A DNA stretch of 64,000 nucleotides. Source: Kiritimatiellia bacterium. Lineage in GTDB: Bacteria; Verrucomicrobiota; Kiritimatiellia; UBA8416; JABMPJ01. Numbering within the stretch: the stretch's first letter is position 1; each line of letters begins with the position of its first letter. The stretch spans positions 2,878 to 66,877 of the forward strand of contig JADHWE010000005.1 of assembly GCA_016783675.1 (NCBI GenBank), written 5' to 3'. Under the pieces are notes generated by a model. That model was not told the origin of the DNA. It did no database searches and saw nothing but the letters and a program-made list of their open reading frames with translations. A program made the position numbers and the translations under genes. Below are positions 1 through 64,000 of the stretch, piece after piece.

Positions 1-2692
1 TCAGGTTGGCCAGCGGCGTGGGATAAACCGCAATCGCGCTGCGCACGCTGCCGGGCACGCGCGTTTTGGGAATGCCGATCGTGAAGCTGAGTGCACTATC
101 AGGCCCCAGCATACCACCCTCGCCAATCTCAACGGGGAAGCCGCGCGGCACGACGCGCAGTTTACGCGTGACCGTGTCGCTGTACGGACCGGCTGTGGCG
201 GCGAGTACAAAATCGGTATCGCCGGCGATGTCACCTACCGTCAGGCGCACGATCCGGCGCATCCGGCTATCGGCGGCGATGCTGAAGGGCGCGATCGCTC
301 CAAGCGTGATGCTTTTGGCTGCGGTCAGCTCAACCGTCACGTTGTTAAGATCCTCAGCCGTCCCATTCACGAAGGCGATCGGCAGTTCTATTACATCGCC
401 CATCGTCACCTCGAGGGGCAGCTTGGGTTCGACATAGAAGGGCTGCACCGATTCCACGAGCGCCGTGCCACTGCCCAGGGCACCCTTGCGGGTGAAGGCA
501 TCGGCGAAGACGCGGAAGCTCGTGACGGCATCGTTCAGGGCGAAGGCCACGCTGGCTTTGCCATCCTTGCCGGTCTTGATTCCGGCATGCCAGAAGAGGG
601 TTTCGGCGAAATCGACCCGGTCATTGGGCTGTCGGTTGGGGCGCACCGTGTGGGCATACTCGCGTACGCTGATGTATGTGGCACGCATCTCTTCCATGGC
701 CACGATTCCGGCAGCGGCAAAGAGGCGCTCTTTGCCGCGAACCTGTTCCTCCTTCTCGACCGCCTGCCGCAGGTCGGCGCGCAGATCGCCCATATCGGCG
801 CCCGCCTCCCGGTCACCGAGCACTTGGTCGCGGTCTTTCTTATCCTCTTCGCCTCCCAAAGCGACGGGTTTGTTGACGGGCTGCGGCGCGGCGGCAGGCT
901 GCGGTATGGCCGCAAAGTCCACGTCCATGCCATCCGCTACCATCCCGCGCAGGAAACGGTGACGGCGCGCGCCGCTCTTGGCGAGCATGTGCCGGGTGAC
1001 GATGCGGAGCGCCAGGGCACGACGCGCGGCGTCGCCATGCTTCGCAATGAAATCGGTGGTGCGCATGAAGGCGAAGCGGCGCCAGCCCTGCGTACCGAGC
1101 AGCAGATCCAGGGCCAGCGGGGCGTCGGGGTTGTCACGGTCGAGGTAGACATGGGCATCGGCCAGCTCGCGCACCTCGGGCTCGAGCAGAACCATGACCG
1201 GCAGTCGCGGGGCCTGCTCGCGCGTCTCGATCATTTCGAGCACGCTGTCGTCCGTTACGGTAACACCTACTACCGCCTCCACCGGTTTGCCGTTCTCGTC
1301 GGTCGCCGTGAGCGTCAGGTTTACTTGTCCGGCCGGGGTATAGCGGTCGTGGTCGGGCGTGATCGCCACCGTGACGTGGTGAGCGGGTTCGCGGTAGAGC
1401 AGACGCTCGGCCAGTGGCACACCCTCGGCGTTCCAGACGGTGGCCACGAGGACCCCGTCCGCCGAAGCCGGGGCGGTGAGGGTTACATCGGCCGTAACGG
1501 GCTGGCCGTGGGTCTGTGAACCGCGAATGGACAGGGCCGCCAGTTCGACCTCGCGCTTGCGCAGCGTGACGGTTAGCGGTCCCATCTCCGTGCTCAGGAC
1601 GCGCAGCGTCACCGGTTCACGGGAGGCATAGACATCGGCCGTTGTCTGAATGAGTGTGCCGGTGTCGCGCACGGTGGGCAGATCGTACGTGGTGTTGATA
1701 CCGGTTGGCTCGGTAATGGCGAGGTAATAGCGTTCGCCTTTGCGCGGGGTAAAGACGAAGCGGCCGCGGCCCTCATGCTCCGTACGGAAGGTACCGACCT
1801 GGACCTTGTCGGCGTTGAGCATGACACCTGCCACGTCAGCCGGCTTCTTAAAAGGGGTACGAGTCTCGACATAAACCCGGCAGGGCAGATCGGCCACCAG
1901 CTCGCCGCCTTCGGGGAAACAGGCCAGGTCAACGGTCTGGAGCAGGATGGGAATCGTTTTGGTTGCAGATTCAATGACGCCGCCATCTTCGACTGCAAAG
2001 ACGAGGGTACCATCGCCGCGCTTGATCTTCTTCGGCAGGGCGAAGCGGGCGCTACCGTTGCCGTGGCGGTCAAGTGTCGCGGTGGAGCGGTGAATCTCCT
2101 TGCCGTCGACACGCGCGGTGATGGTCACTTTGGCGCCCGCCGGGGCGCCGCCCTCGGCGCGGGTGGCCTCGAGCGAGGCAGCCACGAGGTCGCCGGGGCC
2201 ATAGCCATCGCGGAAGAAGGTGATCTGGGTCTTGAGCCGGGGGGCGCGGTAGGCGCGGACGTCGAAGGTCCGTTCGGCCGGCGGGGAGCCGAGACCGGGA
2301 TAGGTCACACGGGCGGTATACTGGCCACCGGCCTGACCTGCGGGCACCTCCCAGGCGAAGCCCGTGACACTCTCCTCACTTGAGGCGTGGCCGGAGGAGA
2401 TCGTATTGCCCTTGGGTCCCCTGATTTCGACGAAGCCTGCCACGTGATCCTTGAGCGGCGTACGATCGGCCGCATGCAGAATGACGCTGCGGACATAAAC
2501 CTTTTCGCCGGCACGGTAGATCGGTTTATCCGTACTGACATGGGCCAGGTAGCGATCCTTGCCACCCAGGGCGGCGCTGTCGGCCACCTCGGCCGGTTGC
2601 GGTTTCGTGGCCAGGGCCGCGCTCCATGCGATGAGTGAACCGAGGGCCAGCAGGATCGGGGTGCTGCGAGTGATGCGCGTGAATGCCGTCAT
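1..2692 (-). CDS. Alpha-2-macroglobulin-like (MG2/A2M domain) large secreted protein; C-terminal part lies beyond the left window edge (897 codons visible)
   Basis: Absent from the ORF track because no stop codon lies in the window. I checked every in-phase triplet from 2692 down to 2 and found no reverse-strand stop. ATG at 2692-2690. N-terminus MTAFTRITRSTPILLALGSLIAWSAALA looks like a signal peptide. DKPIYRAGEKVYVRSV resembles the MG2-domain motif. DFAETLFWHAGIKTGKDGKASVAFALNDAVTSFRVFADA resembles the conserved A2M segment of bacterial alpha-2-macroglobulins. Confidence 0.75.
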   Translation of the reverse strand, partial: MTAFTRITRSTPILLALGSLIAWSAALATKPQPAEVADSAALGGKDRYLAHVSTDKPIYRAGEKVYVRSVILHAADRTPLKDHVAGFVEIRGPKGNTISSGHASSEESVTGFAWEVPAGQAGGQYTARVTYPGLGSPPAERTFDVRAYRAPRLKTQITFFRDGYGPGDLVAASLEATRAEGGAPAGAKVTITARVDGKEIHRSTATLDRHGNGSARFALPKKIKRGDGTLVFAVEDGGVIESATKTIPILLQTVDLACFPEGGELVADLPCRVYVETRTPFKKPADVAGVMLNADKVQVGTFRTEHEGRGRFVFTPRKGERYYLAITEPTGINTTYDLPTVRDTGTLIQTTADVYASREPVTLRVLSTEMGPLTVTLRKREVELAALSIRGSQTHGQPVTADVTLTAPASADGVLVATVWNAEGVPLAERLLYREPAHHVTVAITPDHDRYTPAGQVNLTLTATDENGKPVEAVVGVTVTDDSVLEMIETREQAPRLPVMVLLEPEVRELADAHVYLDRDNPDAPLALDLLLGTQGWRRFAFMRTTDFIAKHGDAARRALALRIVTRHMLAKSGARRHRFLRGMVADGMDVDFAAIPQPAAAPQPVNKPVALGGEEDKKDRDQVLGDREAGADMGDLRADLRQAVEKEEQVRGKERLFAAAGIVAMEEMRATYISVREYAHTVRPNRQPNDRVDFAETLFWHAGIKTGKDGKASVAFALNDAVTSFRVFADAFTRKGALGSGTALVESVQPFYVEPKLPLEVTMGDVIELPIAFVNGTAEDLNNVTVELTAAKSITLGAIAPFSIAADSRMRRIVRLTVGDIAGDTDFVLAATAGPYSDTVTRKLRVVPRGFPVEIGEGGMLGPDSALSFTIGIPKTRVPGSVRSAIAVYPTPLANL

Positions 2693-2783
2693 AGTGGATC
2701 TCCTTTGCTCACTAAGACGTCTCTCACGGCGGGATTGTTCCAACAATTCTGAAATCTCCCCGCTTTTCCCCGGCGTCCGGTAC

Positions 2784-4658
2784 TCAGGAAGGCTCGTCAA
2801 GCAAGGGAAGCCGCAACACGAAACACGCGCCATAGCCTGTGCGCGACTCGTAGGATACATCGCCTCCGAGCTGCCGCGCCAGGCTTCTGCACAGCGCCAG
2901 CCCCAACCCCACCCCAGGCGCAGACCGTGCGGCTTGGCGGGCGGATTTGCGGAAGGGCCTGAACACCATGCGCGACTCGCCGGACTTGAGGCCCGGCCCG
3001 TGATCGCAAACGCACAGGAGCAGGTGCCGGGGGTCATGTGAGACGGAGAAGTGGATGCGTGTGTCGGCGGCCTGTGCGGCATACTTGCAGGCGTTGTCGA
3101 CCAGGTTGAAGAGGATTTGGCCGACGGCCATCAAGTCACTCTTCACGCTTAGGGCCTCCATATTGCCCGCGGCGGCGATGATGAGCTCCATGCCGCCGCC
3201 GGCTGACCGCCGCTCCAAGTTGGCACGGTTGCGTTCGATGATCGTGGCCGCGGTGAGGGGTTCGAGTACACGCGAACCCGGACCGCGTTCGAGCCGGGCG
3301 TAAGCCAACACGTTCTCGACAAGGTGCCCCAGCCGGTTGCTCTCGCTGTGGAGGGTGTCGAGGTAGTTCTGCTGTTTGGCGGGATCATTGACAAGTCCCT
3401 CGGCCAGCATCTCGGTGTACATCTTGAAGGTCGTCAGCGGCGTGCGCAGTTCATGCGTGACCGCCGAAACGAAAGCCCCGCGCCGCTCGCTGAGCCGGAT
3501 GGCGCCGAAGAGCAGAGCCGCCACCGCGGCCACCGAAACCAACAGGCCGACCCATGCGAGCGATAGCGGCATCCGCAACGAAGGCGCGATGATGTCCGGC
3601 ATCCCGGCGGGCGAGCCGGGGACCAGTCGCGCGGGCAGAACGGCCAGCATGCGGAACGTGTCCTCGTCGCCGGGCGTGGCGATGGGCACCAGGTCGGCAG
3701 ACGGCAAGATATCGTGGATCTCTCCAAGCAGATCGGTCTTCACGTGGTCCCAGTTGAGCCATGCCCCCTGGATGTAGTGCTGATCCGCCACTCGAACGTT
3801 GCGGCCGAGAATCAGGAGGTCGTTGACCCAGGCCGGGCGCATGATGCCCTCCTCCAGGACGCTGTCGCGATTGCCCGTAGGCGGCGCCACCTGGACGCCC
3901 TGAGCCTGGACCCGCTGCGAGGGCGAGCTGCCGGAGAGGTCCGGGGACTGGTAGAGATTGGGATTGCTGTCGGCTTCGTAGCGGGCCTGCTTCTGGCCTT
4001 TCAGACGGTGCTGGGCTTGGAAGGCCTGGGCGCGGCGCGATGTGAACTCGCGGGCATTGAGGGCGAGCTGTTGCGACGCGGCAGACGGCAGCGGCGGGGG
4101 GCGTTCGCGTACGAGATCGGGATCCTCAACCAACGCCTTCTGTAGTTCCTGGATCTGAACGGTGGCGTTCAGTGTCTCCAGCTTCGAGCTGTTCGCAGGC
4201 AATACGTCGGCGATGGCGAAGTTTGAAAGGGCCCACCCCTCGAGCTTGGCGGGGGGGACCTGGGGCGATGAGATGGTGTTCGGGTTCGCGCCGGTCACGA
4301 CCAGGCCATTGAAGTAGACGTTGACGTTGCGTCCACTGTGGGCGAGCAATGGGGAGGCCGCCACCTGCTGTTCGAGCTGGTCGATGGATTCGAGGGGCTT
4401 ATTGCCGTCGTTGAAGGCCCAATAATCCTGGTAGGGCCGCGAGCTTTCCTCTATCACCATGGCCATCGCGGCTGAGTCGAGACGCCAGAGGGCGAGGCGG
4501 ACCACCTCTTCGATCTGCGCTTCGCGCTGGGAAGCAACCGCCTCCGCCTCCAGGCGCAGCATGGTGACGCTGACCCAGCCCATGGCCCCGACCATGATGG
4601 CCAGGAAGACCAGGAAAGCGCCCCAGGTCTTGGATGATCTACTCACGTCTACCTCCAC
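2784..4658 (-). CDS. Sensor histidine kinase with two TM segments flanking a periplasmic domain of about 330 aa
   Basis: 624-aa ORF. H-box AVTHELRTPLTT (HisKA). HATPase_c motifs NLVDNACKYA, DHGPGL and GVGLGLALCRSLA. Hydrophobic segments WGAFLVFLAIMVGAMGWVSV and LSLAWVGLLVSVAAVAALLF. Lies 27 nt downstream of the response regulator gene. Confidence 0.9.
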   Translation of the reverse strand: MEVDVSRSSKTWGAFLVFLAIMVGAMGWVSVTMLRLEAEAVASQREAQIEEVVRLALWRLDSAAMAMVIEESSRPYQDYWAFNDGNKPLESIDQLEQQVAASPLLAHSGRNVNVYFNGLVVTGANPNTISSPQVPPAKLEGWALSNFAIADVLPANSSKLETLNATVQIQELQKALVEDPDLVRERPPPLPSAASQQLALNAREFTSRRAQAFQAQHRLKGQKQARYEADSNPNLYQSPDLSGSSPSQRVQAQGVQVAPPTGNRDSVLEEGIMRPAWVNDLLILGRNVRVADQHYIQGAWLNWDHVKTDLLGEIHDILPSADLVPIATPGDEDTFRMLAVLPARLVPGSPAGMPDIIAPSLRMPLSLAWVGLLVSVAAVAALLFGAIRLSERRGAFVSAVTHELRTPLTTFKMYTEMLAEGLVNDPAKQQNYLDTLHSESNRLGHLVENVLAYARLERGPGSRVLEPLTAATIIERNRANLERRSAGGGMELIIAAAGNMEALSVKSDLMAVGQILFNLVDNACKYAAQAADTRIHFSVSHDPRHLLLCVCDHGPGLKSGESRMVFRPFRKSARQAARSAPGVGLGLALCRSLARQLGGDVSYESRTGYGACFVLRLPLLDEPS

Positions 4659-4685
4659 GGGTCACGCATCGACACGCCATTGGCA

Positions 4686-5384
4686 TCACCGCGGCGCAAA
4701 CTTGTAGCCCTTCCCTCTTACAGTCATGATGATGTGCGGCTGCGCTGGATCGTCGCCCAGTTTCTCACGCAGACGGGCAACGTGCATATCGATCGTGCGG
4801 GTCTCAATGTTATCCGGATCCAGCCGCCACACGCGGCGCAGGATCTCGTCACGCGAGAGGGCGCGTCCCCGGTGACCGGAGAGGTAGCGCAGAAGCTCCA
4901 TCTCCCGCTCGGAGAGGTCGGCTGTGCCGCCCTTATCGAAACGCACCTCGCCGCGCTTGAGATCCACCACGGCGCCGGGAATCGCAACCTGCGTCACGTC
5001 GCTGGGCCGTTCGGGGGAGCGGCGCAACACGGCCTCGATGCGTGCCATGAGTTCTTTCACACTGAACGGTTTGACCACGTAGTCATCGGCTCCCAGGGTG
5101 AGTCCCTTGACGCGGTTGCGTTCATCGCCGAGGGCGCTCAGGATGATAACCGGTGTGGTCGGCCGCGACGTACGCACCTCCGCGAGGATCTCGAGTCCGC
5201 TGTGACCCGGCAGCACCAAGTCGAGCAGCAGGAGCTCGTACCCACCGCGCACCGCCATGCGCATGCCGTCATCGCCATTGCCGGCCGATAGCACGTCGTA
5301 TCCCGCGAACCCGAGGGTATCCACGATGCCCTGCCGAATCGCCGCATCGTCTTCAACAACCAGTACGCGGTGTCTCTTCATCTC
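4686..5384 (-). CDS. OmpR/PhoB-family response regulator (receiver plus winged-helix DNA-binding domain)
   Basis: MKRHRVLVVEDD...LLLLDLVLPG receiver motifs; C-terminal LSEREMELLRYL...TVRGKGYKF winged helix. The track starts at 5420. I prefer the ATG at 5384, which is preceded by GGGAGAGG and gives a typical N-terminus. Confidence 0.9.
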   Translation of the reverse strand, partial: EMKRHRVLVVEDDAAIRQGIVDTLGFAGYDVLSAGNGDDGMRMAVRGGYELLLLDLVLPGHSGLEILAEVRTSRPTTPVIILSALGDERNRVKGLTLGADDYVVKPFSVKELMARIEAVLRRSPERPSDVTQVAIPGAVVDLKRGEVRFDKGGTADLSEREMELLRYLSGHRGRALSRDEILRRVWRLDPDNIETRTIDMHVARLREKLGDDPAQPHIIMTVRGKGYKFAPR

Positions 5385-5433
5385 GTGACCTCTCCCGTCT
5401 CTCCTCCGAACGGTCTCCATATAAGCACATTTC

Positions 5434-5492
5434 TTTGTACGGGTGTGTAACGGATTTGTAACAGGTCGCCGTTGTTACACGCCCTTTACACA
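5434..5492. promoter_or_regulatory. Candidate response-regulator operator: TGTAAC direct repeats at 11-bp spacing plus inverted GTTACA
   Basis: TGTAAC at 5446-5451 and 5457-5462 (11-bp period), GTTACA at 5474-5479, TTTACACA at 5485-5492. Located in the divergent intergenic region between the RR gene and the 5603 operon. Tandem hexamers at one helical turn are typical of OmpR/PhoB-type sites. The assignment is inference only. Confidence 0.35.
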
Positions 5493-5602
5493 CGCGCCAG
5501 GCGTTTTGTGCTGCAATACCCCTGCAACAGAAAGGAGGACGTGCGACGCATAAGCGACGGAGGAACAGTGATCGAAAACCCAATAACAGGAGAGAGAAAG
5601 AG

Positions 5603-6244
5603 ATGAACAATCGAAACACATTCATATTCGCAACTACACTGAGCGCATGCCTGTCATTCGCAGGCATCATGATTAACGCCGGCCCCGGGGCAGACGAGGG
5701 ACGGCTTGCCGCACCGGTAGGCATTGCCGTGGTGGACGGCCATGAACTGAAAGGCGAAATCGTGCAAGAGGAGGACGGCATCTATGCGGTCTTCACGACA
5801 ACCAGCACCAGCCCGGGTGACACCGGGAAGGCGATCGCGTTCGCGTACGGCGTGAGCTACCTCGCTCCGGCGGCCCCTTTCGCACGTATGGTCCAGATGC
5901 CCAAGACCGTCAAAACCGGCACCTGTACGATCGAGCCGAACGCCTCCGGAAACACAGTGACAAGGATACTCGTGCAGGAGGAAGAGACGACCATCGAGAC
6001 CCCGAACACCTTGCACCTCGTAGAGGCAGCGGCCGTTTCCAACGCCACGGCACAGGTCCCGCTGAGTCCGTTGCAGCTCGGCACGCCCGTATGGACGCTA
6101 TCCGTCTCAAGATCGGAGAACGTCAATCCCGGCGGCTGGGCGGCGGTCCCACCCCCCACGGTTCTGAAGAGGACCGAGCTGGCCGAGGGCACGATTGTGC
6201 TCGCGACGAAGATCGCCCAGCCAGAGCGTCCGGACACTCCGTAA
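5603..6244 (+). CDS. Hypothetical secreted protein
   Basis: 213-aa ORF preceded by GGAGAGAGAAAGAG. N-terminal signal-like MNNRNTFIFATTLSACLSFAGIMINA. No motif I recognise. The next gene follows after 10 nt. Confidence 0.6.
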   Translation: MNNRNTFIFATTLSACLSFAGIMINAGPGADEGRLAAPVGIAVVDGHELKGEIVQEEDGIYAVFTTTSTSPGDTGKAIAFAYGVSYLAPAAPFARMVQMPKTVKTGTCTIEPNASGNTVTRILVQEEETTIETPNTLHLVEAAAVSNATAQVPLSPLQLGTPVWTLSVSRSENVNPGGWAAVPPPTVLKRTELAEGTIVLATKIAQPERPDTP

Positions 6245-6254
6245 GGGAATCGGT

Positions 6255-7382
6255 ATGGCGCTGAGAACAACAGCATTGGGCACGGTGGCCGGGCTGATCA
6301 TTGGGATCGGCCTGGCCTCATTCTCCCCGCCTGCCGATAGTCCCCCCCCGCGCGCTGCCCTCGTGTCGGACACCCACGGCCGCCTGGCCGAGCTGTGCAT
6401 TCATTACCGGCGGGACTTTCATGACCACAGCGTGGACCTTTATACCGACTTCATCAGTGCGCTTGCTCCGGGCACCATCGTTCAGGTGGTGACCAAAGAC
6501 CACAGCGCGTTCGAGTTCTTCAGGGGTGCTATGGTGTCCGCCCTCGCTATGAGCGGGGCTCGCCTGCGACCCGTCATAACCGGCTTTCCAATCACACCGT
6601 GGGCCAAGGACCGGTTTGGAACCATGCGGACAGAAGACGGTGAACCCCTCATTGCTGTGCCGCCCGCAGCCGACCACATGACGGGGCCGCGCGGCAACGA
6701 CGGACGCGTCCCGTTCGTCCTTGCCCAGCGGTTGAGCCACGCTGCAACCCGGTCCCTGCCCTTCTTCTTCGACGGGGGTGATCTCATTGCGGATGACAAG
6801 ATCGCGTACGTTGCCGCCGACTTTCTTGCACGCAACCAGCCGGAAGATGTCGACAACCGGGTCGCACTGATTAACCGCATCGCATTCGCTCTCGGGCGGC
6901 ACGTCGTGACGCTGGGCCGCACACCGCACGATACACCCGACCACCATATTGGTATGTATCTCACGCCTTTGGGAAACCGCACCGTTGCGGTGGCAGATCC
7001 TGACCTGGGGCGATCGATTCTGAATCGCCCACCCCGTACTCAACGCGAATGCGGCATTGATATCGAAACGGATGAAAGCGCCTACGAGCCCTTCCGGTGC
7101 GTCATCACGGAGTTCGAAGCCAAGGGGTTCACGGTCGTTCGCATCCCCATGCTCCTGACGACAACGCCCAGGGTCTACGTCACGTACAACAACGCCATCC
7201 TGGAAACGCGCGACGAAGACAAACGCATCTACATGCCGGTATACGACCTGCCGCGACTCGACGACGCGGCCACACGCATTTTCGAGGCGCAGGGATGGAA
7301 CGTGATTCCGGTGCGCGTCGGCAAAGTGTATCAGCACACCGGTTCGCTCAGATGCCTCGTAGGCATCATCCGAAGGGGGTGA
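6255..7382 (+). CDS. Membrane-anchored pentein-fold (amidinotransferase / agmatine- or arginine-deiminase-like) protein
   Basis: The track ORF starts at 6195 and overlaps the upstream gene. The ATG at 6255 follows AAGGGA and gives MALRTTALGTVAGLIIGIGLASF (TM anchor). DGGDLIADDKIAYV, PDHHIGMYLTPLG and the C-terminal GSLRCLVG (nucleophile-Cys position) resemble guanidino-group modifying enzymes. The exact family is uncertain. Confidence 0.55.
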   Translation: MALRTTALGTVAGLIIGIGLASFSPPADSPPPRAALVSDTHGRLAELCIHYRRDFHDHSVDLYTDFISALAPGTIVQVVTKDHSAFEFFRGAMVSALAMSGARLRPVITGFPITPWAKDRFGTMRTEDGEPLIAVPPAADHMTGPRGNDGRVPFVLAQRLSHAATRSLPFFFDGGDLIADDKIAYVAADFLARNQPEDVDNRVALINRIAFALGRHVVTLGRTPHDTPDHHIGMYLTPLGNRTVAVADPDLGRSILNRPPRTQRECGIDIETDESAYEPFRCVITEFEAKGFTVVRIPMLLTTTPRVYVTYNNAILETRDEDKRIYMPVYDLPRLDDAATRIFEAQGWNVIPVRVGKVYQHTGSLRCLVGIIRRG

Positions 7383-7401
7383 CTTCTCTTGTCCCGTTCG
7401 T

Positions 7402-10197
<2,796 letters not shown>

Positions 10198-10318
10198 ATG
10201 CCTCTCCTTATATTACGTGCGTAGTCGTCAAAAGGGTTCGAAATGTAGCAGACCCCCCTTGTCTGTCAATGTGTTTCCCGTTAGAGAACCATGAGCGTAA
10301 ACCTTGGCCATGGGAAAC

Positions 10319-10392
10319 TGTAGGCCGAGCCCCCTGACCCGGCGTGCCCTGGCACGGTTTACGTGGCGCCCGGTGAGGGCACCGGGCCTACA
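10319..10392. repeat. GC-rich nested palindromic element (TGTAGGCC...GGCCTACA) in the ppdK/tkt divergent spacer
   Basis: Outer arms TGTAGGCC (10319-10326) and GGCCTACA (10385-10392). Inner hairpin GCCCGGTG-aggg-CACCGGGC (10368-10387) and CGTGCC-ctg-GGCACG. No adjacent T-tract and no gene end, so it is not a terminator. Confidence 0.35.
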
Positions 10393-10488
10393 AGACTGGA
10401 CAGAGCGCCTCAAATATGGGACAGTCAACGCTTGTTCTTCTCAAAGAACGCTAAAAGTACTCACAAACACGGAAAAAGGTAGGAGAAG

Positions 10489-12492
10489 ATGGCTGTCAAA
10501 CTCACCAATGATGATCTGAAACTCGCAGCAAACACGATTCGCGGACTCGCCATGGACGGCGTCCAGGCCGCGAAGTCCGGGCACCCGGGCATGCCGATGG
10601 GCATGGCCGATGTTGCCGCCGTGCTGTGGCTCAAATACCTGAAACACTCTCCGGCCGATGCGGACTGGGCCGATCGTGATCGCTTCGTGCTCTCCGGCGG
10701 CCATGGCTCCATGCTGCTTTACAGCCTGCTCCACCTGGCCGGCTATGACCTTCCGCTCGACGAGCTCAAGCAGTTCCGTCAGTGGGGTAGTCGGACCCCC
10801 GGGCATCCGGAATCGGGTCACACGCACGGCGTCGAGACCACGACCGGGCCGTTGGGCCAAGGTTGTGCGAACGCGGTTGGTATGGCATTGGCCGAGCGCA
10901 TGCTGGCTGGTCGTTTCAACGTGGCGGATGCAACGCCGGTTGACCATTACACATACGCGTTCTGCGGTGATGGCGACATGATGGAGGGTATCAGCCACGA
11001 AGCCTTCTCCCTGGCCGGGCACCTCGGTCTCAACAAGCTGATCGTTTTCTACGATTTCAACGAGATCACGATCGAGGGCAAGACCGAGCTGGCCTACAGC
11101 GAGGACGTGAAGAAGCGCTTCCAGGGGTACAACTGGAACGTCATCGATATCGATGCCCATGATTTTGACCAGATCGAAAAGGCGATCCGCCGCGCCCGCC
11201 GCGAGAAGACCCGCCCGACCATCGTCATTTCCCGCTCTCATATCGGCTACGGCAGCCCCAACAAGCAGGATACGGCCTCGGCCCACGGTGAGCCGCTGGG
11301 CGAGGACGAGGTAGCTGCGACCAAGCAGGCCCTCGGCATGCCCGCCGAGCTGTTCCACGTGCCGGACGCCGCGGCGGAGATGTTCGCCGACCGCGCTCGC
11401 AGCATGAAGCGTAAGATGAACAAGTGGAAGCGTGACTTCCGCGCCTATGCTGAAGCCAACCCCGAGCAGGCCGCGGCATGGGACGTCTTCATGCAGGATC
11501 GTATTCCGGAGAACATCGAGGAAGCCCTGCCCGTCTTCGAGCCCGGCACGGCCGTGGCGACGCGTTCCTCGGCGGGCAAGGTGCTCAACAGTCTGGCAGC
11601 CGTGATTCCCCAGCTCGTGGGTGGATCGGCTGACCTCGCGCCAAGCACCAAGACATGGCTTGACGGTTCCGGAGCAGTGGCCGCTGGTAGTTTTGAAGGC
11701 CGCAATCTTCACTTCGGTGTACGTGAGCATGCGATGGCTTCGATGATGAACGGTATGGCTCTGCACGGCGGACTGCGCGTATACGGCGCCACGTTCTTCG
11801 TCTTTGCCGACTACTGCCGCCCCTCGATCCGGCTGGCGGCCCTGATGGGACTGCCCGTGGTCTACGTGTTCACGCATGACAGCTACAACGTTGGCGAAGA
11901 TGGGCCCACCCATCAGCCGATCGAGCACCTCGCGAGCTTGCGCTGCATCCCGAACGTGACCGTGATTCGTCCGGCCGATCCCACTGAATCCGGCGCCGCC
12001 TGGGTTGCCGCGCTGAAGAACAACACCGGCCCCACGGTCCTGGCGCTGACCCGTCAGAACCTGAAGGTGATCGACCGCACGGTCTATCCAGCGGCCAACA
12101 ACCTGGAGAAGGGCGCCTACACCCTGTGGCAAAGTGGCGAAGGAACACCCGACGTCATCGTCATGGCCTCCGGATCCGAGGTGGAGATCAGCCTGGCGGC
12201 CGCGCAGCAGCTTGGCGACGGTGTCAACGTACGCGTTGTCAGCATGCCGACCATGGAACTGTTCGAGGCCCAGGACGCCACCTATCGCGAGAGCGTTCTG
12301 CCGGCCGCCTGCACCAAGCGCCTGGCGGTTGAAGCGGGCGTTTCGATGTGCTGGCACAAGTATGTCGGTACGGATGGCCGCACCATCGCGCTCGACCGCT
12401 TTGGCGCTTCCGCACCAAACACCAAACTGGCCGAGGAATTTGGATACACCGTGCAGAACGTTTTAGAGGTGTTGAGGACCATGGTGGGGTAG
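10489..12492 (+). CDS. tkt: Transketolase
   Basis: 667 aa. [18 protein letters not shown] (TPP-binding N-terminus), [48 protein letters not shown] upstream. Confidence 0.97.
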
Positions 12493-12526
12493 TGGGGGGA
12501 TGTTACAGGGCGCAGGGGCATTCCGA

Positions 12527-12561
12527 CTCCTGCCTCCTGATCCCTGACTCCTGACTCCTGG
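12527..12561. repeat. Heptanucleotide tandem tract (CTCCTGM x5) between tkt and murA
   Basis: CTCCTGC CTCCTGA TCCCTGA CTCCTGA CTCCTGG read directly, preceded by TTCCGAC (the pdxB repeat unit). The last unit supplies the GGAG upstream of the murA ATG. Confidence 0.7.
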
Positions 12562-12567
12562 AGCCAT

Positions 12568-13842
12568 ATGGCTAGTTTTGTCATACAGGGCGGCAATCCG
12601 CTCTCAGGCGTGCATCGCGCGGCCGGAAACAAGAACGCCGTGCTGCCGATGCTGGCGGCCTGTGTTTTGACGGATGAGCCGGTCAAGCTGACCAATGTTC
12701 CCCTCATTCAGGATGTGCATACCATGCTCGCGATCCTGGATGCGCTGGGCGTCCAGGTCGACCGCAGGGGGCACACGGTAACGCTCTGTGCCCGCGGGAT
12801 CCGGCGGCGTAATCTGGACCCGAAGCTGTGCCACCGCGTTCGCTCGTCGATCCTCTTTGCCGGACCGATGGCGGCGCGCCACGGGCAGGTGACGCTGTCT
12901 GCTCCCGGCGGGGACGTGATTGGGCGCCGGCGTCTCGATACGCACGTTGAAGGACTGCGTCAGCTCGGCATTCGGATCGACACGTCCAACGGCTTTGCGT
13001 TCAAGCGCACCAAGCTTGCGCCGGCGCGTATCCTGTTGGATGAAGCCAGCGTGACGGCAACCGAGAACGTGCTCATGGCGGCGGTGTTGGTTCCGGGTCG
13101 CACCACCATCTTTAATGCCGCCTGCGAGCCGCATGTGCAGGACCTGTGCCGCATGCTTTGCAGGATGGGTGCGCGCATAGATGGTATTGGAACGAACTAC
13201 CTGCAGATCGACGGCGTCGAGCGGTTGGGCGGCACATCACATCGCGTGCAGCCCGATACCGTTGATGCGGCCAGCTTCCTGGCCGCCGCCGTAGCGACGG
13301 GCGGGGAATTGAAGATCGAAGACCTTCCGGCGGACCAGTTTGACGTCATCTCGCGGCCATTCTCCAAGCTTGGGATCACGTGGAGCATCGAAGGACGCAC
13401 ACTGACGCTTCCGGCTAAGCAACGCCTGCGCGTGCAGGACGATCTCGGGGCGGCGATCCCCAAGGTGGAAGATGGTATCTGGCCCGCGTTTCCGTCCGAC
13501 CTGATGAGCGTGGTATTGATCCTCGCCACGCAGGCACGCGGCACCGTGCTCTTCTTTGAAAAGCTCTTTGAAAGCCGCATGTATTTCGTCGACCGTCTAA
13601 TTGCGATGGGTGCGCGCGTGGTACAGTGCGATCCCCACCGCGTGATTGTTTCGGGACCGGCACATCTTCACGGGATTCATATGTCGAGTCCGGACATCCG
13701 GGCGGGAATGGGTCTGCTCATCGCCGCGTTGTGTGCCAAGGGTGAGAGCGTGATCGATAACGCCGACATCATCGACCGCGGCTACGAAGGCATTGAAAAC
13801 AAGCTGCGCAAGCTCGGCGCAGACATTGTGCGGCGTAAGTAG
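12568..13842 (+). CDS. murA: UDP-N-acetylglucosamine 1-carboxyvinyltransferase
   Basis: 424 aa. FVIQGGNPLSGVHRAAGNKNAVLPMLAA, the loop APGGDVIGRRRLD, and the overall EPSP/MurA-fold pattern. Confidence 0.96.
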   Translation: MASFVIQGGNPLSGVHRAAGNKNAVLPMLAACVLTDEPVKLTNVPLIQDVHTMLAILDALGVQVDRRGHTVTLCARGIRRRNLDPKLCHRVRSSILFAGPMAARHGQVTLSAPGGDVIGRRRLDTHVEGLRQLGIRIDTSNGFAFKRTKLAPARILLDEASVTATENVLMAAVLVPGRTTIFNAACEPHVQDLCRMLCRMGARIDGIGTNYLQIDGVERLGGTSHRVQPDTVDAASFLAAAVATGGELKIEDLPADQFDVISRPFSKLGITWSIEGRTLTLPAKQRLRVQDDLGAAIPKVEDGIWPAFPSDLMSVVLILATQARGTVLFFEKLFESRMYFVDRLIAMGARVVQCDPHRVIVSGPAHLHGIHMSSPDIRAGMGLLIAALCAKGESVIDNADIIDRGYEGIENKLRKLGADIVRRK

Positions 13843-13863
13843 GGTCTACGGGTGTAGAAAGAG

Positions 13864-13909
13864 GAAGGGCGAGTTCTCCAAACAGGTGGAGGCCTCGCCC
13901 TTCTTTATT
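13864..13909. terminator. Bidirectional intrinsic-terminator-like hairpin between convergent murA and the Spy-like gene
   Basis: GAAGGGCGAG (13864-13873) pairs with CTCGCCCTTC (13894-13903), followed by TTTATT. Confidence 0.6.
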
Positions 13910-13923
13910 GCCGGCAGACGGAT

Positions 13924-14625
13924 CTATTCTTCGTCCGCTTTTGGCTCGGCTTTCTTCCTCTTGGCCGACCTGTCCTTCTTACTCTTCCGGCGCTCAGTCT
14001 GATCGCACTCGGGCTTGCCCGGCTTCTTCGCTTCGTCGCCGCGACGCTTGGCCCACTCTTGGCGATGCTTCGCCATGCGCTCGTGCATCATCTTCCGGGA
14101 TTTTTCGAGCTGTTCTTCGGTCAACGTCTTCTTTACCAGTAGGATCGGCTGGATGCGAAGCTTGGCCATCTTGGTGCGGATCTTGCCAGTCTTGTCGATG
14201 GCCTTCATCACCGCCTTCTCGTCGACTTCGCCCTTGGCGGAGAGCAGTTCGGCCTGTTCCTTGCCGGCTGCTTCCAGCTTCTTACGCAGGGCCTCTTCCT
14301 GCTTCTTGACCTTTGCGATGCCCTTTTTCAGCGCGGTGACTTGCTTGGCCTCGAGCTTCAGCTCCTTCGCCATTTCATCTTCGAGCATCTTCTCGATGAA
14401 CCGGCCCGGGCCACCCTGGGGGTGTCCGCCCCCATGACCACCCCCGGGACCGCCGGGTCGACGGAATCCTCCGCCGGGGCCGCCGGCACCTTGTCCCGGG
14501 CCACCCGGACCGCGAAGTTCACGCTTCTGGCATTCACCGCCCTCGTTGGGACGTTCTGCGATTGCCGGCGCCGCAACCAGGATGGCCAGAGCCACCATTA
14601 CGATGCTTACAGATACCTGTTTCAT
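13924..14625 (-). CDS. Periplasmic Spy/CpxP-like (LTxxQ) protein with a Gly/Pro-rich segment
   Basis: The track ORF starts at 14808. The ATG at 14625 is preceded by GGGAGGTG and gives the signal peptide MKQVSVSIVMVALAILVAAPAIA. LTEEQLEKSRKMM is an LTxxQ motif. Helical, Lys/Glu-rich. GPGGPGQGAGGPGGGFRRPGGPGGGHGGGH low-complexity stretch. Confidence 0.55.
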   Translation of the reverse strand: MKQVSVSIVMVALAILVAAPAIAERPNEGGECQKRELRGPGGPGQGAGGPGGGFRRPGGPGGGHGGGHPQGGPGRFIEKMLEDEMAKELKLEAKQVTALKKGIAKVKKQEEALRKKLEAAGKEQAELLSAKGEVDEKAVMKAIDKTGKIRTKMAKLRIQPILLVKKTLTEEQLEKSRKMMHERMAKHRQEWAKRRGDEAKKPGKPECDQTERRKSKKDRSAKRKKAEPKADEE

Positions 14626-14707
14626 TCTACACCTCCCATGTGTGTGTGGTTTTGAGGTCCATTCCTCAGTGCAGCCATACAACGATGGCAGGGGAGAATT
14701 TATTGCA

Positions 14708-15052
14708 TCACACCTGGATTGCCCAGGTTGACGCCAGCCAGGAAAGGAGCTCTGACTCGCCATGGTTGACCGACGGTGTGGCCACCGCCTCTTGCCATAC
14801 GGTTCCATAGATGAGTTCCCGCACCTCTTGGTTCTCTACCGTCTGCAGGAAGGCCTTGAGGGCGTCCAAATCGGCGAAGCGGTTGTCCGCATCCTCGAGA
14901 ACGGCGCGGTACATTTCCTCACCAATCACAGCGACGATGTCGGACAGCACAGCCTGTTCCGGTTCGCTCACGGTTTTATCGGCCATTACCACAGCTTCAA
15001 GAAGCCCAACCAGCCCAACCAGTTGCTCATGTGTCAGCTCAGAAATCGTCAT
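14708..15052 (-). CDS. Small acidic protein, possibly TerB-like
   Basis: 114-aa ORF. The pattern LLEAVVMADKTVSEPEQAVLSDIV resembles TerB/DjlA-N type helical domains. The product call is weak. Confidence 0.45.
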   Translation of the reverse strand: MTISELTHEQLVGLVGLLEAVVMADKTVSEPEQAVLSDIVAVIGEEMYRAVLEDADNRFADLDALKAFLQTVENQEVRELIYGTVWQEAVATPSVNHGESELLSWLASTWAIQV

Positions 15053-15371
15053 ATCTCTTGTCTCCTTGACCTCCTTTTTAACACCCTGTCCAGGTCAGCA
15101 CAAGGGAAGAGAAGCGGGTTATGAACACGGGGTGTCTCATATTCTCATCCGCTCCTTTCAGCACCTTCGTAACCCGTTCTTTTCAAAGCGGTTTCACTTC
15201 CGGAACTGCCTGTTAATAACCTGTGAATATGTTTTAATAATTTTCCCTTGTTAGAAACCTCGCTTTCGTGTGGACTGTGAGCATTCCGCAACGGAAAAAT
15301 TCAGGAGCGCAGCCTTGTTTTTCTTCTCCAATTACGGCACACTGCGCGAGGTTTTTTGATAGGAAAACGCG

Positions 15372-16742
15372 GTGAAACAAGCGACAGCACAAGTAATTTG
15401 GAAGAAAGCCTGCAAACACCTTGAGTCGGTGTTGCATCCTGATGTTTACGAGCGTTGGATCGCCGTAATCGAGGCCCACGACCTGGAAGATCAGGCCCTC
15501 ACATTGGCTGTTGATAACGACTTCTACCAGACGTGGTTAGAGGAAAACTATCTTCCCCTCATCCGTGATGCATTGACCGCTGTTGATGGTGACTCCTACA
15601 CCATTTCTTTTGTGGTTCAGCCCCGCGCAAGCAAGCAGGATCCCGAAGCTTCTGCCCCGCGGCGCCGCACCATCCGTGAGCGTTTGCGGAAGCCGCACAT
15701 TGAAGGCGCGCTGAATTCCAAGTTCACGTTTGATCGTTTCATCGTCGGGTCATCGAACAACTTCGCGCACGCGGCGTCCCTGGCGGTTGCCCAAGCGCCG
15801 GCGCGCGCCTATAATCCGCTCTTCATCTACGGTGATGTCGGTCTTGGAAAGACCCACCTCATGCAGGCGATCGGCCATCACGTACTGGGGAGCGCGCGCG
15901 CCTCGGTCTGTTACATGTCGTCCGAGACCATGCTCAATGAGTACATCAGCGCCCTGCAGAACCGCAGCCTGGTCAGCTTCCGCAAGAAGTACCGCAATAC
16001 CGATCTACTCCTGATCGACGATATCCATTTCCTCGCCGGTAAGGAGCGCATCCAGGAAGAGTTCTTCCACACCTTCAATGCGCTTTTTGATTCGCATAAG
16101 CAGATCGTTATGACCAGTGATCGTCCTGCCAGCGAAATTGCCGGCTTGGAACAGCGCCTCGTATCCCGCTTCGAATGGGGTCTGGTGACCGAGCTGGAGC
16201 CGCCTGACTTCGAAACACGCGTGGCCATTCTCCGCAATAAGCAGGAACAGGCCGATGCCGACGTCGATGATGAGATCATCCAGTTTATAGCCGAACACGT
16301 CCGCTCGAACATCCGCCGGCTTGAGGGTGCCCTCGTACGCGCGCTCTCATATGCCTCTCTGACCGGGCGGGACCTGACGATTGACACGTTGCGCTATCTC
16401 CTGCGTGACGCGCTCGATACCGAGGAGACAGAGGATCTCTCGCTCGAAGGTATTCAGAAGGTCGTTGCCGAGCATTACGACATACGCCTTGCCGACATGA
16501 CAAGCACCCGCCGACCGCGTTCGATCGCGGTGCCGCGTCAGGTTGCGATGTATCTCTGCCGGACACTCACCCCGGCGTCTCTGCCGGACATTGCGAACGC
16601 GTTCAGCAAGACACACGCCACCGTGCTTCACGCCTACCGGTCGGTCGACAGCCGGATGGAAGTCGATACCGATCTGCGCGGTTCTGTTTCCACGCTTGCC
16701 CGTCGCCTTGGTCGATCGCTTCCGGCACATGTAGACGGCTGA
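15372..16742 (+). CDS. dnaA: Chromosomal replication initiator protein DnaA
   Basis: 456 aa, GTG start. Walker A GDVGLGKTHLMQAIGH, LLIDDIHFLAGKE, sensor/box VII region SNIRRLEGAL, and C-terminal DNA-binding AFSKTHATVLHA. Confidence 0.97.
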   Translation: MKQATAQVIWKKACKHLESVLHPDVYERWIAVIEAHDLEDQALTLAVDNDFYQTWLEENYLPLIRDALTAVDGDSYTISFVVQPRASKQDPEASAPRRRTIRERLRKPHIEGALNSKFTFDRFIVGSSNNFAHAASLAVAQAPARAYNPLFIYGDVGLGKTHLMQAIGHHVLGSARASVCYMSSETMLNEYISALQNRSLVSFRKKYRNTDLLLIDDIHFLAGKERIQEEFFHTFNALFDSHKQIVMTSDRPASEIAGLEQRLVSRFEWGLVTELEPPDFETRVAILRNKQEQADADVDDEIIQFIAEHVRSNIRRLEGALVRALSYASLTGRDLTIDTLRYLLRDALDTEETEDLSLEGIQKVVAEHYDIRLADMTSTRRPRSIAVPRQVAMYLCRTLTPASLPDIANAFSKTHATVLHAYRSVDSRMEVDTDLRGSVSTLARRLGRSLPAHVDG

Positions 16743-17032
16743 TGAAACCTATTAACACTGCCATGTTCACTGCCATGTCAATAACCTGTAAACACTGTTG
16801 CTTTCCGGGTGCGCTGTTAACGAGCGTTCACAACCGCTCCTCTTATCAACAGTTCATTCACAAGCCTTATGGTCCGCTTTCACTATACAGGCCGTGTTTT
16901 TCTCCAGTTAGTGACACTGTTGACATCACATACTAATACTGATACCTACATATATATAAAGGGTTCTTAATATAGAGCCTGTAAAGAACTCGCCTTTCTT
17001 CGCGGGAAGGCGAGAGCACGAGGAAGAAGCAC
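16743..17032. other. Candidate oriC module (DnaA-box-like 9-mers plus AT-rich unwinding region) in the dnaA-dnaN spacer
   Basis: TTATCAACA (16843-16851) and TCATTCACA (16854-16862) each have 1 mismatch to TTATNCACA. AT-rich stretch at 16931-16975 (TACTAATACTGATACCTACATATATATAAAG...). Tandem CACTGCCATGT x2 at 16756-16778. AATAACCTGTRAA occurs here (16780-16792) and upstream of dnaA (15215-15227). Confidence 0.5.
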
Positions 17033-18127
17033 ATGAAGATTGCGCTACCAAAATCAGATCTGCTTGAAGGCCTGCAGGCCGTTCAGAACGTTGTCAGTAT
17101 TCGCACGACGCTTCCCATTCTCTCGAACGTCCTGCTCCAGGCCGAGAAGGGCAAGCTCACCCTGACGACCACCGACCTCGATGTCAGCATCCAGTGCACC
17201 ATCGACGCCAAGGTAGGCAAAGGCGGGGCCACCACGCTGCCGGCGCGTCGCCTCTCCAGCATTGTACGCGAGCTGCCCTCTACCGAGATCGAAGTCGAGG
17301 TGGACGACAAGGATACGGCCCAGGTTCAGTGTGGGTCGTCGTTCTTCAGGATCATGGGGCTCTCCGAGGAGGAGTTCCCGCCGATTTCCAAGGCCGAAGG
17401 GAAGTTCTGCTACACGCTCGACCAGGGCGCCTTCCGCGAGATGTTGAGGAAGACGGCCTATGCGGCGTCGACCGACGAGACCCGCTTCGTACTGAACGGC
17501 GTTTTCCTGAGCTTCAAGGATAGCAAGTTGGTTATGGTAGCGACGGACGGGCGGCGCCTGGCGCTGGTCGAACACGAGGTCGAGTTTCCGGCCGAAGCCG
17601 AAGTGGACATGATTCTGCCGTCGAAGGTCGCGACCGAACTGATGCACACGCTCGATGAGAGCGGCGAGCTTCGGATCCACACGAAAGAGAACCGGGTCAT
17701 GTTCGAGTTCGGGAACGTCGTGGTGTCGTCCAAGCTGATCGAAGGCACCTATCCGAATTACCGCCAGGTCATTCCGTCGCAGTGCGAGGAGCGTATTGCG
17801 GTGGAGCGCGAGGGACTGCTGACCGCACTCAAGCGTGTGTCGTTAGTCACGACGGAGAAAGCCACGGCCACGCACCTGACGTTTGGGAAGAACCAGGTTG
17901 TGGTGTCGATGACGACTCCGGATGTCGGTGAGGCGCGGGAAACGCTGCCGATCAAGTATACGGGCAAAGAGCTGCACGTCGCGTTTAACCCCGAGTACAT
18001 GATCGATCCGCTCAAGAATCTCGCGCAGGATGAGATCTTCATGGAGCTGACCGACGATCTGAGCCCGGGTGTCATGAAGTGCGACATCCCGTTCCTCTAC
18101 GTGCTTATGCCGATGCGTGTAAGCTAG
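17033..18127 (+). CDS. dnaN: DNA polymerase III beta subunit (sliding clamp)
   Basis: 364 aa, typical three-domain clamp sequence (LPILSNVLLQAEKGKLTLTTTDLDVSI..., LIEGTYPNYRQVIP). Immediately downstream of dnaA. Confidence 0.96.
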   Translation: MKIALPKSDLLEGLQAVQNVVSIRTTLPILSNVLLQAEKGKLTLTTTDLDVSIQCTIDAKVGKGGATTLPARRLSSIVRELPSTEIEVEVDDKDTAQVQCGSSFFRIMGLSEEEFPPISKAEGKFCYTLDQGAFREMLRKTAYAASTDETRFVLNGVFLSFKDSKLVMVATDGRRLALVEHEVEFPAEAEVDMILPSKVATELMHTLDESGELRIHTKENRVMFEFGNVVVSSKLIEGTYPNYRQVIPSQCEERIAVEREGLLTALKRVSLVTTEKATATHLTFGKNQVVVSMTTPDVGEARETLPIKYTGKELHVAFNPEYMIDPLKNLAQDEIFMELTDDLSPGVMKCDIPFLYVLMPMRVS

Positions 18128-18182
18128 AGGGGTTGACACAACTCAAGTCATCCGGCTATTCTTCCCCGCTCATGTTTCGCGC

Positions 18183-18256
18183 TGCCCGATGGTGTAATGG
18201 TAGCACGACAGTCTCTGGAACTGTTTGTCTAGGTTCGAGTCCTAGTCGGGCAACCA
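18183..18256 (+). tRNA. tRNA-Gln (anticodon CTG)
   Basis: Folded by hand. Acceptor TGCCCGA/TCGGGCA, D arm GTGT-AATGGTA-GCAC, anticodon stem ACAGT/ACTGT with loop CTCTGGA, T arm CTAGG-TTCGAGT-CCTAG, encoded CCA. 74 nt. Confidence 0.9.
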
Positions 18257-18346
18257 CAGCGCGAAATGGTCTTCTGATTTTCCCTATACAACTGATCTGC
18301 TTGGGACCATAATCGGACGACTTCTGGACAGTAGGGAGGGCAAGCG

Positions 18347-19309
18347 ATGCATTTTCTGTTTTTGGCTCTATTTGTCATTGCATTCATACTATGCATCTGT
18401 GGTGAGATCATGTTCATCGTGGCCGCTTTCCGCGTGAGCGTGGTGTGGGGCCTGTGCGTGTTGTTTCTGGGGCCGGCGCAATTCATCTTCCTTATCATGC
18501 ACTGGGAGGAGGCCAAGAAAGCCTTCGGTGTAACGATGGTGGGCGTGCTTCTCGGGTTTGCCGCCATCTTCTCCGGTATGGGCAGCGGAGGGGCGGGGAT
18601 GGAAGGACTGGCGGAGACGCTCGCGTCGTCCGGTGTCGCCGAGGAACACCTTGAAGCCCTCCAGAAGATGGCGGAGGAGAATTTGGACTCCGGCGCAGAG
18701 GTGAAGAAAAAAGCCAAGCCGGTGAAAACGAGCAAACTGTTCGGAAAAGACCCTAAGAGCTTTGAAGGGGCAACACTTGCCGAGGTGCGCGACCAGTTGG
18801 GACGGCCCAAAGGGGAAATGAAGAGCGGAGGAGAGATCTGTCTGCTCTACGATCGTTTCTCCGTCTTTTCCGCCGATGGAGATACGGTCTCCCACGTGGA
18901 AGTAGGTGACGGACAGGTAACCGGTTCAGCCGCGGCTCCAAGGCGAAGAGCCAAAGCGCCATCCACGGGAGGAAGTCGCGGTTCTGCCGTGCGCATGATC
19001 TCGAATGGTGGTCAGCGTATCGATATGAAGCAAGTGCTGGTGCCGGGGAAGATCACCGTGGTGGATTTCTACGCCGACTGGTGTGGGCCCTGTAAGCGCA
19101 TGGGACCGCAGCTCGAGCAGCTCGCCCGATCCGATCCGGATGTCGCGCTCTGCAAGGTTGATATTGTCAACTGGAACACGCCGGTCGTGAAACAGTTCGG
19201 GATTCGGAGCGTTCCAAACATCCGAGTATACGACCGCAACGGTGGGGCCGTCGGCAATCCGACCTCAGGCCTCGGTCCCGTCAAGCAGAGCATAGAACGC
19301 GCGCGTTAA
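18347..19309 (+). CDS. Membrane-anchored thioredoxin-domain protein
   Basis: 320 aa. Three N-terminal hydrophobic segments. C-terminal thioredoxin fold with VVDFYADWCGPCKRMGP (WCGPC active site). Confidence 0.8.
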   Translation: MHFLFLALFVIAFILCICGEIMFIVAAFRVSVVWGLCVLFLGPAQFIFLIMHWEEAKKAFGVTMVGVLLGFAAIFSGMGSGGAGMEGLAETLASSGVAEEHLEALQKMAEENLDSGAEVKKKAKPVKTSKLFGKDPKSFEGATLAEVRDQLGRPKGEMKSGGEICLLYDRFSVFSADGDTVSHVEVGDGQVTGSAAAPRRRAKAPSTGGSRGSAVRMISNGGQRIDMKQVLVPGKITVVDFYADWCGPCKRMGPQLEQLARSDPDVALCKVDIVNWNTPVVKQFGIRSVPNIRVYDRNGGAVGNPTSGLGPVKQSIERAR

Positions 19310-19913
19310 GCGCTTCTGCGACGGCCAACCAGTCTTCGCAACGTACCACCTGTCCGTGCGTACCCGACAGGTTCAGGCTACGGTTCCAAGGGCGGTCGAG
19401 AACCGCCAGCGGAATATCCGTCTCCCGGATGAGAAACTCGATCATGGCGGGCGCATCCTCTACAGCGAGCGCAAACCCCATATCTGTAAGATATTGAGGC
19501 ACAACCACTTCCGCTCCTACTTGGTGGGAGGGGGCCCGTCCGTACTTGTCGACGAATAGAATGCGATCATAGGGTACACCGTGGCGCTCGAGCCACTCAT
19601 GACAGACCGGCTCGGTCTCCGGCGGCCGTCCTGTCACCACGACGGGCCGAATTCCGCGCCGGTCCCAATCGGCCAACACGTCCAACACGCCTGGCATCGG
19701 CGCCATGATGCGGAGAATATCCGGATCGTGAATCAGACCCATCAGGTAGTCGTACTCCTCCTGGTTCAGGTGAAACGACTTCTCCAGGTCGAAAAAATGA
19801 ATATCTTCAAAGGCGTATCGCCGCCCAAACTCACGCTCGACTACGTCGAGAAACGCATGCGCGGTCTCGCATAAGACGTCATCAAAATCGACATAAACGA
19901 GCGGGGCACTCAC
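19281..19913 (-). CDS. HAD-superfamily hydrolase, 5'(3')-deoxyribonucleotidase (NT5C)-like
   Basis: The track ORF runs to 20258, inside the upstream gene. The GTG at 19913 overlaps that gene's TGA (GTGA) and gives VSAPLVYVDFDDVLCET (the DxDxV/T HAD motif I). Confidence 0.65.
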   Translation of the reverse strand: MSAPLVYVDFDDVLCETAHAFLDVVEREFGRRYAFEDIHFFDLEKSFHLNQEEYDYLMGLIHDPDILRIMAPMPGVLDVLADWDRRGIRPVVVTGRPPETEPVCHEWLERHGVPYDRILFVDKYGRAPSHQVGAEVVVPQYLTDMGFALAVEDAPAMIEFLIRETDIPLAVLDRPWNRSLNLSGTHGQVVRCEDWLAVAEALNARVLCSA

Positions 19914-21253
19914 TCGACGGGCTCCTCTATGACCGAACCGGTTATCAGCTCGGGACGGCGATAGAGCGATGCCAGCCGGTCCGGGGACACACCCAACCGG
20001 TAACCCAACACGATAAGCTGGTTTATCAGGGTTGTGCGAAACACGCCGAGGCGGATCCAGCGGCGAGCGGAAGTCACCGCGGCTCGCCGCGCGAGACGAA
20101 TGCGCCCGCAGTTCCGAAGGCGGCACATCAACTCGAAGTCTTCCATGAGCGGTGTCACCGCAAAGCCCCCCATGGCGCGAAAACGCTCGGTACGCAGGAA
20201 AATAGCTTGGTCTCCGCAGGGAAGCCGGCACAGGCGAAACCGCCAGAGCGTCCCCCATTCAACCACGCGCCAGGCCAATCGCTCGCCTTCCAGTCGGAAA
20301 CGAAAGGCCCCGGCAATAACCTTTCTGAGAAGCGTCTGTTGGACATCAATCGCGAAGCGGTCTGGTAAAAGCGTATCCGCATGTAGAAAGAGAAGTACAT
20401 TCCCTGTTGCCGCCTGGGCCCCGACATTCATCTGGCAGGCGCGGTTTGGCGGCGCCGACAGCACGCGCGCGCCCTTGCCATAGGCCACGGTCCGCGTTCC
20501 ATCCCGACTTCCACCATCCACAACAATGACTTCGTGTGCATCCGACCGTATCCTGTCAATCGTAGCGCCAATCCGCTCGGCCTCGTTCCAGGCTGGGATC
20601 ACAACCGAGATACGGCATCCGCCGGCATGATGTTCAGGGCGCCCTGTGGTGCTTTCCCATACTGGGAGGTCATCCGGGAGGTCGACGTCGGCGAGAACAG
20701 GAAGGCGTGCAACACGAAGACCGAGTCTCTCCGCACGCACCAGCGTGTGCTGCAGCACCTCGGAACCGCCCCAGGCAATGCCATCGAACAGTGCGGGGTT
20801 CGGATGCTTCATCCCTATCAGGTAATAGCCACCATCCTGGGCCGGCCCGACAACGACATCGTACTCAAGCAGCTTGGAGAAGGTCTCGCCAAGTACCGCG
20901 GGCGTCAGACAGGGACAGTCCGTTCCAACGAGAACGACGCGTTCGTGGCGTGCACATTCTGTTTCGAACGCATGGGCCATGCGCTGACCGAGATCCCGAC
21001 CCCGTTGCCGCTGATAGCGGAGCCCCTGTCCCAGCCACTGGCGGAAGCGGGAGATGCGCGCCCCTGTGCCATAGACGGCGAGGGATACTTCCTGTTCACA
21101 GGCAACCTGGCGCGCTGTGAGCAGCGTATGGCCCGCCATACGGCGATGCAGTCGTGCGGCTCCGTGACGCCCCAAAGCAGGAATCAGGCGTGTCTTGCTC
21201 TTCCCGGGACGGGGATAGCGGGCAAATATGACAAGACAAGGAGACGTTTCCAC
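19910..21253 (-). CDS. Fusion protein: DUF2064 (MobA-like nucleotidyltransferase fold) plus family-2 glycosyltransferase
   Basis: 447 aa. N-terminal CLVIFARYPRPGKSKTRL is typical of DUF2064. The second half, ISVVIPAWNEAERIGATIDRI...VIVVDGGSRDGT, is a GT2 signature. Confidence 0.75.
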   Translation of the reverse strand: METSPCLVIFARYPRPGKSKTRLIPALGRHGAARLHRRMAGHTLLTARQVACEQEVSLAVYGTGARISRFRQWLGQGLRYQRQRGRDLGQRMAHAFETECARHERVVLVGTDCPCLTPAVLGETFSKLLEYDVVVGPAQDGGYYLIGMKHPNPALFDGIAWGGSEVLQHTLVRAERLGLRVARLPVLADVDLPDDLPVWESTTGRPEHHAGGCRISVVIPAWNEAERIGATIDRIRSDAHEVIVVDGGSRDGTRTVAYGKGARVLSAPPNRACQMNVGAQAATGNVLLFLHADTLLPDRFAIDVQQTLLRKVIAGAFRFRLEGERLAWRVVEWGTLWRFRLCRLPCGDQAIFLRTERFRAMGGFAVTPLMEDFELMCRLRNCGRIRLARRAAVTSARRWIRLGVFRTTLINQLIVLGYRLGVSPDRLASLYRRPELITGSVIEEPVE

Positions 21254-21333
21254 ACGATTCCTTCAGATAGGGCTTTGAGCATTCTGCAACCTTATCCTCC
21301 TGCGGGATAGCAGCATGTTCTTAGGACCAAAAT

Positions 21334-21459
21334 CAATATCCAACATTCAACAAGGAATGTCCAACTCCCAAGTGGGCGTGTACAGCGAATGGGGCGCTTT
21401 CAGACTGGCCATTCGCTACCTGCACGCACGTGGTCATTGGATTTAAGTGTTGGATATTG
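21334..21459. repeat. MITE/REP-like palindromic element, copy A (126 bp)
   Basis: Perfect 12-bp termini CAATATCCAACA (21334-21345) and TGTTGGATATTG (21448-21459). Internal stem GCGAATGG...CCATTCGC and the CTGCACGCAC box. Second copy at 59004-59132. Confidence 0.75.
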
Positions 21460-21478
21460 GATTTGAACCCGTCGCCCA

Positions 21479-22615
21479 TCAGGCGTCAACGAGGATACGC
21501 CCCATGCGGTGCGAATCCATGCGGGTCAGAATCTCATAGGGTATGGTCCCTGCCGCCTTGGCCAGCGCCTCGGCACTGTTGGGTGCGGAGCTGTCGTTGG
21601 CGATCAACTCAACCGGGTCGCCGACCATGGCCGAGGGAAGATCGGTCAGGTCCACCGTGATCTGGTCCATCGATACGCGTCCAACCACCGGGGCGACGCC
21701 GTCGCCGATCCGCACCACGCCGCTGCTGGAGAGCGCGCGGAGGTAACCGTCAGCATAGCCACCCGCGACAAGCCCGATACGGCTTGGCCGCTCACAGGTG
21801 TAGGTCAGGCCGTACCCAACACGCGCGCCACGCGGCACCTCATGGATCTGCATGATGGTGGATGTCAATCGCAGCGCCGGCCTGAGATCGAGCCCCGCAG
21901 CCACGTGGGGTGCGGGACGGCAACCAAACATCGTCAGCCCAACCCGAACCATGTCCATCCTGGCCCCGGGGAAGAGCATCGCCGCCGCGGAATTCGCATA
22001 GTGTGTAATTACAGAACCTATTGTACCAGAAATAGTTATAACTTCATTTGTGATGTCCATCTGCTGATGAACGAAGGAGTCGTCCTTCTCATCCGCCGTG
22101 GCAAAGTGCGTATAGAGGCCGTCCAGTCGAATCTCCGGCGTCTCTCGGATTGTATCGAGCAGTGTGAGTACATGGTCGGGCGCGGTGCCGCTACGAGTCA
22201 TGCCGGAATCAATCTCAAGATGAATGGCCGCCTGGGCGCCGGCATCCGCAGCCGCCAGCTTCACCAGCTCCACGTCAGCCGGATCCGTGACGGTCAGGAC
22301 GACATCTCGACCGACCAGTTCAGAGACGAGCTCAATCGCCTCGGCGCCGACCCCGCAGGAGCGCGCACAGAAAAGCATGAGCAGTGGCCCGGCATACCCG
22401 AGATCGCGCAGCTCGACGGCCTCGTCAGCCGACGCAACGGCCAGCCAATCGGAGTTCTCAGCGATAACCGGCCAGACCAGGTTGATCCCGTGTCCGTAGG
22501 CGTTGCTTTTGACCACGGCGCAGAACAGGACATCCGGCCCGATTTCCTCGCGAAGCACACGGATATTGTGCGCAATCGCGGTAGCCGACACCTCAAGTCT
22601 GAGCATGTGTCTCAT
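21479..22615 (-). CDS. alr: Alanine racemase
   Basis: 378 aa. PLP-lysine motif AVVKSNAYGHG. C-terminal VGRVSMDQITVDL. Confidence 0.94.
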   Translation of the reverse strand: MRHMLRLEVSATAIAHNIRVLREEIGPDVLFCAVVKSNAYGHGINLVWPVIAENSDWLAVASADEAVELRDLGYAGPLLMLFCARSCGVGAEAIELVSELVGRDVVLTVTDPADVELVKLAAADAGAQAAIHLEIDSGMTRSGTAPDHVLTLLDTIRETPEIRLDGLYTHFATADEKDDSFVHQQMDITNEVITISGTIGSVITHYANSAAAMLFPGARMDMVRVGLTMFGCRPAPHVAAGLDLRPALRLTSTIMQIHEVPRGARVGYGLTYTCERPSRIGLVAGGYADGYLRALSSSGVVRIGDGVAPVVGRVSMDQITVDLTDLPSAMVGDPVELIANDSSAPNSAEALAKAAGTIPYEILTRMDSHRMGRILVDA

Positions 22616-22768
22616 GGGTGCCCACTATCCGAAAAGGAAGGACGGATGTCCAGTCTTACTCATAGACAGGGCTTATGGAAATGCAACCAGAAAGACAAAA
22701 AGACACGAAGGAAAGAACGAGGAAAAGGGATCTCACCCCCTGCTCTGTGTCCTTCGCGCTCTTCGTGG

Positions 22769-24742
22769 TTACTCTCCCGACCCTGTTCTCCCCACAATCA
22801 CCATCAACACCGAGATATCGGCCGGGGTGATGCCGGGGATGCGCAGGGCTTGGCCCAGCGTTTCGGGACGGATGCGATCGAGTTTTTCACGGGCTTCGAG
22901 TCGAAGCGGATCAATGGCGCGATAGTCGAGATCCGGTGGAATGCGCCGCTCTTCCATATCGCGTCGCTTTGCCACCTCGCGCAACTCCCGGTCAATGTAG
23001 CCGGCATAGCGAGCCCAGATCTCGACCTGTTCAGTGACAACCGGATCCAGATCCTCTCGCCGTCCGTTCAGATCGGCATAGCTCACTCCAGGCTGGCGCA
23101 ACGCATGCAGCAGTGTTTCACCATTGAGACGCGTCTCCTGAAGGCGCTTCTGCTCCACACCCACATCAGACGTAAAGCTCTCTGTTTCAGATAAAAACTC
23201 TGACGCTGCGATACCTATTCGCACGGCATGCTCACGTAGCCTGAATCGCGCGTTGTCCTGTCGTAGTAACAGACGATGCTCCGCCCGGGATGTGAACATG
23301 CGATAAGGCTCGTCTGTTCCCTTCATCACCAAGTCATCTATCAAGACACCAATATAGGCTTCATCTCGTCGGAGCGTGAACGGCGCCTCACCCCGGACCT
23401 TCAGTGCCGCATTCACTCCCGCCATGAACCCCTGGGCGGCCGCTTCCTCGTAGCCTGTCGTGCCATTGATCTGTCCGGCCAGGTAAAGTCCTGAGACAGC
23501 TTTAGTCTCCAGCGTGTGGGTCAACTGGGTTGGATCAATGAAATCGTACTCAATGGCGTAAGCCCACTGGAGAATCTCTGCTGTCTCGAGTCCCGGGATC
23601 GAGTGGACCATCTGCGTCTGGACATCGCGAGGAAGACTATTCGAGATGCCGTTTGGATATATGAGCTCCGTATCGCGTCCCTCCGGTTCAACAAAGACAT
23701 GATGCTGAGGTTTTTCCGGGAACTTGACGATCTTATCCTCAACAGACGGGCAATAGCGAACGCCCGTGCCCGAGATTTGTCCCCCGTAAAGGGAGCTTCG
23801 TTGAAGGTTTTCCCTGATAATTTGGTGTGTTTCGTCGGTTGTATGCCCCAGATAGCACGGAATCTGGTTTGCTCCCGGTTCCCAGGGCATGAGGGGAAAT
23901 GTCGAATGCGGAATGTCGAATGCGGAATGTGGGGAAGAAGATCCGGGCTCACATGGATGAGAAGACGTCCACTCACCAGGTACATGTTCCACGTGGAACA
24001 TTTCGAGGATCTCGTCGACTTCTGGGATATGTTCCACGTGGAACATCCGGTTGAGGCGTTTCACGGTCCAGGAGAAGAACGGTGCGGGTTCGACACCTGG
24101 TTGCAGCGCTAAACGGTCATAATCGATGCTATCTCTGTGCAATCTGGGTGGTGTGCCGGTTTTTAGCCTGGCGGTTCGGAATCCGAGTGACTGGAGGTCG
24201 AGGCTAAGCTCGTTCGCTGCGGGAAGCTGGCCACCACCGCCGGGTGTTGTTTCCTGGCCGATATGGATGGTACCTCGCAGTGAGGTGCCGGCACAGATGA
24301 CCACAGCCTTGGCGCTGACATGTGTGCCATCTGCGAGGAGGACACCGCGGATGTGGTCGTCTGCAATATTGAGTCCGGTGACATTTCCTTCAACAAGCTC
24401 AAGGTTCCCGGTGCGCTGGAGAACACGGCACATACGGTCGTTGTAGGCTTTCTTGTCGCATTGGGCGCGATTCGCCTGTACCGCCGGGCCTTTTCTCGTA
24501 TTCAGAACACGAAACTGGATTCCGGTCAGGTCGGTGTTGCGACCAATCTCGCCGCCCAGGGCATCGACCTCGAATACGAGGTGGGATTTGGCGATACCAC
24601 CGATCGAAGGATTGCACGGCATGTTGGCGGCCTTATCCGGCTGCATGGTGATGAGCGCGGTCTGCATCCCCATGCGCGCAGCAGCCAGAGCCGCCTCACA
24701 CCCGGCATGGCCTGCACCAACGATGATGATGTCGTAGTTCAT
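22769..24742 (-). CDS. mnmG: tRNA uridine 5-carboxymethylaminomethyl modification enzyme MnmG (GidA), with an in-frame insertion of about 58 aa
   Basis: The track start at 24913 gives a Pro/Ser-rich extension. The ATG at 24742 gives [18 protein letters not shown] (FAD motif). [37 protein letters not shown] and [13 protein letters not shown] are conserved. Confidence 0.95.
23898..23932. repeat. 14-bp tandem repeat (AATGTCGAATGCGG x2.4, internally 7-nt periodic) inside mnmG
   Basis: Read directly: AATGTCGAATGCGG AATGTCGAATGCGG AATGTGG. Translated in the mnmG frame as [12 protein letters not shown]. Confidence 0.8.
23985..24000. promoter_or_regulatory. parS-like centromere site 1 (TGTTCCACGTGGAACA)
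   Basis: Perfect 16-bp palindrome. One difference from the B. subtilis spo0J parS TGTTCCACGTGAAACA. Fits the consensus tGTTNCACGTGAAACa. Confidence 0.7.
24030..24045. promoter_or_regulatory. parS-like centromere site 2 (TGTTCCACGTGGAACA)
   Basis: Identical 16-mer, 45 bp from site 1, also inside the mnmG insertion. Confidence 0.7.
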
Positions 24743-24755
24743 AGTTTCTGTGGCT

Positions 24756-26120
24756 CTACTTTCCGATGCAGAACCGATTGAAGATTGTGTCCAGGAGTTC
24801 GGTGGTGTAGGTCCTGCCGGTAATCGTTCCGAGCATGTCGAGGGCGGCGCGGAGCATGTCGGCGGCGGGGACAAGGAGGGCCTCATCCTGGGAGGCGAGC
24901 TTCCTTGCATCATCGATCAGTTTTCTGGCGCCACTCAGCAACGCACGGTGGCGTTCGGAGATGACGGCATGGGGAGGGGTGTCCATTTGAACGAGTCGAC
25001 TCCGCAACGCATCCTGCACGTCGTCGATGCCGACGTCTTCCACCGCACTGCACGCGATAGTTTCAAAGGGTCCATCGGGGATGCCGGGAGGACCGTCCAC
25101 GAGGTCGCACTTGTTCTGTACGACTACGGTCCGCTCGGGCTGGAGAGCCTGCAACTTGGCGAGATCCGCACCGGTCGAGGCTTGCGAGGCGTCGATCAGG
25201 TAGAGCACAAGATCGGCTTGATCTATACTGTCTGTGGCACGCGTAACTCCTTGTTGTTCAACGAGACACGATGTATCGCGCAGGCCGGCGGTGTCCGTGA
25301 GGCGCATTTGAATTCCGCCCAGAATGAGCGTCTCTTCGATGGTGTCGCGGGTGGTGCCGGGGAGGTGTGTGACAATTGATCGCTCTTTGCCGAGGAGCCG
25401 ATTCATGAGGGTTGACTTGCCGACGTTGGGTTGTCCGGCAATCACGACACGCGCCCCATCACGCAGGAGATGGCCTTCCTCCCAGGTTGAGAGCAGGGCG
25501 GCGATCTCGTCCTCTGCGGCGGCGAGTGTGGCGTCGGTGTTGTCGAGGACGGACGCGGGCAACTCGCCCTCCTCAAAGTCGAGGGATGCTTCAAGATCGG
25601 CGACGGCCGCCATGAGGTGATCATACAGCGTGTTGAGTTGTGTGCTGAGACGGCCCTCAAGCTGTTCAACGGCGGCAGCAGCGGCGCGATCGGAACGGGC
25701 GCGAATGAGATCGGCAACGGCCTCGGCTTGCACCAGGTCGATCCGGCCGTTGAGAAAAGCACGTCGAGTGAACTCACCGGGATCCGCCATCCGGGCCCCG
25801 GCATTAAGGACGGCCTCGAGCAGGCGCTGTGCCGCGGCCTGGCCGCCGTGGCCCTGGATCTCCACGACGTCATCGCGTGTGTAGCTGTGCGGGGCGCGGA
25901 AGATCAGCACAACCGCCTCATCGATTTCCTCGCCGTCGCTGACAATGCGACCGTGTAGAAAGGTACCGCCAGGGCGAGAAGAGGGAGGATCGCCTGCGCA
26001 CGTCACGAGTAGATCCGCAATAGCAAGGCTCTGCGGACCGGACAAGCGCACGATCGCGATACCGGCTGGACCGGGAGCAGTGGAAACTGCGGCTATGGTG
26101 TCGGAGAAGATGCTGTTCAC
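24756..26120 (-). CDS. mnmE: tRNA modification GTPase MnmE (TrmE)
   Basis: The track start at 26423 overlaps the upstream gene. The GTG at 26120 gives [28 protein letters not shown], which matches the MnmE N-terminus pattern. G-domain [24 protein letters not shown]-terminal FCIGK. The exact start is uncertain because there is no clear RBS. Confidence 0.9.
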
Positions 26121-26197
26121 GCCGCGAAAATAGAGCGTAACGTCCCTCAAGGGCAACTCAGAACTTCGCACTCTGCAAGGAACCCGGCCCGAACAGT

Positions 26198-27385
26198 CTA
26201 GAGCCGGGAGCGAATCCAAGCGTACTCTCGCGCAAGACTCTCGTCGATTCCGGCGGCACGGAGGCCAGGAGGGAGCACATCGAAGGTGTAGGTTTCGATC
26301 TCCAGGTGGGAAACACCCACATCCTTCAGCATTTTGAAGAAGGAGGGTGAGAGATCGGTGGCGGTTGAACCAAGGGACCCGTAGGAATCGAAGTAAAGGG
26401 GCACATGGAAATGGATGCGCCATGTCTCGGCGGGATTGGCCGTTGTTGTGTCCAGCGCGATGTCGAGGTCGGAATAGGACCGCGAACCTTCCTCATCGGC
26501 TGTCCGTGCCTTGACTTGGTGCAGATAGACCGGATCACAGAATGCCCTGAGTGCATCGCGAGCTTCCGGTGTGTTCTGCGCGTGCAGGGCTGAACTCAGT
26601 TGGACTTTGGATATGAGTATCCCGGCATCAAACAGGGCGCGCAGGCTCTGATCGACTGACTCGAACTGCAAGGCAAGGTGACAGGTGTCAACACATATGC
26701 CAAGGTGTCTTGCGATAAGGGAGCCATAACATAACATATTGGTATTTAACAGCTTATCAAGATATGGTATCCCGATACGCCTAATCGGGCCACCGAAGAA
26801 AGCGAGTGCATCTGCCGTGGTTTCGAGGAAGCAGTCTGGTTCCGGCTCCAATCCCAGAGTCAGATGACAGCCCTGTTCTCTCTCGATATGGGCGAGGTGG
26901 GCGACGACCTCCATCAGCTGTTGGACCATGTTCGCAATATCCTCGTCGCTGGAAATCCACGCGCCATAGGACCCGGGAACGGTGCTGATACTGACGGTCT
27001 GGCCCGGCGAAGCGAGGCGTGCGGAGATGTCGGCCACACGGATAGTATAATCACGTCGCTCCTCCGTGCGCCAATCGGGGTGGTAGACCGCCTCCTTCAC
27101 GCGCTCGCCATGGAAGGTCCCGTACGGGAAGGCGTTGACAGTGAGCAGATAGAGGTCATGTTCATCGAAAAGGGCCTGCATGGCGGATAGCGCCTCAGGT
27201 GTAGCTTCCAATGTTGCGGCATTGGAGAGGCGGAGTCCGAGTCCGAACGGCCGCCCCGGTGCCATCCGCTCACGCAGGGGCACCACATGGTTGCGGATGG
27301 CTGTCACACAGTCATCCCAGGTTTCACCGGGATGGACATTCATGCAGTAGGTCAGGTGGCAGGGAGGGCTGGCATCGATCTTCAT
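26198..27385 (-). CDS. eboE: EboE-like xylose-isomerase-fold TIM-barrel protein (last gene of the ebo-type cluster)
   Basis: The ATG at 27385 overlaps the upstream TGA (ATGA). N-terminus MKIDASPPCHLTYCMNVHPGETW. Assigned from operon context with the TatD-like, UbiA-like, phosphodiesterase and DHQS-like genes. Confidence 0.75.
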   Translation of the reverse strand: MKIDASPPCHLTYCMNVHPGETWDDCVTAIRNHVVPLRERMAPGRPFGLGLRLSNAATLEATPEALSAMQALFDEHDLYLLTVNAFPYGTFHGERVKEAVYHPDWRTEERRDYTIRVADISARLASPGQTVSISTVPGSYGAWISSDEDIANMVQQLMEVVAHLAHIEREQGCHLTLGLEPEPDCFLETTADALAFFGGPIRRIGIPYLDKLLNTNMLCYGSLIARHLGICVDTCHLALQFESVDQSLRALFDAGILISKVQLSSALHAQNTPEARDALRAFCDPVYLHQVKARTADEEGSRSYSDLDIALDTTTANPAETWRIHFHVPLYFDSYGSLGSTATDLSPSFFKMLKDVGVSHLEIETYTFDVLPPGLRAAGIDESLAREYAWIRSRL

Positions 27386-28545
27386 GCGTAGGCCTTGAGC
27401 GCTTGAATGCCCCGGATCACGATGGAAGGGTCGATTTCGTTGATCTCGACGGGTGTTCCGATCGGACCTGGCAGCGTGATATGCAGTTCGCCCCCCAGGT
27501 GCTCGCGAAAATCCTGCAGACCTCGCAGGATTGCGAGGGAGCCATCCGAGTCGCAACGCTCGAGGAGCGAACTCCAAACGGCAAGGCCGACGCCTTGCAT
27601 GGATGCGATGATGGTATCGAAATCGGTTGACGTGATTAGACCGGTAGCGAAGGCATAGAAGGAGTCAAGGGCTACGCCGATTGCCACGGCACATCCATGT
27701 CCGATCTCGTATCCCGACATGACCTCAAGCCGATGGGCGCTCCAATGCCCGAAATCGAGCGGTCGCGCCGACCCGAATTCGAAGGGATCTCCACCTTCCC
27801 GGATATGATCGAGATGCAGCGACGCCGACCGACGGACCACTGTTTCGATCGTCTTCTCATCGCGTCGGCGCAGGGCCTCGCTGTGGCGGGAAAGATAGTT
27901 GAAGAAGGAGGAATCCTTGATCAATGCCACCTTGAAGGCTTCACCGAGGCCACCGATCCAGTAGCGATCATCGAGCGTCTTCAGGAATGAAGGATCGATC
28001 ATGACTGCGAAGGGCGGGGCAAATGTGCCGGCAAAGTTCTTCATACCATAGGCATCGATACCGTTCTTAACGCCCACGCCGCTGTCGTTCTGGGCCAGCA
28101 CGGTGGTTGGTATCCTGATCTGCCGCAGACCGCGATGGACCAATGTGGCGGCGAGCCCGACAATATCGAGCACACTGCCGCCCCCGATTGCCAGAACGAA
28201 GCTCTGGCGACAGAGGTGATGATCGGCAATGCTCTCCATGACCCGTTCCGCGGCATCCCGGCTGTTCTTGGCTCGTTCGCCACCGGGAACTGTTTCCGGG
28301 GCAGCCACCAGATCAATGTGCTCAGGATAGGCTGCGGCATAGGCCGTCACCTGCGCGTTGATATCCGGCCATGCCTGGGCCAGACCGGCATCGACAAAGA
28401 CCTGAACACGATGACGGCGGTCCTCCTCCAGCCGACTCAACGTATTGGCTAGCAATGAGTTAGAAGGATCAATAACATGGTGCGTGAAGTGGACCGGGTA
28501 GTCATACGTTACGGTGAGGTGCTGGTGATAGGTTTCCGTTATCAT
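27382..28545 (-). CDS. eboD: EboD-like 3-dehydroquinate-synthase / sugar-phosphate-cyclase family protein
   Basis: The ATG at 28545 overlaps the upstream stop (ATGA). DHQS-family glycine-rich motif IGGGSVLDIVGLAA and metal-binding His region SAHRLEVMSGYEIGHGCAVAIG. Confidence 0.8.
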   Translation of the reverse strand: MITETYHQHLTVTYDYPVHFTHHVIDPSNSLLANTLSRLEEDRRHRVQVFVDAGLAQAWPDINAQVTAYAAAYPEHIDLVAAPETVPGGERAKNSRDAAERVMESIADHHLCRQSFVLAIGGGSVLDIVGLAATLVHRGLRQIRIPTTVLAQNDSGVGVKNGIDAYGMKNFAGTFAPPFAVMIDPSFLKTLDDRYWIGGLGEAFKVALIKDSSFFNYLSRHSEALRRRDEKTIETVVRRSASLHLDHIREGGDPFEFGSARPLDFGHWSAHRLEVMSGYEIGHGCAVAIGVALDSFYAFATGLITSTDFDTIIASMQGVGLAVWSSLLERCDSDGSLAILRGLQDFREHLGGELHITLPGPIGTPVEINEIDPSIVIRGIQALKAYA

Positions 28546-29810
28546 AGTGGGGCCCCCAACCATGTGCCTAGACTGCGGGAGAGGTCCAGCAGGCTCCCGG
28601 GACTTGCTTCAAGGCAGGTGGATGCCCACGCCACTTCACGACCGGGGCCGGTCCGCCCATGGGTGCCGCCGATGCGGCGGTCATTCTGCGAAACAGAACC
28701 TGGAGGCCAGCCGAAAAAGAGCTCGCAGGGGTCAAAGCCGGGCTTGTTGTGTATATCGACATGCGCGGCATAGTCGGGCGCCTCGCGTGGTGAATCCCAC
28801 CAGCGATAGGAGAACCAGTGACCTTCTCCGGCAACGGCAACAAGATCGGGCCCATTGCCCCCGGTCTCGTAGACGTCGCTGATTCCGGGGGCGGTGCGAA
28901 GCACGTCGGCTGCGGCGGCACGGTGTGCATCGGATGTGGCGTAAACATGAGCAATTTCATGGTCAACCATGGCAAAGGCGGGTGTATGAAAAGCATCGAG
29001 ATAAGCCATCCGCTTGACGGGGCGCACCGTGAGTAGTCCCGCCTCGCGCAGGATGCGGTTGGGATAGAGTGCGCCGCCCGGGCAGTCGGCGATGGCATAG
29101 TCGCCGTACATGGTCAGCTCGTAGCCGTGTCGCGCCGCGGCGTTGGCCAATAGTGTGAGCTGCTTCACGGTCTGTCGCCACGCCTTGCCACAGCGTGGAT
29201 CGGAGGGACCATAGCGCTGCAGGTCATAATCCAGGGCCGGCAGGTAGGTCATCAGCAGATGTGGTGCTGCGGGACAGGCCATCAGGCTGGCCGTGGCCTC
29301 GGCGATCCACTGCGAGGAGTCCGGTGAAGCCAGCGGGCCCCAGTAGCGCATGAGATTGAAAGGGCGTTTGAGCGCTTTCCGCAGACGGGGATAGAGTGTA
29401 TCCGGTCGTCCGGCGCAGTCCTGGATCATACCACCATGGTGGCGGTGAATAGGTGCGGGGGACAACACCCAGTCGACGCGCTCGCCCAGACTTTGCTGCC
29501 AGAAGAGCATGCCTACGGTACCGCCACCGGTGCGGAAATCGTCCCAGATGCGGGATCCGGACACCTGTGCGGCAGACTGTTCCCAGAAGAATGGCTTGCG
29601 CAACCGGCGATCATACACTCCGTTGCAGTGCATACCATGTTCGGCCGGCAGAGCAGCCGTGCGTATTGTGGCCTGCACGGGACACGTCAGGGCGGGGAAG
29701 ATTGAGGCCGTTGGTTGGAATGTCAGCCCAGGCAGCTCCAGTCCATGACGCTGTACGAGTTCCCACCCGAGCGCGGCGACCTGGACTACAAGCATCTTCT
29801 TTTCAGGCAT
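28542..29810 (-). CDS. eboF: EboF-like alkaline-phosphatase-superfamily nucleotide pyrophosphatase/phosphodiesterase
   Basis: 422 aa. MLVVQVAALGW, FPALTCPVQATIRTAALPAEHGMHCNG (nucleophile Thr region), YLPALDYDLQRYGP, GGTHG. Confidence 0.75.
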   Translation of the reverse strand: MPEKKMLVVQVAALGWELVQRHGLELPGLTFQPTASIFPALTCPVQATIRTAALPAEHGMHCNGVYDRRLRKPFFWEQSAAQVSGSRIWDDFRTGGGTVGMLFWQQSLGERVDWVLSPAPIHRHHGGMIQDCAGRPDTLYPRLRKALKRPFNLMRYWGPLASPDSSQWIAEATASLMACPAAPHLLMTYLPALDYDLQRYGPSDPRCGKAWRQTVKQLTLLANAAARHGYELTMYGDYAIADCPGGALYPNRILREAGLLTVRPVKRMAYLDAFHTPAFAMVDHEIAHVYATSDAHRAAAADVLRTAPGISDVYETGGNGPDLVAVAGEGHWFSYRWWDSPREAPDYAAHVDIHNKPGFDPCELFFGWPPGSVSQNDRRIGGTHGRTGPGREVAWASTCLEASPGSLLDLSRSLGTWLGAPL

Positions 29811-29816
29811 GATATA

Positions 29817-30716
29817 TCAGCTCGCGTAATACAAGCGCCCCAACCGGCCGCTTGCCGGCCACAACAATAACAGGAGCAAGGCTATCACAACACCGGCCGG
29901 CCACTCTACAAAACAGAGAGCGGCCTGCACCAGTAGTAAGAGACGGATATATCGGCCGATCGAGGCCTGGACAAGCTTCGGGGCGGGTCGACCGCGCAGC
30001 ACCGATCCCAGGTGGACTACACTGCCCACTGCGACAGCGGCTGGTACCAGACCCAGTAGAGCCCAACCGCGAGTCCCGAGCAACAAAATGGCGGGAAGCG
30101 GCAGCACGGCCACGAGCGGCAACCAGCGGTTCGGTCCCAGCACAACGGTCGTGTGTTCGCGGTCGGCTACCGCGGTCACGGCGGCCACATAGAGCGTCAA
30201 CACGAGGGCCGCCGCAGCGCGGAGGCCGGTCAGAGAGAGAGAGCCACTCACGGCCGCCGAGCCGAGGTGCAGGCTAAGGCCACGGCAGAGCCCCATCATG
30301 AGGGGTCCGGCTACGGGGATGCCTTTCAGGAAACCGTTATACAGCAGGATGGCGCCGGTTAAGATTGCAGCAATAGCACAGGTTGCGGCGTTAATGGTCG
30401 CGGCGAGCACCAGGGCCAGAACGACGAGGCATGCAGCGGCAGCGGCGGCGTGGGCGGGTCGCACCTGACCCGAGGGAAGAGGACGGTCGGGTCGCTGTTG
30501 CCGGTCTTCCTCCAGGTCAAAACAGTCATTGATGATCAGGCCGGCAGCGTAGAGCGCAAGAGCTACTGCTGTAGCGGGAAGTGCAGCCATGGGCCATCCC
30601 TGCTGGCGTTCCGCCAACAGGAGGCAAGCACCTGCCAAGGGGTCACCGGGCACAGTGAGGAGGTTGGGCGGCCGCACGAGCTGCAGCCAGGCACGAAGCT
30701 TCGGGTCAGCAGCCAA
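29817..30716 (-). CDS. eboC: EboC-like UbiA-family prenyltransferase (polytopic membrane protein)
   Basis: 299 aa, very hydrophobic. Asp-rich motif NDCFDLEEDRQQRPDRPLPSG (NDxxDxxxD). Confidence 0.85.
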   Translation of the reverse strand: MAADPKLRAWLQLVRPPNLLTVPGDPLAGACLLLAERQQGWPMAALPATAVALALYAAGLIINDCFDLEEDRQQRPDRPLPSGQVRPAHAAAAAACLVVLALVLAATINAATCAIAAILTGAILLYNGFLKGIPVAGPLMMGLCRGLSLHLGSAAVSGSLSLTGLRAAAALVLTLYVAAVTAVADREHTTVVLGPNRWLPLVAVLPLPAILLLGTRGWALLGLVPAAVAVGSVVHLGSVLRGRPAPKLVQASIGRYIRLLLLVQAALCFVEWPAGVVIALLLLLLWPASGRLGRLYYAS

Positions 30717-30720
30717 TCGA

Positions 30721-31557
30721 TCACCTCTGGAACATGTTGGGGTCCACCGGCGCCAAGTCGAGCTCGGGTTTCCAGTTGGGCGAACCGGCGTAGAAGGTCA
30801 TGGCATTATCGCAGACAATGCGCCGGATCGTGGCGTCGTCATGTCCGTCTGCTGCCATAAACTCGACCACCTTGACCAGGCTGAGCGGGTCCGAGATGCC
30901 CCAGTCGGCGCTGCCGTTCACAACCATGCGTTCACTGCCGAACTCCCGAATGATGCCCGACACACGGGCCGGGGTGAGCTTGGAAATGGGGTAGACCGTC
31001 ATGCCGCAATAGCAGCCCGTCTCGCGACTGATCGCCATGGTCTCTTCGGTGTTGTGGTCGATCTCGATCCGATCAGGATTGGGGTTCAGTTCGCGCAGGA
31101 TGGCGCTGATCCGTTCGGCGCCTTTTAGCTTGTCCACATGCGGGGTGTGAATAATAACCGGCATGTCGCGTTCGATCGCCATGGCGAGCTGTCGGACGAA
31201 TGCGTATTCCTCGTTGGGCGTGTTGTTGTTGAAACCGATCTCCCCGAGAGCAACACAACGCTCGTGGGTGAGGTATGCGGGCATACCGTCGATGACCTCG
31301 TCGGCCAACCCACGGTCGTCGGCCTCCTTGGGGTTGAGCGCTACGGCAGCGAAGTGATCGATCCCGAAACGACGCGCCCGCACGGTTTCGAAGTCGAGGA
31401 TCAGGGCGAAATAGTCAAAGAAGGTCCCGGCATAGCGACGATTCTGTCCCAGCCAGAAAGAGGGCTCCACGCATGCGCGGATACCAGCGGCATACATGGC
31501 CTGGTAGTCGTCGGTCGTGCGCGAGTACATATGAATATGTGGTTCGATGATTGTCAT
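30721..31557 (-). CDS. eboB: EboB-like TatD-family metal-dependent hydrolase
   Basis: 278 aa. N-terminal IEPHIHMY (HxH metal site). Amidohydrolase-fold pattern with IIHTPH and EIDHNTEE. Confidence 0.8.
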   Translation of the reverse strand: MTIIEPHIHMYSRTTDDYQAMYAAGIRACVEPSFWLGQNRRYAGTFFDYFALILDFETVRARRFGIDHFAAVALNPKEADDRGLADEVIDGMPAYLTHERCVALGEIGFNNNTPNEEYAFVRQLAMAIERDMPVIIHTPHVDKLKGAERISAILRELNPNPDRIEIDHNTEETMAISRETGCYCGMTVYPISKLTPARVSGIIREFGSERMVVNGSADWGISDPLSLVKVVEFMAADGHDDATIRRIVCDNAMTFYAGSPNWKPELDLAPVDPNMFQR

Positions 31558-31719
31558 GTTGACGTATTCTTTCGCGCCCGCAGGTGTTCCCTGTCTCTGT
31601 TAATCCCTGTATACTGCTCATAAATGGAACGTCGCTCAAGGCGGGAATATTAGTCGCTTGACCCTCGTTCGGATTGTGTCCGAGAGTAAGTCAGAGGTAA
31701 AGAAGGGGTGGAGAGGGAG

Positions 31720-32727
31720 ATGACGATGACACTACGACCCGATCGAATCATGAAGTTGGCCAGCGCTTTTTATGACTCGTGCGTCCTGTTTACAGCTTCG
31801 GATCTGGGAATCTTCAGGCAGCTTGCCGAATCCGGGTCTGCAGATGCCGCCGAAGTTGCCGCGGCGCTCGAACTGGATCCGCGCGCGACACGCTTGTTGC
31901 TCGATGCCTGTGTGGCGCTGGAGCTGTTGATCAAACAGGACGTATCCTACTGCAACACCCCCGAAACAGCCGCGTTCCTGGTGTCGGGTGCGGCTGGCGA
32001 TCTAAGCCGTGCTATCCGCTATAACCGTGATGTCTACGCAGCGTGGGGGGCGCTCCCGGAGCTGGTCCGCAACGGCAAGCCGGTTGAAGCACCGGAAATC
32101 CATCTTGGCGATAACCCCGCGCGGACACGCGCGTTTGTTATGGCCATGCATGGCCGCGCGATGGGAATCGGCCGCATGGTGATTCCGATGCTGCAGCTCC
32201 CGGAATCGGGACACCTGCTCGATATCGGAGGCGGCTCGGGCGCCTATGCGATCCTGGCGGCACAGCAGCAGCCCGGGTTAACGTGTATGATGATGGACCT
32301 GCCGGGGGTGGTGGCCATTGCCTCGGAGCTGGTAGAAGCGGCCGGCGTATCCGACCGGGTGACCTGTATCGCAGGCGACTATCACACGGCCGAGTTCCCG
32401 GGTGAGAACGATGTCGTCAACATCCTGGGCGTCCTGCACCAGGAATCACCCGAATCGATTGTCGATATCTTCACGCGTTGCCACAAAGCCCTCAAGCCGG
32501 GCGGCGTCATCAACGTGCTGGATATGATGACCGACGCTACACGTTGCCGGCCGTCGTTTTCGGCGCTGTTCGCGGTCAACATGGCCCTGACGACGACAAA
32601 CGGATGGGTATTCTCAGACGAGGACCTGGCGGAATGGCTGACGACAGCGGGATTTGTCGACTTCAGTTGTCAGCCGGTTCCGCCGCCAATGCCACACTGG
32701 TTGGCAAGGGCGCGTAAGCCCGCTTAG
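31720..32727 (+). CDS. Class I SAM-dependent O-methyltransferase (dimerisation domain plus OMT domain)
   Basis: LLDIGGGSGAYAI SAM motif I. The N-terminal helical domain is typical of plant/bacterial small-molecule OMTs. The track start is a GTG at 31708. The ATG at 31720 follows GGAGAGGGAG. Confidence 0.85.
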   Translation: MTMTLRPDRIMKLASAFYDSCVLFTASDLGIFRQLAESGSADAAEVAAALELDPRATRLLLDACVALELLIKQDVSYCNTPETAAFLVSGAAGDLSRAIRYNRDVYAAWGALPELVRNGKPVEAPEIHLGDNPARTRAFVMAMHGRAMGIGRMVIPMLQLPESGHLLDIGGGSGAYAILAAQQQPGLTCMMMDLPGVVAIASELVEAAGVSDRVTCIAGDYHTAEFPGENDVVNILGVLHQESPESIVDIFTRCHKALKPGGVINVLDMMTDATRCRPSFSALFAVNMALTTTNGWVFSDEDLAEWLTTAGFVDFSCQPVPPPMPHWLARARKPA

Positions 32728-33794
32728 TGCCCGCCCTTCTTCGGTGCAGGCTTCTTGGCAGGGGCTTTCTTCTTCTCGGGCTTCTTCCAGATGGCCAGCT
32801 TGTCGATCAGGGCGGCGGCTTTGAGGTGGCGCTGCATATCACCATCGTACTCGCTCAGACGCTGGTAGTAATTGACCGTCTTGCGCTTGCGCTTCTCAAG
32901 CTCTTCAATCTTCTTCTGAGTCGATTCGACCTTCTTTTTCAGCTTCTCGGCTTCACGCAAGAATGGTGTCTTGGCTTTCTCTACCTCGCGTTCGAGGACG
33001 GTAACGGCTTTCTCGAGCGTCAGCTTAGCTCTCTTGACGTGGGCTTCGTTCGATGAACTCCAGCGCTTCGTCGGGTTGGCCGCGATCTCAGCCTTCAATT
33101 TTTCCAAAAGGGCCATATCGGCTTCGCAATCCTTGATTATGAATCTTGCCTCGACGAGTTTTGGGTTGTCTCTGGCCACTTGGCTGGCGGTGGAGTCGTG
33201 CGAGCTGATGCCCAGAAGCGACAACTCGTCGGGCATCTTGACGGAGTGGTGGAATACTTTCTGAAGGGCACTGAGGGCGTTGAGCTTCTGTCCATAGACG
33301 AATGCTTCATCGTATAATTCGTCGAGACGCTTGTTGACAAGTGGGTCGTCGAGGGCGCCTTCCTTTTCCGAGAGCTTCATGGCGCGGTCCTTGAGCTCGC
33401 CCTCCTTCTTTTCGAGTGGTTTACGAAATCGGTCATAAGCTTTGCGGAACTTCTCTTCCTCTTTCTTAGCCTTAGCTATCAGGCTGGGTACCTTTTTACG
33501 GGCACTTCTGCGTACGCGGAGCCCAAAGACGGTGGCGTATTCGTGGGCCTGGTGGTACAGATCCTGTGCCTTGAACCAAGGCGACATCATCCGCGCCTGT
33601 TCCTTCTCAAGGGTCTTGACGTATTCGTGATGCTCTACGGGAATATGCCGTAAACGGGGATCGGGCTTGGGTTTTGCAGCTTTCTGCTCCTTGCCGGGCA
33701 CGGGCTTGGCGGCCGGCTGCGCGGCGTCAAGTCGACAGGATCCGCTGAGCGTGATGAAACAGATAGCCAGGAAACAAATATAAGAGCGCTTCAT
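32724..33794 (-). CDS. Hypothetical coiled-coil secreted protein or lipoprotein with a Lys-rich tail
   Basis: The ATG at 33794 follows GGGGGAGAAAG and gives MKRSYICFLAICFITLSGSCRLDAA (lipobox-like LSGSC). Long Lys/Glu-rich helical sequence. Tail KKPEKKKAPAKKPAPKKGGH. Confidence 0.6.
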   Translation of the reverse strand: MKRSYICFLAICFITLSGSCRLDAAQPAAKPVPGKEQKAAKPKPDPRLRHIPVEHHEYVKTLEKEQARMMSPWFKAQDLYHQAHEYATVFGLRVRRSARKKVPSLIAKAKKEEEKFRKAYDRFRKPLEKKEGELKDRAMKLSEKEGALDDPLVNKRLDELYDEAFVYGQKLNALSALQKVFHHSVKMPDELSLLGISSHDSTASQVARDNPKLVEARFIIKDCEADMALLEKLKAEIAANPTKRWSSSNEAHVKRAKLTLEKAVTVLEREVEKAKTPFLREAEKLKKKVESTQKKIEELEKRKRKTVNYYQRLSEYDGDMQRHLKAAALIDKLAIWKKPEKKKAPAKKPAPKKGGH

Positions 33795-33833
33795 AATGGA
33801 ATACTTTCTCCCCCTGGACACCTCCCCACCCAT

Positions 33834-34589
33834 CTAATACCGGTCTTCGTGTGCGAGGGCCTTCTCGATGGCATCGCCCTGTTCGGCCAGGCTCATCAAT
33901 GATTTCGCCAGGTCCTCGGGATCGCACGTGGCGCGCAGGTAGGCATCGACCATCGCAAAACACTTCTTGCCGTCGAGCTCGGCCACGGCAATGGCGCCAT
34001 AAGGAATGGCCATGTTCAGCTTGAGCGCCCATTCATAGCGCACCTCGTCGGCATCTCCGCACGGGGTGCAGAGCTGGACCATGGCCCGGTCATCATTATC
34101 TTTCTTTGAAAAGTCGATCCAGACCTGCTGGGAGCGGTTTTCGGGCAGGGAGACGGTCAGGGCATACTCTTGGCCGCTGCCGCTCACGGCAACGGGAAGA
34201 CCTTCAATGGCTGCCGCCAGCAGTGAGTCGTCTGGCAGGATACCGTCCGTCGCCGTAGCCCGCAGCTCGGGGTCCTCCAGCAGCCACTGTCGCCATGCCT
34301 TGATATCGGTGCCGAAGTCCTGACCGCTGATCGTACACAGCGCATTGAGCGTGTCGGTCTCGTTCTTGCCCCGCTCGAGAACGCCGACCAGCGGCCCGAT
34401 CGCCCGATCGTTTCCGATCTCGGTCAAAATCCGGATGGCCGACCAGCGCACCGACTCGCTACGGTCGTGCAGTAGCGGCAAGACGGTATCGATGCAGCCT
34501 TCACCTTCGTCTACCGCAGCTTCAATCATGCGGGCGCGCGTTTCAAAATTGCGCAGCCCGCGTCGCAGATCGTCTCGTTCCATGCTCAT
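33834..34589 (-). CDS. HEAT-repeat protein with a YbjN-like C-terminal domain
   Basis: 251 aa. LPLLHDRSESVRWSAIRILTEIGNDRAIGPLVGVLE is a PBS-lyase/HEAT-type repeat. The C-terminal half is only tentatively YbjN/chaperone-like. Confidence 0.6.
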   Translation of the reverse strand: MSMERDDLRRGLRNFETRARMIEAAVDEGEGCIDTVLPLLHDRSESVRWSAIRILTEIGNDRAIGPLVGVLERGKNETDTLNALCTISGQDFGTDIKAWRQWLLEDPELRATATDGILPDDSLLAAAIEGLPVAVSGSGQEYALTVSLPENRSQQVWIDFSKKDNDDRAMVQLCTPCGDADEVRYEWALKLNMAIPYGAIAVAELDGKKCFAMVDAYLRATCDPEDLAKSLMSLAEQGDAIEKALAHEDRY

Positions 34590-34604
34590 ATGACTGTCCC
34601 GTTT

Positions 34605-34823
34605 CTATTTCAGTTTCTCGGCCACATAAGCCGCCTGTTCGGCGTCGAGGCCATCAGCAAAGCCGCTGTCGACCTCGCTCAGCACCTGTTTGACGGTCTC
34701 GCCATCGGTTGCCTCGCGCAGCTGGGTCACCTCGGTCGGCATCAGGTCGACCTTCGTACCGTCTTCCTTGATAATCGAGCAGATGCCTGTTTCGGGGCAG
34801 AGCTGTATGTTCAGGTTATCCAT
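34605..34823 (-). CDS. Small hypothetical acidic protein (72 aa)
   Basis: ORF ends 15 nt upstream of the HEAT gene on the same strand. Sensible composition. No recognised motif. Confidence 0.45.
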   Translation of the reverse strand: MDNLNIQLCPETGICSIIKEDGTKVDLMPTEVTQLREATDGETVKQVLSEVDSGFADGLDAEQAAYVAEKLK

Positions 34824-34903
34824 GGTTGTTTTCCGTTTCTTCTGACAGGATTAACAGGATGGACTGGATAGTGCCTCGCTGCGCTCGGCAGGGGGGACCG
34901 TTC

Positions 34904-36109
34904 CTATGCCTTCACTGAGAATCCCAAGTTCCTAATACTGTCTTGCAGAGCAGATAGTGTGTCTTTTGCCTGCACTTCAGTAAAGCGAAACTCGCGGCGG
35001 ATGGGGTAAGCCTTCCTTAAGCCGTCAAAATGGGCACGCCGTTCCGCCTCGCCACCGGCCGGCACGGCGCGCATGCGGGCATCGTCGGCTTCGATGTCAT
35101 ACACGCTGCGGACCAGTTCCCAGAGCGCGGCCTCTGTCGACAGGTCGGGATCCGCCCGTAATTCCGGCACGACCGGGGGCGGAAGGAGCGCGTCGGGGGT
35201 CCAGGAGGGTGGCTCATCGAGGAAGCGACAGGCCTCGCGGTAGACCGTGACGGTGCCCATGTATTTGCCTTCGTACGAATAGCCGGCAATATGTGGGCTG
35301 GCGATGGCAACTCTCTCCAGGAGATCCGTCCGGAAGTCCGGTTCGCCCTCCCAGGTATCGATAATGGCATGCGCGACGATGCCGCGGTCCATCGCGCGCA
35401 GTAGTGCGTCCGTATCAACAATCGGGCCGCGGGCGGCGTTTACGAAGATGCAGCCGGGTTTGAGCTGGGCAAAGAAATCATCATCGGCCAAGTGGTAAGT
35501 GGCATCCTTCCCTTCGTACGTCAGGGGCGTGTGAAGGGTGACGATGTCGGAATGGGCCAATACATCAGGCAGCGCCGCCCAACTTGTTCCGACTTCCGAT
35601 TTCCGATTTCCGATTTCCGACCTCTGGCCTCCGACTTCCGGCGCGCGGTCCCCCGCGCGCTCACGCGGCGGGTCATTAGGGAGCATCGTCATGCCCAGGG
35701 CGGCGGCCTTCTTAACCACACGTGTGCCGACATTGCCGACGCCGATGACGCCAATCGTCTTGCCGGCCAAAGCAATACCGTGTTTCTGCCCCACGCAGAG
35801 CAGGGCAGCAGTGAGATACTCGGACACGCTGTTGGCATTGCAGCCGGCCGCGGAACACCAGCGGATGCCGCGCTCCTCGAGATAGGGAATATCAATGTGG
35901 TCGGTACCGATCGTGGCCGTGCCGTAGAACTCGACCTGGCTGTCCTCGAGAAGTGCCGGCGTGATGGGGGTGGTGGATCGGGTAACGAGCAGATCCGCAT
36001 CGCGGACGTCGTCCGCCGTAATGTCGCGACCATCCAGCAACGTGACATCACCCAGCGTGCCGAACGCTTCGGCTACAAACGGCATATTCTTGGCGGCTAC
36101 GATCTTCAT
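34904..36109 (-). CDS. pdxB: 4-phosphoerythronate dehydrogenase (D-2-hydroxyacid dehydrogenase family) with a repeat-encoded loop insertion
   Basis: 401 aa. N-terminus and GTATIGTDHID, GVIGVGNVGTRV (NAD motif), NAARGPIVD and SPHIAGYSYEGK follow the PdxB pattern as I recall it from E. coli. An extra segment of about 20 aa, APEVGGQRSEIGNRKSEVGTS, is present. Confidence 0.85.
   Translation of the reverse strand: MKIVAAKNMPFVAEAFGTLGDVTLLDGRDITADDVRDADLLVTRSTTPITPALLEDSQVEFYGTATIGTDHIDIPYLEERGIRWCSAAGCNANSVSEYLTAALLCVGQKHGIALAGKTIGVIGVGNVGTRVVKKAAALGMTMLPNDPPRERAGDRAPEVGGQRSEIGNRKSEVGTSWAALPDVLAHSDIVTLHTPLTYEGKDATYHLADDDFFAQLKPGCIFVNAARGPIVDTDALLRAMDRGIVAHAIIDTWEGEPDFRTDLLERVAIASPHIAGYSYEGKYMGTVTVYREACRFLDEPPSWTPDALLPPPVVPELRADPDLSTEAALWELVRSVYDIEADDARMRAVPAGGEAERRAHFDGLRKAYPIRREFRFTEVQAKDTLSALQDSIRNLGFSVKA
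35587..35642. repeat. Heptanucleotide tandem tract (TTCCGAY x5 plus 3 degenerate units) inside pdxB
   Basis: TTCCGAC TTCCGAT TTCCGAT TTCCGAT TTCCGAC CTCTGGC CTCCGAC TTCCGGC read directly. Confidence 0.85.
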
Positions 36110-36193
36110 GTTTTCTTTACGTTCGTCTTTATCACCATAGCTTCAGCGACAGCGGGCCAGTGTAGTAACTGAAACGTCCGCGTAGCAAGTGCC

Positions 36194-36270
36194 TGTCATT
36201 CCGAGCGAAGTCGAGGAATCTCTAAGTTACTGTGCGCCACAGAGATCCCTCGGCAAGCTCGGGATGACAT
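36194..36270. repeat. Long imperfect palindrome between lon and pdxB
   Basis: TGTCATTCCGAGCGAAGTCGAGGAATCTCT (36194-36223) versus AGAGATCCCTCGGCAAGCTCGGGATGACA(T) (36241-36270). Blocks of 5-6 bp pair, with a few mismatches. No T-tract, so terminator function is unproven. Confidence 0.5.
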
Positions 36271-36308
36271 CGTAAATACTCGCCCTTTGCGGGGCCAGTG
36301 TCACAATA

Positions 36309-38756
36309 CTAGAAACAGATCTTCACTACCTCCGGGAACGTTGAGACGTAGTTGGGTTTCAGGCCCTTGCGAATATGGGCGGGAAGCTCCTCGAAGTCTT
36401 TGCGGTTGGCTTCGGGGAAGACCAGGCTGTGGATACCGGCCCGTTTGGCGGCGATGGTCTTCTCTTTGATTCCGCCGATCGGCATGACGCGTCCGGTAAG
36501 GGTCAACTCACCGGTCATGGCAAAGCCTTTCTTGATCCGCTTGCCGGTTGTCAGCGAATAGAGCGCCGAGGCCATCGTAATGCCTGCCGAGGGTCCATCT
36601 TTGGGCGTGGCGCCCGCTGGGACATGCAGGTGGATGAACTGATGCTGCAACACGGCGGAGGCTTTCTTGTTGTCGCTGAGAAAGCCCCTTATATAGGTAT
36701 AGGCGATCTCAGTGGACTCCACCATCACGTCGCCAAGCTGGCCGGTTTGCTTGAAGCCGGGTTTGCCGGTATCCACGCTCGTGGCCTCGATCGCCAGCGT
36801 ATCGCCGCCCATGCTGGTCCACGCGAGGCCGGTCACAACGCCCACGGTGGGATTTTTGAAGAAGTCATCATCCGTAAACACCGGCTTGCCCAGCAGCGGT
36901 TCGACGTCCTTGGCATCGATCGTGATCTTCTCGTCGTGGCCCTCGACGATGCGCTTGACCGATTTGCGCACGATGCGCTTGATATGGTTTTCGACCCCAC
37001 GCACACCCGGTTCGCGGGCGTACCCATCGATGATCCGGCGCAGGCCGCGCATCGTGATGGCGAGCTGTGACCGTTTGAGGCCATGCGCCTTGAGCTGCTT
37101 GGGGAACAGGTAGCGCCGCGCAATCTGCAGCTTCTCCTCCAGGATGTAGCCGGACAGCTTGATGATCTCCATGCGGTCGATAAGCGGGCGCGGGATGGTA
37201 TCGAGCTGGTTTGCCGTGCAGATGAAGAACACGTTGGAGAGATCGAATCGCACATCGAGGTAGTGGTCTAAGAAATCTCTATTCTGTTCAGGATCAAGGA
37301 CTTCCAGAAGCGCCGATGCCGGATCCCCCCGGTAGCTCTGGCCGATCTTATCGATCTCGTCGAGCATGATCACGGGATTGGCACTCTTGCAGGTCTTGAT
37401 GGCCTGGATGAATTTGCCCGGCAGGGCGCCGATGTAGGTGCGGCGGTGCCCCTTGATTTCGGCTTCATCCTGGATGCCGCCCACGGAGAAGCGGTAGAAG
37501 TTGCGGCCGATACTGCGTGCGATGGACTGACCGATCGAGGTCTTGCCTACACCCGGCGGGCCTACAAAGCAGAGGATCGAGCCGGAAATGTTGCCCTTCA
37601 TGATGCCAACGGCAAGGAATTCCAGGATGCGATTCTTCACGTCTTCGAGTCCGTAGTGATCGCGGTTGAGGATCCGCCCCGCTTTGGCGATGTCGTAGCT
37701 GTCTTTTGTGAAGATGCCCCACGGCAGAACGGTCAGCCAGTCGAGGTAACTGCGCGACACGTTGAACTCGGGCGAGGTGGGCTCGATCAGCTTGAGCTTG
37801 TTCATCTCCTCGTCGATTCGTTCGCGGGCCTCGTCGGTGAGGGTCAGCGTCTTGATGCGCTTCTCGAACCGCTCCGCCTCGGCTTCCTTGCCTTCTTTCT
37901 CGATGCCCAGCTCCTTTTTAATGGCTTTGAGTTGCTCGCGGAGGAAGAACTGGCGCTGCCGGGTCGTCAGTTTCTCTTCGATCTGCTTGCTGATCTTCAC
38001 CTGCAGCTTGGAGATATCGATCTCTTTCTGCAGGAGTAGCAGCACCTTGCCCAAGCGGGTGCGGATGCGGACGGCGGCGAGCACTTCCTGCAGCTCCTGC
38101 GGTTCCGAGCTGGTCATGGCGGCGGCAAAGTCGGCCAGGCACCCCGGTTCGTTGACGGGCGACTGCGCCATCAGGAGCGCCATCTCCTCGCGATGGAGCG
38201 GATTGAGCTGGATCAACTCTTTCAGGCTCTTCACCACGGCCAGCGAATAGGCTTTCAACTCATCGTTCCGGGCCATCTCCGTTTCGAAGAGGTACTCGAC
38301 CGATGCGACGATGTGGGGGCTCTCCTGTGCAATGCCGGTGATCCGGAAACGTTCGAGGGCGCCGAGGAGAACTTGGATGGGGCCCTTGGGCTGCGGCTGC
38401 TGGAGATCCAGAATTTCGGCGATAACACCGACGCGATAGAGGTCGGACCCCTTCGGCGGGCCATCCTCGTCCCCGTTGACGGAGCTGGGTTTGCGCATGA
38501 CCAGGCCCACGAACTTCGTGCCGGCCTCGAACGTCTCCACCAGCATATCGCGCAGCGGATCGTTATCGACGATCATCGGGACCTGCATCTTCGGAAAGAG
38601 CGGCCGGTGATTCAGAGGAATGATAGGCAACTGTCCCGGAAAGACATCGCGCGCCAACACGAGATCCGTCTCGTTGGATGTCGCGCCATCCTCATCGGAG
38701 ATCAACTCCGCATCGATCGGAACATCGTCCGGTTCGACTCTCTTTTTTCTGGCCAT
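36309..38756 (-). CDS. lon: ATP-dependent Lon protease
   Basis: 815 aa. Walker A GPPGVGKTS. Lon N-domain. Proteolytic Ser motif PKDGPSAGITMASAL. Confidence 0.97.
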   Translation of the reverse strand: MARKKRVEPDDVPIDAELISDEDGATSNETDLVLARDVFPGQLPIIPLNHRPLFPKMQVPMIVDNDPLRDMLVETFEAGTKFVGLVMRKPSSVNGDEDGPPKGSDLYRVGVIAEILDLQQPQPKGPIQVLLGALERFRITGIAQESPHIVASVEYLFETEMARNDELKAYSLAVVKSLKELIQLNPLHREEMALLMAQSPVNEPGCLADFAAAMTSSEPQELQEVLAAVRIRTRLGKVLLLLQKEIDISKLQVKISKQIEEKLTTRQRQFFLREQLKAIKKELGIEKEGKEAEAERFEKRIKTLTLTDEARERIDEEMNKLKLIEPTSPEFNVSRSYLDWLTVLPWGIFTKDSYDIAKAGRILNRDHYGLEDVKNRILEFLAVGIMKGNISGSILCFVGPPGVGKTSIGQSIARSIGRNFYRFSVGGIQDEAEIKGHRRTYIGALPGKFIQAIKTCKSANPVIMLDEIDKIGQSYRGDPASALLEVLDPEQNRDFLDHYLDVRFDLSNVFFICTANQLDTIPRPLIDRMEIIKLSGYILEEKLQIARRYLFPKQLKAHGLKRSQLAITMRGLRRIIDGYAREPGVRGVENHIKRIVRKSVKRIVEGHDEKITIDAKDVEPLLGKPVFTDDDFFKNPTVGVVTGLAWTSMGGDTLAIEATSVDTGKPGFKQTGQLGDVMVESTEIAYTYIRGFLSDNKKASAVLQHQFIHLHVPAGATPKDGPSAGITMASALYSLTTGKRIKKGFAMTGELTLTGRVMPIGGIKEKTIAAKRAGIHSLVFPEANRKDFEELPAHIRKGLKPNYVSTFPEVVKICF

Positions 38757-38901
38757 AGCAACTCTCCCGGGGCCTACCCCTAAATCAGAAGCATCATCCT
38801 GATGTTACCCCCGCCCCCTGGCCATGCAAACCAGAAAGTGACAGATGATAGGGTGATAGAGGTGGTGAAAAGAAGGGGGTCTGCCATGGGAAAGGTGAGA
38901 T

Positions 38902-38976
38902 TGGCTCCGGCGGCTGGGCTCGAACCAGCAACCAAGTGATTAACAGTCACCTACTCTACCATTGAGCTACGCCGGA
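38902..38976 (-). tRNA. tRNA-Asn (anticodon GTT)
   Basis: Reverse complement folds as acceptor TCCGGCG/CGCCGGA, D arm GCTC-AATGGTA-GAGT, anticodon stem GGTGA/TCACT with loop CTGTTAA, T arm GCTGG-TTCGAGC-CCAGC, encoded CCA. 75 nt. Confidence 0.9.
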
Positions 38977-39050
38977 ACACTTGAAACGGGCGCATAAGAT
39001 AGCATGTGCGCGGATGAAGTCAATACGACAGTAGGACTTTTCCAGACGCC

Positions 39051-42000
39051 CTATTGCTCCACAAGAATGCAGTAGAAGGTGCTGTGTCCGCCGGAAGGCA
39101 CGTAGAGCGTCATGCTCTCAGCAGTAGCCATGGCGGACGCCGACGAAAGCGGGCCAAACTCGCGGGATGCCACGGACTGTAGCGCCCAACTGGCATTACT
39201 CAAGTCGGTGCAGGAACGCACACTGTAGGTACGCCCGGGCACGGTCGTAAACGTCACCGGAACGCGACCGGCCTGATGGTGGGCAACATGAACGACGTGG
39301 AACACGCTTAACGGATCGTTTGGATCCGTGCCGGCAATCCACTCCTTCCACGCAGGCATGCCGTCGTCATCCAGATCAAGCTCGTCTTGAACGGCGAATC
39401 CACCGTTGGTCAGGTCGTGTGCCGCCAGCCACCAGAAGGGCGTTCCTCGTGCAGTGGTTTCGTCAACAAAGGTGGCCCCAATCTGCCGCGGGTGACTGAT
39501 GCGGACCAGGATCTGGGTATGGACCGTGTCACATCCGTTCGTGTCGCCCTCCCATGCCCCGAACGCAGAGTAGAGACTCGCTGTTGCCGACATCCAGAAA
39601 CTTGTACTGTTTTCAAACCAGCCTGGGTCCACGGACACGCCTCCGTTTCCGGTGGCGTATGTGTGGAGCCAGTAGTTCGTCTCCCAATGCCAGATCACGC
39701 TGGTATCGTTGGTAAGGATGAACGATCCCGTATTCGTACTTGTTCCGGTTGCGGGAGCACAGCCTGTCCCTTGCCATCCTGTGCAGAGGAACATGCTATT
39801 GTCTTCAAGCACCGGAGAATCGACAACGGAGCAGACCACCGTAGCTCCCGCCGCGAAAACATTCTCGCCGAGAGCCGGTGTAGTCGTTCCATGTTCAGAC
39901 TCTACGGACAGCATGAAGTTATCCATGTACACGCCACTGACTACCACGTCATCAATATTCCAGCCGGGGTGTGTCTCCGATGAGTCGGTCGGGCCCATCG
40001 ACCAGCGAAGGAACACCGAGGACTGATTGTCGGCAACGCCGGAGATATCATAGATGACATTGGACCACGCGGCATCGGAGATGGTGCCGCCGTCATGGGA
40101 CCACACAGACGTCCAATGTGTGCCATTGCTGCTGACCTCAACCTGTGCGTGATCAAACGCTGAGTGTTCAACGCCGAGCCACCTGTAGAACGACAAGACA
40201 ACATCCCGGTAGTTTGAGCAATCCAGGCTACCCGTTGTCAGATATCGATTCGTGAGATCGTTCTCGTAGTCCCCGTTCAGGTTGTAGCCATATACGTTGA
40301 TATCCGTGTGACCGCCCAACGGATCCCCGGCATGAGAGCCGTTGCCCAGCGGTGTGCCAAATGCCCAGCCGGCTTCAGCTGTCCATCCTGGATTGCTGTC
40401 GAAGGTGAAGTTGTGGATGGGGTCGCCGTCTGGTGGGCTAATAATCAAGCGCACGTCACGTTGTTGAACGCATCCGCTGGTGGTGTTCGACACGGAGACT
40501 TGGGTGAAGTAGACACCCGGCGAAAAGCTGGTGATCTGGTCATTCAAGACCACATAGAACAACCCTACTTCTCCTGCTGTGAGGGTTCCGTTGGATACGG
40601 GGATATCGATCCAAGATACGGAACGTGACCCTTCCCATGTCACTGACACGCCGGCTTCATTTGTCATGGCGAAGTCGCCCCAATCGGTCGTGGGCATTTC
40701 ACCCCATGATGTTTCGAATTCCACTGTGTCGGGCGCCATCGCGATTTCGGGCGCCATCACATCGAATACCACGGGAACAACGACTTGTGGCTGTTCAACA
40801 TCATCGGTGGCGATGATGATTTCGCCCTGATACTCGCCCGGCTTCAGATCCGACGCATCCAGAATCGCTTCGACATCAACGGCTGCGCCGGGGACGATAG
40901 CTGCCGCTGAGTCGGGCACTACCGTCAGCCACGGTGCCCACATCCCGGCAACGGCACTGGCTAGATTGAGGCGTCCACCGGACACACATTCTCCTGGAAG
41001 TGTAGGGTCGGCAGTTTCCATGAGCACTGCCCTGATTTGGGCCGGTGTCAACATGGGGTTGATGGCTCTGAGCATGGCGCTTGCACCGGCCACATGCGGC
41101 GTGGCCATGGACGTGCCGCTCATCGTCTGATAGTCGTTCCCCGGCTTGCAGCTTAGGATATCGCTGCCCGGGGCGCCTATATCGACCGAAGTTTCACCGT
41201 AGTTAGAGAAATAGGACCGACTATCCTCATGGTCCGTTGACATCACGGCAATGATATTCTCCGAGTCGTAACCGGCCGGGTATTGCGGAGAGGCGTCGTT
41301 GTCGTTCCCATAGTCGTTGCCTGCTGCTGCGGCAAATACAACGCCTGTGGTGCCGGCCGCATCAATGGCATCCTTCAGCGCTTGTGAATAGCCCCCGCCG
41401 CCCCAGGAATTGTTCATGACGTGGGCGCCCATGGCCGTTGCGTATTCGATGCAGGAAATGGCATCTACCGTGGACCCGGAACCGAACGAGCTGAGGAACT
41501 TCAGTGCCATGATCCGTACCTGCCAGTTCACGCCGACCACACCAATACCGTTGTCTCCTTCTGCCCCAATGGTTCCGGCACAGTGAGTGCCGTGACCATG
41601 GTCGTCCATAGGATCTGCATCGCTGTTATGGAAGTCGTACCCATAGACATCATCCACATAGCCGTTTCCGTCATCATCGATGCCGTTGGAAGCGATTTCC
41701 CCCTCATTGGTCCATACGTTGGCCACCAGGTCCTCATGGGTGTAATCCACACCGGTGTCAATTACGGCAACCACCACGTCTCGGCGCCCCACATGCATAT
41801 CCCATGCTTCGGGCGCATCGATATCAGCATCTTCAGTGCCTCCCGTCTGTCCGGTGTTGTGCATGCCCCAGAGCTCATCGAAGTCAACGTCATCGGGAAT
41901 GGTCCCAAATGCCTTCACCTCGTAATTGGGTTCCGCATACAGGATGCCAGCGTCCGCGTTGAGTGACTGTAGGGCCTCGGATACTTCCGTGGACGTCGGC

Positions 42001-44627
42001 AATTCCACCACACACAGGCCCGGAACCAGCTTGAATTTCCGGACGATCCGAGCGCTACCAAGGGCGTTCAGGAGAGTATGTCCTTTCCGGCCTATTGCCG
42101 GGTCCGCAAAACGCACGATCAATGAGTTCGTAGCATGCTGCACCCCTGCGAGGGGTTGAGAGAAATCGTGTCCAGCCGGTAGCGCAGTGTCGGACATTGT
42201 GACGGAGAGCGACTGCATGGCCGGCGCACGTATCTCACGTGCCCTCACCGAAACGTTCAGTTCGGCATCTCCACTGTTGCCGATCGAAAGAGGAACACGT
42301 GACAACATGCCTGCAAAATTGGTCACTGCTATGGACGTTGGCGCCACCCACGCCTCCGGGCTCTTGAATACCGTTACGCTGACATCTCTCTCCTGTGGAA
42401 TACCGGTCGTGAGGTCGGATACGGTTACCTTTCCTGTGTTTACACCTTCTGCGAGCCCTTCTGCGCCGGACTCCAAATGCACAGTCAGGTTGGTCTGGCT
42501 TCCGGCTTCGAGCGTTCCGGCCACGGGAGAAATCCCGAACCACTCTTTGGATACGTCGCCCTCCCACACAACGGAAACGGGGCCCCGGTTGGATAGAGCA
42601 TAGACCTGTTCGTCAGGCGCGAACGGTCCCCCCGGGTGCCCGGAGAAAAGGGACGCTGTAGCAGGCGAGATGTCCAGGTAGTCGAACACACGCGCACCTG
42701 TCACATGGACCGCCAACGCGGGTTCGTCGTGGTCATTGCTCAGAAAGACGATGTGCGCCTTATGATCGCCAATGGATGTCGGCTCATAGACCACATCGAT
42801 AGTCACCGCGTCGCCGGGAGCAATAACCAAAGGGGTTGAAGGAACGTTCTCCCAGCGAATGGGCGGCTGCGAGGAGAATATCTCAATGCGCGATGGTTCT
42901 GTGATGGACCCGTTGTAGGGAAGCACAACCCAATCGGGATCGAACTCCTTGGCAAGATCACGGGGTGCCGTATGCCCGTTGTACCAGGCCTGCTCTGCGG
43001 TGGGCGATCCTTCAGCCGTGATGGGGTCACTCACGTCGACATTGTCGAAGAAGTGCGTCGTCTCGTCGCCCGGCATGGAGAACCCACACACACCGATGTG
43101 ACCTGCTGTCAGATCGGAATCCGTTCCATCCCACACAGGAATACCGTTGATAAGGAATCGCAAATCTGTTCCCTCGGCACTGGCGGTCAGGATATTGGTG
43201 TCCGCGTTGATCGCCGCCGATGACGTCCAGGACTGAAGCCATGTGAACGCCCCATCAATCTGCTTCCAGATGCAATAGCTTCCAGATGCGCTAATGCTGA
43301 ACACATATCCGTCACCTGCCCCCTCGTCAAAACCGACGCTCGTTCTCAGCGCGATTCCTGCCGCGGAGTAGATGCTACCCGATCGACGACAGAAGGCGCT
43401 GACCGACAGGTCATCCCATGAGTCGCCGGCGTAGTAGCTCACCATGTAATCCTGTCCTGATACTTCGGCCTTGTATTCCCCGGCAACGACCGACCACGAC
43501 GAAGCCTGGTCCGGGACCCAATCGGCGGCTTCGCCGCTCTCGAAATCATTGAAATACTCACCATGCAACTCGATTTCCGAGATGATGAGGTCGTAGCTGG
43601 TGTCCAGGTTGGCAACAGTGATGTGGCCCGTGCTGCTCATGCCCTCCAGCAACGCTCCGAACGGAACTCTGTGATCGGTGGCGGACGGAATCGAGTCCGT
43701 AATATCGATTTCTCCAGGATTCCTATCAATGTGGACCGAAACGGTACGATGCTGGGCATATTCCGACACGGTATTCAGGAGCACAACATCGCTGGAGTAG
43801 TCACCTTCTGGGAGAAGCTGAACTTCACTGTTCAGCCAGACAACAATGACGGTGGATGCTGCTGCGCCAAGGGTTCCTGAGGATGGATGGACGCTTATCC
43901 AACTCTCTGTTGTCGCAATTTTCCAGTCTATGCTGCTGCTGCCGATGTTGGTCAGTTCGTAGGTTATGTTCTGAGGTGATGGGGTGTTACCTTCGTATCC
44001 CCACGCTTCCAGTCCCCCGGACGGGGTCATCTTGAGATCATCGACCTTATCACCAAGGATTCGGACATCGTCGATGTTCCATCCACAATAGGTAACACTC
44101 GAGTCCGTTGGGCCCATACCCCAGCGCAGATAGACTGTGGACAGATTGCTGGCGACGGTCGAAATGTCGAGAACGATGTTAGACCATGCGTAGTCCCAGA
44201 CAAAACTGTCGTTTGACCAGATGGGCTCCCAATTCTGGTCGTCTGTACTCACCTCGATCGTCGCATGGTCGAAATAGGGGCTTTCGACACCCAGCCAACG
44301 CCAGAAATCCAGCTCTATACTTGCGTAACCTGCGCAATCGAGCGCAGGTGTGGTCAGGTAATGGACCCCCATGCTGTTCGAATAACTGCCGCCAAGGTTA
44401 TACCCGTAGACATAGTCACCCGTATGACCTGTGGACGGATCGCCCCCTTGGCCCAGAGGCGTGCCGAACTGCCATTCGCCCTCCGTGGCCCAGCCGGGGT
44501 CCGAATCAAGGGCAAAAGAGTAGATCGTGTCTTTGGCTTCCGCTTGCAGCAGGCAGCACGCAAGTAGTATTGACGTGCTTTGCAGGAGACGGCGGATGCA
44601 TGAACGTTCCCTTCTTTCTGTGCCCAT
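39051..44627 (-). CDS. Giant secreted multidomain S8 (subtilisin-family) serine peptidase, about 1858 aa
   Basis: Catalytic motifs DTGVDYTHEDL, HGTHCAGTIGA and GTSMATPHVAGA. I9-like propeptide (LIVRFADP...ILYAEPNYEVKAF) at about aa 830-905. Two copies of a MAM/choice-of-anchor-J-like domain (...GWNIDDV). BACON-like Ig domains. LamG/DUF1080-like domain. The track start is 44726. The ATG at 44627 gives MGTERRERSCIRRLLQSTSILLACCLLQAEA (signal peptide). Confidence 0.9.
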   Translation of the reverse strand: MGTERRERSCIRRLLQSTSILLACCLLQAEAKDTIYSFALDSDPGWATEGEWQFGTPLGQGGDPSTGHTGDYVYGYNLGGSYSNSMGVHYLTTPALDCAGYASIELDFWRWLGVESPYFDHATIEVSTDDQNWEPIWSNDSFVWDYAWSNIVLDISTVASNLSTVYLRWGMGPTDSSVTYCGWNIDDVRILGDKVDDLKMTPSGGLEAWGYEGNTPSPQNITYELTNIGSSSIDWKIATTESWISVHPSSGTLGAAASTVIVVWLNSEVQLLPEGDYSSDVVLLNTVSEYAQHRTVSVHIDRNPGEIDITDSIPSATDHRVPFGALLEGMSSTGHITVANLDTSYDLIISEIELHGEYFNDFESGEAADWVPDQASSWSVVAGEYKAEVSGQDYMVSYYAGDSWDDLSVSAFCRRSGSIYSAAGIALRTSVGFDEGAGDGYVFSISASGSYCIWKQIDGAFTWLQSWTSSAAINADTNILTASAEGTDLRFLINGIPVWDGTDSDLTAGHIGVCGFSMPGDETTHFFDNVDVSDPITAEGSPTAEQAWYNGHTAPRDLAKEFDPDWVVLPYNGSITEPSRIEIFSSQPPIRWENVPSTPLVIAPGDAVTIDVVYEPTSIGDHKAHIVFLSNDHDEPALAVHVTGARVFDYLDISPATASLFSGHPGGPFAPDEQVYALSNRGPVSVVWEGDVSKEWFGISPVAGTLEAGSQTNLTVHLESGAEGLAEGVNTGKVTVSDLTTGIPQERDVSVTVFKSPEAWVAPTSIAVTNFAGMLSRVPLSIGNSGDAELNVSVRAREIRAPAMQSLSVTMSDTALPAGHDFSQPLAGVQHATNSLIVRFADPAIGRKGHTLLNALGSARIVRKFKLVPGLCVVELPTSTEVSEALQSLNADAGILYAEPNYEVKAFGTIPDDVDFDELWGMHNTGQTGGTEDADIDAPEAWDMHVGRRDVVVAVIDTGVDYTHEDLVANVWTNEGEIASNGIDDDGNGYVDDVYGYDFHNSDADPMDDHGHGTHCAGTIGAEGDNGIGVVGVNWQVRIMALKFLSSFGSGSTVDAISCIEYATAMGAHVMNNSWGGGGYSQALKDAIDAAGTTGVVFAAAAGNDYGNDNDASPQYPAGYDSENIIAVMSTDHEDSRSYFSNYGETSVDIGAPGSDILSCKPGNDYQTMSGTSMATPHVAGASAMLRAINPMLTPAQIRAVLMETADPTLPGECVSGGRLNLASAVAGMWAPWLTVVPDSAAAIVPGAAVDVEAILDASDLKPGEYQGEIIIATDDVEQPQVVVPVVFDVMAPEIAMAPDTVEFETSWGEMPTTDWGDFAMTNEAGVSVTWEGSRSVSWIDIPVSNGTLTAGEVGLFYVVLNDQITSFSPGVYFTQVSVSNTTSGCVQQRDVRLIISPPDGDPIHNFTFDSNPGWTAEAGWAFGTPLGNGSHAGDPLGGHTDINVYGYNLNGDYENDLTNRYLTTGSLDCSNYRDVVLSFYRWLGVEHSAFDHAQVEVSSNGTHWTSVWSHDGGTISDAAWSNVIYDISGVADNQSSVFLRWSMGPTDSSETHPGWNIDDVVVSGVYMDNFMLSVESEHGTTTPALGENVFAAGATVVCSVVDSPVLEDNSMFLCTGWQGTGCAPATGTSTNTGSFILTNDTSVIWHWETNYWLHTYATGNGGVSVDPGWFENSTSFWMSATASLYSAFGAWEGDTNGCDTVHTQILVRISHPRQIGATFVDETTARGTPFWWLAAHDLTNGGFAVQDELDLDDDGMPAWKEWIAGTDPNDPLSVFHVVHVAHHQAGRVPVTFTTVPGRTYSVRSCTDLSNASWALQSVASREFGPLSSASAMATAESMTLYVPSGGHSTFYCILVEQ

Positions 44628-44921
44628 GGTATCCAGTCTCCGTCTTTCGCCTGTCGCTTCGCGTGGTTCGCCGTTCATGAACGAGGCCCCACCAATCATG
44701 CTGTCAATGCGACGATTCGTTGCCAAGGGGGGCGGTCTGTCGCGTCAGAGCATGGACCGGCACGGAGAGGCCGTCAAGGGATATTGCTTGGTCTGCGCTT
44801 GTTCGGAGATGGTCTTGGGTGTCTTGATGTGGCGTGAGGTATTTGCCCATCATGGCACGACAATATGACCTTGCGAGGGCGCGGCGGGCGATCTAGACTG
44901 GATGGATTGGAGGATACGGAC

Positions 44922-45287
44922 ATGATACTGGTTGTTGATGACGAGACTGATCTGCGCAACGTGTTGAGTCGTTCACTGGTCCATCACGGTTACCGGGTTG
45001 AGACGGCCGGTGATGGGGCCGAGGCGTACGAGTTGCTTCGCTCGCCCGACTGCAAGTGCATTCTCCTCGACATCAACATGCCACGGATCAATGGGGTGGA
45101 ACTCCTGCTGCTGATGCAGGCCGAGGATATCCATATCCCCACGATCGTGATGGCGGGATTCGATGACTATGGCGAAGAAGAGATGAAACAGTTCTCCAAC
45201 GTGGCCACGCTGCTGCACAAGCCGTTTCAACTCGACGACGCGCTCAAAGCCATCAAGAAATACGCCCTTCCGCCTTCAAAGTCCTGA
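44922..45287 (+). CDS. Stand-alone CheY-like response-regulator receiver protein
   Basis: The ATG at 44922 follows GGAGGA. MILVVDDETDLRNVL...ILLDINMPRINGVELL...HKPF receiver motifs. No output domain. Confidence 0.85.
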   Translation: MILVVDDETDLRNVLSRSLVHHGYRVETAGDGAEAYELLRSPDCKCILLDINMPRINGVELLLLMQAEDIHIPTIVMAGFDDYGEEEMKQFSNVATLLHKPFQLDDALKAIKKYALPPSKS

Positions 45288-46146
45288 GCTGCTCCTCCAG
45301 TGACGCGGTCCCGTAGCCCAACGCCCATGCCCTGTGACTATTGAAGAACGTGTCCGCGGGTCGTGGCGCGGTGAAGTTCAGGTCGGCCCGCTGCACAGGC
45401 TGCAGGAGAGCGGGATCAAACCCCCATACGTCGCACAGCAGTTGTCCGAAGTCGTAGCGTGACATGCGTTCCCGGCCGCCGAGATGCAGGACACCGCTCA
45501 TGCGTTGCTCAACCGCGATACGCAATCCCTCCCGTGCCACGTCAGCCGAAACAGGCGCGCGGAATTCGTCAGTAAAAAGCGGCACCCGCTCTCCCTGGGT
45601 CAGTTTACCGATCCATTCGGGAAGGAAGTTGTGAGCCCGGGGCCCCGCAGCCCCGAACATCAGCGGCATGCGGCAGACCGCGGCCCCCGGACAGGCTGCC
45701 AGGACCAGTGCTTCGGCCTCGGCCTTCTGGTGCCCATAGACATTGATCGGACACGGCGCACTGTCCTCGTCATAGGGAGGATTGGATCCGTCAAACACCA
45801 TGTCGGACGAGGTGAACACGAGGCGGATTCCCCGCTCGGCGCAATGGTGTGCGAGCAGGCCGGGCACATCGGTGTTGATCGGACGTGTGCTCCCGGGATC
45901 GGCCTCACAGGCGTTCAGGTCGGTTACCGCGGCCGTGTGGAGCACAATATCGGGCCGGGCCGCATCCAGCAATTCAGCAACAGCGCCGGGAAGGGCCAAG
46001 TCCTTGCGCAAGAGCTCAAGGCCCGGAAGCTCCGGGTCATACCGGTTCGAACAGCCGGTCCATTCCCACTCGGGCCAAGGATCCCGCAACAAGTTCCAGC
46101 CGAGGAATCCGCTCGCACCGGTAACGAGAATGCGACCCTTGCTCAT
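45253..46146 (-). CDS. NAD(P)-dependent SDR, RmlD (dTDP-4-dehydrorhamnose reductase)-like
   Basis: 297 aa. ILVTGASGFLGWNL Rossmann motif and YGHQKAEAE (YxxxK). RmlD-substrate-binding-like pattern. Confidence 0.75.
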   Translation of the reverse strand: MSKGRILVTGASGFLGWNLLRDPWPEWEWTGCSNRYDPELPGLELLRKDLALPGAVAELLDAARPDIVLHTAAVTDLNACEADPGSTRPINTDVPGLLAHHCAERGIRLVFTSSDMVFDGSNPPYDEDSAPCPINVYGHQKAEAEALVLAACPGAAVCRMPLMFGAAGPRAHNFLPEWIGKLTQGERVPLFTDEFRAPVSADVAREGLRIAVEQRMSGVLHLGGRERMSRYDFGQLLCDVWGFDPALLQPVQRADLNFTAPRPADTFFNSHRAWALGYGTASLEEQLRTLKAEGRIS

Positions 46147-46195
46147 AGGAACACCTTACTCTATGATCATGGCTCCATCAACCTAGAGAGAGAGG

Positions 46196-46723
46196 ATGCC
46201 CATGAGCGCCGAACAGATTCGAGACGCCATCCGCGATATTCCTGATTTCCCGAAGCCGGGGATTATCTTCAAGGACATCACGCCGATCTTGAAAGATCCG
46301 GCCCTGTTCAAGGCCACGAACGATATCCTGGCCGAGCAGGTAAAGGTGGCCGGCGCCACCAAGCTGGCCGCGATCGACGCGCGCGGGTTCCTCTTTGCGG
46401 GCGCCCTGGCTGAGCGCCTCGACATCGGGATTGTCCCGATCCGCAAGCAGGGCAAGCTGCCCTATAAGACGTTTGAAGAGACCTACGACCTGGAGTATGG
46501 CAGTGCCACGCTGGCCGTTCACCAGGATGCGTTTGAGGCCGGTGAACGCGTCGTGATTGTCGACGACCTGCTTGCCACTGGCGGCACCGCACAAGCCACG
46601 GCAAAACTGGTCGAACAGTGCGGCGCCACTGTCGCCGCCATCCTCTTCGTCGTCGAACTCGCCTTCCTCAACGGACGCGAGAAGCTCGCCGGCTACACGG
46701 TCTTCGCGCCAGTGGTGTATTAA
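46196..46723 (+). CDS. apt: Adenine phosphoribosyltransferase
   Basis: 175 aa. IPDFPKPGIIFKDITPIL and the PRPP motif VVIVDDLLATGGTA. Confidence 0.95.
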   Translation: MPMSAEQIRDAIRDIPDFPKPGIIFKDITPILKDPALFKATNDILAEQVKVAGATKLAAIDARGFLFAGALAERLDIGIVPIRKQGKLPYKTFEETYDLEYGSATLAVHQDAFEAGERVVIVDDLLATGGTAQATAKLVEQCGATVAAILFVVELAFLNGREKLAGYTVFAPVVY

Positions 46724-46805
46724 GCCGGCGCACTCCAAAGCGCTGCGCGCAAAAACTTCACAAATCTCGCCTGTTGCGCTCCTTGCTTTTCTGAGACAAT
46801 AAGGT

Positions 46806-49800
46806 GTGATTGATCGTCGTACAGCCTGGCTCGGACTTGGGGTGATGGCTGCCATCGTGGCGCTGTTCGTCTTCCATCGCCCGGAGTCCAGCAGCGAACG
46901 TCGCGAAGCGCCGGTTCGAGAGACAGCGCCGGAACGTTCGGCGGTAGCGCCGGTCACTCCGGCGCCCCAAGTTGCTTCACCGAGGGCGCTCCCATCGACG
47001 CAACTTCCGCCCGCGCCGTACGAGGGTGCGCGTGTCCTGGTTGAGCGGGAGCGTGCTCCGGACGCCGGCGGCATCTCTGTTCGCACCCGGCTGTTGGAGA
47101 CCAAGGAGAAGTATCCCTTTGTTCGTGTTGAGGAGACACGTCGTTATGACAGCGCGCGTGATGAGACCTTTACCATCCAGCGCGTCGCTATGGTGGCTGA
47201 TCATATCCTGGTGCGATTGCACCCGGACGCGACGGAAGCGGAGCTGGAAGCGCTGAACCGGCGTTTTGGCGCAACGATCCGACGCCGGCTTGACCGGGAA
47301 GGCGTCTACCTCGTTGCCTTTCGCTCATTCGACCTCGAAACCGTGCCGCAACGCATCAAGGACTACCGCGAGTCACCCATGGTGGCGGATGTCGCAGAGC
47401 CGGATTACCTGGTCGAGATGGCGGATACGATCCCGAACGATCCGCGCTACGGAGAGTTGTGGGGCATGCCGATGATTCGTGCTCCCCTGGCGTGGGATAT
47501 CGAGACGGGCCACGGCTCGGTCGTGGTGGGCGTGATCGATTCGGGCGCGAACTACAACCACGGGGACCTGGCCACGAACATCTGGGTCAACGAGTTGGAG
47601 ATCCCGACGAACGGGATCGATGACGATGCCAACGGCTACATCGACGACTATTACGGGTGGGACTTTGGCAACTTCGATGCCGATCCGTTCGGTCCTTCCG
47701 ACCACGGAACCCACGTGGCCGGCACTATTGCGGCGTCCGGCAACAACAGTACTGGCGTGGTGGGCGTGTCGTGGAACTCGAAGGTAATGATTCTCAAGAT
47801 GTTCGCTGACAGTGGGTCGGGCCTGACGAGCGACGCGATCAGCTGTCTGGAGTATGCCCGCAACATGCGTGAGCGCGGGGTGCCGATTCGCCTCACCAAC
47901 AACAGCTGGGGCGGCGGCGGATACTCGGCGATCTTGAAGGAGGCGATCGAGGACACGGGCGATGCCGGCATGCTCTTTGTGGCCGCAGCCGGCAACTACG
48001 GATTGAACAATGATGTCTACCCGTTCTATCCGGCCACGTACGATTCCAGCAACATTCTCTCCGTGGCCGCTTCGACCAGTTCCGATACGCTGGCCAGCTT
48101 CTCCCATTACGGGGAGGTGGGTGTTGATCTTGTGGCGCCGGGCGCGAGCATTCTCAGTACATTGCCGAGCGGCTACGGGACGAAGAGCGGCACATCAATG
48201 GCCTCGCCGCACGTGGCAGGGGCCTGCGCGCTGCTATGGGAGGCGTATCCGGAGGCGACCTGGGAACAGATTCGCGGCTATATCATGGCCGGCGTACAGA
48301 CGAATGCCTATTTCCTGGAGCGGATGGTTAGCGGCGGCCGGCTGGACATAGCAGGCGCCATGTACGCGATTGACCCGATCATCGAGCATGAGCCGCTGGT
48401 AAACACAACCAACACGGTAGGCAGCTACATGGTCGAGGCCACGATCGAACCGTTTGCGTTCCTGGTCCCCGGTTCAGTTCGGTTGCGTTGGAACACGAGT
48501 GGGCCGATCTTTCCTTACGCGACGACACCCATGCCGCGGATCACGAATAACCTCTACCGTGCCACGATTCCGGCCCAGCCGCTGGGCGCACATGTTTACT
48601 ACTACCTTGAAGCGCAGACAGCCGCCGGCGTGAGCAAAACGCACCCCCTCACAGCCCCGCTGACACCACACGACTTTGAAGTGGTTGATCCGGTCATGCT
48701 CTGGATCGCGGGCAAACCGGGTGCGCTTGGGGCGGCGAATCCGGACTACGGGACCCACCAGCTTCCGCGGGGTATCATGGTGACGTTGGAAGCCGACCGG
48801 CTGGCCGAGGAGACGCCGGAACACCGCTATGAATGTGTCGGTTGGGTCGCCCTGGGCAGCCCGCCCTCGAGTGGTGCGACTAATAGTGTGGCGTTTGTTC
48901 TCGATGATTTCACAGCGTTAACCTGGCGGTGGGAATACCAGTATAGCCTGACCCAATCGTCTTCACCGCCGGGCGTGGTCGACGCGGTGAGTTGGTGGGA
49001 GGCCAACACGGCGTGCCAGACGGTTCTGGCGCCGGACCCGGTCGCGATCACTGCAACCGACTACCGTTTCGTGGAGTGGCATATCGATGGGCTGCGCTGG
49101 CCGGACGGGACAAATACCGCGGCCAATCCGGCCACCGCTATCGGGATGAGCACCGCGCGCCAGGCCGTGGCGGTCTACCTGCCCGAGGATGAGGACAGCG
49201 ATGGCGACGGGTTGCCGGACTGGTGGGAGCGGCATTACTTTGGCAGCCTCACCCCGACGGTTGCGGATGATCCCGATGGGGATGGATTCAGCAACGGCCA
49301 GGAGCTGGCCGACCGAACGGATCCCCGGGACGCCGCTTCGTATCCCGTTCCCCCCAACATCAGCCATGTGCCGCTTGCCGATCCGCAGGGGCGACCCGCG
49401 CCGTGGCCGGTGACGGCCCTGGTAACCGATAACTTCAGTGTAGCCGGCGCCACGTTGCACTGGCGCAAGGTGCCGGGAGGATGGAGTGAGGTCGCCATGA
49501 CGGCCGGAACAGGAAGCCTGTACGAAGCGGCCATCCCGGTGCCCGGAATCCTGAACGAGAGTTTCGAATACTGGCTCGAGGCCATGGATCAAGCCGGCTA
49601 CACAAACCAGACCGCCGTGTATTCGTTCGACGTGGTCTACCCGGTATTCACCTATACGCCCACGAACATCGATCTGCTGATGCAGCCGGACACCCTCTCC
49701 AACGTCGTGGTCACGCTGTCGAACATCGGCAATACGGGTTTGGCCTGGACCGCCGACGCAGGATGGATGGACCGGGTTGAGACGGGCCAGAATGGCGTGA

Positions 49801-50741
49801 CCCACAGTGGCGCGAATGATGTGTGGCACATCTCAACCAATCGCTCTTACTCCGGCGACCATGCCTGGTATTGTGCGCACAAGGACCTGGGGCGCTATCT
49901 CAACCAGATCAACGCGTCACTCCGACTGCCACCGGTGTTCCCCGTGGGTGGGACCTTCCTCACGTTCCAATACTGGGCCAAGATTGAATATGACGATGGG
50001 CTGGACGATGGTCACTATTGGGATGGGGGAATCGTCGAGATTTCCACCAACGGTGGCGCGTCCTTTGTCCAGATAGCACCGGTCGGTGGATATCCGCACC
50101 TTATCACGCCCAACGACCAGTCGCCGTTTCCCCACAATACCCCGTGCTTCGGCGGCGATGGCGATGGGTGGCAGGCGACGGCGTTCGACCTGTCTGCCTA
50201 TGCCGGCCAGATTGTCCATCTGCGCCTGCGATTCGGTTCGGACTGGGCCGTCACGAACGAGGGGTGGTACATCGACGACATAGCCGTGGTGTTCCCGTCG
50301 CCGACAAGCGGATGGCTCGGGATGCAGCCATTCGGTGGCGCTCTGGCCCCTGGTGAGAGCAGCATGATGACGGTCCGGGTCGACAGCGCGGGTATGCCCA
50401 CCGGGAACCTGCCCGGCATGGTGCGAATCGGGACGGATGATCCGGTGCGGTTGGTCAATACCGTTGACGTGGCGCTTTCCGTACAGGCCGCTTCCGACCT
50501 CGTATTCCTCTCCGCTTCCAGCGGCGGCATTTCGGCCACGGGAACGGTCGTGGTGTTTGAGTGGTTGGGTTTCGACGACCGCTTCTACACGCTCTACGAA
50601 CGCACCTCGCTGACCGACATGGTCGAATCGTGGATGCCGGTTGAAGGGGCGTCGAATATTCCCGGGATCAGTGGAACCATGTCACGCACGGTTGACGTCG
50701 AGCATGTCGAGCAACGGTTCTATCGGCTGGCCGTGCAGTGA
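46806..50741 (+). CDS. Secreted multidomain S8 (subtilisin-family) serine peptidase, 1311 aa, paralog of 39051-44627
   Basis: GTG start followed by a TM/signal segment. I9-like propeptide at about aa 110-200. VIDSGANYNHGDL, HGTHVAGTIAA, GTSMASPHVAGA. Asp-rich DEDSDGDGLPDWWE...DPDGDGFSNGQE repeats. Choice-of-anchor-J-like domain ending GWYIDDIAV. C-terminal RFYRLAVQ. Confidence 0.9.
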   Translation: MIDRRTAWLGLGVMAAIVALFVFHRPESSSERREAPVRETAPERSAVAPVTPAPQVASPRALPSTQLPPAPYEGARVLVERERAPDAGGISVRTRLLETKEKYPFVRVEETRRYDSARDETFTIQRVAMVADHILVRLHPDATEAELEALNRRFGATIRRRLDREGVYLVAFRSFDLETVPQRIKDYRESPMVADVAEPDYLVEMADTIPNDPRYGELWGMPMIRAPLAWDIETGHGSVVVGVIDSGANYNHGDLATNIWVNELEIPTNGIDDDANGYIDDYYGWDFGNFDADPFGPSDHGTHVAGTIAASGNNSTGVVGVSWNSKVMILKMFADSGSGLTSDAISCLEYARNMRERGVPIRLTNNSWGGGGYSAILKEAIEDTGDAGMLFVAAAGNYGLNNDVYPFYPATYDSSNILSVAASTSSDTLASFSHYGEVGVDLVAPGASILSTLPSGYGTKSGTSMASPHVAGACALLWEAYPEATWEQIRGYIMAGVQTNAYFLERMVSGGRLDIAGAMYAIDPIIEHEPLVNTTNTVGSYMVEATIEPFAFLVPGSVRLRWNTSGPIFPYATTPMPRITNNLYRATIPAQPLGAHVYYYLEAQTAAGVSKTHPLTAPLTPHDFEVVDPVMLWIAGKPGALGAANPDYGTHQLPRGIMVTLEADRLAEETPEHRYECVGWVALGSPPSSGATNSVAFVLDDFTALTWRWEYQYSLTQSSSPPGVVDAVSWWEANTACQTVLAPDPVAITATDYRFVEWHIDGLRWPDGTNTAANPATAIGMSTARQAVAVYLPEDEDSDGDGLPDWWERHYFGSLTPTVADDPDGDGFSNGQELADRTDPRDAASYPVPPNISHVPLADPQGRPAPWPVTALVTDNFSVAGATLHWRKVPGGWSEVAMTAGTGSLYEAAIPVPGILNESFEYWLEAMDQAGYTNQTAVYSFDVVYPVFTYTPTNIDLLMQPDTLSNVVVTLSNIGNTGLAWTADAGWMDRVETGQNGVTHSGANDVWHISTNRSYSGDHAWYCAHKDLGRYLNQINASLRLPPVFPVGGTFLTFQYWAKIEYDDGLDDGHYWDGGIVEISTNGGASFVQIAPVGGYPHLITPNDQSPFPHNTPCFGGDGDGWQATAFDLSAYAGQIVHLRLRFGSDWAVTNEGWYIDDIAVVFPSPTSGWLGMQPFGGALAPGESSMMTVRVDSAGMPTGNLPGMVRIGTDDPVRLVNTVDVALSVQAASDLVFLSASSGGISATGTVVVFEWLGFDDRFYTLYERTSLTDMVESWMPVEGASNIPGISGTMSRTVDVEHVEQRFYRLAVQ

Positions 50742-50815
50742 CCGGCCGGAAATGGACTTGCAAAACTGTTGCGATAGTCACAGATTGAGCCCAATCAAAA
50801 AAGCAAGGAGACTGT

Positions 50816-51805
50816 ATGTCTAATCATTCCGGATGTCGGCTGATCGTCGGTATTGCCGTGGCGCTGGCTCTGTCAGCGAGTTCTGTTTGGGCTCTGCATG
50901 CCAACGAAGGCGCTGAGCTGCCCCTCGTCGAGGGCAGTGGCATCTCTCTCTCCTTCAAGGGCTCGATCCTTGGTGTCGGGGGCGAAGCGCGCGAGTTTGT
51001 TTATGCCGGTTCAGCACAAGGGGATGTACCTGCCGACTACAAGGTGTCGGAGCTGATTTGGGATATCACCGCCCTGGCAATGGCTGGAGGAACGGTCTCG
51101 GCACAGCTTGGAGAGGATCTTCGCGTCAACGCCGGCATGTGGACTGGCCTGAACGAAGGCAGCGGCGGCATGGAGGATTACGACTGGCTCGATCCGAGCA
51201 TCAGCGACTGGACACACTTCTCCGACAGCGACGTAGACATCGAGTCGGCCTACAGCTTTGATATCAATGCCTCTTTGGATCTCTTTGAGCTCGGCCCGTT
51301 CATGGTTAGTGGCATCCTGGGCTACAAGCACGATTTCTGGGAGTGGAGCGATTACGGCGGCACATACATCTATTCGACCTCCGGGTTCCGCGATGACAGG
51401 GGCTCCTTCGGCGGGGAGAACGGCATCGACTATGAGCAGACGTTTGACATCCCGTACTTCGGGATCCAACTGGCCACGGAAGGCTCCAGCGTGCGTGCGT
51501 CGGGCTACTTCCTCTATAGCCCCCTCGTCGTGGCTGAAGACAAAGATCACCACATTCTGCGCAATCTCTACTTCCGCGAGGAGTTCGACGGTGGCGACTA
51601 CATTGCCGCGGGTGTCGACGTTACGATTGACCTGAGTGACACGTTCTTCATTTCCGGCTCCGTTGACGTGCAGATCATCCCCGAGTTCACCGGCGACTTG
51701 TACCAGCGGGAAGGTAAGGATGGGGAAGAAGGCATGGTTCCCGATGGCGCCGGCATCGAAAACTCGGTGGCCGCGATTGCCATCTCGGCGGGAATCCGCC
51801 TGTAG
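50816..51805 (+). CDS. Omptin-family (peptidase A26) outer-membrane protease homolog
   Basis: 329 aa with signal peptide. Collinear with E. coli OmpT from memory: MEDYDWLD vs MVDQDWMD (Asp83/Asp85 pair), GGTYIYSTSGFRDDRGSFGGENGIDYEQTFDIPYFG vs [44 protein letters not shown] vs DNDEHY (Asp210/His212), GAGIENSVAAIAISAGIRL vs GAGIENYNFITTAGLKYTF. Confidence 0.85.
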   Translation: MSNHSGCRLIVGIAVALALSASSVWALHANEGAELPLVEGSGISLSFKGSILGVGGEAREFVYAGSAQGDVPADYKVSELIWDITALAMAGGTVSAQLGEDLRVNAGMWTGLNEGSGGMEDYDWLDPSISDWTHFSDSDVDIESAYSFDINASLDLFELGPFMVSGILGYKHDFWEWSDYGGTYIYSTSGFRDDRGSFGGENGIDYEQTFDIPYFGIQLATEGSSVRASGYFLYSPLVVAEDKDHHILRNLYFREEFDGGDYIAAGVDVTIDLSDTFFISGSVDVQIIPEFTGDLYQREGKDGEEGMVPDGAGIENSVAAIAISAGIRL

Positions 51806-51830
51806 CAGCTAAGAACAGCGAGGGATTCGC

Positions 51831-53327
51831 ATGAACGATCTGTTAATGGACGCGGCTCTGACCATCGTGGCGTTCGCCGTCCTCAGTGGGGCCCTGTTTC
51901 TTCTGAAACGGATCAAGGCCGTGGCCCGGTTTCGCGGATCCCTCAACGTTCTCTTCCTGATCTCGTCGATCTCGTTCTTCATGCGCCCCCACATCGAGCA
52001 AGGGTACGTGCGGGCCGTTTACGCGGCCCTCTTCTGCACGTTTGCCTATATCGGCATCCGGTTGCTCGACATCCTGATATTTGATGTGCTGATCAGACAC
52101 CGGCGCGGCGGCCTGCCCGTTCCGGTGGTCTTACGTGCTTCGTTCCGTTGGGCGCTATTCTCCCTGGCTCTGTTTCTGATTATCAGGTCCATGTATCCCG
52201 GAGCCAATCTGACGGCATTGGGAATCTCTGCTGCGGTTATCGGCTATATCTTGGGTAATGCATCACAGGACACGCTTGGCAACTTGATTGCCGGATTGGC
52301 GCTGACCGGTGAGCGGCCGTTCTCAATCGGCGACTGGGTACGCGTGGGAGAGTTCGTCGGGCGCGTGACGGACATGACGTGGCGGGCGACGCGGCTCCAA
52401 ACCAAGATGCTCGACTACATCATCATCCCCAACTCCACGATTGCCCGAGAGTACATTGTCAACTACTCGCGCCCCACTCAGAGCCACGGTTTTACGCAGC
52501 AGATCGGTGTGAACTATGGCGTGCCGCCCAACAAGGTGCGCGCGTCTATCCTGCGCGCGTGCGCGGCCGTGCCCGAGATCCTGGCCGATCCGGCGCCGCT
52601 GGTCTGGCTCCATAACTACGGCGATTTCTCGATCGATTACACGGTCAAGTTCTTCATCCGCGAATTTGCCCGACTGGAACAGATCCAGAGCGACATGATG
52701 GATCGCGTCTGGTACGAGTTCAAACGCGAGGACATCGTGATCCCGTTCCCGATCCGCGACGTGCGTCCGATGAACGATGTGGAGGCGAAGATCGAGCGCG
52801 AGCATGCTGCTGCGGTCGAAGCCAGCAAGGAACTGCTCGCCGAGATTCCCATCTTCAGTCACCTCTCGAAGGAGGAGCGCGACCACGTGGCCGAACGCAT
52901 GGAGGAAAGGATTCACGGTGCTGGCGAAACTCTCGTGCGCAAGGGTGACGAGGGAAGTACGTTCTACATTATTCTAGAAGGAAGCACGTCTGTTCACCTG
53001 GGCACGGACACACGCTCGCCGCAAGTAGCCGTGCTCAAGCGTGGCGAGTACTTCGGCGAGATGAGCCTACTGACCGGTGAAGAACGCAGCGCCACGGTGG
53101 TGGCCGTCAACGATTGCCATGTGCTGGAGCTGTCGCACATTGTGCTCCGGGACCTGCTGAAAGAGAAGAAGAGCCTGGCAGAAGACTTCGCCAAGGCGCT
53201 CAAGGCGCGCGCGGACGAGCTTGCCAAGCTGCAGGAATCGGTGGACGCCGAGAGTCGTAAACGCGCCGGCGAACAACCGTCCGAGAAAGCGCTGCTCAGC
53301 AAGATCTGGGACTTCTTCGGAATCTGA
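51831..53327 (+). CDS. MscS-family mechanosensitive channel fused to a cyclic-nucleotide-binding domain
   Basis: 498 aa. TM segments, MscS core NASQDTLGNLIAGLALTGERPFSIGDWV, and C-terminal cNMP motif GEYFGEMSLLTGEERSATVVA. Confidence 0.88.
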   Translation: MNDLLMDAALTIVAFAVLSGALFLLKRIKAVARFRGSLNVLFLISSISFFMRPHIEQGYVRAVYAALFCTFAYIGIRLLDILIFDVLIRHRRGGLPVPVVLRASFRWALFSLALFLIIRSMYPGANLTALGISAAVIGYILGNASQDTLGNLIAGLALTGERPFSIGDWVRVGEFVGRVTDMTWRATRLQTKMLDYIIIPNSTIAREYIVNYSRPTQSHGFTQQIGVNYGVPPNKVRASILRACAAVPEILADPAPLVWLHNYGDFSIDYTVKFFIREFARLEQIQSDMMDRVWYEFKREDIVIPFPIRDVRPMNDVEAKIEREHAAAVEASKELLAEIPIFSHLSKEERDHVAERMEERIHGAGETLVRKGDEGSTFYIILEGSTSVHLGTDTRSPQVAVLKRGEYFGEMSLLTGEERSATVVAVNDCHVLELSHIVLRDLLKEKKSLAEDFAKALKARADELAKLQESVDAESRKRAGEQPSEKALLSKIWDFFGI

Positions 53328-53335
53328 AGCATTCA

Positions 53336-53398
53336 CATGGATGAACAGGATGAAGAGGATGTGCAGAGGCGCTATCCTACCTATCCTGTATATCCATG
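53336..53398. terminator. Imperfect hairpin built from oligomer-repeat arms between the convergent MscS and DUF362 genes
   Basis: CATGGATGAACAGGATGAAGAGGATG (53336-53361) versus the reverse complement of 53372-53398 (CATGGATATACAGGATAGGTAGGATAG). Blocks CATGGAT, ACAGGAT and AGGAT pair. Confidence 0.4.
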
Positions 53399-53418
53399 TT
53401 TGAGTCCGGGGATCCGGG

Positions 53419-54720
53419 CTATGACTCAGGCGTGACTTTCCGACGTTTCTTCGCCGCGAACTCGGGCGCTTCACGCATGCAGGTACCCAGCAGGCTCATG
53501 GATTTGCGCATGAGCTTCAGTGTCTCCGGTTTCAGCTCCATGGGATCGGCACCCACATCGTCCCAGCCTGCGCGTGACAGATCGTCGGCTGCAATCTCGA
53601 GCGCTTCCCAGTTATGGAAGAGACGGCCCCACTCGCTGTGCAGAATATCCTGCACGAGCTTCTGGTGCGCGGGGTACCAGTAGGTGTCGTGATAGAGCAC
53701 ACTGGCCATGTAGGCCCACGGGGCCAGGATGGTCTTCAAGGTCCACTCGATAGGTTTCTTGAGCGGGCCCCAGTAGATGCTGTGCTGCATCCGACTGGCG
53801 AAGGTCATTTTCTTGAACGGACCCACGAACTGCCAATCCTCCTTAAGCACATCAGGGTCTCCAACGATCTCAATATCGCGTACGTCGCCACACCCGAGGC
53901 CCAGCTCGTGGGCCAGGCGGATGAACTTGATGTCCTTGAGCGGATCAAATCCCATCAGCTTGGCAGCTACGGCATCGATCGCGACCTGGTCGGATGAGGC
54001 GAGCAGGACATTCTTGACGTGTGGAACCATGCAGCGCGGACCGGGGCCATCGCCGGCAAAGGTGCCGTCCATCACGGCGAAGAGGCCGCTGTGGATCTTC
54101 TTCTGAATCATGAGCAGATCCACGAGCGTCTCGTGAATGACCGGATGCGTCCAGTGGCGGCGTTCATTGAGCAGGCCGCCGAAGGCGTTCTTCATGGCGC
54201 CGGTGGTGGTGGTAAAGACGTGGGTCTTGATCGTTGGCAGGTGGATGATGTTGGAGCCGATGAACTTCTTCGGAATCATGAAGCCATCTTTGTAGACATC
54301 ATTCAGGCAGAGAAACTTGTCGGCCAGGTCGCCCACGGCATCGCGCACGTTGACCCACTCTTCACCTTCATAGAGATGGACGTTGCGCAGGCCGTGGTTG
54401 CGGATCACGTTGATCTGCTTGTTCTGTTCTTCGCCGAAGTGGGCGTCGATCACCACGGTGCGGTTGTGGCACCCGTGGATCAGGTTGGGATCATAGCCAT
54501 CGCGTTTCATGGCGCGGATCACGCCGTCGAGCTGCCAGGGCGTCGTCGAAGAGGCCGGCATGAAGAAGTGCCAACTGATGTTGATCTTGAGGGCGGTATC
54601 CTTGTCCTTGGGCAAGGCCTCCCGGTAGTCCGCCAGGTTCATCAGGCGGTGCGTGTCCTCAAGGACGGTGGCCGGCGAGGTGCGTAGGATAGCTACTTTT
54701 GATTTCATGCCCTCTATCAT
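53419..54720 (-). CDS. DUF362-like protein
   Basis: The ATG at 54720 follows GGAGGGG. SKVAILRTSPATVLEDTHRLM...DTALKINISW resembles the DUF362 N-terminus. Function unknown. Confidence 0.65.
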   Translation of the reverse strand: MIEGMKSKVAILRTSPATVLEDTHRLMNLADYREALPKDKDTALKINISWHFFMPASSTTPWQLDGVIRAMKRDGYDPNLIHGCHNRTVVIDAHFGEEQNKQINVIRNHGLRNVHLYEGEEWVNVRDAVGDLADKFLCLNDVYKDGFMIPKKFIGSNIIHLPTIKTHVFTTTTGAMKNAFGGLLNERRHWTHPVIHETLVDLLMIQKKIHSGLFAVMDGTFAGDGPGPRCMVPHVKNVLLASSDQVAIDAVAAKLMGFDPLKDIKFIRLAHELGLGCGDVRDIEIVGDPDVLKEDWQFVGPFKKMTFASRMQHSIYWGPLKKPIEWTLKTILAPWAYMASVLYHDTYWYPAHQKLVQDILHSEWGRLFHNWEALEIAADDLSRAGWDDVGADPMELKPETLKLMRKSMSLLGTCMREAPEFAAKKRRKVTPES

Positions 54721-54755
54721 ATCACCCCTCCGCCGCACCGCAACAGAGAGAGGTC

Positions 54756-54792
54756 AAAAAAAAGGACCGCAGAATTATGCATTCTGCGGTCC
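54756..54792 (-). terminator. Rho-independent terminator of the HU gene
   Basis: On the minus strand: GGACCGCAGAAT-gcata-ATTCTGCGGTCC followed by T8. Confidence 0.8.
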
Positions 54793-54811
54793 CCGGTTTG
54801 CTTCCAGCCAG

Positions 54812-55102
54812 TTACTTCTTGGCGGGAAGCACGGCATCCTTGGCCGCCTTGGCGATACGGAACTTCAGAACCGTCTTCGCCGGAATCTTGATGCTTTCAC
54901 CCGTGGCCGGGTTGCGACCCATGCGAGCCTTGCGGCGCACCTTCACGAGTTTGCCGATGCCGGGAATCGTGAACCCGTCCTTGGCGCCCTTGTACGCCAA
55001 CGTGGCGAGGCTCTCCAGGAATTCTTTAGCCTGCTTCTTGGTCAGGTCGTTCTGTTCGGCGAGCTTTGCGATGATCTGGGTCTTGGTCAGGGCTTTTGCC
55101 AT
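54812..55102 (-). CDS. hup: HU/IHF-family nucleoid-associated DNA-binding protein
   Basis: 96 aa. LTKKQAKEFLESL...GFTIPGIGKLVKVRRKARMGRNPATGESIKIPAKTVLKFR is a classic HU arm motif. Confidence 0.92.
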   Translation of the reverse strand: MAKALTKTQIIAKLAEQNDLTKKQAKEFLESLATLAYKGAKDGFTIPGIGKLVKVRRKARMGRNPATGESIKIPAKTVLKFRIAKAAKDAVLPAKK

Positions 55103-55234
55103 AACGGTAGTCCTCTGTGTTTTTGGTTGTTAGTAAACAAGGTGTGCCTTCTTGGCACTTCGGGAAAAGTAAGCGAAACGTTTGGACCAATGCAACCAGA
55201 ATGTCCAGCAATAGAAGGGTTTTTTCACGTTTGA

Positions 55235-56128
55235 CTATAACCAGAGGTTGCGGGGGTACCGTCCATCATCCACGAGCCGGCCAATCTCGGCCACCACACG
55301 CGCCTTATCCTCGGCGTAGGTAGTGCCAAACCAGGTGCAGGGAGTAGGCAAGACGTCGACGGTCACCTCCCCGCGTTTGATCATCGTATCGACAACGGTG
55401 GGCAGGAAAAACTCGACTTTCGGCTCCTCGCCGGATGCGGCCAGAAATCCCGCAAACTGTTTCTCGAGGGAGGCAAAGATGGAGGGCTTCAACGCCCACG
55501 TATTCATCGAAACGATCGCATCACCCGGGAAGGTCTCGCCCCGTTCCTCGGAACGGAACCGGGCGCCATCCGCCGTGATCGCGGTATGCTCGACGACGCC
55601 GACGAGCCGGCCGTCGCGCACGTCGCACACGCCGCGCGCCACTGAACCGTGGGCCGTAACCGTGTTGCGCAGCGTAAAGCCGGCCATGGCATAGCGTGTT
55701 GCATCGTCGGCCGTGTCTTGCAGGAACCGGCCCAGGACGACGAACGATTCGCGTCCATAGAAGTCATCGGCATTGATCACGGCAAACGGGGCATCCACGA
55801 CATCGCGGCAGACCAGCGTGGCGTGCGCGGTTCCCCAGGGCTTCTTTCGCTCGGCCGGCAGCGGATAGCCGTCCAGACACGCGGACATCTCCTGGCAGAC
55901 ATAGGCGGTTTCAATGTGTTCGCCGATACGGTTGCCCAGCACATTGCGAAAGGTCGCTTCAATGTCGCGGCGAACCACGAACACCACGCGCTCAAACCCG
56001 GCACGCATGGCGTCGTAGACCGAGTAATCGAGAATAAACTCACCCGAGGGGCCGACCGGGTCCATCTGCTTCAGCCCGCCATACCGACTCCCAATCCCCG
56101 CCGCCAGAACAACCAGAGTGTTTTTCAT
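55235..56128 (-). CDS. Sugar-phosphate nucleotidyltransferase family protein
   Basis: 297 aa. N-terminal LVVLAAGIGSRYGGLKQ matches the GxGxR NTP-transferase signature. Confidence 0.75.
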   Translation of the reverse strand: MKNTLVVLAAGIGSRYGGLKQMDPVGPSGEFILDYSVYDAMRAGFERVVFVVRRDIEATFRNVLGNRIGEHIETAYVCQEMSACLDGYPLPAERKKPWGTAHATLVCRDVVDAPFAVINADDFYGRESFVVLGRFLQDTADDATRYAMAGFTLRNTVTAHGSVARGVCDVRDGRLVGVVEHTAITADGARFRSEERGETFPGDAIVSMNTWALKPSIFASLEKQFAGFLAASGEEPKVEFFLPTVVDTMIKRGEVTVDVLPTPCTWFGTTYAEDKARVVAEIGRLVDDGRYPRNLWL

Positions 56129-56252
56129 GCGGGGCGTTATACTCTACTGCCCTCCCTCGATCAATACTCTACCTCTCTAATCTCCGTAACGGGGCTTGCA
56201 CGGCATACCGAAACGTGGTTGATTGCCTGATGGTTCAACCATTGAGGCTCCT

Positions 56253-58178
56253 ATGATCGCGGCCCAGTCCATTCCGGTGCTTGTCCTGGCCAGCATCACG
56301 CTGTATACGGGGGTCTACCATCTTCTGCTCTCCTATCGGCGCCGCCGTAAACGTACAGACGTCACATTTGCGCTGAGCTGTTTTGCGATGGGGATCTACG
56401 ACATCTTCTGTGCCGGGTTGTACAGTTCGACCACGGTCGAGTCCGGCATGATGTGGCAGCGCGTGCAGATGCTCTCGCTGTCTTTCGTCGGCATCACGTT
56501 TGTCTGGTTCTGTTCCGATTACACCGGCACCGTGTCGCGGCGGTTCCGCTGGGCCAGTACCGCCTTCTTTACAGCCATGGCGGCGACGATGGCCTTCGCA
56601 CCCGCCAACATCATTTTTCTCGTTGACCGGCCGGTGCTGCGGGCATACCGGTTCATGGGAAGTGCTGTGAGTTACCGCGAGGTCGAATTCTCGCTGGTGG
56701 GAGTAGGCTTCCATCTACTCTCTATTGTGGCCTTCATCTACATGTTGATCGTCGGGCTGCGTTTCTACCGGCGCGAGAGCCGGGCGCGCGCCGTTCCGCT
56801 TGTGGCCGCGCTGGTCTGCTTCTTTTTCGGGGCCGTGCATGACACGGGTGTGGCGGTCGGCATTGTCCAGTCGATCTACATCCTGGAATACTCCTACATG
56901 GGTATGGTGGTCCTGATGGCGGTTCGGCTGTCCACCGAAATCGCCGAGATATCCACAACCCGTGCACTCCTGAACGAGATGGAAGCGCGTTTCCGGGCCT
57001 TTTTCCATAATACAGCCGTTGGATTGGCGCTGACCGACCGTGATGGGATCATCAAGCGGGCCAACCCGGGCCTGTGCCAGATGTTCGGACAAACCGCCAA
57101 CACGCTTATCGGCGGAACCATACTCGATCATTTCTACTCCAACGACCGGGCCACGCTGCAGCGCATGGTGGACCGTATTCTCACGGGTGATGGCAACACG
57201 TTCCGCTCCGAGAAGCGATATGCCTGGCCCGATGGGAGTGTGTACTGGGGCGACATCTCGATCTCGACGGTCGGAAACGCCGGGGACGAAGATGAACTCG
57301 AAGGCCTGATTTGGATCATCGTGGGCATCACGGAACGCCGCCAAGCGGTCGATTCCATACGCTCTCTCAATGAGCAACTCGAGAACCGGGTGAATGAGCG
57401 CACGCGCACGCTGATTGCGACCAATCAACGGCTCGAAGAATCGCTGCAGAAGCTGCGCGACGACGAGGAAGCCGGAAAGTCGATCCAGACCAGCCTGCTG
57501 CCACCGGCGATTGAACAGATCGGGCCGCTGGTGTTCGCGCGGCACCTCGAACCTTCCTTCTACATGAGCGGTGACTTCGTTGATTACTTCCGCATAGACG
57601 CCCAGCACCTGGGTTTCTACATAGCGGATGTGTCTGGACATGGTGTCTCCTCGGCGTTCATCACGGTCCTGCTGAAAAGCTACATGTCCTATGCGCGGGA
57701 GCGGTTCATGAACGGCGAGGACCGGGTCGTGCTGAATCCCGGTATGCTTCTGACGCGGCTCAACACCGAGCTGCTCGGACAGGACGTCGGAAAACACCTT
57801 ACGCTCTTCTATGGCGTCGTAAACACGGAAACCAACCACTTGACGTTCTCCAATGGCGGACAATTTCCTTACCCGATCATGTTGACCGGCGGGAGCGCCG
57901 AAGGACTGAAGGTCAAGGGGACGCCCCTGGGTATGTTCCCGTTTTCTACCTATGAAAACGCGGAACTGGACCTGCCCCTATCGTTCGTCATGGTCTTCTT
58001 CTCTGATGGCGTACTCGAACTGCTCGATCAACCCGGCCTGATGGAGAAGCAGCACCACCTGGAAACCGTCGTCGGACGAAGCGATGGTGATATGGGACGC
58101 ATGGCAAAACGTCTTGCCCTGGCCGAAACCACCATGCCGCCGGACGACGTATCGATTCTCACGGTCCAGCGCATTTAA
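56253..58178 (+). CDS. Membrane sensor PP2C phosphatase (7TM sensor region, PAS, SpoIIE/RsbU-type phosphatase)
   Basis: The track start is a TTG at 56223. The ATG at 56253 follows GAGG. Seven hydrophobic segments. PAS region FFHNTAVGLALTDRDGIIKRANPGLCQMFG. PP2C motifs SGDFVDYF and YIADVSGHGVSSAF. Confidence 0.85.
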   Translation: MIAAQSIPVLVLASITLYTGVYHLLLSYRRRRKRTDVTFALSCFAMGIYDIFCAGLYSSTTVESGMMWQRVQMLSLSFVGITFVWFCSDYTGTVSRRFRWASTAFFTAMAATMAFAPANIIFLVDRPVLRAYRFMGSAVSYREVEFSLVGVGFHLLSIVAFIYMLIVGLRFYRRESRARAVPLVAALVCFFFGAVHDTGVAVGIVQSIYILEYSYMGMVVLMAVRLSTEIAEISTTRALLNEMEARFRAFFHNTAVGLALTDRDGIIKRANPGLCQMFGQTANTLIGGTILDHFYSNDRATLQRMVDRILTGDGNTFRSEKRYAWPDGSVYWGDISISTVGNAGDEDELEGLIWIIVGITERRQAVDSIRSLNEQLENRVNERTRTLIATNQRLEESLQKLRDDEEAGKSIQTSLLPPAIEQIGPLVFARHLEPSFYMSGDFVDYFRIDAQHLGFYIADVSGHGVSSAFITVLLKSYMSYARERFMNGEDRVVLNPGMLLTRLNTELLGQDVGKHLTLFYGVVNTETNHLTFSNGGQFPYPIMLTGGSAEGLKVKGTPLGMFPFSTYENAELDLPLSFVMVFFSDGVLELLDQPGLMEKQHHLETVVGRSDGDMGRMAKRLALAETTMPPDDVSILTVQRI

Positions 58179-58191
58179 CGCCCTCCGGGCT

Positions 58192-58226
58192 CCTTGAACC
58201 TTGAACCTCAAACCTTGTACCGAGTA
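58192..58226. repeat. Heptanucleotide tandem tract (CCTTGAA-type x4-5) between the PP2C and STAS genes
   Basis: CCTTGAA CCTTGAA CCTCAAA CCTTGTA CCGAGTA read directly. Confidence 0.7.
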
Positions 58227-58239
58227 TCCTTAGTTCATC

Positions 58240-58734
58240 GTGAGTGAATTCAACATACAGGCAGCAACCGAAGACGGTGTGTGTCACATCAGGTTGACCG
58301 GTCGTGTCACCTTCACGATGAGCCGTCGCTTCGATGCGTTCATCGAGGATGTGATCAAGCAGACGCTCTCCGACATCATCATCGACCTGTGCAAGGCCGA
58401 GCACATCGACAGCACCATCCTGGGGCTGTTGGCAAAGATTGCGCGCCGCTTCATTGCGCACCACCATCGCAAGCCGATACTGCTTTCCACAAGCGAAGAC
58501 ATCAATATCCTGCTCGACAACATGGGCTTCGAAGCTGCATTCGATATTCGTGACAGTGTTGACGCGGTGCCGTTCTACCTGGAAGATATCCCTTCGCTCG
58601 CAAAGTCGGTTCCGATGCCCGAAACGCTCCTTGAAGCGCACAGCGAGCTTATGGATCTTGACGAACGAAACGTCGACCGCTTCAAGACGACGGTTGAAAC
58701 GCTGCGCGACGCCGTGAAGCGCGAGTCATCATGA
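58240..58734 (+). CDS. STAS-domain protein (anti-sigma-factor-antagonist-like) with a C-terminal helical extension
   Basis: 164 aa, GTG start. IIIDLCKAEHIDSTILGLLAKI matches the STAS phospho-Ser loop region. Lies directly downstream of the PP2C gene. Confidence 0.78.
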   Translation: MSEFNIQAATEDGVCHIRLTGRVTFTMSRRFDAFIEDVIKQTLSDIIIDLCKAEHIDSTILGLLAKIARRFIAHHHRKPILLSTSEDINILLDNMGFEAAFDIRDSVDAVPFYLEDIPSLAKSVPMPETLLEAHSELMDLDERNVDRFKTTVETLRDAVKRESS

Positions 58735-58747
58735 TTTCAGAATCAGC

Positions 58748-58996
58748 ATGAAGAAAAGTGCCAAGCCCGTCCGAAAATGTCATGCCTGCCTCCTGAATCT
58801 TGGTGATCACTGTTGGGTCTACCACTATCCGCGCGGGCAGTGGCGCGATGGACGGCGCTGCCGCGCTTTCGATGACGAATCGCTTCACGAAGAATTCCGA
58901 ACCTGGCAGAAACAGCCCGACGTCAAGACACGACGAGAGCTGCGACAGGAATTCTTCCGCACCAAGCGCAAAGATGGAGTACAGGCCGGGAAGTAA
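58748..58996 (+). CDS. Small basic Cys-containing hypothetical protein (82 aa)
   Basis: CHACLLNLGDHC...C pattern (CxxC plus 2 Cys). Same strand, 13 nt after the STAS gene. Competing overlapping ORFs look compositionally spurious. No recognised family. Confidence 0.45.
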   Translation: MKKSAKPVRKCHACLLNLGDHCWVYHYPRGQWRDGRRCRAFDDESLHEEFRTWQKQPDVKTRRELRQEFFRTKRKDGVQAGK

Positions 58997-59003
58997 TGGA
59001 AGC

Positions 59004-59132
59004 CAATATCCAACATCCAACAAGGAATACCCAACGTCCAAGGGGGAGTGTGGTTGGCGAATGCTGCGTCTGTAGACATACCATTCGCACTGCACACGCA
59101 CTTGGATATTGGAAATTCCTTGTTGGATATTG
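59004..59132. repeat. MITE/REP-like palindromic element, copy B (129 bp)
   Basis: Same perfect 12-bp termini CAATATCCAACA (59004-59015) and TGTTGGATATTG (59121-59132) as copy A. Shared CAACAAGGAAT, GCGAATG...CCATTCGC stem and CTGCACACGCAC box. Arms are 7-nt periodic. Confidence 0.75.
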
Positions 59133-59151
59133 AGTATTCAAAGGAGCATCC

Positions 59152-60270
59152 ATGACGATGGCTGTGCAATCACCGCCCCGTGAGCGCGCCTTGCTGGTGC
59201 AGGTGGTGCTGGGACACCGCGATCGGCAGGAGGCGGAGGACTCGCTGGCCGAGCTGGAGCGCCTGGCCGACACCGTGGGCGCGGATGTGGTCGGTCGCAT
59301 CACGCAGCGGCGCTCGCGTCCAACCGCCGGACTTTTCATCGGTGAAGGCAAGCTGGCCGATATCCAGCTCGCCTGTCGCGAGAGCGGGGCCGGGCTCATT
59401 ATCTTTGACAACGATCTCAGCGCCGTGCAGGTCAACAACCTGGACCTGGCGCTGGGCATCAAGGTGATCGATCGCACCGAGGTCATTCTCCAGATCTTCG
59501 CCCGGCGTGCGCAGTCGGCCGAGGCGAAGGTGCAGGTTGAGCTTGCGCAACTCGAGTACCTGGTCTCACGCATACCCATCTCACGCAAGCAGCAGCGTTT
59601 CCAGGGCGGCATCGGCATGCGTGGACCCGGGGAGAGTCCGCTCCAACTGCGTAACGCCCCGATGCGGCGGCGTATCAGCGATCTCAAGCGGCGGCTTGAT
59701 CGCATCGGTAAGCGGCGGGCAAGCGTCCGCAAACGTCGTCCCTGGCCGCTCGTATCGCTGGTGGGCTACACCAATGCCGGCAAGTCAACGCTCCTCAATG
59801 CGTTCACGCGGGCGGATGCCTACGTGGATGACCGGCTCTTCGCAACGCTGGACACAAAGACGCGCCTCGTCCACGTGCCCGGCAACCGCAACGTCCTCCT
59901 GACCGATACGGTTGGGTTTATCCGGCACCTGCCGCACGGACTTGTGGCCTCCTTCCGCTCCACGCTCGATGTAGCGCGCGAGGCGGATCTGCTCCTGCTC
60001 GTGGCCGACGCCTCCAATCCGGGCATCATAGCCCACATCAAGGTGGTGCACGAAACGCTGGAAGAGATCGGGGCCAAAGACGTGCCCTACCTGCTGGTGT
60101 TGAACAAGAGCGATGCCGCCTCGCAGGATCAACTGGACAGCCTATGTACGACATACCATGATGCGGTGGTGGTGTCGGCCCGACAAAGCAAAGGACTCGA
60201 TATCCTGAAGGACCGTGTAGTGGAGGCCCTTCTCGCCCACGATGTCCACTTCCCCGGGAGAGAACACTGA
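59152..60270 (+). CDS. hflX: GTPase HflX
   Basis: 372 aa. HflX N-domain (LAELERLADTVGADVVG...FIGEGKLADI), G-motifs GYTNAGKSTLLN, DTVGFI and NKSD. Confidence 0.93.
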   Translation: MTMAVQSPPRERALLVQVVLGHRDRQEAEDSLAELERLADTVGADVVGRITQRRSRPTAGLFIGEGKLADIQLACRESGAGLIIFDNDLSAVQVNNLDLALGIKVIDRTEVILQIFARRAQSAEAKVQVELAQLEYLVSRIPISRKQQRFQGGIGMRGPGESPLQLRNAPMRRRISDLKRRLDRIGKRRASVRKRRPWPLVSLVGYTNAGKSTLLNAFTRADAYVDDRLFATLDTKTRLVHVPGNRNVLLTDTVGFIRHLPHGLVASFRSTLDVAREADLLLLVADASNPGIIAHIKVVHETLEEIGAKDVPYLLVLNKSDAASQDQLDSLCTTYHDAVVVSARQSKGLDILKDRVVEALLAHDVHFPGREH

Positions 60271-60272
60271 GT

Positions 60273-60974
60273 ATGCTCTACGTTGTTGCCACGCCAATCG
60301 GAAATCTCGATGACATGAGCCGCCGCGGGGTCAATGCGCTCATGGAGGCCGACGTTGTGGCCTGTGAAGACACGCGGCGCACGCGCATCCTGCTGCAACA
60401 TTTCAACATCCCCCGCCCCGCCGAGCTCATCTCCTACCGCGAAGGCAATGAGCAGCGCGCCGGACAGCGACTGCTGCGTGCCCTGGAAGACGGGCTGACC
60501 GTAGCGCTCTGCTCCGATGGTGGAATGCCCGGTATCAGTGATCCCGGCTATCGGCTTGTCTCGCTGGCTGTGGAGCGCGACTTGGAGCTCCAGGTGATTC
60601 CGGGCGCCTCCGCCGTGCCGGTGGCACTCGTTGTGTCCGGGCTCTCCACCTCGAGTTATACGTTCAAGGGGTTCCCCCCGCGCAAGGCCGGGGCGCTGAA
60701 ACGCTTTTTCGAGTCGGAGCGCGACCTGCCGCACACGCTGGTGTTGTTTGAATCACCATTTCGAGTCGGTAAATGTCTCGCCGCGGCCCTTGAGGTGCTG
60801 GGCGACCGCAAGGCCGCCGTCTGCATCGAACTCACCAAGAAGTTCGAGCGGGTGTCGCGCGGGTACCTGGCCGAACTTGCCGAGGAGTTTGCCGAGGGCA
60901 AAGTCAAAGGTGAAGTCACCATCGTCATTGCCGGCAACAACCCCAAGTTCGCGCGTCCTGACACTGAACACTGA
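60273..60974 (+). CDS. rsmI: 16S rRNA (cytidine1402-2'-O)-methyltransferase
   Basis: 233 aa. [19 protein letters not shown]...[12 protein letters not shown] and [12 protein letters not shown] tetrapyrrole-methylase-fold motifs. Confidence 0.93.
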
Positions 60975-60991
60975 ACACGGAATACTCGGCA
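60957..60991. repeat. Heptanucleotide tandem tract (CTGAACA-type) spanning the rsmI stop codon
   Basis: CCTGACA CTGAACA CTGAACA CGGAATA CTCGGCA. The rsmI C-terminus RPDTEH and its TGA are encoded by the tract. Confidence 0.7.
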
Positions 60992-61005
60992 AGGAGAACG
61001 CTGTC

Positions 61006-61485
61006 GTGAAAGCAATAGTCTGTATGAGTCTGTTGGCGATACTGGTGTCATGCCGCCAGGCGGCAGTTGTTGAGAAAGAGGAGGCGCCCATGTGCGGGAA
61101 GAGCGAGAAGACCGACGCGGAATGGAAAGCCGAACTGACCCCCATGCAGTATCGGGTATTGCGCAAGGCAGGTACCGAGCGGGCCGGGACCGGGGAACTT
61201 CTGCATAACAAGCGGACCGGCACCTACACCTGCGCCGGTTGCGGGGCCGACCTGTTTGCGTCTGACGAGAAGTACGATTCCGGCTGCGGATGGCCCAGCT
61301 TCTGGAAGACCTCGCACGCGTCCAACGTGGCTGAGCGCGTCGACAACGGCCACGGCATGCGGCGCACCGAGGTGCTCTGTTCCAACTGCGGCGGCCACCT
61401 CGGCCACGTCTTCGAAGATGGCCCCCAACCCACCGGCCAACGCTTCTGCATCAACTCCGCCAGCTTGGGTTTTGAGGAAGAGTAA
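61006..61485 (+). CDS. msrB: Peptide-methionine (R)-S-oxide reductase MsrB, probably a lipoprotein
   Basis: The track ORF starts at 60748, inside rsmI. The GTG at 61006 follows AAGGAG and gives [16 protein letters not shown] (lipobox-like). [34 protein letters not shown]. Confidence 0.9.
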
Positions 61486-61495
61486 TCTCGTCTGA

Positions 61496-64000
61496 CTACT
61501 CTTTCTCCCTCAGCTCAACGAGGATCGTTCGGACCGACGGGTGTTGGAGTTGCTGGTGTAGGTCGAGGAGAACGGGGTAGGCTTCGGGGCGGATGACGGC
61601 GGGGTTGAGGTCTACCTCCTGCGTGAGCGTCAGGTGGTGCGGGTCTTCGGTCGGCTGTTGATCGAAGTGGATGGTGCCCAGGCCATTGGGACCTTCCCAG
61701 GCGATTTCCGGCGGCAGAAGATGAACCTGCCGGGTGGTGGGCGGAAGTTTCACGTCGAAGCGCACGGTTGCACGCTCGGGGCTGCCCCGGTAGAAAGCGC
61801 TGTCGCGGGTGTCGGTGTTGAGCCTTAGAATGCTTCCCATACCGATAGGCAGCGTGACGTAGAGGTAGTTTCCATCGCGCACGGCGTAACGCGGAATGTC
61901 GACGGTGAAGGAGCGGAAGCCCGGGTAGGTGTCGAAATCGGTGTCGAGATCGCCCTGCGCCTTGGCCGACTGTGAGATCGAGGCCACCAGCTCCATGAAA
62001 TGGCGCCGCCGCTCTTCGGGCGGCATCTCTTCGTACATGCGCCGGGTCGCACCGAATGCCATGCCGTAGTAAGCGCGCGTGGCGGTGAGCTGTGCATTGC
62101 CATTGGCCTCCAGCTCGAGTAGGAAGTCTGCGCGGGCCCGATCGGTCATTGAGCGAGGCGGCTCGATCACGATGAGTTGTCCCTCCAGGTCGAGCGCCGG
62201 GTGTCCTTCAAACGGGGTGCTCCCAAGCTGGGCATAGTGATCGGTCTCGTTCAGGTAGATCGGGCGCCTGCCGTCCATCACCCGGACCAGCAGGTGTGTA
62301 AACAGACCGCGCTGCGGAGTCTCGCGCAGGTCCCGGGTCAGCGTCTCCATGCGGGGCGCCCACGACGAGGCCAGGACGTACTCGGATGTGATACCGGCGG
62401 CCTTCAGCATAACCGCCAGCACGATGGCCCGGTCGGTGGTGTTGCCGTACCCGTCCGCGAGCGTGGTGTCGGCCGGGGTGATCGCGTCCGATGGCAACGC
62501 AGTGAACCAGGGCCCTGCGCTGCGAACGTTGCGGGCCACGAAATCGCGGATGGTCCGGACCTTCTCGACCTCGTTACTGCAGGTGGCGGTCAGCTCACGT
62601 GCCTTCAGCTCACAATTTGGCGCGTTGGTCATAGCCGCGCTAAGCTGTACATCGACCTCGGCCGCATAGTCTTCCCATGTGCCTGCCGACAGGACCAACG
62701 TGGGCAGAAAAGTCCACTGTGGCGGCAGGTTGCCTTCTGGTTTGATCGCGGGCTGAGGGCCGATTCGCCAGGAATGCGTTGTGATTCCGTCCGCAGTGTT
62801 AACCTGGTAATCGTCGCTACCTGTATGGTCGGCAACAGTGAGCACCAGGCTCGTGGGAACTGAGACAGTGACTGACGCGCCATCAACAGGATCGAAGCCC
62901 CGGAAGGTCTTCCGTAGCGAGAAGAAAGGTTTTCCTCGTACTTCGCTTACGGTCTCATAGGTAATAACACTGCCCTCTTCAACGCCGGGAAGGCTCACGA
63001 CGAGCGTGCGCTCCGGCGGGTAGCGAGGCGCACCGCCCACCCAGCCGGCATCCATCACGTTCATCTCGTCTTCAACCACGCTGTGGACCGAACCATCCGG
63101 GTTCACAACGCGCGCGGACGCCAGCTCAACGGTTTCCCAGGCCGGGTTGAATCCGAGCTTCAGTTCGGAGTGATCTTTCTTGCCCGCATACGTTACGACC
63201 TGTTTCGAAAGCTTGCGATGGGTGGTCCAGTGCGAGGCGTCCTTGAGTTCCACAACAAGGTCATCTGCCAGAACCCGTATATCGTTCTCGGGTTCCCCGG
63301 CTTCTGAATCGATAAACATGACCCGCTTGCGCTGTTCGTACTCGCGATCCTTAAGAAGCTGCTTCAGGTCGAGGTAGGCCTCGGGCGAGAACTCCACGGA
63401 ATCAACCATGAAGGACGCCGAAGCGTGGAGCTCGTTGTTTGTTACGCTGAATGCTTGTCCGTAACGCAGGCCCTCGGTTGATAGCGTAGAGGCTGCGGGC
63501 GTGGCCGCCTGCCTGGCAAGGACCGGGTCCATTGCGACCGTGAAGGATTCCTCCACCCCGGCCGTCAGCCGCGTGTAGAGCGGGTACTTGCGCTCGTCGA
63601 GCCCGGTGCTTCCGAGCAGGTAGTTCGCATAGCCAAGGCTATCGCTCAGCCACGGCACCGCGAGCATGGTATGGCTGTCCCCGCGGATCGGGTAGTCGGC
63701 CGCCTCGTAGTCGAGGGCGACGACCAGCGGCTGGGTGGTATCGAGCATGTTGGGCGGGGTGATCGTGAGGCCGGTGAGCTTGGCACCGGCGACGCGTCGC
63801 TTGAGATGGCCCTCAAAAAACTGCCGGCGTTCTTCCGGCTTCAGCCGGGTGAAGTGACTGCGGTATGCGTTGTCGTTGATGCCGCTGAATGTCAGGCGGC
63901 TGGACAGGGCCAGGTGGCCGCCGGCGCCCAGCTTACCCGTCGTATTGATCGAGAGGAGATTCTCGGAGGCCGGTACCACCGGCGAGGTGCGCAACCCCTC
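61496..64000 (-). CDS. Large DUF3857 / transglutaminase-like / DUF3858-type protein; N-terminus lies beyond the right window edge
   Basis: ORF is open to the window end (the track starts at the first in-window Met, 63994). The segment DGYGNTTDRAIVLAVMLKAAGITSEYVLAS...THLLVRV...NETD resembles a transglutaminase core, but with Asn where the Cys nucleophile is expected. Confidence 0.6.
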   Translation of the reverse strand, partial: EGLRTSPVVPASENLLSINTTGKLGAGGHLALSSRLTFSGINDNAYRSHFTRLKPEERRQFFEGHLKRRVAGAKLTGLTITPPNMLDTTQPLVVALDYEAADYPIRGDSHTMLAVPWLSDSLGYANYLLGSTGLDERKYPLYTRLTAGVEESFTVAMDPVLARQAATPAASTLSTEGLRYGQAFSVTNNELHASASFMVDSVEFSPEAYLDLKQLLKDREYEQRKRVMFIDSEAGEPENDIRVLADDLVVELKDASHWTTHRKLSKQVVTYAGKKDHSELKLGFNPAWETVELASARVVNPDGSVHSVVEDEMNVMDAGWVGGAPRYPPERTLVVSLPGVEEGSVITYETVSEVRGKPFFSLRKTFRGFDPVDGASVTVSVPTSLVLTVADHTGSDDYQVNTADGITTHSWRIGPQPAIKPEGNLPPQWTFLPTLVLSAGTWEDYAAEVDVQLSAAMTNAPNCELKARELTATCSNEVEKVRTIRDFVARNVRSAGPWFTALPSDAITPADTTLADGYGNTTDRAIVLAVMLKAAGITSEYVLASSWAPRMETLTRDLRETPQRGLFTHLLVRVMDGRRPIYLNETDHYAQLGSTPFEGHPALDLEGQLIVIEPPRSMTDRARADFLLELEANGNAQLTATRAYYGMAFGATRRMYEEMPPEERRRHFMELVASISQSAKAQGDLDTDFDTYPGFRSFTVDIPRYAVRDGNYLYVTLPIGMGSILRLNTDTRDSAFYRGSPERATVRFDVKLPPTTRQVHLLPPEIAWEGPNGLGTIHFDQQPTEDPHHLTLTQEVDLNPAVIRPEAYPVLLDLHQQLQHPSVRTILVELREKE

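Follow-up and report, generated by a model that had tools for sequence, protein, structure and literature searches.

Putative parS sites of the chromosomal centromere type inside the mnmG reading frame of Kiritimatiellia and related lineages

We propose that two identical 16-bp palindromes within the mnmG (gidA) reading frame of a Kiritimatiellia bacterium are genuine chromosomal parS, that is, putative ParB-loading sites that would make up an origin-proximal centromere inside a gene, and we put the probability of this reading at roughly 85%. The palindromes are located in the stretch of DNA analysed here (64 kb, ‘the window’) at 24030-24045 (copy 1, first in gene order, read as M233-F-H-V-E-H238) and at 23985-24000 (copy 2, read as M248-F-H-V-E-H253), neither being assigned a strand. 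Both are exact matches to TGTTCCACGTGGAACA, their starts are 45 bp apart, and both agree with the parS consensus TGTTNCACGTGNAACA at 16/16 positions. The original prediction had described two perfect 16-bp palindromes at these positions and with this separation, both read as MFHVEH in the mnmG frame, and these points were reproduced exactly; its further suggestion, that centromere-like sites are housed in a loop of MnmG, gains support at the level of sequence from the clade-wide conservation described below and from the identity of the sites to parS2 and parS3 of P. aeruginosa. These two sites are the same 16-mer as TGTTCCACGTGGAACA and are the ones best bound by ParB in vitro in that organism. 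The likeness extends to the arrangement, with two close copies of a perfect palindrome a few kb from dnaA and a low copy number (within the 64-kb window). Unlike parS2 and parS3, however, the sites considered here fall in the reading frame of a conserved enzyme, and no parAB was found for at least 18 kb to one side and 40 kb to the other.

There are exactly two copies of TGTTCCACGTGGAACA in the 64-kb window, the runner-up match having three mismatches, and simple arithmetic gives a chance expectation of ~3e-5 exact copies for one given 16-mer over 64 kb and both strands. The related TGTTCCACGTGAAACA, seen 3′ of mnmG in two Firmicutes-labelled loci, fits the earlier description of the palindrome as one base away from the B. 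subtilis spo0J site. Among the parS consensus variants, TGTTCCACGTGGAACA alone is free of stop codons in all six frames, so it could presumably be embedded in a gene whatever indels arise around it. The spacer between the two copies (24001-24029, minus strand; 29 bp) encodes IPEVDEILE, for which a short helix is weakly predicted (AF2, residues 243-249 in query numbering, low confidence).

The host gene (22769-24742, minus strand) is an intact CDS of 657 aa, whose ORF translation is identical to the called protein P0001, present on seven contigs. Considering its fold, domains and cysteines, the product is predicted with good agreement to be the MnmG/GidA tRNA U34 cmnm5 modification enzyme. It matches Pfam GIDA (PF01134) at 505 bits against a cut-off of 22.1, together with the C-terminal domains GIDA_C_1st and SAM_GIDA_C (PF21680, PF13932); MnmG chains in the PDB are matched with E values of 1e-158 to 1e-170, and the AF2 model, with an overall pLDDT of 91, has TM scores of 0.85/0.92 to 2zxh_A. 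An 85-sequence alignment (query numbering) shows no variation at C44 (CNP) or C332 (RYCPS), which correspond to C47 and C277 of E. coli, or at G10, H13 and G15 of the GxGxxG motif, and alignment to the natively numbered E. coli chains places C277 in RYCPS and equates the Cys of QIPCY with C242.

The sites occupy a lineage-specific, in-frame loop of insertion domain 2 (23867-24067, minus strand; residues 226-292), where the gap between PFFSW and QIPCY amounts to 67 residues, compared to nine in the E. coli chains (MGNASQHPQ, stretch 230-238). These were the lengths originally given, and the statement that the ORF stays open through the insert is borne out by the intact gene with its full set of Pfam domains. 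The loop could not be aligned to any solved MnmG compared, and its pLDDT per ten residues runs 63, 58, 44, 46, 40 and 79 between flanks that both exceed 90; because of this low confidence and lack of structural alignment, it is probably surface-exposed. The region 255-292 that is unstructured in crystals is located downstream of the insert, and the position of the loop is not among the MnmE-contact residues as quoted from the cryo-EM paper. Loop length is far from constant, the KTGTP-to-RYCPS span ranging from 92 to 242 aa among relatives; the span from KTGTP to YCPS in other phyla is 76-96 aa (one residue more on the KTGTP-to-RYCPS scale). A loop so permissive, tolerating up to roughly 160 extra residues, might be useful for tagging the enzyme.

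The insert had been left to be dated by comparison with relatives. The extra stretch as such stands, but it is not a private insertion, since it was found in all sampled relatives of three lineages. One to three sites are present within the same loop in 119 of the 120 closest MnmG homologues listed (55-82% identity). Of these 120, 97 carry a second site, whose spacing varies over 9-48 aa and whose reading frame differs in some species, and 21 have a single in-loop site; the first site falls 9 residues past the FFS motif in 87 of 113 homologues. All 120 Verrucomicrobiales homologues listed have an in-loop site, a single one in each. At the DNA level, 22 related loci and the window together provide 42 in-loop sites, 36 of them perfect and six with one mismatch, which in five of the six cases concerns the outermost base. 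In the 22 related loci the 16-mer is confined to mnmG or the stretch just upstream of it, orthologues with as little as 46% identity still have it at the same codon position, and a metagenome scan added five more loci of the in-loop type. As judged from these sequences, in-loop parS is a trait shared by all the MnmG sampled from MAGs that carry the label Kiritimatiellia, Lentisphaerae/Victivallales or Verrucomicrobiales.

What is conserved is the DNA rather than the peptide. From species to species the reading of the site changes between FHVE, VPRGT and STWN, so that each of the three frames is used, and one locus (L041) has all three readings within a single gene. Where FHVE is encoded, the codons are TTC-CAC-GTG-GAA in 22 of the 22 motifs checked, while elsewhere in the same genes these codons serve 51, 32, 31 and 47% of their amino acids. 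The neighbouring residues obey the palindrome as well: of 204 FHVE cases, 197 have a residue of the NTG type (M, L or V) in front and 200 a residue of the CAN type (H or Q) behind. When the DNA of the window is aligned with that of three relatives, the sites stand out as invariant blocks amid variable sequence, the spacer between them differing at synonymous and non-synonymous positions alike. One proposed check had been whether relatives possess the extra peptide without the palindromes; they keep the palindrome even where the loop peptide differs, the difference arising because the site is read in another frame. Taken together, these comparisons show purifying selection on the DNA at orthologous positions, which clearly keeps the 16-mer unchanged while peptide, frame, spacer and loop length drift freely. 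One might instead suppose that MFHVEH is functional in MnmG, as a His/Glu metal or cofactor site for example, and that the palindrome is its by-product. The near invariance of F235 (query numbering) in the protein alignment and the fixed position of the first motif after FFSW would fit such a role. We nevertheless consider it highly improbable, since the same DNA encodes VPRGT or STWN in other species, the 22 motifs are without synonymous variation, the adjacent residues simply follow the NTG and CAN codon options, AF2 confidence in the region is low, and a motif of the MFHVEH type is absent from the MnmG of the other phyla sampled. MFHVEH as a functional peptide is, in short, contradicted by the frame and codon data. 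The case also carries a caution for annotation, in that a ‘conserved motif’ of a protein alignment may be a DNA element, as MFHVEH produces the nearly invariant F235.

Let us consider next whether the palindromes might be kept for the sake of the mnmG mRNA, either as a small hairpin at each site or as a long hairpin joining the two copies, acting as a processing, stability or translational-pausing signal. An 81-nt segment of the mRNA can indeed form a 23-bp hairpin of -36.7 kcal/mol, compared to -19.4 for shuffled sequences (z -5.45). However, a palindrome present twice will always pair between its copies, and this fold of the mRNA therefore follows automatically. An RNA role is also difficult to reconcile with the single in-loop site of 21 of the 120 close homologues and of all 120 Verrucomicrobiales homologues listed, or with an inter-site spacing that ranges over 9-48 codons. 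Every one of the 16 positions is fixed, even in the central ACGT, which would be the loop of a hairpin, and the six variant sites are single changes with no compensatory pairs, where covariation would be expected of a structural RNA. With the sequence being moreover identical to a known protein-binding site, we regard selection on an RNA element as very unlikely.

The surroundings of the sites in the window might be those of an origin region. dnaA (15372-16742, plus strand; Pfam Bac_DnaA, DnaA_N, Bac_DnaA_C) ends ~7.2 kb from the nearer site, in keeping with the ~7 kb first estimated, and with dnaN (17033-18127, plus strand; Pfam DNA_pol3_beta) it forms a pair 5.9-8.7 kb from the sites; the cumulative GC skew of the window has its minimum at 22-24 kb. 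DnaA-box matches to the E. coli consensus (up to one mismatch) number 10 against 6.75 expected, with no clustering. Among the loci of relatives, the linkage of dnaA-dnaN to mnmG is shared only with L001 and L002, and because dnaA is absent within 10 kb of mnmG in more distant relatives, the indication of origin proximity is limited to the organism of the window and its two closest relatives. The gene directly upstream of mnmG, for the partner enzyme of MnmG, is mnmE (24756-26120, minus strand, 5′ end approximate; Pfam TrmE_N, MnmE_helical, MMR_HSR1), and this adjacency is kept in 17 Kiritimatiellia-type loci and was not found in three Verrucomicrobiales loci.

The absence of parA and parB from the window, also asserted at the outset, agrees with every search made: a motif scan of six-frame translations of the 64 kb, tblastn with 13 ParB and 14 ParA queries taken from other-phylum loci, and Pfam searches covering the large ORFs of the first ~58 kb all returned neither. 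No ParA or ParB was found either in the ~2.8 kb past the left end of the window, available from another assembly (L048), or in 15 related loci searched up to 10 kb on each side of mnmG. We note in passing that an ORF at this left end is spurious, a minus-strand alpha-2-macroglobulin gene being cut by the window edge. Because neither gene was found in the window or within 10 kb in relatives, we infer rather than observe ParB as the binder of the sites. ParB homologues are reported to be conserved across the PVC (Planctomycetes-Verrucomicrobia-Chlamydiae) superphylum, ‘to a lesser extent’ than other factors (PMC4989314), and ParABS homologues have been reported for Akkermansia muciniphila (PMC10197239).

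Comparison with other phyla offers a possible origin for the arrangement. In none of the 45 loci from these phyla does parS occur in the loop; in 31 it lies just beyond mnmG, no more than a few hundred bp from an end of the gene and often at 3-100 bp. The loci of Firmicutes, Proteobacteria and Acidobacteriota have parAB after mnmG, with parS a short way downstream, and in loci of Bacteroidota, Chlorobium and Zixibacteria mnmG is bracketed by parS within 3-100 bp, with no ParA or ParB motif in the locus stretch searched; two Planctomycetota loci had no site at all. Verrucomicrobiales loci, where an internal site is combined with another lying 24-49 bp before the start codon of mnmG, look intermediate between the flanking and the internal arrangement. 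A different job for the same sites has to be weighed at this point, namely that a ParB-family protein or another palindrome binder controls mnmE-mnmG, as a roadblock or silencer, or that the sites only load SMC. Their location within the transcribed body of the mnmE-mnmG pair, a conserved linkage to mnmG and not to dnaA, and the lack of a nearby parAB could all be read in this way, and gene regulation has been raised as a possible role of some parS sites in the P. aeruginosa parS paper. Still, the sequence is that of a canonical centromere site, the same kind of site sits beside mnmG and parAB in the Firmicutes, Proteobacteria and Acidobacteriota loci, and no datum points to regulation specifically. 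We therefore consider such a role improbable, if less so than an mRNA signal.

If the palindromes are genuine parS, as we favour, the following scenario may be envisaged. ParB is a CTP-dependent clamp. A ParB encoded elsewhere in the genome would bind the sites and spread over neighbouring DNA and, with ParA and/or SMC, would segregate and organise the origin region, MnmG tolerating the encoded peptide because the loop is permissive. From a parS hugging the ends of mnmG, as in many phyla, a site would have been gained inside the gene in the ancestor of these lineages, and this move perhaps came after parAB had left mnmG. A bolder extension, which we think doubtful, is that the mnmG loop is the principal or only centromere, that its place within the mnmE-mnmG unit is functional, and that the loop is a dedicated, evolvable ‘centromere cassette’ instead of a tolerated passenger. 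In that case RNA polymerase and the ParB clamps loaded inside mnmG would influence one another, possibly coupling segregation or the state of the origin to how much of a tRNA wobble-modification enzyme is made, and through it to decoding; or else transcription across the sites might help clear or reposition ParB.

Intragenic parS as such would have a precedent. In B. subtilis, parS is reportedly found inside spo0J/parB and at other places in coding regions, so that a ParB site is translated there as part of a protein-coding gene. To our knowledge, no dedicated extra loop has been reported for those sites, nor a host position that stays the same across orders or phyla. Unlike them, the mnmG loop is lineage-specific and hypervariable, and nothing in it is constant except the site, whichever of the three frames it is read in. 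The loop also resembles conserved signature indels, which are usually explained at the protein level, in being an insertion that keeps the frame of a universal enzyme, stays at one place and defines a clade; it differs from them in that the conserved content is apparently a cis-acting DNA site, with the protein sequence as passenger. The origin-proximal cluster mnmG(gidA)-rsmG(gidB)-parA-parB with flanking parS (PMC13438810) shares with our case the linkage of parS to mnmG, whereas in Kiritimatiellia, Lentisphaerae and Verrucomicrobiales the sites are inside the gene and not at its edges, and parAB is no longer adjacent. Our literature search returned nothing linking parS to the interior of mnmG/gidA; MFHVEH was not found, the two matches to FHVEH were unrelated, and the OMM12 supplement contains no parS coordinates.

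Should the proposal be correct, the in-loop 16-mer would provide a sequence-based finder of the likely centromere in Kiritimatiellia, Lentisphaerae and Verrucomicrobiales (the order of the gut Akkermansia), poorly studied and mostly uncultured lineages, and may assist in positioning the origin region within their contigs. It would also be a clean instance of dual coding, a 16-bp protein-binding DNA signal fixed for very long in a universal enzyme while peptide, frame and loop are free. The association of parS with mnmG seems to have outlasted the departure of parAB, which raises the question of why mnmG is a preferred centromere neighbour.

The distal, hypervariable part of the loop contains a 14-bp tandem repeat of AATGTCGAATGCGG in 2.4 copies (minus strand; TRF score 66, 100% matches). 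The original prediction had it extend over 23898-23932; the repeat and its start are borne out, and TRF ends it at 23930. It consists of two related heptamers, read in two frames as SAFDI / PHSTF. At its place the closest relative, L001, has a run of CATTCCG heptamers and further relatives have runs of CTCCGAY heptamers; a similar run is present at 35587-35640, inside another gene of the window. Such heptamers, in the loop and in this other gene, might suggest that a miniature mobile element or a genome-wide palindromic repeat once landed in mnmG. Yet no further copy of the 16-mer occurs in the 64 kb, its orthologous codon position is fixed down to 46% identity, and no terminal repeats or target duplications surround the insert, where only weak inverted matches of 72-87% were seen. 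On the copy count, the terminal repeats and the fixed position, a mobile element or dispersed repeat was rejected, and we hold a selfish or generic origin to be the least probable of the explanations considered, close to negligible. The heptamers themselves are confined to the variable tail of the loop and are unlinked to the palindromes.

The two copies of the parS-like palindrome TGTTCCACGTGGAACA are exact matches at 23985-24000 and 24030-24045, both embedded in slightly longer 23-nt repeats, and the whole 64-kb window contains no further match with fewer than three mismatches. A tandem-repeat scan places the 14-bp repeat beside them at 23898-23930. Their host gene, mnmG (22769-24742, minus strand), encodes a 657-aa protein that public data call on 7 contigs (P0001) and that matches Pfam GIDA in two stretches (505 bits) and both C-terminal MnmG domains. 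The mechanical ORF probably overextends upstream (24743-24913); the called start at 24742 lies 13 bp past the end of the mnmE ORF at 24756. The latter ORF probably overextends likewise (26121-26423), with TrmE_N beginning at its residue 109. Directly upstream of mnmG lies mnmE, and the two genes are probably one operon. The sites lie 5.9-8.7 kb from dnaA (15372-16742) and dnaN (17033-18127). In natively numbered E. coli MnmG, KTGTPPR...PVFSF spans 198-229 and QQVPC begins at 238, leaving 9 residues between the motifs, compared to 67 here, which correspond exactly to window 23867-24067. Every checkable detail of the original prediction, which had described two palindromes and a tandem repeat within an enlarged mnmG loop close to dnaA, proved correct.

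Residue numbers from the structure search, the protein alignment and AlphaFold2 are in query numbering, one above the true numbering, because the queries started one codon early. Solved MnmG structures align on either side of query residues 228-287, with a gap across that stretch. The AlphaFold2 model, built with an 85-sequence alignment, has a mean pLDDT of 91 and a pTM of 0.91, and its superposition on MnmG of Aquifex, Chlorobium and E. coli gives TM scores of 0.83-0.92. Only the loop drops in confidence (ten-residue pLDDT means of 63, 58, 44, 46, 40 and 79 over query residues 231-290), with two short, weakly supported helices predicted before the first site and between the sites. Within insertion domain 2, the loop stands where E. 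coli has residues 230-238, a position that coincides with none of the MnmE-contact residues quoted from the published cryo-EM work; it is upstream of the 255-292 segment, which orders upon MnmE binding. The loop-bearing enzyme looks functional, since the 85-sequence alignment shows no variation at the FAD-binding glycines or at the two cysteines that correspond to C47 and C277 of E. coli.

As judged from comparative sequence data, it is the DNA, and not the peptide, that is under selection at these sites, and four independent lines agree. Across species the palindrome is read as FHVE at 204 sites, as VPRGT at 11 and as STWN at 3, and one relative (L041) carries one site in each of the three frames within a single mnmG, as confirmed on its DNA. 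All 22 FHVE motifs with DNA sequence are written TTC-CAC-GTG-GAA; at other positions of those genes, the four codons make up 51, 32, 31 and 47% of the use for their amino acids. The residue preceding FHVE is M, L or V (NTG) in 197/204 and the following one H or Q (CAN) in 200/204, exactly the freedom that remains because bases 1-16 are fixed. Lastly, when the window DNA is aligned with that of three relatives (protein identity 82, 80 and 72%), both sites are invariant blocks amid neighboring sequence that varies synonymously and non-synonymously, and the distal loop is unalignable. When relatives were checked for the peptide without the palindrome, the reverse was seen: the palindrome is kept, sometimes without the peptide, in other frames. 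The reading-frame and codon data speak against a functional peptide; copy number and the fixed orthologous position contradict a mobile or generic repeat.

The insertion in mnmG stands as originally predicted, but it is not private to this organism. Among the 120 best MnmG matches (55-82% identical to the window protein; named members are MAGs labeled Kiritimatiellia, Lentisphaerae and Verrucomicrobia), almost all have xFHVE[HQ] in the same loop; at least one site is present in 119/120, two in 97 and three in one. The first site lies 9 residues past the FFS motif in 87/113 homologues and the second 9-48 residues beyond the first, while the KTGTP-to-RYCPS span, whole loop included, ranges from 92 to 242 residues. 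A second search, seeded with the Verrucomicrobiales MnmG from locus L009, which shares 46% identity with the window protein, gave exactly one FHVEQ in 120/120 matches listed, running straight into the conserved QLPCW motif. The DNA of 22 loci from these lineages plus the window contains 42 in-loop sites, 36 perfect and 6 with one mismatch, the latter at the outermost base in 5/6. In three Verrucomicrobiales loci, where no mnmE was found ahead of mnmG, a perfect parS precedes the mnmG start codon by 24-49 bp, and one site is internal (L009, 9460-9475 and 9952-9967; L045, 9970-9985; L046, 4582-4597), with a third site still further upstream in L009. The last codon of this internal site is the conserved Q of QLPCW, so that the site overlaps conserved protein sequence and not free loop.

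Since the palindromes are identical, an inter-site hairpin is possible in mnmG mRNA or in replicating single-stranded DNA. Paired with each other, the two copies (23975-24055, minus) give a 23-bp stem closed by a 21-nt loop (-36.7 kcal/mol, z -5.45), as would be expected if the palindromes were kept for an mRNA fold. However, any two copies of one palindrome would pair likewise, the loop holds just one site in many species, inter-site spacing is unconserved, all 16 positions including the would-be loop are fixed, and variant sites lack compensatory changes; we therefore regard an RNA element as highly improbable. The hairpin is probably a by-product, though one with conceivable effects on translation, on processing by RNase III or on replication slippage in the loop.

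Returning to the palindromes as parS, TGTTCCACGTGGAACA is identical to P. aeruginosa parS2/parS3, the sites with the strongest in-vitro ParB binding in that species. Of four consensus variants, only TGTTCCACGTGGAACA is free of stop codons in every frame on both strands, which makes it easy to embed in a gene; those with A at position 12 have TGA in one frame. B. subtilis has known parS sites within genes, and the gidA-gidB-parAB neighborhood is a textbook arrangement. In comparison loci from other phyla, parS is in general strongly associated with mnmG: a site lies within a few hundred bp of the mnmG ends in 31/45 and in the loop in 0/45, with no site found in two Planctomycetota loci. In the Firmicutes, Proteobacteria and Acidobacteriota loci the sites are downstream of mnmG, beside parAB; those of Bacteroidota, Chlorobium and Zixibacteria have sites on both sides of mnmG at 3-100 bp, and no ParA/ParB motif was found in the sequence stretch around it. 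The conserved neighbor of parS seems to be mnmG itself rather than parAB. Because the other-phylum loci show flanking sites and none in the loop, the lineages studied here resemble a later stage of a progression that may have led from flanking sites, through upstream plus internal sites (Verrucomicrobiales), to one to three internal sites (Kiritimatiellia, Lentisphaerae). Among the other-phylum loci (L016-L040, L056-L080), those of Bacteroidota, Chlorobium, Zixibacteria and Alphaproteobacteria have parS hugging the mnmG start and stop codons, at about -60 and +3 to +9 in L020 and L030, +4 and +29 in L040, and +14 and +30 in L037, while L017 has seven sites within 560 bp upstream and two downstream.

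The palindromes in the mnmG loop are, on this comparative evidence, real and conserved, and a role for them is mechanistically plausible. Most likely they are genuine parS at which a ParB would load, forming a chromosome centromere near the origin. That the same protein-DNA interaction serves mnmEG regulation or SMC loading instead of segregation is, in our view, unlikely, though sequence alone gives no separation between them. As originally noted, no parA or parB was found in the 64-kb window, nor in ~2.8 kb past its left end, nor, for 15 related loci, in sequence reaching up to 10 kb to either side of mnmG. Support for a ParB is indirect: according to PMC4989314, ParB homologues are conserved throughout the PVC superphylum, if 'to a lesser extent' than some other factors, and PMC10197239 reports ParABS homologues in all twelve OMM12 genomes, Akkermansia muciniphila included. 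Origin proximity of the mnmG sites was seen in this organism and its two closest relatives only. Cumulative GC skew reaches its minimum at 22-24 kb of the window, a weak indication of a nearby origin; matches to the E. coli DnaA-box consensus show no clustering in the window. In the searchable literature we found no description of parS in a dedicated hypervariable in-frame MnmG loop common to Kiritimatiellia, Lentisphaerae and Verrucomicrobiales. These sites are open to experiment in cultured Verrucomicrobia.

A few other features of the window deserve mention. A TTCCGAC-like heptamer tandem repeat of 7.7 copies (35587-35640; ORF 34904-36109, minus), encoding PEVGGQRSEIGNRKSEVG, forms an in-frame insert in a PdxB-like 2-hydroxyacid dehydrogenase. 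Its heptamer-derived peptides ('QRSEVG', 'TSDLRP') recur in two relatives (L042, L043), where they occupy the variable portion of the mnmG loop; two related heptamers, of another sequence, also make up the 14-bp repeat at 23898-23930. This suggests a clade-wide heptamer repeat family that may be expanding in permissive protein loops; as the unit is 7 bp, copy-number changes not in multiples of three would shift the frame. At the left end, ORFs 587-1519 and 1775-2383 are spurious: the region (1-2700, minus; L048 12729-17654 in another assembly reaching further left) is part of a 1383-aa alpha-2-macroglobulin-like gene (MG2/A2M/TED) that the window edge truncates, with a Gp49 (HigB-like) and HTH pair past it, probably a toxin-antitoxin. 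About 15-27 kb from the sites, a cluster (39051-44726, 46806-50741, 50816-51805) encodes a pair of very large subtilase (S8) proteins, which carry Ig-like, BACON or MAM-like domains, and an outer-membrane protease of the omptin family. Between dnaN and mnmG lie a fused DUF2064 and family-2 glycosyltransferase gene (19910-21253, minus) and then alanine racemase, and the alr / DUF2064-GT2 / thioredoxin neighborhood is kept beside mnmG in L047 (5606-6925), whose MnmG is 72% identical.
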